From positions 7,219 to 71,218 of the forward strand of contig NVQL02000054.1 of assembly GCA_002400495.2 (NCBI GenBank): a DNA stretch of 64,000 bases, written 5' to 3'. The translations under genes were made by a program, and so were the position numbers. Below, piece after piece: positions 1 to 64,000 of this stretch. Every line of letters starts with the position of its first letter. Positions within the stretch are counted from its first letter, which is position 1. This stretch comes from Alphaproteobacteria bacterium (GTDB lineage: Bacteria; Pseudomonadota; Alphaproteobacteria; Rhizobiales; OSC116). The notes beneath the pieces are model-generated. The model was given only the letters and a program-made list of their open reading frames with translations, searched no databases and was not told the DNA's origin.

Positions 1-1790
1 GCCAAATCGATACCATCACCACCATATAATTTGTCATTGCCAGCTCCACCAACTAAAGTATCATTGCCAAGACCACCATATAAAGTATCATTGCCAGCTT
101 CACCCCATAAAGTGTCATTGTCCAAACCACCATCTAAAGTATCATCGCCAAGACCACCAGATATTTGATCATAGCCAGCATTACCATATAGAAAATCATC
201 GCCATTATAACCAAATAAAATATTGTTATTGTCATCACCTGTTATAGTGTCACCACGTGCAGAGCCTATTATTTGCTCTATATTATGCAATATATCCCCA
301 ATAGCATAACCACCACTGCCAGCGCGACCATCTAAATACACTGTCACTCCTGCATAACTAAGGCGATAGTCAACCGTATCAAAACCAAGACCACCATCTA
401 TAACATTGACTCTGCCATTGGCAAATATGGTGTCATCATGTGCAGAGCCTATTACATTATCTATAAAATGCAAAGTATCCCCTGCAGCATGACCACCACT
501 GCCAACGGCGCCATTTAAAGTCACTGTCACTCCTGCATCACTATCGCTATAGTCAACCGTATTAGTACCCTCATCACTACCATCTAATCTGTCAGCCCCA
601 GCTCCACCATTCAAAATATCATCACCAGCTCCACCATATAATTTGTCAGCCCCAGCTCCACCATTCAAAATATCATCACCAGCTCCACCTTCTAAAACAT
701 CATCACCAGCTCCACCAAATAAATCATCACCGCCATCATTACCCCATATATGATTGGCATTGGAATCACCAACTATTCTGTCAACATATGCAGAGCCTTT
801 TACATTCTCTATTTTAAACAAAGTATCCCCTTGAGCATCACCACCAAAGCCAGCGGTAACACCTTCATCTAAAACGACGTTCACTGGTGAATCACTATCG
901 CTATAGTCAGCCACATCGATATCAGCTCCACCATCTAATATGTCAGCCCCAGCTCCACCAACTAAAGTGTCATTGTGATCACCACCATATAACTCATCAT
1001 TACCATCACCACCATCTAATCTGTCTTCCCCAGTTCCACCATTTAAAGTATCATCACCAGCATTACCCCATATATAATTGTCATTGGTATCACCTGTTAT
1101 GATGTCATCATGTTCAGAGCCTTTTACATTCTCTATAGAAAACAAAGTATCCCCTTGAGCATCACCACCACTGCCAGTGCCAGTGCCATCTCCAACATCT
1201 AAAACCACTTCCACTCCTGAAAGCACTCCCACTCCTGAAAGCACTCCCACTTCCACTATTTCACCATTATTGCTATAGTCAGCCGTATCATTACCAGCAC
1301 CACCATCTAATATGTCAGCCCCAACTCCACCAAATAAACTATCATCGCCAGTTCCACCATATAATTCGTCAGCCCCAGCGCCACCAAATAAAGTATCAGC
1401 CCCAGCAAGACCTTCTAAAATATCATCGCCAGCAAGACCAAATAAAGTATCATTACCAGTACCACCATTTAAACTATCATCGCCAGCGGTTCCTGTTATA
1501 GGTGTAGGTGTAGGTGTAGGTGTAGGTGTAGGTGTAGGCGTAGGTGTAGGTGTAGGCGTAGGCGTAGGTGTAGGCGTAGGTGTAGGTGTAGGTGTAGGCG
1601 TAGGCGTAGGTGTAGGCGTAGGCGTAGGCGTAGGTGTCGGCGTAGGTGTCGGTGTAGGCGTCGTAGTTTCATCACAAGCGGCTAGGGTAAGCAATGAGGC
1701 GCTTGATAAGAATGTTAATTTGTTGGGTTTATTTAGAATCCGTTTATTGTTACGTTCTGAAAATTGACGTAGAGATATAGTTCTAGACAT
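1..1790 (-). CDS. RTX/hemolysin-type Ca-binding repeat lipoprotein, array paralog 1 (C-terminal part lies left of the window)
   Basis: Absent from the ORF track because there is no stop in the window. Reverse complement from the ATG at 1790-1788 reads [43 protein letters not shown]-(TP)n, followed by GGxGxD nonapeptide repeats. The 5' ~110 nt are almost identical to the starts of the three other paralogs. GGAG lies 8 nt upstream of the ATG. Confidence 0.8.
1501..1662 (-). repeat. hexanucleotide microsatellite, about 27 units of GGYGTM on the + strand, encoding the (Thr-Pro)n stalk of paralog 1
   Basis: Uninterrupted ggtgta/ggcgta/ggtgtc units from 1501 to 1662. The reverse complement reads ACN CCN = Thr-Pro, directly after the lipobox Cys codon. 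Confidence 0.9.
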
Positions 1791-1866
1791 ATTTAATACT
1801 CCATAAAAAAGCGTTGCATTTTTTAATAAGAAAATTGGATCATATAGAAATTCAACTAATAAGACG

Positions 1867-1906
1867 CATATATGGAACTATAAATCAACTATAAATTCCA
1901 TTTAAG
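1867..1906. promoter_or_regulatory. inverted repeat CATATATGGAA-N18-TTCCATTTAAG (candidate operator), copy A
   Basis: 9 of 11 arm positions are complementary. It sits between the RTX start (1790) and the HTH relic ATG (1935), at the same place in all four spacers. Confidence 0.4.
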
Positions 1907-1934
1907 CTACTTAATTTGTGATTAAGTTTTAAAT

Positions 1935-2112
1935 ATGGAATTTATGAATTTCGAAAAAGGCTAAAAAAATCAATTAAAACAGCAGTTGGAAACAAAAAGC
2001 TATCAAATGCCCCCTTAGCCACGCTAAACAACGATATAAGAGGCATCTCTGAACCAACTCTGGCAATGTTTCAATCAATCGGCTTGCCTATGGTAATCTG
2101 GCCAATATATAA
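1935..2112 (+). pseudogene. decayed XRE/Cro-type HTH gene, copy A
   Basis: ATG GAA TTT ATG AAT TTC GAA AAA GGC TAA gives a stop after 9 codons. Relative to copies B and D there are internal deletions, including loss of the AKIIDIANAC segment. Confidence 0.55.
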
Positions 2113-2220
2113 AGCCGCGATAGACAAGCAAAATCAATTGCCGCCAAAATTGAAAGCTGGGCGCAGATATAGAGCAAATTTTAAGCTGACTTTAAGCCGG
2201 GTGATTAAACACAAATAAAA

Positions 2221-2244
2221 ATGCCCAACCGATTGGCTGGGCAT
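2221..2244. terminator. hairpin terminator downstream of paralog 2 (possibly bidirectional)
   Basis: atgcccaacc-gatt-ggctgggcat forms a 10-bp stem with one mismatch. It is followed by TTTTTATTT on the minus strand and TTTTGTT on the plus strand, and lies 33 nt past the stop at 2277. Confidence 0.6.
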
Positions 2245-2276
2245 TTTGTTATCTATTGATTTAAAAACTTTGTGAA

Positions 2277-3845
2277 TTACAGGCCGTCATAATTATAGCC
2301 CGAATCACTACCTAACCAATTATGAAAATCATCTTCACTGCTAAAAGAAGTTCCAATAAATTCGCGATAAAGATCTTTCACATCATAAGTTTCCATAATA
2401 ACGCTATCATCTTCCGAACGCCATATAATTTGCTCGATTGAAGTCACATAATTTACACTAGTGCCGCCATCATGAAAGCTTTGAATAGAAAACATATTTT
2501 CTGCTAGCACGTTAAAAAGAAGATCATTACCCCTAACAGTCACTGTATCAAAACCATCGCCACCAGCTATGTTGTTTGAATCAGCTTCACCCCAAAATTT
2601 ATCATTACCGTCACCACCATCCATAGTGTCATTACCAGCTTGACCATATAATTCGTCATTGCCATCACCACCATTTAAAGTATCATCGCCATCACCACCA
2701 TATAAAGTATCATCGCCATCTAGACCCTGTATGTAATTGTCATTGGCATCACCTTTTATAGTGTCAACATGCATAGAGCCTATTACATTCTCTATAGTAA
2801 GCAAAGTATCCCCTTCAGCATCACCACCACTGCCAGCGGTACCATCTAAATATACTTCCACTCCGTCACCACTATGGCTATAGTCAACCGTATCAATACC
2901 CTCACCACCATCTAATATGTCAGCCCCAAGTCCACCATCTAAAACATCATCGCCATCTAGACCCTGTATATAATTCCTATTGGCATCACCTGTTATAATG
3001 TCATCATGCATAGAGCCTATTACATTCTCTATAGTAAGCAAAGTATCCCCTTCAGCATCACCACCAGTGCCAGCGGTACCATCTAAATACACTTCCACTC
3101 CGTCACCACTATGGCTATAGTCAGCCGTATCGGTACCATCACCACCACGTAATTCGTCAGCCCCAGCTCCACCATCCAAAATATTGTCATTGGCATCACC
3201 TGTTAGAATGTCATTATATTTAGAGCCTTTTACATTCTCTATAGAAATCAAAATATCCCCTTCAGCATCACCACCAGTGCCAGCGGTACCATCTAAATAC
3301 ACCTTCACTCCGTCACCACTATGGCTATAGTCAGCCGTATCGGCACCACCACCACCACGTAATTCGTCAGCCCCAGCTCCACCATCTAAAATATTGTTAT
3401 TGAAATCACCTATTAGAATGTCATTATATCTAGAGCCTATTACATTCTCTATAGAAAACAATCTATCCCCTTCAGCATGACCACCTTTGCCAGCAGTAAG
3501 ACCTTCATCTAAAACCACCGTCACTCCTGCATTACTATCGCTATAGTCAGCCACATCGGTACCCTCATCACCAGTTAAAACATCATCGCCAGCAAGACCT
3601 TCTAAAACATCATCACCAGCAAGACCATTTAAAACATCATCGCCATCACCACCCACCAGCCAATCATCTCCACTGGTTGCTCTTGTATTAATTGTCGGCG
3701 TCGGCGTCGGCGTAGTTGCTGTTCCACCACAAGCGGCTAGGGTAAGCAATGAGGCGCTCGATAATAATGTTAATTTGTTGGGTTTGTTTAGAATCCGTTT
3801 ATTGTTACGTTCTGAAAATTGACGTAGAGATATAGTTCTAGACAT
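2277..3845 (-). CDS. RTX/hemolysin-type Ca-binding repeat lipoprotein, array paralog 2 (522 aa)
   Basis: ORF 2277..3899 trimmed to the conserved ATG at 3845 ([10 protein letters not shown]..., GGAG upstream). Lipobox LTLAAC, TPTPTPT stalk, five ~78-aa blocks with GGxGxD repeats, and tail ...DFHNWLGSDSGYNYDGL. Confidence 0.85.
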   Translation of the reverse strand: MSRTISLRQFSERNNKRILNKPNKLTLLSSASLLTLAACGGTATTPTPTPTINTRATSGDDWLVGGDGDDVLNGLAGDDVLEGLAGDDVLTGDEGTDVADYSDSNAGVTVVLDEGLTAGKGGHAEGDRLFSIENVIGSRYNDILIGDFNNNILDGGAGADELRGGGGADTADYSHSGDGVKVYLDGTAGTGGDAEGDILISIENVKGSKYNDILTGDANDNILDGGAGADELRGGDGTDTADYSHSGDGVEVYLDGTAGTGGDAEGDTLLTIENVIGSMHDDIITGDANRNYIQGLDGDDVLDGGLGADILDGGEGIDTVDYSHSGDGVEVYLDGTAGSGGDAEGDTLLTIENVIGSMHVDTIKGDANDNYIQGLDGDDTLYGGDGDDTLNGGDGNDELYGQAGNDTMDGGDGNDKFWGEADSNNIAGGDGFDTVTVRGNDLLFNVLAENMFSIQSFHDGGTSVNYVTSIEQIIWRSEDDSVIMETYDVKDLYREFIGTSFSSEDDFHNWLGSDSGYNYDGL

Positions 3846-3923
3846 ATTTAATACTCCATAAAAAAGCGTTGCATTTTTTTGATGAGAAAATCGGATCATA
3901 TAAAAATGCTGATAATAAAGTTA

Positions 3924-3963
3924 CATAAACGGAACTTTTAATCAAATATAAATTCCATTTATG
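3924..3963. promoter_or_regulatory. inverted repeat CATAAACGGAA-N18-TTCCATTTATG (candidate operator), copy B
   Basis: 10 of 11 arm positions are complementary. The position is equivalent to the other spacers. Confidence 0.4.
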
Positions 3964-3989
3964 CTATTTATAATACGATTAAGTTTAAT

Positions 3990-4166
3990 ATAGAATTAAC
4001 AGAACTTCGAAAAAGACTAAAAAAATCAATTAAAACAGCAGCTGGGAACAAAAAACTTTCAAAGCAATCAAATGCCCCCTTAGCCACGTTAAACAACTAT
4101 ATAAGAGGCGTATCTGAACCAAGTTTGGCAAAAATTATTGATATTGCTAATGCTTGCAATGTTTAA
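3990..4166 (+). pseudogene. decayed XRE/Cro-type HTH gene, copy B (start codon ATG->ATA, premature TAA)
   Basis: The frame reads (ATA)ELTELRKRLKKSIKTAAGNKKLSKQSNAPLATLNNYIRGVSEPSLAKIIDIANACNV*. The HTH core is intact, but the start codon is lost and TAA replaces the Ser codon that precedes IDWLAYGEG in copy D. Confidence 0.6.
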
Positions 4167-4332
4167 ATCAATCGGCTTGCCTATGCTAATCTGGCCAATA
4201 TATAAAGCCGCGATAAACAAGCATTTTAGCAGCAAAATCAACAACCGCCAAAATTGAAAGCCTAACGCAGATATAGAGTAAATTTTAAGCTGACTTTAAG
4301 CCGGGAGGGCGGGTGATTAAACACAAATAAAA

Positions 4333-4356
4333 ATGCCCAACCAATTGGCTGGGCAT
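4333..4356. terminator. hairpin terminator downstream of paralog 3
   Basis: atgcccaaccaattggctgggcat, followed by a T-run on both strands. Same element as 2221..2244. Confidence 0.6.
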
Positions 4357-4388
4357 TTTGTTATCTTGTGATTTAAAAGCTTTGTGAA

Positions 4389-7300
4389 TTACAGGCCTTC
4401 ATAATCATAGCCCGTATCAGTACCTAACCAAGCCCGAAAATCAGCAACACTATCAAATTCATCCGATACATTAGAATGCGCTGAATCATTATAAAGATAT
4501 TTTATATCATAAGTATGACCATCAAATCTAATTAGCTCGGTTGAAACTAATTGATTTACACTAACAGTAGAGCCATTTTGATAGATTGTAAGATCAATTT
4601 TACGATGTTCATCTTCATTTATCTCAAAATAAAAATGATCACCCTCAATATTCACTGTATCACGACCACCGTTACCTTTTAAAATGTTATCGCCATTACC
4701 ACCATCTAAAGTATCATTGCCAGTGCCACCAAATAAAGAATCATCACCATCGCCACCATTTAAAGTATCATTACCAGTTCCACCATATAATTTGTCATTG
4801 CCCTTACCACCATTTAAAGTGTCATTATCATCTTTACCCCATAAATAATCAATGCCATCACCACCATTTAAAGTATCATTGCCAGCTCCACCATCTAATG
4901 CGTCATTACCAGCTTCACCATATAAAGTATCATCGCCAGCTCTACCATATAAATGGTCATAACCAGCTCCACCATATAAATGATTGGCATTGTCATTACC
5001 TCTTAAATAGTCACCATGTATAGAGCCTCTTATATCCTCTATAGAAACCAAAATATCCCCTTGAGCATCACCATAATAGTTACCGTATCCATCTAAATTC
5101 ACATCCACAAATGCATCACTATAGCTATAGTCAACCATATCGATACCATAACCACCATCTATTGTGTCAGCCCCAGCTCCACCATATAATTTGTCATCCC
5201 CAGCTCCACCATATAATATGTCAGCCCCAGCTCCACCATTTAATGTGTCACCCCCAACACCACCATATAAAGTATCATCGCCAGCTCTACCATATAAAGA
5301 ATCATTACCAGCACCACCCCATAAATAATTGGCATTGGAATCACCAAATAAGTAGTCATTATAATCAGAGCCTTTTATATTCTCTATAGAAACCAAAATA
5401 TCCCCAAGAGCATCACCAGAATAGTTAGCTGATCCCGTTAAACTCACATACACTAATTCATTACTATTGCTATAGTCAGCCGTATCGATACCATACCCAC
5501 CATCTAATGTGTCATCCCCAGCTCCACCATATAATGTGTCATCCCCAGCTCCACCATTTAAAATATCATCGCCAGCATTACCCCATATATAATTGTCATT
5601 GGCATCACCTGTTATAATGTCAACATGTGCAGAGCCATTTACATTCTCTATAGAAAGAAAAACATCCCCATCAGCATCACCACCACTGCCATTGGCACTG
5701 CCAGTGCCAGCATCCAAATCCACTGTCACTCCTTCATTACTATTGCGATAGTCAGCCGTATCGGTACCATCACCACCATATAATCTGTCAGCCCCAGCTC
5801 CACCATCTAAAATATTGTCTTTGGAATCACCTACTAGAAGGTCAACATATCCAGAGCCTCTTACATTCTCTATATAAAACAAAGTATCCCCATGAGCATC
5901 ACCACCACTGCCAGTGCCAGCAACTAAATCCACCGTCACTCCTGCATCACTACGGCTATAGTCAGCCGTATCGATACCATAACCACCATATAATGTGTCA
6001 GCCCCAGCTCCACCATCTAAAATATCATTACCACCACCACCACCTAATCTGTCATCCCCATCACCACCATATAATATATCATCGCCACCACTTGAGGCAT
6101 AATTACCATCATCACCACTTAACAGGTCATTACCAGCACCACCATATAAAGTGTCATCCCCAGCTCCACCATTTAAAGTATCATCGCCAGCTTCACCATA
6201 TAATCTGTCACTACCATCGCCACCATTTAGCTCATCGATACCATCACCGCCATTTAAAAGATTGGCATTGGAATCACCGGTTATAATGTCATCATGCATA
6301 GAGCCTATTACATTCTCTATCTCATACAATTCATCCTCAAGAGCATCACCACCACTGCCAGTGCCAGCATCTAAAAACACTGTCACTCCTGCATCACTAT
6401 CGCTATAGTCAACCACATCGATACCATCACCACCATAAAAAATATCCCCCCCATCTCCACCATTTAAAGTATCATCACCAGCTCCACCATTTAAAGTATC
6501 ATCGCCATCACCACCATTTAAAGTATCATCACCAGCTCCACCATTTAAAGTATCATCGCCAGCATTACCAAATAAAATATTATCATTGAGATCACCTGTT
6601 ATAGTGTCACCATATGCAGAGCCTAATACTTTCTCTATAGAAGATAAGCTATCACCACCAGCATCACCACCACTGCCAGTGGTACCATCTAAAAACACTG
6701 TCACTCCTGCATTACTATTGCGATAGTCAGCCGTATCGAGACCCTCACCACCATCTAATGCGTCACCCCCAGCACCACCATCTAAAACATCGTCGCCATC
6801 ATGACCATATAAATAATCATTACCAGCACCACCATCTAAAACATCGTCGCCATCATGACCATATAAAAGATCTAAGCCAGCATTACCAAATAAAATATTG
6901 TTATTGTCATCACCTGTTATAATGTCAGCATGTTCAGAGCCATTTACATTCTCTATAGAAGACAAACTATCTCCAGCAGCATCACCATAAGTGCCAGTGC
7001 CAGCAACTAAATTCACCGTCACTCCTAGATTACTATCGCTATAGTCAGCCGTATCGATACCAGCTCCACCATTTAAAGTATCATCGCCAGCTCCACCATT
7101 TAAAGTATCATTGCCAGTACCACCCCGTAATTCGTCAGCCCCAGCTCCACCATTTAAAGTATCAATGCCAGCTCCACCAATTAAAGTATCATTGCCAGCT
7201 CCAGCATTTAAAGTATCAATGCCATCACCACCATGTAAAATATCATGGCCAGCTCCACCATTTAAAGTATCATCGCCAGCATAGCTAAATAAAATATTGT

Positions 7301-8729
7301 CATTGAGATCACCTGTTAAAGTGTCAGCATGTCCAGAGCCTAATACTTTCTCTATAGAAGACAAACTATCCCCATCAGCATCACCACCACTGCCAGTGCC
7401 AGAACTTAAATCCACTGTCACTCCTGCATCACTATCGCTATAGTCAGCCGTGTCGGTACCAAGACCGCCATTTAAAGTGTCAGCCCCAGCTCCACCATTT
7501 AAAGTATCATTGCCAGTACCACCCCGTAATTCGTCAGCCCCAGCTCCACCATTTAAAGTATCATCGCCAGCATTACCCCATATAACATTGTTATTGTCAT
7601 CACCTGTTATAGTGTCAGCATGTTCAGAGCCTTTTACATTCTCTATAGAAGACAAACTATCCCCATCAGCATCACCATCACTACCAATGCCAGTATATAA
7701 ATCCACTGTCACTCCTGCATCACTATTGTGATAGTCAGCCGTATCGATACCCTCACCACCATTTAGCTCATCATCCCCAGCTCCACCATCTAAAATATCA
7801 TTACCACCACCACCATATAATCTGTCATCCCCATCACCACCATATAAAATATCGTCGCCATGATAATAGGCCCCATAATCATCACCATGTAACTCGTCAT
7901 TACCAGCTCCACCAGCTAAAGTATCATCGCCACGATAACCCCATATAACATTGTCATTGTCATCACCTGTTATATAGTCAGCAAATCTAGAGCCTATTAC
8001 ATTCTCTATAGAAATCAAAATATCCCCATCAGCATGACCACCACTGACAACGGCAGAACCTTCATCTAAAACCACCGTCACTCCTGCATCACTACGGCGA
8101 TAGTCAACCGTATCACTACCATCACCACCATCTAATATGTCAGCCCCAGCTCCACCAGCTAAAGTATCATCGCCAGCATTACCCCATACATGATGGGCTA
8201 CGTTAGGATATCTATAATCATCACCAGCATATATAAAATCATTATGTTCAGAGCCTATGAAATTCTCTATAGAATACAAACTATCCCTATAAGCATCACC
8301 ACCAGTGCCTATGATCGCGATGGCGCCTTCACCTGAATCGTAATTAAAAAACAATGTCACTCCTACATCATTATTGCTATAGTCAACCGTATCGATACCA
8401 GCACCACCATTTAGCTCATCAGCCCCAGCTCCACCAACTAAAACATCATCACCATCATAACCATATAAACGATCATTGCCATCACCACCCACTAAATAAT
8501 CATCCCCATCATAACCATTTAAACGATCATTGCCATCACCACCCACTAAATAATCATCCCCATCAGTACCCTCAATAAGAGCAGCTTTCGCAATAGATGT
8601 CGCGGCTCCACTATAAGCGGCTACGGTAAGCAATGAGGCGCTCGATAATAATGTTAATTTGTTGGGTTTGTTTAGAATCCGTTTATTGTTACGTTCTGCA
8701 AGTTGACGTAGAGATGTAGTTTTAAACAT
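4389..8729 (-). CDS. RTX/hemolysin-type Ca-binding repeat protein, array paralog 3 (1446 aa; lipobox Cys replaced by Tyr, no TP stalk)
   Basis: Full ORF. N-terminus [51 protein letters not shown], more than 15 RTX blocks, and tail ...DFRAWLGTDTGYDYEGL. Confidence 0.85.
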   Translation of the reverse strand: MFKTTSLRQLAERNNKRILNKPNKLTLLSSASLLTVAAYSGAATSIAKAALIEGTDGDDYLVGGDGNDRLNGYDGDDYLVGGDGNDRLYGYDGDDVLVGGAGADELNGGAGIDTVDYSNNDVGVTLFFNYDSGEGAIAIIGTGGDAYRDSLYSIENFIGSEHNDFIYAGDDYRYPNVAHHVWGNAGDDTLAGGAGADILDGGDGSDTVDYRRSDAGVTVVLDEGSAVVSGGHADGDILISIENVIGSRFADYITGDDNDNVIWGYRGDDTLAGGAGNDELHGDDYGAYYHGDDILYGGDGDDRLYGGGGNDILDGGAGDDELNGGEGIDTADYHNSDAGVTVDLYTGIGSDGDADGDSLSSIENVKGSEHADTITGDDNNNVIWGNAGDDTLNGGAGADELRGGTGNDTLNGGAGADTLNGGLGTDTADYSDSDAGVTVDLSSGTGSGGDADGDSLSSIEKVLGSGHADTLTGDLNDNILFSYAGDDTLNGGAGHDILHGGDGIDTLNAGAGNDTLIGGAGIDTLNGGAGADELRGGTGNDTLNGGAGDDTLNGGAGIDTADYSDSNLGVTVNLVAGTGTYGDAAGDSLSSIENVNGSEHADIITGDDNNNILFGNAGLDLLYGHDGDDVLDGGAGNDYLYGHDGDDVLDGGAGGDALDGGEGLDTADYRNSNAGVTVFLDGTTGSGGDAGGDSLSSIEKVLGSAYGDTITGDLNDNILFGNAGDDTLNGGAGDDTLNGGDGDDTLNGGAGDDTLNGGDGGDIFYGGDGIDVVDYSDSDAGVTVFLDAGTGSGGDALEDELYEIENVIGSMHDDIITGDSNANLLNGGDGIDELNGGDGSDRLYGEAGDDTLNGGAGDDTLYGGAGNDLLSGDDGNYASSGGDDILYGGDGDDRLGGGGGNDILDGGAGADTLYGGYGIDTADYSRSDAGVTVDLVAGTGSGGDAHGDTLFYIENVRGSGYVDLLVGDSKDNILDGGAGADRLYGGDGTDTADYRNSNEGVTVDLDAGTGSANGSGGDADGDVFLSIENVNGSAHVDIITGDANDNYIWGNAGDDILNGGAGDDTLYGGAGDDTLDGGYGIDTADYSNSNELVYVSLTGSANYSGDALGDILVSIENIKGSDYNDYLFGDSNANYLWGGAGNDSLYGRAGDDTLYGGVGGDTLNGGAGADILYGGAGDDKLYGGAGADTIDGGYGIDMVDYSYSDAFVDVNLDGYGNYYGDAQGDILVSIEDIRGSIHGDYLRGNDNANHLYGGAGYDHLYGRAGDDTLYGEAGNDALDGGAGNDTLNGGDGIDYLWGKDDNDTLNGGKGNDKLYGGTGNDTLNGGDGDDSLFGGTGNDTLDGGNGDNILKGNGGRDTVNIEGDHFYFEINEDEHRKIDLTIYQNGSTVSVNQLVSTELIRFDGHTYDIKYLYNDSAHSNVSDEFDSVADFRAWLGTDTGYDYEGL

Positions 8730-8789
8730 ATTTATGACTCCATAAAAAAAAGTGTTGCATTAAAAAAAAGTGTTACATTATTCTTAACT

Positions 8790-9070
8790 TCTAAATACCG
8801 TGCGCAATGAACATTATGGGTATGCCGTGTTTCAGCGCCATACGCACCCAACATGTTTTGGTAATTTTTTCGCCTAAACAATCACTCATTCGCATAGCAA
8901 TCTCGTCTCGGTTTCATTCACATTCATTAAGCGTTAAGGCAATCGCCTTGGCATATTTAGCACCAATATTTATCGCCCTAACATCCTGCTCTTTAAATTA
9001 TTTGGTTATTTTTACTGGCTGCCAAATCCAACAAACTTTTAGTAAAAATATCTTTTTTATCCTTAGCCAT
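8790..9070 (-). pseudogene. multiply disrupted small gene relic (possibly phage-type regulatory protein)
   Basis: The minus strand reads MAKDKKDIFTKSLLDLAASKNNQII* / EQDVRAINIGAKYAKAIALTLNECE* / NRDEIAMRMSDCLGEKITK / MLGAYGAETRHTHNVHCARYLE across three frames. The family assignment rests on memory only. Confidence 0.3.
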
Positions 9071-9138
9071 ACGCAAAACACTCCATCTGACCGAATCAAT
9101 TAAATTAAAGTTATTCGCAATATCTCTTTAATGTTACG

Positions 9139-9179
9139 CTTATACGGAACTTTTAGTCAAACATTAAATTCCACATAAG
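9139..9179. promoter_or_regulatory. inverted repeat CTTATACGGAA-N19-TTCCACATAAG (candidate operator), copy C
   Basis: 9 of 11 arm positions are complementary. The position is equivalent to the other spacers. Confidence 0.35.
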
Positions 9180-9207
9180 CTATTTAATTTGCATTTAAGT
9201 TCTAAAT

Positions 9208-9412
9208 ATGGAATTAACAAAACTTCGAAAAAAGGCTAAAAACACCAGCTGAAAACAAAAAACTTTCAAAGCTATCAAATGCCCCCTTAGCCACGTTAAA
9301 CAACTATACAAGAGGCGCCTCCGAACCAAGTTTGGCGAAAGTCATTAATATTGCAAACACTTGCAATCTTTCAATCGATCGGCCTGCCCATGCTAATCTG
9401 GCCAATATATAA
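9208..9412 (+). pseudogene. decayed XRE/Cro-type HTH gene, copy C
   Basis: ATG GAA TTA ACA AAA CTT CGA AAA AAG GCT AAA AAC ACC AGC TGA. A deletion and frameshift give a stop after 14 codons. The downstream HTH-coding sequence is still recognisable. Confidence 0.55.
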
Positions 9413-9539
9413 AGCCGCGATAGACAAGCATTTTAGCAGCAAAATCACCTGCCGCCAAAATTGAAAGCTGAGCGCAGATATAGAGCAAATTTTAAGCAGA
9501 CTTTAAGCCGGGAAGCCAGGTGATTAAACACAAATAAAA

Positions 9540-9563
9540 ATACCCAACCGATTGGCTGGGCAT
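9540..9563. terminator. weakened copy of the spacer hairpin downstream of paralog 4
   Basis: atacccaacc-gatt-ggctgggcat has two mismatches in the stem. The T-runs are retained. Confidence 0.4.
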
Positions 9564-9595
9564 TTTGTTATTTATTGATTTAAAAACTTTGTGAA

Positions 9596-11392
9596 TTACA
9601 GGCCTTCATAATCATAGCCATCATCCTTACCGAGCCAAGTCAGAAAATCAGCTTCACTGCCAAATTCAATCCTTGTATCACCAATGTCATCTTTATAAAG
9701 ATCTTTTATATACTTAATGCCACTAGCATTCAGAGAACTAATCCGATATAGCTCGATTGAAGTTAAATGTTCTATAACCTTATCTCCATCAGTATATTCG
9801 AGTGTAAGTATAATTTCATTATTCATTTCATCTATATCAAACTTAATAGAATCAGAATCATATCCAGTACCATTATCTTCATCAAGTCCTTTTCTACCCA
9901 AAATAGCCACTGTATCTTCCTCAGCGCCACCATCTAGATAGTTTTCACCAGCCTTATCATTCGACAGTTCATCATTACCAGCTTCACCATATAAATAATC
10001 ATCACCTGCATCACCATGTAAAAAGTCACCCCCAGCTCCACCCCATACAGTATCACTACCACCTCGACCACTTATATTATCACTTCCACCTCCACCCCGT
10101 ATTTCATTGGCATTATCATCACCCCATATGAAGTCACCATATGCAGAGCCTATTATATTCTCTATAGAAACATAAGTATCCCCTTCAGCATAACCATTAG
10201 CGCCGCCAGCGGCATCTTTGCTACCATCACTGTACACAAATTCAGCTAAAAACGCGCGCACTCCGTCATCACTATTGCTATAGTCAACCGTATCATTACC
10301 ATCACCACCATCTAATATGTCAGCCCCAAGTCCACCATCAAATTTGTCATCGCCATCTCCACCAAATAATTCATTTTCATTTTCATCACCTGTTATAATG
10401 TCATCATATGCAGAGCCTATTACATTCTCTATCTCATACAATTCATCCCCAGCAGCATCACCAAAACTGCCAGCAGTACCATCTAAATACACTTTCACTC
10501 CGTCACTACTATTGCTATAGTCAGCCGTATCGGTACCCTCACCACCATGTAATTCGTCAGCCCCAAGTCCACCAACTAAAACATTGTCATTGGCATCACC
10601 ATATAATTTGTCAGCATATCTAGAGCCTATTATATTCTCTACAGTAAGCAAAACATCCCCTTCAGCATGACCACCAATGCCAGGGGTCTTAGTACCTCCA
10701 TTTATAACCACTATCACTCTTTCATCACTATCGCTATAGTCAACCGTATCGGTACCACCTTCACCATATAATTTGTCAGCCCCAGCTCCACCAGCCAAAA
10801 TATCATTGCCATCATTACCCCAAATAATATTGTCCTTGGCATCACCTGTTAGAATGTCATTACGCAGAGAGCCTACTACATTCTCTATATCATGCAAAGT
10901 ATCCCCTTCAGCATCACCACCACTGCCAGTGCCAGCATCTAAATCCACCGTCACTCCTGCATTACTAGTGCTATAGTCAGCCTCATCAATACCATCACCA
11001 CCATATAATATGTCAGCCCCAATTCCACCAATCAAAGTATCAGCCCCAATTCCACCAATCAAAGTATCATCGCCAATTCCACCAATCAAAGTATCATTGC
11101 CAGCAAGTCCATCTAAAGTATCATCGCCAGCAAGACCATCTAAAACATCATCGCCATCACTACCCTCCAGCCAATCATCTCCATTGGTTGCTTCTGCATC
11201 AGGTGTCCCTGTAGGCGTCGGAGTTGGCGTAGGCGTCGGAGTTGGCGTCGGCGTTGGCGTAGTTGCTTTTGTACCACAAGCGGCTAGGGTAAGTAATGAG
11301 GCGCTAGATAATAGTGTTAATTTGTTGGGTTTGTTTAGAATCCGTTTATTGTTACGTTCTGAAAATTGACGTAAAGATGTAGTTCTAGACAT
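9596..11392 (-). CDS. RTX/hemolysin-type Ca-binding repeat lipoprotein, array paralog 4 (598 aa)
   Basis: Full [48 protein letters not shown](PT)n, RTX blocks, and tail ...[17 protein letters not shown]. Confidence 0.85.
11211..11264 (-). repeat. hexanucleotide repeat, 9 units GTNGGN, encoding the TP stalk of paralog 4
   Basis: gtaggc gtcgga gttggc gtaggc gtcgga gttggc gtcggc gttggc gtagtt. It contains an 18-bp super-unit repeated twice. Confidence 0.85.
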
Positions 11393-11472
11393 ATTTAATA
11401 CTCCATAAAAAAAAGTGTTGCATTTTTTTGATGAGAAAATTGAATCTTATAAAAATGCTTATAATAAAATTA

Positions 11473-11512
11473 CATAAATGGAACTTTTAATCAAATTAAA
11501 ATTCCATTTATG
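11473..11512. promoter_or_regulatory. perfect inverted repeat CATAAATGGAA-N18-TTCCATTTATG (candidate operator), copy D
   Basis: 11 of 11 arm positions are complementary. It lies 81 nt upstream of the paralog 4 ATG and 27 nt upstream of the HTH relic ATG. Confidence 0.45.
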
Positions 11513-11538
11513 CTATTTATTTCACAATTAGGTTTAAT

Positions 11539-11746
11539 ATGGAGTTAACAGAACTTCAAAAAAAGGCTAAAAGCAGCAGGTGGAAACAAAAAGGTTTCTG
11601 AGCTATCAAATATCCCCTTAGGCACGTTAAACAACGATATAAGAGGCGTCTCTGAACCAACTTTAGCGAAAATTATTGATATTGTTAATATTTGCAATGT
11701 TTCAATCGATTGGCTTGCCTATGGTGAAGGCTTCGCAAATAGATGA
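11539..11746 (+). pseudogene. frameshifted XRE/Cro-type HTH gene, copy D (best preserved C-terminal part)
   Basis: ATG..MELTELQKKAKSSRWKQKGF* in frame 1. A second frame reads AAGGNKKVSELSNIPLGTLNNDIRGVSEPTLAKIIDIVNICNVSIDWLAYGEGFANR*. The length of 208 nt is not a multiple of 3. Confidence 0.6.
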
Positions 11747-11880
11747 CCTATATCAGATCACAATCAAGATCTTTTAGCAGCAAAGCATTAACCACCATCT
11801 CCTGACATTCATTAGGCTAAGCTCTGACAAATGTTTTACGGCTATGACTTAATCTAAAATGAGCTAGCTTAATGCCTAGG

Positions 11881-12750
11881 TCACATAATCCTAGTTAATT
11901 CCTGGAGCAACTGATCGGATTCAGGTCGTGAGGGTTGGTGGCGATAACGCAGCGCAAACACTTGGCGTTCAATCCCAACCCCTTCAATAGGCATCGAGAC
12001 AAGGCCTGCTTCTTCCGGAATGGCTGTTTCAGGTAAAATCACACACCCCGCACCTTTTCGTGCAAGTTCTAATAACCAATCAACGTGGTTTGATCGATAG
12101 GCTGCGTAAAGAGTATGACCATGCTCGGCGATGGTTTTATGCAGAATGTCACGCATCTCGCAATTAGGTCGGTCAAGCATATCAGTGGCTGCTAACATCT
12201 CCATAGTTACGCTTTTTTGATGGCTCAATGGGTGTTTTATTGAAACCACAGCGCGATAACCTTCTTGGTATAACGGGTTAACTCGATAAATCTCGGGTGA
12301 AACCTCGCTAGCTGTAATCACCATATCAAAGCGACCTTCCCGAAGCACTGTAAGTAAGGTCTGTTGGTCCTCTACGATCAGTTCAATATCAGCCCGCGGC
12401 TGTAAAGTTCGAAAACGCTCTATGGCTTCCGATATTTTGGCTTGTCCGATGGTTTTACCCACCCCAAGAGTAATCGGAACGCGTTCAAGCCTTACATGAC
12501 GTATAGCCTTTGCCTTTGCTTCGCGTGTTTGCTGTTGCACATTGAGTAAATGTGGAAGCATAAGCGTGCCCAATGGGGTTAAGCGACAACCAGCCCGATC
12601 TCGCAAAAAAAGCACACCACCTAATTCATCCTCTAATTTCTTGATTGAAGATGTGAGAGAAGGTTGTGAAACGTTTGTTGCACGCGCAGCGTGTGTAAAA
12701 TTTTTATGCTCGCAAACGGCTAAAAAATAACGAATTTGGTTCATCTGCAT
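11881..12750 (-). CDS. LysR-family transcriptional regulator
   Basis: N-terminal wHTH MNQIRYFLAVCEHKNFTHAARATNVSQPSLTSSIKKLEDELGGVLFLR. 289 aa, divergent from 12918..13643. Confidence 0.9.
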   Translation of the reverse strand: MQMNQIRYFLAVCEHKNFTHAARATNVSQPSLTSSIKKLEDELGGVLFLRDRAGCRLTPLGTLMLPHLLNVQQQTREAKAKAIRHVRLERVPITLGVGKTIGQAKISEAIERFRTLQPRADIELIVEDQQTLLTVLREGRFDMVITASEVSPEIYRVNPLYQEGYRAVVSIKHPLSHQKSVTMEMLAATDMLDRPNCEMRDILHKTIAEHGHTLYAAYRSNHVDWLLELARKGAGCVILPETAIPEEAGLVSMPIEGVGIERQVFALRYRHQPSRPESDQLLQELTRIM

Positions 12751-12917
12751 TGATAAATCTCTTTCCCCAATTAAAGTAATAAAAAAAATATTAGTACTTT
12801 TAGTTCCATAGTCAATAGCTATCGAAAAATAGAAAACAAGAATTGGTATTTACAATTCGCTTGGTAGATAAAGGACGTGCTGAAGAATTAACAAACCTAA
12901 CCAAATAGGAGTATAAA

Positions 12918-13643
12918 ATGACAAATATATTAATCAAAACTCTCAGTATTTTAGCCCTTATGACAGCAACATCGACCTATGCACAGGAGAAAATTATGGT
13001 AGATCAAAAAGCAAGTTACATAGAAATAATTGCGGCAGAAAATCAAGGGAGCAAGCTAGCTCAATTTCTGACCAACGCAGCACCTTTGGTCAAGCAAACA
13101 GAGCCTGAAACAAATTTATGGTTTGCTCTACAAGCGTCTGATGACAAACATGCTATTTTTGATATTTTTCTCGACGAAGACGCCCGTAACACACATTATT
13201 CCGGTGCAGTTGCCAACGCTTTAAAAGAAAATGCGAGTAAGTTGGTCAAAGGTGGTTGGTTAAATGGAGTTGTTGACAATATCAACAATTCAACCGTGTT
13301 GTCGGCAAACCAACCTTCCGACCTGTATAGCGCAACTACGGCTACATATATCAAACTTACAGCAGCGCAAGGCCAAAGTGAAGAACTGGCGGCATTGCTA
13401 ACAGCTGCAGGCCAAATCGTCTCCGAGACAGAACCTAAGACACTGTTCTGGGTGGCTTTGCAACTGGATAGCCAAAACTTTGCAATCTATGATATTTTCG
13501 CAGATGAAACGGGTCGCACGGCGCATTTCGCGGGGCAGGTCGCTGGCCTTCTGAAAGAAAAAGCCGCAACCCTTGTCCAAGGTGGATGGGATGATGGAGT
13601 GGTCGCAAATATCAGTAATTACAAGATTCTCGCAATCAATTGA
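12918..13643 (+). CDS. secreted protein with two tandem ABM (antibiotic-biosynthesis-monooxygenase-like) domains
   Basis: Signal peptide MTNILIKTLSILALMTATSTYAQE. Two ~100-aa halves align with each other (TEPETNLWFALQ..IFDIFLDEDARNTHYSG / TEPKTLFWVALQ..IYDIFADETGRTAHFAG). Confidence 0.6.
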   Translation: MTNILIKTLSILALMTATSTYAQEKIMVDQKASYIEIIAAENQGSKLAQFLTNAAPLVKQTEPETNLWFALQASDDKHAIFDIFLDEDARNTHYSGAVANALKENASKLVKGGWLNGVVDNINNSTVLSANQPSDLYSATTATYIKLTAAQGQSEELAALLTAAGQIVSETEPKTLFWVALQLDSQNFAIYDIFADETGRTAHFAGQVAGLLKEKAATLVQGGWDDGVVANISNYKILAIN

Positions 13644-13720
13644 AACAAGGATAACTATTTTGCCCGCGATCCATAGTTGCGGGCAAATAAAAATATGGTT
13701 AATTCAATAAATGGGGACGT

Positions 13721-13915
13721 ATGCCTGATACCAATCAAAAAAAAATTGCAAATTCAATTTTTAATCAAAAATCTTTTTCTAAAGACATTCAACCAACAAT
13801 AACAATAAATTGCGAAAACCCGATAATATTTAACGGGGATATGACTTTTTCAGATTCTGACAACAGCCAAACATTAGAACAAGTCATTCAAAACCATTTA
13901 AGTGGTAAAAACTAA
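13721..13915 (+). CDS. hypothetical small protein (64 aa)
   Basis: ORF only, with no recognisable motif. Confidence 0.2.
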   Translation: MPDTNQKKIANSIFNQKSFSKDIQPTITINCENPIIFNGDMTFSDSDNSQTLEQVIQNHLSGKN

Positions 13916-14062
13916 TTATACTAACCTTTAAATACCATTAAACCGCTATTTAAAGGCCTTTTAGTCTAAATTGTGCAAAATGTGATTATCCTCAAATACA
14001 ACCAAAACCCACCCAGAAAATTCAAAATAATTTTCCGTATTCACATTTTCTCCAAAGCCAAA

Positions 14063-14100
14063 CGCCACAAAGAAAAGGCCCGCAACCTAAGTTGCGAGCC
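14063..14100 (-). terminator. rho-independent terminator of 14130..16205
   Basis: The minus strand reads GGCTCGCAAC-TTAG-GTTGCGGGCC followed by TTTTCTTT, 30 nt past the stop. Confidence 0.7.
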
Positions 14101-14129
14101 TCATAACATTCAATAACTAAATCTTTGCC

Positions 14130-16205
14130 TTACACGAATACAAAGTCCGCACCAGTTAAAGAGCCAGTGAGCGTGGTCATTGTACCAATTATTATTTCAC
14201 TACCGTTAGAGAAATCGCCGTCGGCGTCAAAAAGAAGCCTATTATTAGTGGTGTCATAAGCCAGAGCACCACCACCATATTGGCCACTTAAATCAGCCGC
14301 TTGAATATTCACCAGCGTATCTACCAAAACATACTGTACACCAGCACCAGCACCAAGAGCACCAATAGTGGCCGCATCACCAACCGTGGCTGCACCAGCC
14401 GCCGCCGCATAGCTAGCAGCTGTAAAGTTAAACACATCATCCGCCGTAACAAACTCGACAACATTCATAGCGTTTGCCACTAACACAGTGTTAGCATAAT
14501 TAAATGTATCAGCACCAGCGCCACCAGTTACCGTATCGATACCTGCACCACCAGTAATTGTATCGGCACCACTACCACCAGTAATGGTATCAGCACCACC
14601 CGTTGCAATAACAGTTAGCGCGCCCGTAAAGGCAGAGGCATCAACAATGACACCGCTAGCAGTAGCCAGATTTGCAAGTATCAGATCAGCATTACCCGTC
14701 ACAACAATTTTAGCACCAGAGGTTAAAGTCAGTGTCGAGATTTCATTTTTTTCAGCAGTTGATGCACCTAAATCATATGATCCAATATTGATTGTCTCAA
14801 TGGTTGAAACATCAATATCATTCTGAGTTATATCTGCTGCCACCACGACTAAGTTTAGATTAAGAACATCAGTAAGACCATCCACTAGAGGAACAAAAGT
14901 AATCCCATTAACTGTATTAGAAGCCGTTAGAGTGAAAGTATCTCCAGTAACCAAATCGTAGGTGCGGGCACCACCAGCAGTGTTATCAGCAGTGAAGGTA
15001 AACTTACTAATATCTGTAAATGAATTAGAAGAAAAGCCAGTAATCAATGTGTCAACCTGAAGAACTTCAAAGTTTTTGGCTCTATTAACATTAGTAATAA
15101 TGTTCGCATTCTTCAAATCGCCGCCAGCTATCACAAGCGTATCTTCATCAGCACCACCATCAATAGTGGTTACTTTTGTACCAGCAACAACCAGGGCTAC
15201 GGTCAAATCCATGGCCGAAATATCAATTGTATCATTCCCAGCACCGCCAGTGATTGCAATGGTGGCCGTCGGAACCACCACTTCAAATTCGTCCTTACCA
15301 GACCCACCTTTTACCGATGTTGTGGCGGCATCTGTTTTAAGTTTAACTCCACCACTACTATCTTCCGCATCTACTGTAGCAATGGTCGCGCTTAATGTAC
15401 CAAGTGTCACTTCGCCAGCGCCTTTAACAGTCACATCAGCTTCAGCCGCTGTTGCGCCAGAAAGGTTGATTTGGGTTGTCATGGCGGCGTCAATATTGAT
15501 TGTTGAAGCTTTAGAAAAATCGTTATTTGTATCAATAACCGCAGCACCAGTAATTGTAAGGTTGATAGTTTCACTATCATCAGCATCAATGCCAGCGCCT
15601 GCTGAGGCTTCGCCTATGGTAATATTCGCAACATCTGTAGAGCCTGTAGCACCACTATAGTCAATTGTAAGCACATTCGCGTCAAGATCATCAATACTAA
15701 TTGTTGTGGTTGCAGCAATACCACTTATGGTCGTGTTATTGGTCAATTTGTCCAATTTCACACTTGTATAACCATCACTATCGCCATCGATAGAAACGAT
15801 ATTACCACCGTTACGCACATCAAGAATTTCAATATTTTTTATGGTTGCAATGCCTGTATCAAAAGCCGCCACATTAGTCGCGACGATAAGAGTGTCAGTA
15901 CCAGAACCACCATTAAGAACTTCACCAGCAGTGAACGTTTCAATACCACCAGGAAGATTGGCAATAAACCTATCATCACCAGAATCGCCCGATAAAATAT
16001 CCTTGCCGATTGTAAGCTCAAAGGTTTGGCCTTCTGGTGTCGGAGTTGGTGTCGGAGTTGGTGTCGGTGTCGGAGTGGTCGCCGCGGGCAGACAAGCTGT
16101 TAGCAAAGCAGCCATACTAGACATAGCAAGAATTTGAGAATTTTTGGTGATTAGTTGTCTTGTCTTCTTTTTGGCGGTGGTACCAAATACAACATGTTTA
16201 TTCAT
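14130..16205 (-). CDS. large surface lipoprotein with TP stalk, Thr/Ala/Ile/Asp-rich repetitive body and C-terminal RTX repeats
   Basis: ORF trimmed to MNKHVVFGTTAKKKTRQLITKNSQILAMSSMAALLTAC, with GAGG 8 nt upstream. Lipobox LLTAC, then ATT(PT)7 EG, and C-terminal GGADTITGGSGADTITGGAGIDTVTGGAGADTF. Confidence 0.75.
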   Translation of the reverse strand: MNKHVVFGTTAKKKTRQLITKNSQILAMSSMAALLTACLPAATTPTPTPTPTPTPTPEGQTFELTIGKDILSGDSGDDRFIANLPGGIETFTAGEVLNGGSGTDTLIVATNVAAFDTGIATIKNIEILDVRNGGNIVSIDGDSDGYTSVKLDKLTNNTTISGIAATTTISIDDLDANVLTIDYSGATGSTDVANITIGEASAGAGIDADDSETINLTITGAAVIDTNNDFSKASTINIDAAMTTQINLSGATAAEADVTVKGAGEVTLGTLSATIATVDAEDSSGGVKLKTDAATTSVKGGSGKDEFEVVVPTATIAITGGAGNDTIDISAMDLTVALVVAGTKVTTIDGGADEDTLVIAGGDLKNANIITNVNRAKNFEVLQVDTLITGFSSNSFTDISKFTFTADNTAGGARTYDLVTGDTFTLTASNTVNGITFVPLVDGLTDVLNLNLVVVAADITQNDIDVSTIETINIGSYDLGASTAEKNEISTLTLTSGAKIVVTGNADLILANLATASGVIVDASAFTGALTVIATGGADTITGGSGADTITGGAGIDTVTGGAGADTFNYANTVLVANAMNVVEFVTADDVFNFTAASYAAAAGAATVGDAATIGALGAGAGVQYVLVDTLVNIQAADLSGQYGGGALAYDTTNNRLLFDADGDFSNGSEIIIGTMTTLTGSLTGADFVFV
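16036..16077 (-). repeat. hexanucleotide repeat, 7 units GGNGTN, encoding the TP stalk of 14130..16205
   Basis: ggtgtc ggagtt ggtgtc ggagtt ggtgtc ggtgtc ggagtg. Confidence 0.85.
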
Positions 16206-16378
16206 TGATTTTACCTCATAACAAATTAAATCGATCACTAGCGCCCAATTTACAGGCCTAAAGTTAACTAAAGTATAAAATTAACCAATAAATTTGTTAC
16301 GCCCCAATCCTCCTATACCCAGGCATAGAAGTCACGAATACTTGCCGAATTTAAATAACTTATATTACTAACTGGCAG

Positions 16379-17011
16379 TTAATTTTCAGAGATAACCTGC
16401 GCCACCTCAGCAGCAAAAATTTTATGCTGCGATGCTGCCCAATGCGCCCCATCCACCATGCTAGACGTAATGTGCGCCCCTGCATTCATAAAATATATAT
16501 CAGCCTTCTCGGCCATTTCTTCATAATGCGCAGGCATTTCGTGCGATTTAGCTTCACCTCCACCCAATATAGCCATCGGGTTGTCACAATCTTCAATAAT
16601 CGGCGGCGGGCAGATCAGCAATATTTTAACCGGTTCGCCCGCAGCACCAATATCTTCGCGCTTAATGTCATCCACCAACACCATAGCGCCAAGCGCAATC
16701 TCACGTGCCGTTTTGTTAAAGCGGGTTTTTAAATCATTCGTGCCCAACATAATCACCACCCAATCAAGCGGCCGATGGCTGTGCAAAATCGGCAATAAAG
16801 GCATGCGGCCATTGCGCCACGTCCCTTCAATCGGGTCGTCAGTCACCGTGGTGCGCCCGCCCAATCCCTCTTCAATAATACGATATTCATCACCCAAATT
16901 GGCTTGCAAAACACTGGTCCACCTCACGCCCAACGGGTAGCGCCCATCAGCATGCCCCTCAACCGAAGCCCCCCACGTATTGCTATCGCCATAACATAAT
17001 ATATTCTGCAT
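16379..17011 (-). CDS. SGNH/GDSL-family hydrolase (esterase)
   Basis: Block I: MQNILCYGDSNTWG. GTND block. DGAHW (DxxH) near the C-terminus. 210 aa. Confidence 0.85.
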   Translation of the reverse strand: MQNILCYGDSNTWGASVEGHADGRYPLGVRWTSVLQANLGDEYRIIEEGLGGRTTVTDDPIEGTWRNGRMPLLPILHSHRPLDWVVIMLGTNDLKTRFNKTAREIALGAMVLVDDIKREDIGAAGEPVKILLICPPPIIEDCDNPMAILGGGEAKSHEMPAHYEEMAEKADIYFMNAGAHITSSMVDGAHWAASQHKIFAAEVAQVISEN

Positions 17012-17020
17012 TCTGCCCCC

Positions 17021-18214
17021 TTAAGCCAACCGCTCTATAACATGTTGGGCAATCATCAATTCTTCGTTAGTTTTCATTGCCCATAACGCGACTTTACTCT
17101 GTGATGCAGATATTTGCAAATGGCCTTTGTCATTGATATTTCCATCATTGGCAATCGGGTCAATCACCGCCCCACACCAGCCAAGTTTCTCACATATTTT
17201 TTGCCGAACCAAGCCCGAATTCTCACCAATCCCACCCGTAAATATAACCGCGTCCACACCATCAAGAACCGCAGTAAATCGTCCAATTTGCTCCACGATA
17301 GAGCGGCAAAAAGCCTCAACCGCCAGTTTCGCATTCGGCGCGTCTGATGCCACCAAAGTCGCCATGTCATTACTCATACCCGAAATACCAAGCAAGCCAG
17401 ATTGATTGTAAAATATACGCTTCACTTCAGCCACACTCATCCCCTCATTCTCCAGCAGATGAAACACCACCCCGGGGTCAATACTGCCCGAACGCTTACC
17501 CATAATCGCCCCATCCAAAGCCGTAAACCCCATACTAGTCGCAAAAGATTTACCTGCCTTAATCGCACATAAACTCACCCCATTACCCATATGCGCCACA
17601 ATGATTTTCTCATATTTTTCATCGCTTACATCATCAATCTGACCATTAATATATTCATAAGACAGCCCATGAAACCCATAACGCCGAATGCCCTTATCAC
17701 GAATATCCTGCGGCAAAGCCATCAATTGCGAAAGCGGGTCAAGCGTCCGATGAAACCCCGTATCAAAACACCCAACCTGTAACAAATCGGGCATGGTCTC
17801 AAACAAATATTCAATCGCCGCTAAATTATGCGGCTGATGCTGCGGCGCAAGCTTAATCAAGCCTTTCAACTCAACCAAATTATCCGCATCAAGCACAATA
17901 GGCGCCGCAAATACCGTGCCACCATGCACAATCCGGTGCCCAACCGCTGCTATATGCTCAAACCCCAAAGCCGAAATTTTGCTAAGTATCAACTCCACAC
18001 AATCCTGATGAGTAAAACCCGTTGCCAACGTCTCATCAACAATCCGCCCCCCAGCTTCATTATCAATTTTCAACCGCGCTTCACAGGTTTTTTCATTAAC
18101 GTTAGACATCGCAAAATGCAGCAATTCCTTCGGCTCATCACCAGTCTCAAATAGAGCAGCCTTAACACTAGATGAACCCGCATTCAGAACCAAAATTAAA
18201 TCAGATTTTTTCAT
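17021..18214 (-). CDS. ackA: acetate kinase
   Basis: ORF trimmed to MKKSDLILVLNAGSSSVKAALFE. Also FHRTL, RYGFHGLSYEY and IFTGGIGEN motifs. Confidence 0.9.
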   Translation of the reverse strand: MKKSDLILVLNAGSSSVKAALFETGDEPKELLHFAMSNVNEKTCEARLKIDNEAGGRIVDETLATGFTHQDCVELILSKISALGFEHIAAVGHRIVHGGTVFAAPIVLDADNLVELKGLIKLAPQHQPHNLAAIEYLFETMPDLLQVGCFDTGFHRTLDPLSQLMALPQDIRDKGIRRYGFHGLSYEYINGQIDDVSDEKYEKIIVAHMGNGVSLCAIKAGKSFATSMGFTALDGAIMGKRSGSIDPGVVFHLLENEGMSVAEVKRIFYNQSGLLGISGMSNDMATLVASDAPNAKLAVEAFCRSIVEQIGRFTAVLDGVDAVIFTGGIGENSGLVRQKICEKLGWCGAVIDPIANDGNINDKGHLQISASQSKVALWAMKTNEELMIAQHVIERLA

Positions 18215-18222
18215 CAATTTAC

Positions 18223-19176
18223 CTATTCTGCAACCGAGAATTTCTCGCGCTCCAAATAGGCGTAATATAATTGCGCCAACGCACAAGAGCAAAGCCGTGC
18301 ATGCAAATTATCCGCCCGACTGGTCAGAATAATCGGCACTTTAGCCCCCAAGGCAATACCCGCCGATTCCGCCCGCGCCAAATATTCAAGCTGCTTATAC
18401 AGCATATTGCCAGTCTCTAAATCAGGCACCAGTAAAATATCAGGGTCACCCGCCACAGGCGAGCTGATGCCCTTAATTCTAGCCGCTTCAGCCGATATAG
18501 CATTGTCAAACGCCAACGGCCCGTCAATAATCGCGCCTCTTATCTGCTTGCGATCCGCCATCTTGCACAAAGCCGCCGCATCAATGGTCGATGGAATGTT
18601 AGGGTTGACCATTTCAACCGCCGATAATATCGCCACCTTCGGCAATTTTATGCCTAACGCATGCGCCAATTCAATGGCATTTTGCAATATATCAGCCTTG
18701 GCTTTAAGGTCAGGCTCAATGTTAATCGCCGCGTCAGTGATAAAAATAAATTTATGATAATTCGGCGCGTCAATCACAAATGTATGGCTCAACCGCCGCT
18801 CAGTCCGAATGCCTTTAGCGCGGCTTAAAATCGGCCTCAACAATTCATCAGTGTGTATTGCACCTTTAACAATGCTTTTGGCCGCCCCCTCATGCACCAG
18901 CTCAACCGCCCGTTCAGCCGCCGCATGGCTATGCGGCACATCAAACAATTCAAAGCCCGAAATATCCTCACCAAGCTCATCAGCCGCAGCTTTTATTTTG
19001 GCCGCAGGCCCCACCAATAAAGGCGTCAGTAGCTCGGCCTTAGCCGCTTCAATCGCCCCACCCAACGAATAAATATCGGTAGGTTGCACAATCGCCGTGC
19101 GGCGCGGGCGCAAGCTTTTGGCTTGGTTTAAAATAGCTTCATACCGATTGGCCGATGGTTTTGGGTCATGCCGCAT
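18223..19176 (-). CDS. pta: phosphate acetyl/butyryl-transferase (PTA_PTB family, short form)
   Basis: ORF trimmed to MRHDPKP, with GGAG upstream. Also KGAIHTDELL, PDLETGNMLYK and VPIILTSRAD motifs. It sits immediately upstream of ackA. Confidence 0.8.
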   Translation of the reverse strand: MRHDPKPSANRYEAILNQAKSLRPRRTAIVQPTDIYSLGGAIEAAKAELLTPLLVGPAAKIKAAADELGEDISGFELFDVPHSHAAAERAVELVHEGAAKSIVKGAIHTDELLRPILSRAKGIRTERRLSHTFVIDAPNYHKFIFITDAAINIEPDLKAKADILQNAIELAHALGIKLPKVAILSAVEMVNPNIPSTIDAAALCKMADRKQIRGAIIDGPLAFDNAISAEAARIKGISSPVAGDPDILLVPDLETGNMLYKQLEYLARAESAGIALGAKVPIILTSRADNLHARLCSCALAQLYYAYLEREKFSVAE

Positions 19177-19317
19177 AATATGTCTCCGATCAATGATGAC
19201 TATCCCAAGTTTTACAAATTTATCAGCGAGCAGCAAGCGCTTTATCGCCAAAAACCACTTTTATTCTGTGACAAAACAGCCTATGATTAAAACCCTGTAA
19301 ATAAAGGGAAATGCATA

Positions 19318-20388
19318 ATGGCAACGTTCACAGTTAAAGATTTTGGCACATTAGAAAATGGTCAAAAAATTCAACATTTCACTCTAGATAGCGGCAATGG
19401 CTGCCAAGTCGGCATCAGTGAATATGGCGCCATCATCACCAGCGTAAAATATCCCGATAGCCAAGGCAAAATAGATGAAGTCAGCCTAGGTTTTGATAAT
19501 CTGCCAGATTATGTCAATAGCCAAGGCTCGTTCGGCACCACCGTTGGCCGCTATGCCAACCGCATTGGCGGCGCGCAATTTAAACTCAATGGCCAGATTT
19601 TCAAACTAGAGCCCAACGAAGGCAAAAACCAATTACATGGCGGCGCCAACGGCTTTGGCTTTCAACCATTTAAAGGCACAGAAGTTGCAGTCGATAACGC
19701 TGTAGCAGTCAAACTCGAACGCCTCAGCCTCGATGGCGAAGCTGGCTATCCTGGCGATTTAATCGTCGCCGTTACCTATGTGTTAAGCCATGACAATATA
19801 CTCACCATCACCTATGATGCCACCTCAAACCAAGATACCTATATCAACCTCACCAATCATGCCTATTTCAACCTAGATGGCATAGCCGATGATGGCTCAA
19901 GCTCAATACTCGACCATGAAATCACCTTAAACGGCAGCTTCATTGTGCCAATAGACGCAGAATCCATCCCAACAGGTGAAATAAGACCCGTCGACAACAC
20001 CCCGTTTGATTTACGCCAACCAACACTCATCCGCAAAGGCACAGAAAACCCCGATGCCGAAATGCGCCAAGTCAATAACGGCTATGACATCAACTATATT
20101 GTCGGCGCAGATGATGGCAAAATGAAACAACATGCCTATATAAAAGCCGCCCATTCTGGCCGCGCACTAAAAGTGGTCAGCACTCAACCCTGCGTGCAGT
20201 TTTACTCAGGCCCCCATCTAAGCAAAACCACTTTGCAAAACGGCAAAATAGTCAATAAATATGCTGGCTTTTGTTTAGAGGCGCAAGATTACCCCAATGG
20301 CCCAAACATCGCCCATTTCCCCACCAAACCATTGCGGGCGAACGATCAATATACCCAAGTGATTGAATATCATTTTATAACTGAATAA
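19318..20388 (+). CDS. galM: aldose 1-epimerase (galactose mutarotase)
   Basis: VSLGFDNL..YV, GRYANRI..A.F.L.G, NQLHGG, and 356 aa. Confidence 0.9.
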   Translation: MATFTVKDFGTLENGQKIQHFTLDSGNGCQVGISEYGAIITSVKYPDSQGKIDEVSLGFDNLPDYVNSQGSFGTTVGRYANRIGGAQFKLNGQIFKLEPNEGKNQLHGGANGFGFQPFKGTEVAVDNAVAVKLERLSLDGEAGYPGDLIVAVTYVLSHDNILTITYDATSNQDTYINLTNHAYFNLDGIADDGSSSILDHEITLNGSFIVPIDAESIPTGEIRPVDNTPFDLRQPTLIRKGTENPDAEMRQVNNGYDINYIVGADDGKMKQHAYIKAAHSGRALKVVSTQPCVQFYSGPHLSKTTLQNGKIVNKYAGFCLEAQDYPNGPNIAHFPTKPLRANDQYTQVIEYHFITE

Positions 20389-20460
20389 GCATAATCTCCT
20401 TTTTAAATAATCATAACTGAATCTGATTCAGCTCTTGACTCTTGCTTTCGATTCAAGTTA

Positions 20461-20475
20461 GAACAAAAAGAGAAC
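20461..20475 (+). promoter_or_regulatory. GAAC-N7-GAAC direct repeat (alphaproteobacterial LexA/SOS-box type) upstream of imuA
   Basis: gaacAAAAAGAgaac lies 24 nt upstream of the imuA ATG (20499) and 20 nt downstream of a TTGACT hexamer (20435..20440). Confidence 0.65.
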
Positions 20476-20498
20476 AAAGTCAAATAAAACGGAACAAC

Positions 20499-21086
20499 AT
20501 GCATTCAGTGTCGCAAAACAATATTATAAATCAGTTTCTATCCATCGGAAATCACGAGGTTTTTGGCGATTTTGCAACCTATTTTATCATGCTGCAATTA
20601 CAGCAAGCCAAACACCAAGTTATTTGGCTAAAAGGCCATAATGATGCCGATTATCTCTACCCCAATGCCTTGGTAAATTTGGGAGTGAACATAAAAAACA
20701 TCACTTTCATCACCTATCAAAACCAACAACAAGCCTTGTGGATTATGGAAGAGGCATTACGTTCTGGCGCACTCGGCACAGTGATCGCCGAAGGCTTAAA
20801 ACAGCCCAACCTGTTGCAAAGCAGGCGGCTAAATTTGGCCGCCCAAACAGGCCAAGCCAAAGCCTTTATGTTGTTGCACGGCACCTCACAAAACGCCAAC
20901 AGCGCCATGACCCGCTGGCAGGTGGATATATGCGCAGGGGCACAAAATCAATATCAAGTCAAACTTTTAAGAAGCCGTCAAAAAGGCTTCATTTCGGGAG
21001 AGGGCAATTGGATTATGGACATTAAACATGAAAAATTTCATCTCAATCTGGCTCCCACATTTGCAACTCAACAGCTTACAGCGTGA
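20499..21086 (+). CDS. imuA: ImuA-like SOS mutagenesis protein (RecA-fold, cell-division-inhibitor SulA-like)
   Basis: First gene of the imuA-imuB-dnaE2 order. The TTG-initiated ORF 20442 is trimmed to the ATG at 20499 because the upstream part covers the SOS box. ~195 aa, with the ...ALWIMEEALRSGALGTVIAE... motif. Confidence 0.7.
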   Translation: MHSVSQNNIINQFLSIGNHEVFGDFATYFIMLQLQQAKHQVIWLKGHNDADYLYPNALVNLGVNIKNITFITYQNQQQALWIMEEALRSGALGTVIAEGLKQPNLLQSRRLNLAAQTGQAKAFMLLHGTSQNANSAMTRWQVDICAGAQNQYQVKLLRSRQKGFISGEGNWIMDIKHEKFHLNLAPTFATQQLTA

Positions 21087-22512
21087 CAATGTCAATATAT
21101 GGGCCGATCAAGCCTGCGTCATCACGCAAAAAATTGGCAATAAAGACATCATCATCGATGCCAACCGCACAGCAGTGCATCACGGCATTGAAGCAGGGCA
21201 AAATCTCACCAGCGCTTTGGCGTGTTTTGACGGCTTAATTGTCCATCAGCATGATGATCAATTAACCAGCCAAACGCTTAAAAAACTAGCCCGCTATTGC
21301 CTTAAATACACCCCAAAAATCATGCAAGATGGCAGCAATCGTATATTGCTAGATGCCACAGGTTGCAGCCATTTATTCGGCGGGCGCAAGGCCATGCTGC
21401 AACATATTATAGATGATTTTTCAACCATGGGTTTCGAGGTAAAATTAGCCATGGCCGGCAACATGCGCGCCGCCCATGCACTCACTCACATTGCCCCGCT
21501 CGAAGGTTTTATTTGCCATCAAGATAAACAGGAAGAACGCGAACAATTGCTAAAACTTCCCGTCGAATATCTACACATAGATGATGAATTAATCACCCAA
21601 TTACAACGGCTAGGCCTGCGCACAATCCAACATCTTTTACCAATAAAATCCGCAGCTTTGGTCAAACGTTTCGGCCAAAACCTAATGCTGCATTTAAACC
21701 AAGCTTTAGGCCGCGAACCACAAGCCTTCATCGCTCTAAAATTCAGCCAAACCTACAGCGTCAAACGAATATTCTCCGAGCCAGTCATACTGACCGATTA
21801 TCTAGAGCATGAGCTAAAAATCCTACTAGAAAACCTACTCAAAATATTGGCGGCACAAGACAAAGCCCCACGCCAACTCACCCTCACCATCACCAGACCA
21901 GATCATAGCCAACAAAAAATCGAAATCGGCACCGCCCGCCCAGACCTTGAGTTGCAAAACCTATTCAAATTATTTGCCCTACATCTAGATCAACTAATCG
22001 CCGAATTCGGCATTGATAAAATGAGCCTAACCGCCAATCAAGTCGAACCATATCGCGCTAAAAACAACGACTACCTTGCTGATAAAAAAATCGAAAACAC
22101 CCCACTAAGTCATTTATTCGACCATATCGGCAACCGCATAGGCTTTGATAACATCATCACCTATCTGCCCGCCCAAAGCCACATCCCCGAACGCGCCTAC
22201 CAACGTTTCAAGCATGGCGCAGATACAAGCAATAAATCGTGGGCGGCGAATGATATAAAACGCCCAACACGCCTGCTCATACAACCATTCATATTATTCA
22301 ATTTCAACTTCGAGCAGTTCGAATATCAAGGCGAAACCCAACAAATTATTTGCAAAACAGGGCCAGAACGCATCTCGCCCGAATGGTGGTGGGACGACCC
22401 TCTATGGCAAGAAGGCGCACGTGATTATTGGTGGCTAGTCAGCCAAACAGGGCGTCAATTTTGGATATTCGTTACGCCGCAGAAACGATATTTCCTACAC
22501 GGTTTTTCATAA
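21028..22512 (+). CDS. imuB: ImuB, Y-family DNA polymerase-like protein
   Basis: N-terminus MKNFISIWLPHLQLNSLQRD is typical of ImuB. 494 aa, lying between imuA and dnaE2. It overlaps imuA by 59 nt. Confidence 0.85.
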   Translation: MKNFISIWLPHLQLNSLQRDNVNIWADQACVITQKIGNKDIIIDANRTAVHHGIEAGQNLTSALACFDGLIVHQHDDQLTSQTLKKLARYCLKYTPKIMQDGSNRILLDATGCSHLFGGRKAMLQHIIDDFSTMGFEVKLAMAGNMRAAHALTHIAPLEGFICHQDKQEEREQLLKLPVEYLHIDDELITQLQRLGLRTIQHLLPIKSAALVKRFGQNLMLHLNQALGREPQAFIALKFSQTYSVKRIFSEPVILTDYLEHELKILLENLLKILAAQDKAPRQLTLTITRPDHSQQKIEIGTARPDLELQNLFKLFALHLDQLIAEFGIDKMSLTANQVEPYRAKNNDYLADKKIENTPLSHLFDHIGNRIGFDNIITYLPAQSHIPERAYQRFKHGADTSNKSWAANDIKRPTRLLIQPFILFNFNFEQFEYQGETQQIICKTGPERISPEWWWDDPLWQEGARDYWWLVSQTGRQFWIFVTPQKRYFLHGFS

Positions 22513-22521
22513 GGGATTTTC

Positions 22522-25500
22522 ATGACCTATTATGCCGAACTACAAATCCTATCAGCCTTTAGCTTTCTAGAAGGCGCCAGTCAAGCCGACGAGCTGGTCG
22601 CCGCCGCCTGCGCCTTGGGTCACAACGCCATTTCAATCGCCGACCGCAATACATTAGCTGGCGTGGTGCGCATGCACGCCGCCGTTAAACACGCCAAACG
22701 CCAAGGCTTCGATATCGAGCTTCTCGTCGGCGCAAGGCTCGACCTAATCGATGGCCAAAGCTTACTTTGCTACCCCACAGATCGCGCCGCCTATGGCCGC
22801 CTGTCACGCCTCATATCACTAGGCCGCCGCCGCGCCGAAAAAGGCCAATGCAAAATCAGCATCAAAGACGTGATAGATTATAGCCAAGGCCAAATTTTCA
22901 TCTATCTCCCCCCCAACATCTTGCCCCAAGATTTCCAAACCCAAATAAAAATATACAAAAAACACTTCCCGCAATTCTATGTCGCACTCACTCATTCCTA
23001 TAAAGGCGATGATGCCAAACGCATGCAAAAAATCGCCGATATTTGCAAGCGCCTAACCATAGACATCGTCGCCACCAATAATGTCATCATGCACGATAAA
23101 TCCCGCAAGCCTTTGGCCGATATCCTCACCTGTATGCGCGAAAAAATCATCATCGAGCAAATCGGCAAACGCGCCCTAATCAACGGCGAAGCCTGCCTAA
23201 AAACCCCAGAATTAATGCATAAAATTTTCAAAAACCACCCCATTGCCCTCAATAACATCCAAAAAATCACCAATCAAATCAGCTTCAACCTCAACCAACT
23301 TTCCTATGAATATCCCAAAGAAGTCTCCCCCAATGGCCGCACCGCCTATGATGAACTAATCTACCTCATCGGCCAAGAAAGCAAAAAACGCTATCCCTAT
23401 GGCCAACCCAAAAAAGTCGAAAGCCTAGTCGCGCATGAATTAAACATCATAAAAATAAAAAACATCTCCCCCTATTTCCTAACCGTATTTGACATTGTAC
23501 GCTTCGCCCGCAGCCAAGATATCCTGTGCCAAGGCCGCGGTTCAGCCGCCAATAGCGCCATCTGCTATATTCTAGGCATCACCGCCGTCCCGCCCGAAAG
23601 TAGCGAAATGCTGTTCGAGCGTTTCGTCTCGCTAGATCGCGATGAACCACCCGATATTGATGTCGATTTCGAACATGAAAGACGCGAAGAAGTCATCCAA
23701 TATATTTACCAAAAATACGGCCGTGACCGCGCAGGCATCACCGCCACCGTCACCCATTTCCGCTTCAAAGGCGCGATGCGTGAGGTCAGCAAAGCCATGG
23801 GCATGTCCGAAGATATGATAGACCGCCTAACCTCACAAAAATTCCACTGGTCGAGTGAAAAAATAGAAGCCGAAGAGGTCAAGCAAGCGGGCTTTAACCC
23901 CAATGACAAACGCCTACGCCAAACATTAGATCTTGCCCACGAGCTAAACGGTTTCCCGCGTCATCTAGGCCAACATGTCGGCGGCTTCGTCATCACCGCA
24001 GGCAGATTAGATGAATTAGTCCCCATCGAAAACGCCCGCATGGAAGACCGAAGCATCATCGAATGGGATAAAAACGACATTGATGAATTGGGCATTCTAA
24101 AAGTCGATGTTTTAGGCTTAGGCATGCTGACCTGCATCCGCAAAGCCTTCGATTTAATCAACATGCATTATGGCAAAAAATTCAACCTCGCCAGCGTCCC
24201 CAAAGATGATCCTACGGTCTACGATATGCTGTGCGAAGGCGATAGCGTCGGCGTCTTCCAAGTCGAAAGCCGCGCCCAAATGGCTTTTTTGCCACGCATG
24301 AAACCACGCACCTATTATGATTTAGTTATCGAAGTCGCAATCGTCCGCCCTGGCCCAATTCAAGGCGGCATGGTGCACCCCTATATCAGACGCCGCAATG
24401 GCGAAGAAAAAGTCGAATATCCCTCACCAGAACTAGAAAAAGTTCTAAAACGCACCTTAGGCGTGCCACTTTTCCAAGAACAAGCCATGAAAATGGCCGA
24501 GGTCGCAGCAGGCTTCACTCCCTCCGAAGCCGATGGCCTGCGCCGCTCCATGGCAACTTTCAAACATTCAGGCACAATCTCAAGCTATAAAGATAAATTC
24601 ATCAGCGGCATGCTAAAAAATGGTTATGACGAAGAATTCGCCGAACGCTGCTTCAAACAAATCGAAGGTTTTGGCGATTACGGCTTCCCCGAAAGCCACG
24701 CCGCCAGCTTCGCCATTCTAGTTTATATCAGCGCATGGATAAAATGCCACTATCCCGATATTTTCGCCTGCGCCATCCTAAATTCACAACCTATGGGCTT
24801 CTACGCCCCCGCCCAATTGGTGCGCGATGCCCGCGATCATCAGGTAGAAATCCGCCCACCAGACGTCAATTATTCAATGTGGGATAACAGCCTAGAAGCC
24901 ATGACCCACAAAAAAACCACTCAATATGCCCATATAAATTATGCCCTACGCATTGGCCTACGCCAAATAAAAGGCATAAAACAGGTCGATGCACAATGGC
25001 TAGTCGCCGCCAGAAATAACGGCTATGTCGAACCCAAAGACATTTGGCGCCGCGCCAATATATCGCCTAAAGCATTAGAAAAACTCGCCAATGCCGATGC
25101 CTTCGGCTCCATGAATCTCAAACGACGCGACGTAATTTGGCAACTAAAAGGCATAAAAGGCCTAGCGCCACTCCCACTCTTCGCCGCCCGTGATGAAGAT
25201 GATAACGTCCCCGAAAGCCTAGATGATCTAAAATTCCTACCCGATATGACCGCCGCCCAACATATTGTCGAAGACTACGCCTCAACAGGCCTATCACTCA
25301 AAGGCCACCCGATGAAAATATTGCGCCCCGTCACAGGCGGTGAATTCCACAACACACTCATCACCCGCAGCCTCAGCAAACCCATCACCGTCACAGGCAT
25401 TGTCATGGCACGCCAACGCCCAGGCACCGCCAAAGGCGTATGCTTCATCACGTTAGAAGATGACACAGGCACCGCCAACATCATCACATGGCCAAAAATA

Positions 25501-25752
25501 TTCGAAAAATACAAACGCGAAGTGTTTTTCTCACGCCTCATGCGGGTCAAAGGTGTGCTAGAGCGCGAAGGCATTGTCGCCCACATCATCGCTTACGAGA
25601 TAGAAGACCTATCGCACCTACTAGATTATATGCGCCTACCCAATTTCCCCAACCAAAACCAAATAAACAAGGGCGGCACAGTGCCACAACCAACACCAAA
25701 CCACCCCCGCCAATTCTCAAGACGCCTATTCCCCTCAAGGGATTTCCACTAG
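22522..25752 (+). CDS. dnaE2: error-prone DNA polymerase III alpha subunit DnaE2
   Basis: 1076 aa. PHP domain (YAELQILSAFSFLEGAS), Pol III alpha core (PDIDVDFEH, GLLKxDxLGL-like ILKVDVLGLGMLT), and a C-terminal OB fold. Confidence 0.95.
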   Translation: MTYYAELQILSAFSFLEGASQADELVAAACALGHNAISIADRNTLAGVVRMHAAVKHAKRQGFDIELLVGARLDLIDGQSLLCYPTDRAAYGRLSRLISLGRRRAEKGQCKISIKDVIDYSQGQIFIYLPPNILPQDFQTQIKIYKKHFPQFYVALTHSYKGDDAKRMQKIADICKRLTIDIVATNNVIMHDKSRKPLADILTCMREKIIIEQIGKRALINGEACLKTPELMHKIFKNHPIALNNIQKITNQISFNLNQLSYEYPKEVSPNGRTAYDELIYLIGQESKKRYPYGQPKKVESLVAHELNIIKIKNISPYFLTVFDIVRFARSQDILCQGRGSAANSAICYILGITAVPPESSEMLFERFVSLDRDEPPDIDVDFEHERREEVIQYIYQKYGRDRAGITATVTHFRFKGAMREVSKAMGMSEDMIDRLTSQKFHWSSEKIEAEEVKQAGFNPNDKRLRQTLDLAHELNGFPRHLGQHVGGFVITAGRLDELVPIENARMEDRSIIEWDKNDIDELGILKVDVLGLGMLTCIRKAFDLINMHYGKKFNLASVPKDDPTVYDMLCEGDSVGVFQVESRAQMAFLPRMKPRTYYDLVIEVAIVRPGPIQGGMVHPYIRRRNGEEKVEYPSPELEKVLKRTLGVPLFQEQAMKMAEVAAGFTPSEADGLRRSMATFKHSGTISSYKDKFISGMLKNGYDEEFAERCFKQIEGFGDYGFPESHAASFAILVYISAWIKCHYPDIFACAILNSQPMGFYAPAQLVRDARDHQVEIRPPDVNYSMWDNSLEAMTHKKTTQYAHINYALRIGLRQIKGIKQVDAQWLVAARNNGYVEPKDIWRRANISPKALEKLANADAFGSMNLKRRDVIWQLKGIKGLAPLPLFAARDEDDNVPESLDDLKFLPDMTAAQHIVEDYASTGLSLKGHPMKILRPVTGGEFHNTLITRSLSKPITVTGIVMARQRPGTAKGVCFITLEDDTGTANIITWPKIFEKYKREVFFSRLMRVKGVLEREGIVAHIIAYEIEDLSHLLDYMRLPNFPNQNQINKGGTVPQPTPNHPRQFSRRLFPSRDFH

Positions 25753-26639
25753 CCGCTTATATATTTCCGCCAGTTATGCTGCTCTTTAAATCCAAGCATG
25801 TCTTTAATCTTACGGTTAGAAAACAAAGCCTCATACTCGCCCAATTCCTGCGTGATCGGCACATTCGGGTAAAACCGCTCAATAAGTTCCGCAGTCGGCA
25901 AAACCGCACCATTCGTATCATTACCCGCATTAAACACCTGATAACCAAGCCCATCAGTTTTACAACATAGATCAGCAATCTGCCCCAAATCCCGCGCATC
26001 CACATAACTAAATGCATTACGGCGGCGCACTTCAGGATTAGCAAAATAACCTGGAAACAAAGTCTCATATTCATGCGGCTCAATCACATTGCCAATCCGC
26101 AAGCAATAAATATCATTGCCAAACCGCCGCTGAAACGAGCGCGCAGTCTTCTCATTCACCACTTTCGATAGGCCATAGCTATCCATCGGGTCAACATCAT
26201 AATCTTCAAGCTGAGGCAGGCTACCAGGGTCAACTTCCCCGTCAGAAAAACACACACCATAAGTGGTTTCAGATGACGCAATGATAATCTTCGGAATGCC
26301 CAATTTGCAAGCCGCTTCAATCACATTATATGTACCCATCGTATTAATGCGGAAACACTCATTGTCCGAATTAATCAAAATCCGCGGCACCGCCGCAAAA
26401 TGCACCACAGCATCAAATTTCGGCACGCCAGTGCCGGGTTCTAATTCTTCAAACCCACCATAGCCGCTTAAAATATTAAACATTTGGCCAGAATCCGTAA
26501 TGTCAGCAATCATGTCATGAACATCAGGGTTGCCAAGCGGCACTCTATCCAAATTCACCACTTTATGACCTTGCGCAACAAGGTATGCCACTGCATGTCT
26601 ACCTGCTTTGCCCGCACCACCAGTAAATAATATTCTCAT
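25749..26639 (-). CDS. NAD-dependent epimerase/dehydratase family protein
   Basis: ORF trimmed to MRILFTGGAGKAGRH (Rossmann GxxGxxG). Its stop overlaps the dnaE2 stop by 4 nt in convergent orientation. Confidence 0.8.
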   Translation of the reverse strand: MRILFTGGAGKAGRHAVAYLVAQGHKVVNLDRVPLGNPDVHDMIADITDSGQMFNILSGYGGFEELEPGTGVPKFDAVVHFAAVPRILINSDNECFRINTMGTYNVIEAACKLGIPKIIIASSETTYGVCFSDGEVDPGSLPQLEDYDVDPMDSYGLSKVVNEKTARSFQRRFGNDIYCLRIGNVIEPHEYETLFPGYFANPEVRRRNAFSYVDARDLGQIADLCCKTDGLGYQVFNAGNDTNGAVLPTAELIERFYPNVPITQELGEYEALFSNRKIKDMLGFKEQHNWRKYISG

Positions 26640-26846
26640 AAAAAGCTCCCAAAGATTTAAAATTGAATTAACGTTAACTAACATGCTATGACTTAAAATC
26701 AAAATGATTGTTGATTTTAGCTTAAACAAATAGGCTGCACAAAAAAAAGACACAAAATAAATTTAAATATGGGGGAATAAAATTGAATGTCAGGTGTCTT
26801 ACCTATTAAGCGACTAAAATAAGCTCACTATTTAAAAGGCAATATA

Positions 26847-27314
26847 ATGAATAAATTGGCAAAAATCCTACTCATTTCAACCGCAATCTGGCTTCCGCAA
26901 ATTGCCGAAGCCCGCAATGTAACATTCGATTTAACCGTTAAATCCTACACAGGCCCAGGCGCTTATGTGGTGGTTTACATCACGCGGCCCGACAATCAAT
27001 TACACTCAACCATCTGGCTCAACTCAAAAGAAGAAAAATATTTACCCGCTCTAATGGGTTGGCATCGCCATGCATTGCGCCAAGGCGTGCGCGTTGATGG
27101 CTTTTCAGGCGCTAGCTTAGGTGCAGGCAAATCAGCCAAATTTAGCGTCAACATTCCCGAGTCATTAATTGATACAGGCTATAAAATTCAAGTCGATGCC
27201 GCCGCCGAAGATCAAGGCATAGCCGCCAAAGACATCAACATCCCACTCACCAGCGCAAACGCCAATACCACAGGCAAACGCGGCTTCATCACCGCCTTCA
27301 GCATGAAAATGTAA
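26847..27314 (+). CDS. periplasmic DUF2271-type protein carrying an ApbE flavinylation motif
   Basis: Signal peptide MNKLAKILLISTAIWLPQIAEA. Motif D84-G-F-S-G-A-S90 (nt 27096..27116) matches Dxx[ST]GA[ST]. Confidence 0.65.
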   Translation: MNKLAKILLISTAIWLPQIAEARNVTFDLTVKSYTGPGAYVVVYITRPDNQLHSTIWLNSKEEKYLPALMGWHRHALRQGVRVDGFSGASLGAGKSAKFSVNIPESLIDTGYKIQVDAAAEDQGIAAKDINIPLTSANANTTGKRGFITAFSMKM

Positions 27315-27318
27315 AACA

Positions 27319-29493
27319 ATGTTGCGTCAACTCCACTCCCTACCAGGCCTATTCGCCGCCGTTTTTGTCATCATTTTGGCATTGTCAGGCGCAATCATGT
27401 CCATCGAACCCGCGTTAGACAAACTAAACGCCAAAAGCCCAACCCAAATGAATGTCGCGCAAATGGCGGCATTAGCAGTCAAAAACCACCAAGGCGTCGA
27501 ACTCATCACCCAAAGCGCCAATGGCACATTGGTGGTGCAATATTTTAATGATGATGGCGCAGGCAATGATATTTTCGACCCACAAACAGGCCAAAGCCTC
27601 AAGCCACAACAGCCCTCGGCCATTTTCGGTTTTTTCAAACTATTACACCGCACATTCTATGTCGGCACAACAGGCCGCGTGGTGGCAGGCATCGCCGTCG
27701 CAATTATGTTTTTGGCCTGCTTCTCAGGCCTGTTCATGCTGGCCAAACGCCTAGGCGGATGGCGTCATTTATTCGCCTCATCTAAGGGCAAAAAAATCCC
27801 CCGCCTACATGTCGATGTCAGCCGCCTCATCATCATCGGCCTGTTCATCACCAGCCTAACAGGCACCTATATGTCACTCGCCAAATTCGAATTTATCGAT
27901 GATGGCAAAGGCGGATTTTTACCATTTCCCGAAGCAACCTTAGGCACCGACCCCGCACCCATCGACCAGCTAACGGCACTACAAAACACCCCTCTAACCA
28001 ATCTGCGCGAGCTGCGTTTTCCTTTCCCCGATGATCCATTTGATGTTTTTACCATCATCACCGCAGATGGCCAAGGCTATATCGATCAAGCCTCAGGCGA
28101 AATGCTGGTCTACCAAGCCAACAGCCTAAACCGCAATATTTTCGAATTTTTCTATATGCTGCACACAGGGCAGGGGCTTTGGTGGCTAGGCATATTGCTC
28201 GGCCTGTCAGCTTTGGGCATCCCCATCATGGCGGTCACAGGCACAATCATCTGGTGGCGACGTCAAAAATCTTCAACCAAAATAACCGCAAATACAGCCG
28301 CCGATAAAGCCGAAATCATCATTCTAGTCGGCAGCGAAACCAATGTCACATGGGGCTTTGCCCAACATTTACAGCAAAAACTAACCGCCCAAAAAACAAA
28401 AACCCACATCGCCGCAATGAACAGCTTCAAACCCAAAACCTATAAAACCGCCCAAAAAATCATCTTCATCACCTCAACCTATGGCGATGGAACAGCCCCA
28501 GAATCGGCCAGTCAGTTTTTGCAAAAACTAGAAAAATATACCGACATCCCAAAATATAAATATGCAGTTTTAGGCTTTGGCGACAAGCAATTTAACCAAT
28601 ATTCAAAATTCGCCAATGATATTGATGCAGCCCTTCACGCAAAGGGCTGGCAGTCATTTTTACCATTGGAATCAATCAACCAACAATCATCACATGCATT
28701 CGAAGCATGGGGGCACAAATTAGCCGAAAAACTCAATCTACAACTAGAATTAAACCACATCGTTTCGCAACCGAAAATATATGAATTAACCCTCAAAACC
28801 AGCCAAGATTACAATCACAATAATGAGTTTTTCACCCGCATCTTACAATTTTCAATGCCCGAAAACATGCCCAAATTCGCCGCTGGCGATCTGGTCGCCA
28901 TCATCCCGCCCAACAGCCACATAGCGCGTTATTACTCACTTGCCACCTCTTCAACAGATGGCCTTCTCGGCATATGCGTCAGCAAAAAACAAGGCGGCCT
29001 ATGCTCACCCTATCTGCATGATTTATCTGTCGGTGATCAGCTGCAAGCTTATATTCAACCCAACGAAAATTTCAAACCCAACAAACCCAATAAGGCAAAC
29101 ACACCCATCATTATGATCGGCGCAGGCACAGGCATCGCACCCTTTATCGGCTTCATCGCCGATAACCAAACCAAACGCGACATGCATCTATATTGGGGCG
29201 GCCGCCACCCACAATCCGATGCCTTATATCAAAAACCGCTAACCGAATATTTAACCTCAAAACATTTAAGCAGTTTCAACATAGCCCATTCGCGGGTCGA
29301 AAACAGCCAATATGTGCAGCAAAAACTAACCCAAGATGTTGAAAAAATCCGCCAGCTAATGGCGCAAAACGCACAAATTATCGTTTGCGGTGGCCGCGCT
29401 ATGGCCGATAATGTTAAACAAACCTTAAGCGAAATGGGCATCGACATTGAAGCCCTAAAACGAAACAAAAGATACATTGAAGATGTCTATTAA
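27319..29493 (+). CDS. fusion protein: PepSY-associated TM domain + flavodoxin (FMN) + FAD/NAD(P)H ferredoxin-reductase domain
   Basis: N-terminal ~310 aa with several TM helices (MLRQLHSLPGLFAAVFVIILALSG...). Flavodoxin part IIILVGSETN..ITSTYGDG. FNR part RYYSLATS (RxYS) and IGAGTGIAPF. Confidence 0.8.
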   Translation: MLRQLHSLPGLFAAVFVIILALSGAIMSIEPALDKLNAKSPTQMNVAQMAALAVKNHQGVELITQSANGTLVVQYFNDDGAGNDIFDPQTGQSLKPQQPSAIFGFFKLLHRTFYVGTTGRVVAGIAVAIMFLACFSGLFMLAKRLGGWRHLFASSKGKKIPRLHVDVSRLIIIGLFITSLTGTYMSLAKFEFIDDGKGGFLPFPEATLGTDPAPIDQLTALQNTPLTNLRELRFPFPDDPFDVFTIITADGQGYIDQASGEMLVYQANSLNRNIFEFFYMLHTGQGLWWLGILLGLSALGIPIMAVTGTIIWWRRQKSSTKITANTAADKAEIIILVGSETNVTWGFAQHLQQKLTAQKTKTHIAAMNSFKPKTYKTAQKIIFITSTYGDGTAPESASQFLQKLEKYTDIPKYKYAVLGFGDKQFNQYSKFANDIDAALHAKGWQSFLPLESINQQSSHAFEAWGHKLAEKLNLQLELNHIVSQPKIYELTLKTSQDYNHNNEFFTRILQFSMPENMPKFAAGDLVAIIPPNSHIARYYSLATSSTDGLLGICVSKKQGGLCSPYLHDLSVGDQLQAYIQPNENFKPNKPNKANTPIIMIGAGTGIAPFIGFIADNQTKRDMHLYWGGRHPQSDALYQKPLTEYLTSKHLSSFNIAHSRVENSQYVQQKLTQDVEKIRQLMAQNAQIIVCGGRAMADNVKQTLSEMGIDIEALKRNKRYIEDVY

Positions 29494-30442
29494 ATATCAA
29501 AAATTTGTGGTCAATGGCCAAACCATGGGCACCTATTTCTCAGCCACATTCTTTGCCGAATTGACTTTTGATGCTGCCCCTTTGGCCAATCAATTGCAAG
29601 CCGCAGTGCAAAAAGTCGATCAACAAATGTCCAATTGGAAGGCAGATTCCGACCTCACAAAATTCAACCAAGCCCCCTGCGATATTTGGCAATCCGTACC
29701 AACTGACATGCTATATGTAATTGCCCAAGCCCAAAAAATCACCCGTTTATCCCATGGCGCATTTGATATCACCGTCGGCGATCTGGTCAACGCATGGGGT
29801 TTTGGCCCCCCACAGCCGGAGCCAAATGCCCAACAAATCAACCAGCTCACGGCCAACCAGCGGCCAGATAGCCTAACCCATCTACAGCTCGACAAACAAA
29901 ACAACCGCCTGCTCAAATCAGCCCCCTTAACGCTCGATCTATGCGGCATCGCCAAAGGCTATGGCGTCGATAAATTGGCCGAAACCTTAGAAGCAGCAGG
30001 CATCAAAAACTATCTAGTGGCCATAGACGGCGAAATGCGCGCAACAGGCGAAAAACCACAATATGAAGACGAGCCGCAATCCCAATGGAACGTCGCCATC
30101 GAGCAACCATTAGCCGATATGCGCGACATCGCGCGGGTGATCGAGCTTAAAAATGCCGCCATCGCCACATCAGGCGATTACCGCCACATGCGCGAGTTTG
30201 GCGACCAAATCGTCTCACACAGCATCGATAAAAACACCGCGTCACCCGTCATCAACCAAGTCGCCTCAGTCAGCGTCATCGCCAATAATTGCATGTTGGC
30301 CGATGCATGGGCAACAGCCTTGATGATAATGGGCGAGGCAAAAGGCCCAGAGTTCGCCAAACAAAATAATATGAACGCCCTTTTCATAATACGCGATGAG
30401 CAAGGCCTCACCGAAATCGGCATCGGCAGTTTAGCTGACTAA
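29483..30442 (+). CDS. apbE: ApbE-family FAD:protein FMN transferase
   Basis: MGTYFS, FDITVGDLV, DLCGIAKGY, IATSGDY and ADAWATAL motifs. The ATG at 29483 is preferred to the TTG at 29477. It overlaps the stop of the preceding gene. Confidence 0.85.
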   Translation: MSIKYQKFVVNGQTMGTYFSATFFAELTFDAAPLANQLQAAVQKVDQQMSNWKADSDLTKFNQAPCDIWQSVPTDMLYVIAQAQKITRLSHGAFDITVGDLVNAWGFGPPQPEPNAQQINQLTANQRPDSLTHLQLDKQNNRLLKSAPLTLDLCGIAKGYGVDKLAETLEAAGIKNYLVAIDGEMRATGEKPQYEDEPQSQWNVAIEQPLADMRDIARVIELKNAAIATSGDYRHMREFGDQIVSHSIDKNTASPVINQVASVSVIANNCMLADAWATALMIMGEAKGPEFAKQNNMNALFIIRDEQGLTEIGIGSLAD

Positions 30443-30574
30443 AAAACACGTGCTAATTATTTTCAACCATGTTAATCATACAATAAGTTGAAATGGTAAG
30501 AGCGGCACAGCCGCAAGGCCGCAAAATCTAATTTTTGCGCACTCTTTATATCACCTAAATTTCCCGAGATTAAA

Positions 30575-30946
30575 ATGACCAATAAACCACGTATAGAATC
30601 CGACCTACCACAATGCACCGATCAATGGGGTTGGACATACCACCATATGGGCATTCCCAGCCCTAAAAAACTCCCCAATATGCGCCACATCCCGCATTTA
30701 GGCATGTGGGTTTTAGGCTTCGATACCAGCCCCTATGGTGTCGAATGGATGTATTTTGACGATGACAGCATCATCGACCCACTGATTCAAAAAGTGCCAC
30801 ACCCCGCCTTCGTTGTCCCAAATTTGCGCGAAGCAATAAAAAACAAACAGCTAATGGGCGAGCCAAGCATCCCCTCTAAAGGCATAAAAGTCGCCATGAT
30901 ATTACACAATGGCGCCCCCGTAGAATTGATGCAATTTGATGAGTAG
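30575..30946 (+). CDS. small cytoplasmic protein, possibly VOC/glyoxalase-fold
   Basis: 123 aa. Pattern HHMGIP....H..F.V.NL..A......G.......G.KVAM....GAPVELMQF. Weak call. Confidence 0.4.
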   Translation: MTNKPRIESDLPQCTDQWGWTYHHMGIPSPKKLPNMRHIPHLGMWVLGFDTSPYGVEWMYFDDDSIIDPLIQKVPHPAFVVPNLREAIKNKQLMGEPSIPSKGIKVAMILHNGAPVELMQFDE

Positions 30947-30964
30947 AATCTAACGGCCTGAATA

Positions 30965-31450
30965 TTATTTTTTCAATTGTTTTTGAATTTGGCGCTTTTC
31001 CCAGTTGCCAACCATTTGGTTGATGCTGGGATTCAGCACCACATAAATGAGATGCAGCAAAAACACAACACCCCAACCAGAAACAATATAAAAAACCCCA
31101 GATCCACCTAGGTTGCGCGATTCATCCAATATCAACGCAACCATGCCAACCAAAATAAAAACCCCGGCATGCATATAAAGCCGTTTTATTTCCGTCACCC
31201 GCTCAATCGCGTCATTCATTTTATCATCTTGTGCGCCCGTCAAAGACGCTGCACTTTCTTCACTCATTTCAATGTCTCCATTTAGCTGGTTAATGTCAAT
31301 TTCAAACACCGCAGCCAAACATTTCATCGATTCGAGACTGGCATTGCCACCCCGCTCAAGCCTCTGAATGGTGCGGCTCGAGACACCTGACATTTCGGCC
31401 AATTGCTCTTGCGACCACCCATGGCTCAACCGTAAATTCCGAATTTTCAT
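30965..31450 (-). CDS. XRE-family HTH protein with C-terminal 2-TM domain
   Basis: ORF trimmed to MKIRNLRLSHGWSQEQLAEMSGVSSRTIQRLERGGNASLESMKCLAAVFEIDINQL. Two hydrophobic helices lie near the C-terminus. Confidence 0.75.
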   Translation of the reverse strand: MKIRNLRLSHGWSQEQLAEMSGVSSRTIQRLERGGNASLESMKCLAAVFEIDINQLNGDIEMSEESAASLTGAQDDKMNDAIERVTEIKRLYMHAGVFILVGMVALILDESRNLGGSGVFYIVSGWGVVFLLHLIYVVLNPSINQMVGNWEKRQIQKQLKK

Positions 31451-31560
31451 AATCAACCCATAATCCGTTGCGATGCCACCAACATATAGTTTCCACGCAG
31501 GAGAGGGAACGTCACAAAGCCGACAGCAACCCGTCATCAACCAGACGCACAAGTAAAAAT

Positions 31561-32205
31561 TTAATCTAAAACCCGAAGCTCTTCATACGAAAACATCACA
31601 TGTTTCTGAAAAGCTTCACGCGCTGTTAACTGCCCATAATAGCGCTCAATATGCACAAAATCCGCCCGCCGCATGTCCATATCAAAATACCGATACAGGC
31701 AATGCCCAAATTGAATGTCAGCCAATGTCAAACAATCACCCGCCAAAAACGCCTGTTTGCCGAGTTGCTCGTCAGCTACCTTCAAAAACTTATTCAATAT
31801 TTTAAGCGCTTTTTCAATCGCAACGGGGTCTTGTTGCGATGGCGCAGTGCGCACCAATTGCCAAAAAATTGGCACTGTAAATTTCCCGGCAACGTTAAGC
31901 TTCGCCCACTCCGCCCATTTATCAACCTGCGCTCGCGCCGCAGGCTCTTGCGGCCAAAAACCATCACCGCCGTAAACCGCCGCCAGATAACGCAATATCG
32001 CGCCAGTTTCCCATATTGCAGAATCTTGCCCATCCCGCAATACAGGCACAGTGCCATTCGGGTTCATCGCCCGAAATTCCTCGCTGTCCACCAATCCATA
32101 GGTAAACCCAGCATCAACCCGCTCAAAATCCAGCTTCAACTCATCCAAGCACCATAAGACCGATTGCACATTCGAAGAGGACTGCCGCCCCCAAATTTTC
32201 AGCAC
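31561..32205 (-). CDS. glutathione S-transferase
   Basis: GTG start. N-terminal thioredoxin-like part (SSSNVQSVLWCLDELKL, NPNGTVPVL, ESGAILRYL-like ETGAILRYL). 214 aa. Confidence 0.85.
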   Translation of the reverse strand: MLKIWGRQSSSNVQSVLWCLDELKLDFERVDAGFTYGLVDSEEFRAMNPNGTVPVLRDGQDSAIWETGAILRYLAAVYGGDGFWPQEPAARAQVDKWAEWAKLNVAGKFTVPIFWQLVRTAPSQQDPVAIEKALKILNKFLKVADEQLGKQAFLAGDCLTLADIQFGHCLYRYFDMDMRRADFVHIERYYGQLTAREAFQKHVMFSYEELRVLD

Positions 32206-32206
32206 A

Positions 32207-34507
32207 TTATTGATCCTTCAAAAACGCCGCCATCTGCACCAAAGCCGCATTCCAATTGATGGTAATTTCATTGGTCGACCAACTTTCAATGTCATCAATA
32301 TAACAAGTCTGTCCAGGGCAACCCGCATCACCAAACAGGTTCTGCACCACAGGGTCCTGAATAGAACTATTCGGCCCACCCGATAAACTACCCTTTGGCG
32401 GATGCGGTAAGTCAGCATTCAACTGCGCCGAGAACCAACGCGAATGTTGATTTTCCGAATAATGGCTACCATAACCCGTCACATAACTATTATTCAACGC
32501 ATTGCGACCCAAAATATAATCCATAGTTTCAAGCGCTCCGTCACGGTATTTCCCATCACCTGTCATTTCATAAGCCGTCGCCATCACAATGGCATTTTGA
32601 ATGATCAGATGCGTGCTGCCCCAATCATAAACACCTTTAGGCGGCGCATAAGGCATCCCAAAAATCTGCCCTGCTTGAATGTCCAAATATTTATCAGCCT
32701 GCGCCACAATAAACGCCTCATTCTGCGCCCGAATGTCAGCATCTATTTCCTGCTTGCTATAACTCAAGCTCAATCGCGCCAACATATCAGTGATGCCCCA
32801 ATCAAATGCATAATGCTTGGCAGTCGGGTCAGTCCAATGCACCGATGCCATAAAGTCAGCCTTATAACCGTCTTCACCGCTAGTCAAAAACAACTCAACA
32901 GCCACCCAGAAAAACTCATCACTCAACTCAGTGTCATTATAAGGCCCACCACCACTATTACCATCCTCAGCAGGCGCAAATAGGTCTGGCGTGGCTTTCG
33001 CCGCTGCATAAGCAGCCATCGCCGCATTTTCCAATTCAGCAGCATAGGTCGCGTCATAAGGCATAAATAACCGCGAAGCTTGCGCCGCCACAGCCGCCAA
33101 ATTCAAAGTTGCAGCAGTCGAAGGCCGATGCAATTCGCGCAATCTGTCATCCAAATGCGGCATCAACGGCAAACCAGTCCATGTACTGTCATGCACTTTA
33201 TGATGCACCAATCCAGCATGCGGCTTACCCGCAGGCACCACCATTTTCAGCATAAAATCAAGCTCCCACTTGGCTTCATCCAATATATCAGGAATGCCAT
33301 TTCCACTCTCAGGTATAGCCAACATGCCATCACCATAACCAGCTTTCGGCATGCCATCCGCAGTCAGTGAGCGCTCAAAAGTCGCCAACAATTGCCCAAC
33401 AGATATGCCACCATTGACCACATATTTACCATGGTCACCCGCGTCATACCAACCACCCGTCACATCCAATTTATAATCACAAGTCCACGCTTCGCCATAA
33501 ATACCTTGGCTAAATTCAGCCGTTTGGCAACCAACCTCTGTATCACCAGTATTCGGCGCAATGCCCAAATGCCCAGCAGGCCGCGCATATTTCGCCCCCG
33601 CCAACGCACCATCAATCTCAATGCCACTACGCACAGGGTAAAAATACGACAGCGCATCACCCAGCAAATCCTTGTACAAATCAGCACGAATAGCAAACGG
33701 ATCAGAAACCCAATCATCACCCTTTTTATTACGCACCACAATCTTAAAATCATCACCCGTAACGCTCGCATCACTAAAATCAATCAGGTGAATTTTTTCA
33801 TCACCTGCACTCGGGTCAACGCCCATATTCTTGCTAAACCCAGTGGCCACTTCACCACCCGCGGCATCCAACAAAGTCCATTTCTGCGGCGCAAATTTAT
33901 CCAACACCAAATTGGCGTGCTTTGGGCCGTCAGGCAAATAACCCAGCTGGTTAACCCGCACATTGGTGGCAGTTTCAGCTTTATATTGCGCGATGTCAGT
34001 GCCAGAATTCAGCTCCACATTGTCCAAACAAAATTGCCAAGCCGTTTTAGACCCACCAATTTGAAACACAATCTGCGCGTCTTCCATATCAACGATAGAT
34101 TTGAAATTGGCACTATAACTATCGCCATTTGGCACAGCAGGTTTGGTAACCGTCGCATAGGCCGTCCAAGGGTCAGTAGGCATTTGCACCAAGGCGCGAA
34201 TGTTGCCACCAGGCGTGCCTTTGGCCTCAAATTTAAACCCGTATTTTTCACCCTTCACCAAACCCATGTCGTTAATGCCAACAATCACATCCCACGGGTT
34301 ACCAGTATTGGCAGGCACATCCACACATAATTGCCCATCAACCAAAGCAGGCGTCACATTATCAGTGCCCCACCATATATCTGTGTTTTCATCAAAACTG
34401 TGGTTTCTAATCAGGTTCTCGGCCATAACGGCAGTTGCAGGCAGTAAAATAGCCGCAGTTAAACCAATTAATTTACAAAAATCATTAAGTTTATAAGTCA
34501 AAATCAT
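32207..34507 (-). CDS. secreted glycoside hydrolase family 9 endoglucanase with N-terminal CBM4/9-like and Ig-like (CelD_N) modules
   Basis: ORF trimmed to MILTYKLNDFCKLIGLTAAILLPATAVMA. Also VRVNQLGYLP, GGWYDAGDHGKYVVNG, SLSGGPN and NEITINWNAALV motifs. Confidence 0.85.
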   Translation of the reverse strand: MILTYKLNDFCKLIGLTAAILLPATAVMAENLIRNHSFDENTDIWWGTDNVTPALVDGQLCVDVPANTGNPWDVIVGINDMGLVKGEKYGFKFEAKGTPGGNIRALVQMPTDPWTAYATVTKPAVPNGDSYSANFKSIVDMEDAQIVFQIGGSKTAWQFCLDNVELNSGTDIAQYKAETATNVRVNQLGYLPDGPKHANLVLDKFAPQKWTLLDAAGGEVATGFSKNMGVDPSAGDEKIHLIDFSDASVTGDDFKIVVRNKKGDDWVSDPFAIRADLYKDLLGDALSYFYPVRSGIEIDGALAGAKYARPAGHLGIAPNTGDTEVGCQTAEFSQGIYGEAWTCDYKLDVTGGWYDAGDHGKYVVNGGISVGQLLATFERSLTADGMPKAGYGDGMLAIPESGNGIPDILDEAKWELDFMLKMVVPAGKPHAGLVHHKVHDSTWTGLPLMPHLDDRLRELHRPSTAATLNLAAVAAQASRLFMPYDATYAAELENAAMAAYAAAKATPDLFAPAEDGNSGGGPYNDTELSDEFFWVAVELFLTSGEDGYKADFMASVHWTDPTAKHYAFDWGITDMLARLSLSYSKQEIDADIRAQNEAFIVAQADKYLDIQAGQIFGMPYAPPKGVYDWGSTHLIIQNAIVMATAYEMTGDGKYRDGALETMDYILGRNALNNSYVTGYGSHYSENQHSRWFSAQLNADLPHPPKGSLSGGPNSSIQDPVVQNLFGDAGCPGQTCYIDDIESWSTNEITINWNAALVQMAAFLKDQ

Positions 34508-34684
34508 CCCTCTTTTGATTATACTGTAGAAATTTAAAATATTGAAAATAGTTATACTCAAACATAGTTTAAAATCGCAAAGTAAAACTGTCAACGAGTG
34601 GTTTTCAATTGGTACTATATTGAATGTTAGACAATTGATAAAGCTAATGTTATCACTATAAAAAAATATTTAAGAGGCATAAAT

Positions 34685-35539
34685 ATGCAGCGCATTGACT
34701 CACATCAGCATTTTTGGCAGCTCAGCCGTGGCGATTATGATTGGCTAACACCAGAGCTTGGCGTCATCCATCGCGATTTTGGCGCAGATGATTTAAAACC
34801 ACTCATCGATAAAGCCAATATCGACGGCACCATCATCGTGCAAGCCGCCTCCAGCGTCGCCGAAACCGAATATATGTTATCCATCGCCGATCAAAATGAG
34901 TGGATTTTCGGCGTGGTCGGTTGGGTCGATATGCTCGCAGATGACGCATCAGATGTCATCAAGCGCCTCGCCAAAAACCCCAAACTCGTCGGCATTCGCG
35001 CCGCCATCGAAGGCAATGATGACCATGAATGGATCTTGCAACCACAACTCGCCCCCGCCATCCAAACCCTCATCGACCTACACTTAACCTTCGATTGCCA
35101 AGGCCGCGTCTGGCTGCTCAAAACCCTGCTAAAATTCTTCAAAACTTATCCCGACCTACGCTGCGTAATCGACCATTGCGCCAAACCACTCATTAAAGAC
35201 GGCATCATGCAACCATGGGCAGATGAGATTGCCGAGATTGCCCAAAATACCAACGCCTTCTGCAAACTTTCAGGCCTGTCTACCGAGGCCGATCATCACA
35301 AATGGACAAAAGCCGACATCGCCCCCTATGCCAAACATGTGCTAGAGCAATTCGGCGCCGATCGCGTCATGTATGGCAGCGATTGGCCAGTGGTAAACCT
35401 AGGCGCAGATTACCAGTCATGGTATGAAGCCGTAGTTCATTTCACCAGCGAAATGACTGAACAAGAACAGCAAGCCGTCTTCGGCGGTACAGCCATGAAA
35501 TTCTACCTAACCCGAGGCCTACATGACCTATTCGGGTGA
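34685..35539 (+). CDS. Amidohydro_2-family metal-dependent hydrolase (fuconolactonase-like)
   Basis: MQRIDSHQHFW (HxH), IDHCAKP, YGSDWPV, and 284 aa. Confidence 0.8.
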   Translation: MQRIDSHQHFWQLSRGDYDWLTPELGVIHRDFGADDLKPLIDKANIDGTIIVQAASSVAETEYMLSIADQNEWIFGVVGWVDMLADDASDVIKRLAKNPKLVGIRAAIEGNDDHEWILQPQLAPAIQTLIDLHLTFDCQGRVWLLKTLLKFFKTYPDLRCVIDHCAKPLIKDGIMQPWADEIAEIAQNTNAFCKLSGLSTEADHHKWTKADIAPYAKHVLEQFGADRVMYGSDWPVVNLGADYQSWYEAVVHFTSEMTEQEQQAVFGGTAMKFYLTRGLHDLFG

Positions 35540-35870
35540 CGATTTCTATTGCGACATGGCACTCAGCGGCAAGGTCAAAATCAACATTGTCGCCGAGACC
35601 GAACATGTGTTGGCCTTTCACCACACCAAACCATTTTGGCCAGTGCACATCGTCGTCATCCCCAAAGCCCATGTCCCAAGTTTTACCGATTTGGGCGAAC
35701 ATGACGAGTAAACATTACTACACGTCATCCGCATGGCCCAAAAAATCGCCAAACAAGTCACAACTGAACATGGCGCCGCCGCCGTATTAACCAATCTGGG
35801 CGAATATCAAGACAGCAAGCACCTACATTTTCATATAAGTTTCGGCACGCCATTAAACTCCAAATCGTAA
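35523..35870 (+). pseudogene. HIT-family protein gene interrupted by an in-frame TAA (35709..35711)
   Basis: ORF 35523..35711 (..LAFHHTKPFWPVHIVVIPKAHV..) continues in the same frame after the TAA as TLLHVIRMAQKIAKQV..NLGEYQDSKHLHFHISFG. HLHFHI is the histidine triad. The total of 348 nt is a multiple of 3. Confidence 0.7.
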
Positions 35871-35916
35871 AGGCTTGTCAGGGTTACGATAAACCTGTTT
35901 CTTCAACGACCAAAAA

Positions 35917-37659
35917 TTATTTGCCATTAACATGAGTATGATCCACCAAATTACGGAACAAAGAGCATGATTCTACAAGCTCCTGATACGTACCTGCGTC
36001 AACAACCACGCCCTTCTCAAGGATATATATTTTGTCAAACATTCTAGTTAAACTAATATTGTGTATCGCAGCAACAACGATGCCATTCTTCTGATTTTCT
36101 AGAATATTTTGATAGATAGCCCGTTCATTCACCGCATCAATGCTGCTAGTTGGTTCATCCATCAGCAAGATTTGGCTATTCCGAGAATGAAAAATACCTC
36201 TAGCTAACGCCAATCTCTGTTTTTCTCCGCCAGACATATTTGCGCCGCCTTCATTCATAATCGTGTTCAATCCATCGGGTAAATTAGTGAGCACACGATC
36301 GAACGTTGAGGATGAAACTGCATATTCAATTGCGCCATCATCTGTGCTTTTTCCAAGACAAATATTTTGCAACACCGTCTCTTCAAAAACTTCTGGCTGT
36401 TGAGGAATTAATGCAGACATTGAATTCATCAAAGCAAACCCATCGTCATAATGCTCGCCATCAACATACACTTCCACATTGTCAGGCTGATACAATCCAG
36501 CAAGCAACATAAGCAGAGTGGATTTACCTGAGCCACTCTCCCCAACAAGAGCTATTTTTTCTCCAGCTTTAAAACAAATTGAACATTCAACAGATGACCG
36601 ACTTTCACCTTGCCGCTTAAACTTAAGGTTTCGTATTTCCAAAAGTTTAAAATCTTGAATTCTATTTTTGGGCGGCATTGGTGCAATGATTTTATTATCT
36701 AGCCCCTTAACCGACTCCATATCAATATCCCATTGAATAACCTTTTGATACTCAGCCGCAAAGGCGCTAAAAGTACTGGTAAAACGTTCAATATATTGGT
36801 ACACGGCTGTCACGTTGCCAACTAAAATAGTGGCTTCAGCTTTCACCTGACTATAGATATACACAAACACACCAACTACCTGTAATATCATCATTAGAAA
36901 TGTAATAAAAAACCATTTGAAGGCGTTAACAATCCCGTGGGCACTCATGTTAGGAGCATAGCCTTCATTTATAACTTTCCTTAATCTTGCGCCTGTATAT
37001 GGCTGAATTTTATAAACAATTATAGTCATGATGTTGGAAAAAAGGTCCACCAATGTTGCCGAAATTTTATGGGTAACATTATTGTTGATCCGATACCAAC
37101 GTGCCAAACGTAAATCAAAAAACCGAATGATAAACAGTACCAATATCCCTGTAAAAAGCGCACCAAATGAAACCATCGGCACTAGAATATACAGCGCGAT
37201 AAGTGAGCCCCAAAACATAACAACAAGTTGAATATAGATAAATTGCATGGTGGTAAAATCAAACAATGCTTTGGCGGCTATATTGATCCTGTTGGCAATA
37301 TCGCCAGTGTGGTTTTTTGAATGCCATTCAACTTTCAAATGAGACACATTTTGATAAACATTCTGAATAAACCTAGATTTTGCCCGATAAGCAACGCGAA
37401 TTTCGATATATCGACCAATGCGGTGAAACAGGTTGAAAGCAAAAAACAAACCAATCCAAACCAACAACCAATACGAGATTTCGGAAAGGAGAGTATTCTT
37501 TTCAAAATTCTGAACTGCGTTAATGACACCTGCAAATACAAACGGATAAAATAACTCAGATATGGTGGCTAATATATGTAGAATATAAAACACGATGATT
37601 AACGGCCGATCACCCGCCGCATGAACCCACATGCGTTTAAACATAGAAATAAACAACAT
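35917..37659 (-). CDS. ABC exporter, fused permease/ATPase (MsbA-like half transporter)
   Basis: N-terminal 6-TM domain. Walker [10 protein letters not shown], signature MSGGEKQRLALARG, Walker B ILLMDEPTS. Confidence 0.85.
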   Translation of the reverse strand: MLFISMFKRMWVHAAGDRPLIIVFYILHILATISELFYPFVFAGVINAVQNFEKNTLLSEISYWLLVWIGLFFAFNLFHRIGRYIEIRVAYRAKSRFIQNVYQNVSHLKVEWHSKNHTGDIANRINIAAKALFDFTTMQFIYIQLVVMFWGSLIALYILVPMVSFGALFTGILVLFIIRFFDLRLARWYRINNNVTHKISATLVDLFSNIMTIIVYKIQPYTGARLRKVINEGYAPNMSAHGIVNAFKWFFITFLMMILQVVGVFVYIYSQVKAEATILVGNVTAVYQYIERFTSTFSAFAAEYQKVIQWDIDMESVKGLDNKIIAPMPPKNRIQDFKLLEIRNLKFKRQGESRSSVECSICFKAGEKIALVGESGSGKSTLLMLLAGLYQPDNVEVYVDGEHYDDGFALMNSMSALIPQQPEVFEETVLQNICLGKSTDDGAIEYAVSSSTFDRVLTNLPDGLNTIMNEGGANMSGGEKQRLALARGIFHSRNSQILLMDEPTSSIDAVNERAIYQNILENQKNGIVVAAIHNISLTRMFDKIYILEKGVVVDAGTYQELVESCSLFRNLVDHTHVNGK

Positions 37660-37823
37660 AACTTAGAATTCCCCATTATCTAAAGCCAACATGAAACAAA
37701 ATCATCAAACCAAAACCGAAATTAATTCGGTATTTTTCAAACCATAGCTTACTTTAACGACAAGGGATAGAAAGGTATTGCATTTTTTTGCATTTTAATG
37801 CATATTTTTGCACAACCGGAGAT

Positions 37824-38594
37824 ATGATGGATCAATTTGACTTAAACAACCCGGATACCAGGCAACTTATTCTAAAAGATAAACTCAAAAACAGCACCCC
37901 CTTGGTGGCTGCCGACATCGCAGCAGAGTTTGGCGTATCAGTTGATACTGTACGGCGTGATTTGATTGCACTCGAGCAACAAGGCTTGCTAAAACGCGTA
38001 AAAGGTGGCGCTTTACCGCTATTATCTCCAGTTAAACCTATGGTTCAACGGATGTTATATAAAAGCTGGTTAGGTAACATCGCGCCCCAAATAAACCACC
38101 TATTACACAATAAACACACATTGTTTCTAGATGGCGGCACATCGGTCGCCGAATTTTCTCGCCAATTGCCGTATCAATATCAAGGCCTAGTCATCACCCC
38201 GTCCCCCATCATCGCCGCTATATTATTAGAGGCACAAATCGAGACCTTACTCATCGGCGGCCGCATAAAAGCTTCAGGCGGCATCGCCGTTGGCGCCCAA
38301 ACCGTGCAAGATATTGCAAATTGCACCGCAGACATCTGCATTCTAGGCTCGTGTGCGTTAGATGTTGAATTCGGCTTGGCTGCAGATGACAAAGACGAAG
38401 CTGATGTCAAACGACAAATGGCCAACAATGCTAGCCAAACCATTATTTTGTCCGAAGCCGAAAAACTACATCAACGCGCCCGTCACAAAGTCATCAATTG
38501 CAAGCAGGCCGATATATTAATTACCAATGCAAAAGTCGAAAAAACCATTGCTTTTTCCGATCAAAAAATTGAAGTTATACGAGTAGAAGGGTAG
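37824..38594 (+). CDS. DeoR-family transcriptional regulator
   Basis: AADIAAEFGVSVDTVRRDLIALEQQGLLKRVKGGA HTH with a DeoR C-terminal sensor domain. The exact start is uncertain (37788, 37824 or 37827). Confidence 0.8.
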   Translation: MMDQFDLNNPDTRQLILKDKLKNSTPLVAADIAAEFGVSVDTVRRDLIALEQQGLLKRVKGGALPLLSPVKPMVQRMLYKSWLGNIAPQINHLLHNKHTLFLDGGTSVAEFSRQLPYQYQGLVITPSPIIAAILLEAQIETLLIGGRIKASGGIAVGAQTVQDIANCTADICILGSCALDVEFGLAADDKDEADVKRQMANNASQTIILSEAEKLHQRARHKVINCKQADILITNAKVEKTIAFSDQKIEVIRVEG

Positions 38595-38603
38595 GGGATT
38601 CAT

Positions 38604-39734
38604 ATGCCACATCAAATTAAAGTTTATACGATTTTCTTTTTATATTCAGTCACCTTAGGCGGCATTTTCCCGCGCTTGGGCGAAATGCAGCTGGCCATGG
38701 GCGCAGGCGAAGCTGCGCTCGGCCTTGGCTTGCTGGGTTTTGCCCTCGGCACCCAAATCTCCCTAATGTTCTCCAGCCCGTTGCTCGAAAAAATAGGCTA
38801 TAAATGGGTCATCTTACTGGCCGTCCCCCTTATGGGCGCAGCCGAAATTGCCGCATCTCTAGCATCCAGCATTCCGCTATTTTTCACCAGCCTTCTGGCC
38901 GCAGGCGTCGCCATCGGCGCGTTAGAAATTGTCATCAATCTCGAGGCCGATCGCACCGAGCATATGCTTGGTCGCCGCGTGATGAACCGCTCTCATGCGT
39001 TTTGGAGTTTTGGTTTTTTCGTCGCAGGCATGTTAGGCGCAGCTGCCGCGCAAATGGCCATCTCGCCCACCCAATGGCTCATCATGTTAAACATTGTCTC
39101 CTCCACCGTCATTTGGTTGGTATTCTTCAATTTCAAACCAGCCCCAGAGCGCACCACATCCGATGAGCCAACACCCAAATTCGTACGCCCCTCACTTGGC
39201 ATTCTAACCCTTGTCGGCCTCACCTTAAGCGCCATGATGCTAGAAGGCGCAGGCGCCGATTGGTCAATCATTTTCATGCGTGATAATTTCGAAATGTCAG
39301 CCTTTGTCAATGGCATGGCCTTCGCAGTTGGCGCGGGCACCCAAGCCATCACCCGCTATTTTGCCGATGGCTTTATCGACAAATACGGCCCCATACGCAT
39401 CGCCCGCATCCTCATTTCTATATTGGGTTTAGGCACATTAATGGTCACATTCTCGCCCAATGCTTATATGGCCTTATTGGGTTTTGCCCTCATCGGCATC
39501 GGTTCAAGCTCGCTCTTCCCGCTGGCCATGTCAGCCGCCGCACAACGTACCGATCGGCCCGCCGCCACCAATGTCGCCTCATTGGCGCAGCTATCCTTCA
39601 TCATATTCTTGCTCGCACCGCCCATTCTAGGCTTCGTCGCCGAGCATTTTGGCATCAGATATTCATTCGGTATCGGCCTACCATTGGTGTTGCTCAGCTG
39701 GTTCACCGTTAATTCTCTAAAGGTAAAAACATGA
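38604..39734 (+). CDS. MFS transporter
   Basis: 376 aa, about 11-12 hydrophobic segments. Its stop overlaps the next start (ATGA). Confidence 0.7.
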   Translation: MPHQIKVYTIFFLYSVTLGGIFPRLGEMQLAMGAGEAALGLGLLGFALGTQISLMFSSPLLEKIGYKWVILLAVPLMGAAEIAASLASSIPLFFTSLLAAGVAIGALEIVINLEADRTEHMLGRRVMNRSHAFWSFGFFVAGMLGAAAAQMAISPTQWLIMLNIVSSTVIWLVFFNFKPAPERTTSDEPTPKFVRPSLGILTLVGLTLSAMMLEGAGADWSIIFMRDNFEMSAFVNGMAFAVGAGTQAITRYFADGFIDKYGPIRIARILISILGLGTLMVTFSPNAYMALLGFALIGIGSSSLFPLAMSAAAQRTDRPAATNVASLAQLSFIIFLLAPPILGFVAEHFGIRYSFGIGLPLVLLSWFTVNSLKVKT

Positions 39735-40102
39735 CAAAATATAACGGTTCCTGCCATTGCGGTGCCATTAAATTTGAAATCGAGGCCGAGTTCACCAATT
39801 TCAGAACCTGCAATTGCACCCTCTGCAAAAAGAAAAACGCAGTGATGGGCTCGGTGAATGAAACAGATTTCAAATTGCTGCAAGGCCAAGAGCATTTAGG
39901 GCTCTACCAGTGGAATTTGAAAATCGCCAAACATCATTTTTGCAAAATTTGCGGCATATACACTTTTCATCACACCCGTTCCAAACCAGGCATTATGGGC
40001 GTAAATATCAATTGTTTGGATGATGTAGATTTAAGCCACATTCCCATTAAACATGTCGATGGCGCGTCAATGTCATCAATATCCAACAAAGATAAACCAT
40101 AA
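39731..40102 (+). CDS. GFA-family (glutathione-dependent formaldehyde-activating / CENP-V-like) Zn protein
   Basis: Cys clusters GSCHCGAIKF, CNCTLCKKK and HHFCKICG. Confidence 0.8.
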   Translation: MTKYNGSCHCGAIKFEIEAEFTNFRTCNCTLCKKKNAVMGSVNETDFKLLQGQEHLGLYQWNLKIAKHHFCKICGIYTFHHTRSKPGIMGVNINCLDDVDLSHIPIKHVDGASMSSISNKDKP

Positions 40103-40159
40103 CAAATAAAGCATATTTTTTCACCCCTCTGTATATATGCAAAGCCAATATGCCATTAT

Positions 40160-41056
40160 ATGCTGCAAGAAAACTTAATGGGGCAACATATGACCGATGA
40201 AACAAAAGGCATGCTTTACGGCACTTTAGGCGTGGTGGCTTTTGGCCTCACCCTGCCTTTCACCCGCCTAGTGGTGCCATATCTAGACCCAATATTCATC
40301 GGCACAGGCCGCGCGGTGTTGGCCGCTTTGGTGGCCATAATTATTTTATCAGCGCTCAAACAAAAAATACCCAACAAAGCTCAAATTCTACAATTATCCA
40401 TTGTGTCGCTCGGCGTTGTGGCAGGCTTCCCTATCCTGTCCTCCTGGGCGATGCAACATGTACCCGCCTCACATGGTGGCGTGGTGCTCGGCATTTTGCC
40501 GTTGGCAACCGCCATTTTTGGCGCATGGGTGGCCAAAGAGCGACCAAGTTTGGCCTTTTGGGTCGTCAGTCTTATAGGCAGTGCTTTGGTGGTAATCTAT
40601 GTTCTAACCCAAGGCTCTGATGGCCTAGAAATAGCCGATCTGGCACTGCTCGGCGCCATCATTTCGGCCGCCATTGGCTATGCCGTTGGCGGGCAATTGT
40701 CAAAAACTTTGGGCGGTTGGCAAGTCATCTGCTGGGCGCTGATTATATCGCTGGTCTACACGCTGCCCATATCCATTATTTGCGCACCCGAAACCTTCAC
40801 TGGTTACCCGCTAGAGGTTTATATTGGCTTCTTATATTTGGCCTTGGTCAGCATGCTCACGGGTTTTTTTGCTTGGTATAAAGGCTTGGTTTTGGGCGGC
40901 ATTGCCCGCGTCAGCCAAACCCAATTAATCCAGCCTTTTGTCACCATTTTCGCCTCTATCTTCATGCTCAACGAACCGCTCGATTTCAAAACCGTTTTAT
41001 TCGCTGCTTTGGTGGTGGCATCAGTGTGGGTCGGCAAAAAAATGCCCATTGGTTAA
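40160..41056 (+). CDS. EamA/DMT-family transporter
   Basis: About 10 TM segments and duplicated EamA halves. The start is uncertain (ATGs at 40160, 40178 and 40190). Confidence 0.75.
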   Translation: MLQENLMGQHMTDETKGMLYGTLGVVAFGLTLPFTRLVVPYLDPIFIGTGRAVLAALVAIIILSALKQKIPNKAQILQLSIVSLGVVAGFPILSSWAMQHVPASHGGVVLGILPLATAIFGAWVAKERPSLAFWVVSLIGSALVVIYVLTQGSDGLEIADLALLGAIISAAIGYAVGGQLSKTLGGWQVICWALIISLVYTLPISIICAPETFTGYPLEVYIGFLYLALVSMLTGFFAWYKGLVLGGIARVSQTQLIQPFVTIFASIFMLNEPLDFKTVLFAALVVASVWVGKKMPIG

Positions 41057-41083
41057 ATACCCATTACTTAATAGATGTTTTGG

Positions 41084-41485
41084 TTAAATATTTTCGAGCA
41101 GTTTCGCTTTAATTCTGGCAAATTTTTCAGGGTTTAATTTTTGGTCTTCATAAACACTCACCACATTTTCAACAAGCCCGTTTCTAATCGTAATTTCTGT
41201 CTGCCCAACCATTTCTTCAGAAAATTCATCGCTAAAATCTAAAACTTTTAACAAAAACTCATGAGTAAAAACCTCATCATCAGTAGAGGCAGGAATGGTA
41301 ATTTTAGCTAAGCTGCGTTGGCTGGACAATCGACCCATCCAATGCACATATTCATCAAATTCCACTTCTCCAAAAAACGGTGAATGGCAAATAAATTTAG
41401 GAGAGATAATTTCGACCAATTCACTGCTTTTATTAAGGTAAAAATCACTTAAAAATAACATAACAATCTGAAAATTAGTTGTCAT
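41084..41485 (-). CDS. hypothetical protein (possibly NTF2/SnoaL-like); paralog of 60284..60682
   Basis: ORF trimmed to MTTNFQIVMLFLSDFYLNKSSELVEIISPKF. It shares the F..FY.N.S...V...SP.F pattern with 60284..60682. Confidence 0.4.
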   Translation of the reverse strand: MTTNFQIVMLFLSDFYLNKSSELVEIISPKFICHSPFFGEVEFDEYVHWMGRLSSQRSLAKITIPASTDDEVFTHEFLLKVLDFSDEFSEEMVGQTEITIRNGLVENVVSVYEDQKLNPEKFARIKAKLLENI

Positions 41486-41582
41486 AATGTTTTGCGTCAA
41501 AAAGGAGTCCTGCAACTCTTCCCCCGAAAAATTGTACTTAATACAGAACCATAGCATGATTCGCCCTATAATTGAGCGGTAA

Positions 41583-42035
41583 TTACGATTTTATCATCCC
41601 CCCATGATAATCCAATCGATAGACATCTTCACCTTCATATAAAATAATTTCCACCCCGTGAAATTGCTGCACGTCACCCTTATTGGCATCACGATAAGCA
41701 TAATCACCAACAATATGCTCAAACCCACCCAAAAACCTATTTTCAGCATATAATAATGACAAAGACCGCTTGATAACATCCCCCACCTGCTGTGCATCAA
41801 TTAAGGACGGTTCCAAAATATAACCATAATAATTCATCGCCCAAACTGCTTTACCTCCATGCCAAACCACTTCTTGACCAATAAAATCCGTGCCACCAAA
41901 ATAGCTGTCCAAATACTCCCACTCACCATCCCTAAATGACAGGTCATGCGAGTCAGCACGGCACGGCCTGGCCACAGCACCGCCGCCCACATAACATGCA
42001 GCCTTGGCCGTAACAATAAATTCATCTAATTCCAT
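41583..42035 (-). CDS. DUF5680-like protein
   Basis: FIVTAKAACYVGGG, DSYFGGTDFIGQEVVW and AVWAMNYYGYI match my memory of that family. Confidence 0.5.
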   Translation of the reverse strand: MELDEFIVTAKAACYVGGGAVARPCRADSHDLSFRDGEWEYLDSYFGGTDFIGQEVVWHGGKAVWAMNYYGYILEPSLIDAQQVGDVIKRSLSLLYAENRFLGGFEHIVGDYAYRDANKGDVQQFHGVEIILYEGEDVYRLDYHGGMIKS

Positions 42036-42141
42036 ACCGCATCCCGTAAGAAGAACAATACATGAACATTAAACCAAGTCAACATAATTTTCAAGTCAAA
42101 TTTTGGTCGACCTTTCGTCCATAATGCGATACTCATATCAC

Positions 42142-43347
42142 ATGCCTCATCCTCTAAATATAAAATTTGAACTTATTGCGTTATTGGCCTGTATGATGGC
42201 CCTACTCGGTTTGAGTATGGACATCATGCTGCCCGCCTTTGGCGACATTGCGCAAGATTTGGCGATCAGCAATGTAAATCACACGCAATATATCGTCATT
42301 TTATTCATCTTCGGCATGGTGTTTGGCGAGTTGGTCTTTGGCCCCTTGGCCGATGCCATAGGCCGCAAAAAAATCATCCTCATTGGCTTGACCATTTATG
42401 GATTTGGCGCCTTCATCGCAGCTGCGTCAGATAGTTTCGAAGTTTTATTATACGGCAGAATCATTCAAGGTATCGGCGTCGCAGGCCCAAAAATTGGCAG
42501 CCGCGCGCTGGTCAGAGACCTGTATGAAGGCGCTGTCATGGCACGGATCATGTCCATTTTATTTGGCCTGTTAATCTTGGTGCCAATGGTCGCGCCTTTG
42601 CTGGGCCAATTCATCATTCAAGCCTCGCATTGGCGGTTTTTATTTGTTGGCTTCATGGTCATCAGCATCGCCCTTGGCCTCTGGTTGGCAAAACGCCAGC
42701 CCGAAACATTAAAGCCCAAAAACCGCATCCCCATTGCCTTTAAATCATTATTACAAAACACCATACTCATCCTAAAACACCGCCAAGCCGTGTCCTATAT
42801 GCTGTGCGCAGGTTTCGTTTTTGGCGCACAATTATGTTATCTGGCCTTGGCACACGCAATATTTGTCGATCTTTATCAAGTTGGCGATAAGTTCCCCCTA
42901 TATTTTGCCTTGGTGGCGATAGGCATGGGCATCGGTTCATTTGGCAATGCAAACCTCGTTAAATATTTTGGCATGCATTATATAATCAATACCGCCACCA
43001 TCAGCATTTTTGCGTTCAGTCTGGTTTTTTTACTAGCCAGTTTCATATATGCAGGCGTGCCACCACTTTATTCATTCATAATTTATTGCTGCGCAATATT
43101 TCTACTGATTGGGGTTATTTTTGGCAACTTAAGTGCGCTAGCCATGCAACATATGGGGCGCGTGGCAGGCTTGGCCTCGTCATTATTCGCCTCAATCTCC
43201 AGCCTTATGGCGGTGCTTGTTTCCAGCCTGTTTGGCAGCTTTTATAACGCCACAACTTTTCCTTTAACTCTCATGTTTCTTCTGGCAGGCGGCGCATCAT
43301 TCATCTTAGTGCGCAGGGCACAAAAGTCAAAAGCCCAACCCGTATAA
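42142..43347 (+). CDS. MFS drug-efflux transporter (Bcr/CflA-like)
   Basis: The TTG ORF is trimmed to MPHPLNIKFELIALLACMMALLGLSMDIMLPAF. MFS motif A is GPLADAIGRKK. 12 TM segments. Confidence 0.8.
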   Translation: MPHPLNIKFELIALLACMMALLGLSMDIMLPAFGDIAQDLAISNVNHTQYIVILFIFGMVFGELVFGPLADAIGRKKIILIGLTIYGFGAFIAAASDSFEVLLYGRIIQGIGVAGPKIGSRALVRDLYEGAVMARIMSILFGLLILVPMVAPLLGQFIIQASHWRFLFVGFMVISIALGLWLAKRQPETLKPKNRIPIAFKSLLQNTILILKHRQAVSYMLCAGFVFGAQLCYLALAHAIFVDLYQVGDKFPLYFALVAIGMGIGSFGNANLVKYFGMHYIINTATISIFAFSLVFLLASFIYAGVPPLYSFIIYCCAIFLLIGVIFGNLSALAMQHMGRVAGLASSLFASISSLMAVLVSSLFGSFYNATTFPLTLMFLLAGGASFILVRRAQKSKAQPV

Positions 43348-43360
43348 ACACTCATCAACA

Positions 43361-44062
43361 TTAAGCCAGTTGCCGTTGAATCGCCGCCATCATTTCATCA
43401 GCACTATCAAGCGGCGCACTATGCGAGCTATTGATGAGCTCATATTTATCTAGTGGGTTATTATCAAGCCACTCCAACGTGTCAGCAGGGCAGTTTTTCG
43501 AATTATAAAGATAAAACACCTTGGCAGAATTTATCAACCGCGCCCCGACATCATTCTCCTCAGAAAAAGTGCGTGCATCACAACCAAGGCTCCACAAATC
43601 TCGCGCATTGCGTGTCATCACAATTCCCAAATAACGCTTTAACAGCGGGTCAGTTTCAGCACCCTTTCCCAATATTTTCGGAAAGCTCCGTTTAAATTCT
43701 TCGGCCGTCTTAAAATCCGCAGCCTTGCCAGAAAAATAAGCATCAGCAGCGGTTAAATTACCTTCCAGCGATATAATATGAGTGATAAACCCATCTGATT
43801 TTTCTGCCGCCAGCGTGGCAATGATCGACGCCACCGAGTGCGCCATAATGTAGTGAGCATTTTGCTCCAACGCCACAGCCAATAAATACTCAGCCAACCC
43901 ATTAAGAGTGATTTCATAACCCGCAGCCTCAACCCCAAACCCAGGCAAATCAACTGGAAAAATATTAAAATCCCGACTATATTTGTCATCTAACAACGGT
44001 GCAAACAGGCTCTTATCATCGCCAAAACCCGCAACGCAAATTATGTTAATTTTAGAGGTCAT
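43361..44062 (-). CDS. alpha/beta-fold hydrolase
   Basis: INIICVAGFGD, nucleophile elbow variant AHSVAS, and 233 aa. Confidence 0.6.
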   Translation of the reverse strand: MTSKINIICVAGFGDDKSLFAPLLDDKYSRDFNIFPVDLPGFGVEAAGYEITLNGLAEYLLAVALEQNAHYIMAHSVASIIATLAAEKSDGFITHIISLEGNLTAADAYFSGKAADFKTAEEFKRSFPKILGKGAETDPLLKRYLGIVMTRNARDLWSLGCDARTFSEENDVGARLINSAKVFYLYNSKNCPADTLEWLDNNPLDKYELINSSHSAPLDSADEMMAAIQRQLA

Positions 44063-44066
44063 TTAT

Positions 44067-45053
44067 TCAGCCACGCCCCAAATGCTCACGCCCATGCGGC
44101 GCGTCAAAATCCAACAGCGGCCCCATCGGCACAATGCGCGTCGGGTTGACCATGTCATGGCTTTCATAATAATGGTTTTTAATATGCTCCATATTCACCG
44201 TCTCTTTTACACCAGCAATCTGATACAATTCCCGCACATAACCCGCAAGATTTTCATATTGGCAAATCATCTTCAAATTGCATTTAAAATGCCCCACATA
44301 AACCGCATCAAACCGTATCAAAGTGGTGAATAACCGCCAATCCGCCTCAGTAATCTCATCACCGCATAAATAGCGTTTTTCACTCAATATGCCCTCAACC
44401 CAATCCAAGCTTTCAAACAACGGCACAACCGCCTCTTCATAAGCTTCTTGCGTGGAGGCAAAACCACTTTTATAAACCCCATTATTAATCGTGTGGTAAA
44501 TCCGCTCATTAATCTCATCAATTTCAGCCCGCAGATTTTCAGGATAATAATCCCCCGCAAGCGCCCCAATACCGTCAAATTCACTATTCAACATCCGAAT
44601 AATCTCCGACGATTCATTCGAAACTACGGTCTTTTGCTCTTTATCCCATAATATAGGCACAGTCACCCGCCCACTATAATCAGGGTCAGCAGTGGTATAA
44701 ATTTGGTGCACAAATTCAGCCCCATTTATATTATCCGCAATCACCCCATCACCAGCCGCAAATGTCCAACCATTCTCCACCATATAAGGGTGCACAACCG
44801 AGATGCCAATCATCTCAGTCAAGCCCTTCAACGCCCGAAAAATCATAACCCGATGCGCCCATGGGCACGCGTTAGATATATAAAGATGATACCGCCCCAC
44901 CTCAGCCTTAAACCCAGCTTTGCCACTCGCCCCCGCACTGCCATCAGCCGTTATCCAATTGCGAAATTGCGCTTCAGACCGCACAAATTTCCCCTTATTG
45001 GCATCCGTATCATACCAAGTGTCATGCCATTTTCCGTCAACCAATAAACCCAT
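44067..45053 (-). CDS. yqjG: glutathionyl-hydroquinone reductase (Xi-class GST, YqjG/ECM4 family)
   Basis: GKFVRSEAQFRNWIT, active-site CPWAHR, and VPILWD. The ORF is trimmed to MGLLVDGKWHD, with GGGAG 7 nt upstream. Confidence 0.85.
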   Translation of the reverse strand: MGLLVDGKWHDTWYDTDANKGKFVRSEAQFRNWITADGSAGASGKAGFKAEVGRYHLYISNACPWAHRVMIFRALKGLTEMIGISVVHPYMVENGWTFAAGDGVIADNINGAEFVHQIYTTADPDYSGRVTVPILWDKEQKTVVSNESSEIIRMLNSEFDGIGALAGDYYPENLRAEIDEINERIYHTINNGVYKSGFASTQEAYEEAVVPLFESLDWVEGILSEKRYLCGDEITEADWRLFTTLIRFDAVYVGHFKCNLKMICQYENLAGYVRELYQIAGVKETVNMEHIKNHYYESHDMVNPTRIVPMGPLLDFDAPHGREHLGRG

Positions 45054-45085
45054 TTTCATCTCCCTTTTAACCAAATATATAATAT

Positions 45086-46180
45086 TTACCGAATTACCGA
45101 AACCGATTTCACCAGCGCCCACACATCATCACCAATTTCAAGCGCCAATTGCGCCGCCGATTTCGCCGTGATGCGGGCAATCAGCACCTGTTCACCTAAC
45201 CTCAATTGCACCAATAACATGGCAGCATGTTCATCAGGCTTTATATCGATAATCTCAACCGACAACCCGTTCAAAATGCTACTGTCACCGTCAATTTTCT
45301 GCTTGGCTAAGCTCACATCACGCGCCAAAATACGCATGCGAATTGCCACACCAATCGTGTCATTTTCATCGGCTATCCACAACTCACCGCCGTTAAACAC
45401 CGCCCGCGCCAAATGCCATTTCTCATCTCGCTCGGTAATTTCAGCCTCTATCACCACACCAATATCTTGGCCCAATTTCAATGGCAAATCTAACCGCGAA
45501 AGCACCGCAGCAAGCGCACCTTGTGCCACCACTTTACCTTCATGTAAAACCACCATATGGTCAGCCAACCGCGCCACTTCATCTATCGAATGGCTAACAT
45601 AAATAATTGGAATTTTTATTTCATTTCGCAGCCGTTCTAAATAGCTCAAAATCTCATTCTTTCGCTCTATATCCAACGCCGCCAAAGGCTCATCCATCAA
45701 CAACAAATTGGGATTAACCAGCAAAGCCCGCGCAATGGCCACCCGTTGCCGCTCCCCGCCCGAAAGCTGGTCAGGATGCCGTTTCAACAACCCCCCAATG
45801 CCCAACAGCTCAACCAACATATCAAAATCTGCAGCCCCATCACCTTCAACCCGCCAAGCACGCTTCTGAGCATAGGCCAAATTTTCACCCGCATTGAGGT
45901 GAGAGAATAAGCTGGCTTCCTGAAATATATACCCAATCCGCCTCTTATGCGTTGGCGTAAAACCAGCCCCATTTTGCCAAATCTCATCACCCAACTGCAT
46001 CACCCCATTAGCAATGCGGTCAAGCCCCGCCATTGCGCGCAACAAGCTGGTTTTGCCCGCCCCAGAACGGCCAAAAATAGCACTCACACCTTGCGTCGGC
46101 AATGCCAAATCAACATCAAGGCAAAATCCGCCCCGCTCTGTTTGATGCTTAAATTTAGCGATGATTTTTCTAGTTTTCAT
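45086..46180 (-). CDS. modC: molybdate ABC transporter ATP-binding protein
   Basis: GRSGAGKTS, LSGGERQRVAIARAL, LLLMDEPLAALD, and a C-terminal TOBE/Mop-like domain. It lies downstream of modA-modB. Confidence 0.9.
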   Translation of the reverse strand: MKTRKIIAKFKHQTERGGFCLDVDLALPTQGVSAIFGRSGAGKTSLLRAMAGLDRIANGVMQLGDEIWQNGAGFTPTHKRRIGYIFQEASLFSHLNAGENLAYAQKRAWRVEGDGAADFDMLVELLGIGGLLKRHPDQLSGGERQRVAIARALLVNPNLLLMDEPLAALDIERKNEILSYLERLRNEIKIPIIYVSHSIDEVARLADHMVVLHEGKVVAQGALAAVLSRLDLPLKLGQDIGVVIEAEITERDEKWHLARAVFNGGELWIADENDTIGVAIRMRILARDVSLAKQKIDGDSSILNGLSVEIIDIKPDEHAAMLLVQLRLGEQVLIARITAKSAAQLALEIGDDVWALVKSVSVIR

Positions 46181-46186
46181 ACCCCG

Positions 46187-64000: not shown

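Follow-up and report, generated by a model that had tools for sequence, protein, structure and literature searches.

A tandem array of RTX genes with lipoprotein-type heads in an uncultured marine alphaproteobacterium

The window analyzed here, a 64-kb stretch of DNA from an uncultured marine alphaproteobacterium, carries four RTX genes (g1 to g4) in tandem, all co-oriented on the minus strand. g1 (<1..1790) covers, within the window, the first 596 codons for an RTX protein of 1115 aa, g2 (2277..3845) encodes a 522-aa RTX lipoprotein candidate with four repeat blocks and a tail domain, g3 (4389..8729) a 1446-aa RTX protein, and g4 (9596..11392) a 598-aa RTX lipoprotein candidate. The four ORFs lie where an earlier note, made from the letters alone, had placed them, and its observation of a tandem array of lipoprotein-type RTX genes is partly confirmed: the array is real, with the corrections given below. 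One of these concerns the left edge of the window, past which the array had been thought to continue; only g1 itself crosses it. Beyond g1 lie an intact gene for a 138-aa XRE repressor and a Mu-like transposase, and the array ends at g1, its left flank being a Mu-like repressor/Ner/transposase module. A headless RTX fragment is present beyond the transposase. On the right, the repeated block reaches its limit near 11730, ahead of a LysR gene (11881..12750).

All four proteins start with a near-identical 39-residue head. As had been reported, the first coding nucleotides scarcely differ between copies (91.5-97.4% identity over the first 117 nt), and the GGAG leader is common to all. The reading of the heads as lipoprotein heads holds for g1, g2 and g4, which have the lipobox Cys and a Thr-Pro stalk, and fails for g3. 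The g1, g2 and g4 heads have all the sequence traits expected for SPase II processing, with an n-region of net charge +6, a Ser/Ala/Leu-rich h-region and the lipobox L-A-A-C, whose Cys is followed at +2 by Asp in g1 and, as Cys39, by Gly in g2 and g4. This Cys is the sole Cys in the three proteins (522-1115 aa) and in most of their relatives, and a TP stalk stands directly after it in exactly those array copies that bear it, being short in g2 and running to (TP)~9 in g4 and (TP)~29 in g1, where the stalk DNA (1499-1658) is a 6-nt repeat present 26.7 times. The g3 head reads MFKT..LLTVAAY, a single change of TGT to TAT having turned Cys39 into Tyr, and the protein lacks a Thr-Pro stalk and is entirely free of Cys; SPase I might cleave it between AKA and A. 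Judged by its sequence, g3 is not a lipoprotein.

Across the family, the n-region charge ranges from +4 to +7 and the Cys lies at position 27-39, and the only family models that the head matches, weakly, are lipoprotein-signal models (LptM). The h-region is moderately hydrophobic (mean Kyte-Doolittle 1.7-1.8), which counts against the lipoprotein reading that we favor below. The position of Cys39 counts against it too, the old PROSITE lipoprotein rule placing the Cys within a 15-35 window. An n-region so unusually long and basic, preceding a weakly hydrophobic h-region, is typical of Tat signals, and export by Tat, with N-K-R-I-L-N-K as a would-be degenerate twin-arginine motif, would be the corresponding alternative. 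We consider it extremely improbable, as an RR pair is absent, no K-R pair is conserved across the family and the TAT_signal model gives no match even at E=10. Furthermore, the Tat pathway exports folded proteins. RTX domains are unfolded without Ca2+ (PMC3034196), which again argues against this route. The N-terminal design itself also occurs in a separate 691-aa protein (14130..16205, minus strand) with the lipobox LLTAC, a (TP)7 stalk and a different body, which has four RTX nonapeptides and the C-terminus ...GADFVFV; despite its head, this protein proved not to be a member of the tail family described below.

The middles of all four genes match Pfam HemolysinCabind very strongly (E 1e-43 to 1e-168). 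A strict regex finds IEN.xGS blocks numbering at least 9 (g1), 4 (g2), 10 (g3) and 3 (g4), which upholds the variable block number claimed earlier but not the constant length of 75-80 aa, the spacing being 61-152 aa. TRF periods in the array genes are 27 nt and 210-399 nt, and the intragenic repeats are 75-90% identical to one another. The mature parts are very acidic and without Cys, and consist of stalk, repeats and tail only, no enzymatic or toxin domain being found.

The C-termini converge, as had been noted, on [AD]F..WLG.D.GY[ND]Y[ED]GL. The conservation ascribed to the tail applies to the last ~60 nt (79-87% DNA identity) but not to the ~75-codon domain upstream of them, where identity between array copies is only 49-65% for DNA and 35-44% for protein. 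With a dS of 0.25-1.25 and a dN of 0.66-0.86, compared with a dS of 0-0.2 for the head, the tail domain is not homogenised between copies and is old and/or fast-evolving. An AF2 model of the last 125 aa of g2 (pLDDT 89) resembles only beta-roll domains, including the capped block V of CyaA; in this model, the tail continues and caps the beta-roll, ending in two helices and the invariant WLGxDxGYNYEGL. Searched against Pfam and NCBIfam models, the tail gave zero matches. An exhaustive search with a tail profile returned 19 matches, including 16 other representatives at E<=0.001; the tail is at the extreme C-terminus in 14 of these 16 and is internal in one relative (P0019), and therefore it is not strictly a terminal signal. 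The ~95-aa tail is a family-specific domain, and it most likely works as a cap for folding, a docking module or both, not as a classical T1SS signal.

The relatives extend this arrangement. All 13 distant relatives with readable N-termini have Sec-type heads, nine with a lipobox and four with V/L-A-S-G/N and no Cys. Head type and tail thus travel together in other genomes, a point that the earlier note had proposed to check, and these 13 are not head-less T1SS substrates. The named relatives are annotated as 'hypothetical protein' and come from OCS116-cluster/Hyphomicrobiales MAGs, and together with the array proteins they are best explained as a small, uncharacterised family of Sec-exported RTX beta-roll proteins restricted to marine alphaproteobacteria of this lineage.

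RTX proteins are defined as a family by T1SS export via a ~60-residue C-terminal signal (PMC3034196), and the proteins of the array might be ordinary T1SS substrates, with the tail as an uncleaved C-terminal signal, the ABC/MFP/TolC genes encoded elsewhere, and the head either non-working or needed only to retain or anchor the protein once it has been secreted. Classical RTX/T1SS substrates (HlyA, CyaA, serralysins, family I.3 lipases, NodO) share with the array proteins the GGxGxD beta-roll (PF00353) and extreme acidity, as well as a non-repeat C-terminal segment after the repeats, here ~95 residues with helices; this overall layout, including the Cys-free mature part, is typical of T1SS substrates, and the structural neighbors of the tail model are all such substrates. 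T1SS genes are, moreover, adjacent to their substrates 'mostly', not always (PMC3034196). Unlike classical RTX proteins, those of the array begin with an N-terminal Sec/lipoprotein-type signal, carry neither an enzymatic nor a toxin domain and end in a domain of no known family, without any Pfam or NCBIfam match; in P0019 this domain is internal. Nor were ABC/MFP/OMP genes found in linkage: none adjoin the array, as the earlier note had stated, or occur within the whole 64-kb window, where the only ABC exporter (35917..37659) is MsbA-like, lacks an HlyD neighbor and scores below all T1SS cut-offs, and no T1SS genes lie beside relatives at the three loci read. Relatives whose tails share only 30-45% identity have kept a signal-like head in which the position of the lipobox Cys is conserved, and because such conservation would be unexpected of an irrelevant head, it disfavors this alternative; an N-terminal Sec signal would also emerge and engage well before synthesis of a 500-1400-aa chain has reached the C-terminus. 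We therefore regard T1SS export as unlikely.

Export might instead proceed in two steps. After Sec translocation and lipidation, a dedicated translocator recognizing WLGxDxGYNYEGL would carry the proteins across or onto the outer membrane, to yield a variable, Ca2+-stiffened surface coat; this translocator might be a T2SS (compare pullulanase), a Slam-like protein or a TolC-dependent pump. The last 13 residues are near-invariant in a family otherwise 30-45% identical, which would be odd for a mere fold cap, and they are where the tail model has its lowest confidence, being probably flexible; the high dN of the bodies and the variable stalk length and repeat number would suit an exposed surface protein, and Kps-type capsule export genes adjoin one relative. 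However, a translocator candidate is linked at none of the loci read, and searches of Pfam, NCBIfam and PDB turned up no known sorting motif of such a form. Asp at +2 is the inner-membrane retention signal in E. coli, and if this rule carries over, g1 and several relatives, which have Asp there, would stay at the inner membrane. We hold this second step to be improbable, to about the same degree as T1SS export.

Between the genes lies a conserved, mostly non-coding DNA block (80-97% identity between units), in the order last ~60 nt of the CDS, terminator, truncated phage-repressor remnant, operator-like palindrome, leader and first 117 nt of the next CDS. The earlier note had held that the ends are more conserved than the middles. 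They are so by far, but what has been homogenised is in essence the head together with the intergenic region: from the conserved last ~60 nt, identity continues at 87-96% through the intergenic region, whereas it is 49-76% in the gene bodies, to which most of the tail domain belongs. The truncated Mu-like repressor gene and the palindrome inside this block had been missed. The palindrome, ATGGAAnTT-N12-AAnTTCCAT, lies 82-111 nt upstream of g1 (1872..1901) and recurs upstream of g2 (3929..3958) and g4 (11478..11507), giving three sites in 64 kb against 0.01 expected; it is lost at g3, and the same palindrome stands at the corresponding site upstream of intact repressor genes in L001 and L002. 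The plus-strand remnants correspond to the 5' part of a 138-residue Mu-like XRE repressor, at 1946..2106 (decayed, residues ~5-70), 3990..4199 (residues 1-70, with no ATG and an in-frame stop), 9224..9406 and 11555..11728. Minus-strand intrinsic terminators serve g2 (2218..2247, a 13-bp stem and then a T run), g3 (4330..4359) and g4 (9537..9566). Inserted between g4 and g3 is a Mu-like early-region fragment (8812..9147) whose counterpart in L001 and L002 directly precedes the transposase gene. The deletion junction in the repressor remnant is identical in all three internal intergenic regions, and therefore the block spread by duplication or gene conversion. Of the proposal that tandem duplication and gene conversion shaped the ends, the part concerning end conservation fits, but the tail domain was not homogenised.

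Such pseudogenised repressor fragments and Mu-like pieces, together with the absence of Cys, stalk and palindrome from g3 and the headless fragment past the transposase, would also be expected if the array were debris, that is, decaying RTX paralogs that recombination with a Mu-like element has scrambled and that yield no protein. This is very unlikely, given that four ORFs of 522-1446 codons have stayed uninterrupted although their DNA is highly repetitive, that RBS, start codon and terminators are conserved, that head dN is about 0.01-0.02 against a dS of 0.07-0.2 in g1, g2 and g4, and that the tail motif is conserved in the wider family in ordinary chromosomal contexts.

Together, these features make it probable that the products are beta-roll proteins of the envelope, exported by Sec/SPase II and anchored by a lipid, and that the array encoding them is a recombining mosaic. 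The interpretation offered earlier is partly supported. In g1, g2 and g4, a 39-residue signal peptide ending in LAAC would direct Sec translocation of the unfolded chain, Lgt would diacylate the single Cys and LspA would cleave, leaving the mature protein suspended from a membrane by a Thr-Pro stalk of variable length, with the acidic beta-roll folding upon Ca2+ binding outside the cytoplasm. Having lost the Cys, g3 and roughly one relative in three would be exported without a lipid anchor. Segment identities, dS/dN and the common deletion junction point to a mosaic, in which a young ~0.7-kb block common to all units would join gene bodies that are old, fast-evolving or both, and whose length shifts through internal duplications of 210-400 nt. 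A putative copy of the phage early promoter/operator stands ahead of g1, g2 and g4, and homology of the upstream regions suggests that the one intact repressor beside g1 may control all three.

LapA, MpIBP and SiiE are cell-tethered, repeat-number-variable, Ca2+-dependent surface proteins containing beta-rolls, and the array proteins are predicted to resemble them in these respects. LapA-type RTX adhesins, however, are T1SS substrates held by a folded N-terminal plug in a TolC-like channel and released by LapG, whereas here Sec export would come first and a lipid on Cys+1 would then serve as the tether, and no retention module or LapG/LapD genes were seen. In gene layout, the array is like the Mycoplasma Vlp, Vsp and Vsa systems, tandem lipoprotein genes with a conserved 5' region and signal peptide and repetitive, fast-diverging, length-variable bodies. 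Those systems are found in monoderms, contain no RTX repeats and show demonstrated phase variation (promoter poly-A tracts, site-specific inversion), whereas here only A/T-tract lengths upstream of the RBS differ slightly between copies. In Neisseria meningitidis FrpD-FrpC, too, an RTX protein is joined to the envelope through a lipoprotein (PMC3034196; PMC5233953); there, the T1SS-secreted RTX protein is bound by a lipoprotein that is a second protein, whereas the array proteins combine lipobox and RTX in one polypeptide. The same N-terminal design is seen in the lipobox-anchored carbohydrases of Saccharophagus degradans, likewise a marine Gram-negative, in which a lipobox is followed by a polyserine linker that holds the functional domain off the membrane (PMC2386152), with catalytic/CBM cargo in place of the beta-roll and polyserine in place of (Thr-Pro)n.

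Positions 1..11392 of the window are taken up by four tandem minus-strand ORFs, g1 (<1..1790), g2 (2277..3845, 522 aa), g3 (4389..8729, 1446 aa) and g4 (9596..11392, 598 aa), in all of which RTX nonapeptides are dominant. In L002, a North Pond aquifer metagenome contig matching window 1..13845 at 100% identity and reaching 7.2 kb past the left edge, g1 has a full length of 1115 aa and a normal tail. The earlier note had claimed RTX repeats in all four genes, and a Pfam HemolysinCabind search of the proteins bears this out (E 1e-43 to 1e-168, 8–34 matched stretches per protein). All four carry the tandem Gly/Asp-rich Ca2+-binding nonapeptides that characterize the RTX family (PMC3034196), the NCBIfam matches are partial, covering just the RTX portions of serralysin and hemolysin models and lying far under the cut-offs, and the mature parts are strongly acidic (Asp+Glu ~20%, Gly ~20%, net charge −88 to −245). 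The beta-roll repeat blocks of the IEN..GS type, previously described as ~75–80 aa long, are in fact spaced by 61–152 aa. TRF detects 27-nt arrays and longer periods of 210–399 nt (identity 75–90%) within single genes, and these longer periods point to internal block duplication as the source of the length variation among g1–g4. The plus-strand ORFs 1312..1767, 5111..5389, 5993..6408, 7450..7731 and 11010..11369 are rejected as genes, their PPxKVS and GVGVGV sequences being reading-frame artefacts that the RTX and Thr-Pro repeats create on the antisense strand.

The genes are nearly identical from about −30 to +117, with a common GGAG 8 nt before the ATG and 91.5–97.4% identity over the codons of the 39-residue head. 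In g1, g2 and g4 the head reads MSRT[IT][21 protein letters not shown][LF][12 protein letters not shown], with an n-region of net charge +6, a Ser/Ala/Leu-rich h-region ([12 protein letters not shown]) and the lipobox LAAC at residues 36–39. These three thus show the lipoprotein pattern [LVI][ASTVI][GAS]C after a hydrophobic stretch and a basic n-region; Cys39 is the sole Cys in proteins of 522–1115 aa, and a (Thr-Pro)n stalk follows it directly (~29 repeats in g1, 3 in g2 and 9 in g4). The g3 head starts MFKT and reads AAY at the lipobox, a TGT>TAT change having swapped Cys for Tyr, and the protein has neither a stalk nor any Cys. The lipoprotein signal assigned to all four proteins in the earlier note therefore holds for g1, g2 and g4 but not for g3, leaving three candidates of four. 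In the old PROSITE lipoprotein rule, the Cys falls within residues 15–35; here it lies outside that window, at 39 in g1, g2 and g4 (27–39 among relatives), and the n-region is unusually long. The weak matches of the heads are limited to lipoprotein-signal models (LptM), and lgt and lspA genes are absent from the 64-kb window. The +2 residue is Asp with long stalks (g1 and genes 1 and 2 of the related contig L001) and Gly with short ones, in 5–6 cases only. Export of these proteins by the Tat pathway is unlikely, and we reject it: at the n/h boundary the heads read N-K-R-I-L-N-K and not S/T-R-R-x-F-L-K, RR is not conserved across the family, and the Pfam/NCBIfam TAT_signal model does not match the heads. 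The poly-A/poly-T tracts just upstream of the GGAG (window ~1800–1830, 3855–3885, 8740–8770 and 11400–11430) differ in length, measuring A5/A7/A2/A7 and T6/T6/T8/T8 in g1–g4.

At the other end, g1–g4 terminate in [AD]F..WLG.D.GY[ND]Y[ED]GL. We define a tail family by a ~95-aa C-terminal domain ending F..E.DF..WLG.D.GYNYEGL that follows RTX repeats in a protein with a Sec-type head; g1–g4 and the L001 genes belong to it. This non-repeat domain has no family match among Pfam, NCBIfam and PDB chain sequences, a PDB profile search giving noise only. AF2 modelling of the last 125 aa of g2 with an 18-sequence alignment gave a pLDDT of 89 and a pTM of 0.82 (the single-sequence model of full-length g2 has a pLDDT of 34). 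In the tail model, the RTX turns run into further strands, then two helices and then a lower-confidence terminal GYNYDGL. The only Foldseek matches to this model, all at E>=1e-3, were beta-roll domains of type I secretion system (T1SS) substrates, among them the C-terminally capped CyaA block V, and no likeness to a known sorting or anchoring domain emerged. We read the tail as capping the beta-roll and adding a small helical module, with a conserved terminal peptide that is probably exposed.

The tail family is tiny and was recovered only by an exhaustive HMM profile search. Tail-only searches of a word-indexed set of 5.8 billion proteins gave 0 matches with the g4 tail, 0 with a 7-tail alignment and P0002 alone with a 17-tail alignment, whereas the profile search of 1.84 billion representatives yielded 19 proteins at E<=0.001, including g2 and an L001 gene; representatives besides g2 number 17, or 16 when the gene from the sister MAG L001 is left out as well. 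For relatives P0004–P0018 the profile matches have E values of 7e-11 to 7e-4, and 13 columns are invariant; P0008 and P0015 match over the first 39 profile positions only and in several internal stretches, and the last 13 residues are nearly invariant among the tail relatives. N-termini are readable in 13 relatives, 12 of which (331–1087 aa) carry the tail at the extreme C-terminus. The check proposed earlier, whether head and tail occur together, came out positive: all 13, like g1–g4, have a Sec-type, signal-peptide-like head with a long basic n-region and a hydrophobic stretch. A lipobox Cys, usually the sole Cys, is present in nine of the 13, and the other four have [VL]-A-S-[GN] without Cys. 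The thirteenth protein, P0019 (672 aa), has an internal tail domain (residues 247–345) and a divergent second copy at its end, and what follows the internal copy is similar to the protein's mature N-terminus. P0019 has the appearance of two tandem paralogs joined into one protein.

Named members are 'hypothetical proteins' of OCS116-cluster and Hyphomicrobiales MAGs. Among three relatives with inspected context, one is a singleton among housekeeping genes, one neighbours Kps-type capsule genes and one belongs to a tandem pair. On contig L008 (4604–9371), P0012, a Cys-less protein with the tail and cadherin-like repeats, is followed by a paralog of the same head type with overlapping stop and start codons, so tandem duplication has occurred elsewhere in the family too. 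A head scan of species-representative genomes found one related contig only, L001 ('Hyphomicrobiales bacterium NORP94' MAG), which has three genes of the g1–g4 kind, intact repressor genes and a transposase, at 75–93% DNA identity to the window. JGI metagenome contigs contain neither head nor tail, and IMG/VR lacks the tail; a phage-borne 'moron' origin of the whole family is therefore rejected. Contig L004, which carries a further family member, comes from the sample that also gave L002 and shares no DNA with the window; we therefore do not claim that it belongs to the same genome.

The accepted rationale for RTX export is that the repeats, kept from folding by the low Ca2+ of the cytoplasm, act as a ratchet that moves the chain out of the T1SS duct. 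The RTX family is defined by nonapeptide repeats that are unstructured at cytoplasmic Ca2+ levels, by Sec-independent T1SS export through an uncleaved ~60-residue C-terminal signal and by the lack of an N-terminal signal peptide, and rtx genes are 'mostly' linked to ABC/MFP(/OMP) secretion genes (PMC3034196). The g1–g4 array departs from this definition in having N-terminal signal-peptide-like heads and no linked T1SS. Indeed, no ABC/MFP/OMP set was found in the 64-kb window, in agreement with the earlier note: the sole ABC exporter is MsbA-like, solitary and below T1SS cut-offs. T1SS genes are likewise missing from L002, L003/L004, L007 and L008. That g1–g4 are classical T1SS substrates, as their T1SS-like C-terminal layout would allow, is to us rather unlikely: a Sec-type head is conserved family-wide, P0019 has a tail copy in its interior, and no transporter is linked at the loci inspected. 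Under the Sec route that we favour, the chains would be exported unfolded, lipidated and cleaved at Cys39, would fold once Ca2+ becomes available outside the cytoplasm, and would be held on stalks of unequal length, while g3-type variants would be exported without an anchor; expression of the array may possibly be under repressor control. This explanation can plausibly be extended by a second step, in which the C-terminal motif is used to reach the surface. These statements on export, anchoring and expression are predictions from MAG and metagenome sequence. If the Sec/lipoprotein route is true, the beta-roll would be a Ca2+-switch fold that is portable and fit for Sec too, and the proteins would form an uncharacterised envelope component in the abundant, uncultured marine clade OCS116/Hyphomicrobiales.

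Conservation between the copies is distributed unevenly along the DNA. At the 3' end it starts only ~60 nt before the stop codon (79–87%) and continues through a strong terminator and the whole intergenic region (87–96% over the first 190 nt). The ~75 tail-domain codons upstream of those ~60 nt are 49–65% identical, the post-head region 57–72% and the repeat bodies 67–76%. Nei-Gojobori dS is 0–0.2 for the head and 0.09–0.23 for the last 20 codons; for the tail domain dS is 0.25–1.25 and dN 0.66–0.86, with dN/dS >1 in some pairs (75 codons, a noisy estimate). Together, the segment identities and substitution rates indicate that the array units are mosaics, in which a young common flank block encloses older and/or fast-evolving bodies, and the array would represent a clean natural mosaic of this kind. 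The suggestion that the ends had been homogenised is thus supported, except that the homogenised block is chiefly non-coding and leaves out most of the tail domain. A search of window 1..16500 against Rfam found no families, so the block conserved between the genes does not correspond to a known RNA element.

The array had been thought to run on past the left edge of the window, but the gene order in L002 shows that it stops at g1, next to a Mu-like element or its remnant. Beyond g1, L002 has a repressor gene that is intact and encodes 138 aa, together with Ner-like sequences and a MuA-type transposase of 705 aa (rve + Mu-transpos_C; phrog_310, E 1e-71), and farther out a second partial repressor/Ner copy and then a head-less RTX fragment. 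This region (L002 15645–21019) has the divergent repressor/Ner/MuA-type transposase arrangement of a Mu-like early region (HTH_3 phrog_3037, HTH_35 Ner-like phrog_769, phrog_310). MuB and phage structural genes were not seen in L002 up to the contig end, so the element may be a mere remnant, and the duplicated repressor-5'/Ner segment and the head-less RTX fragment suggest that it is probably a rearranged one. Within the array, plus-strand XRE/HTH_3 repressor remnants, each a decayed copy of the first ~70 codons, lie in the intergenic regions at 1946–2106, 3990–4199, 9224–9406 and 11555–11728. An identical deletion junction within the repressor gene shows that the three internal intergenic regions descend from one rearranged ancestor unit. 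Pseudogene debris is an unlikely description of the array.

The window contains exactly three copies of the palindrome ATGGAAnTT-N12-AAnTTCCAT (0.01 expected), at 1872–1901, 3929–3958 and 11478–11507, 82–115 nt upstream of g1, g2 and g4, respectively; the whole window was scanned and none lies upstream of g3. The same palindrome is found 34–63 nt upstream of intact repressor genes in L002 (16095–16124) and L001 (4489–4518), and it precedes the Ner-like gene in the Mu-like element. These positions lead us to infer that each of g1, g2 and g4 is preceded by a copy of the early promoter/operator of the element, which would mean that a phage early promoter/operator has been reused ahead of host surface-protein genes. 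The g4–g3 intergenic region is ~380 nt longer than the other internal ones, the surplus being a Mu-like early-region fragment (window 8812–9147) that in the element lies just upstream of the transposase gene; the annotated 98-aa ORF 8807..9103 (plus strand) is probably spurious. Homology to the Mu-like region ends ~28 nt upstream of the start codon, and a phage origin of the head is therefore rejected.

In its genetics, the array finds its nearest analogy in the variable lipoprotein arrays of Mycoplasma. In N-terminal design, the nearest analogy is offered by the lipobox-plus-linker exoenzymes of marine bacteria (PMC2386152). Tethered RTX adhesins are held at the cell as predicted here, but by another tether, and FrpD–FrpC links an RTX protein to the envelope by two proteins, whereas here a single polypeptide would suffice. 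Our search of the literature for RTX proteins with a lipobox or lipoprotein signal, incomplete in coverage, found no described RTX lipoprotein. In the most far-reaching reading, g1–g4 would be the first RTX beta-roll proteins routed via the lipoprotein pathway, forming a lipid-anchored, Ca2+-stiffened and fast-diversifying surface coat; the invariant WLGxDxGYNYEGL would serve as a sorting or docking signal of a new type; the array would be a system of recombination cassettes with the conserved head and intergenic block as homology arms, like Mycoplasma Vsp/Vlp; and a domesticated Mu-like repressor/operator would govern its expression. We consider this combination unlikely to hold as a whole. 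The new C-terminal domain with its invariant terminal motif is a candidate sorting or docking signal.

Three further loci in the window deserve mention. A minus-strand gene at 14130..16205 encodes a 691-aa protein of unrelated body with a long basic n-region, the lipobox LLTAC (Cys38), a (TP)7 stalk and only 4 RTX nonapeptides, a second lipobox and RTX architecture at the same locus as g1–g4. Its C-terminus, ...GADFVFV, is similar to the ends, acidic plus hydrophobic, that protease/lipase-type T1SS substrates have. A DUF2271/PepSY_TM-flavodoxin reductase/ApbE set is present at window 26847..30442 (plus strand) and again in L003/L004 (14.4–20.7 kb), beside the relative P0020; the two sets have no DNA similarity and are therefore paralogous or from different organisms. 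Finally, an imuA-imuB-dnaE2 (error-prone polymerase) cassette, identified from translations only, occupies window 20442..25752 on the plus strand.
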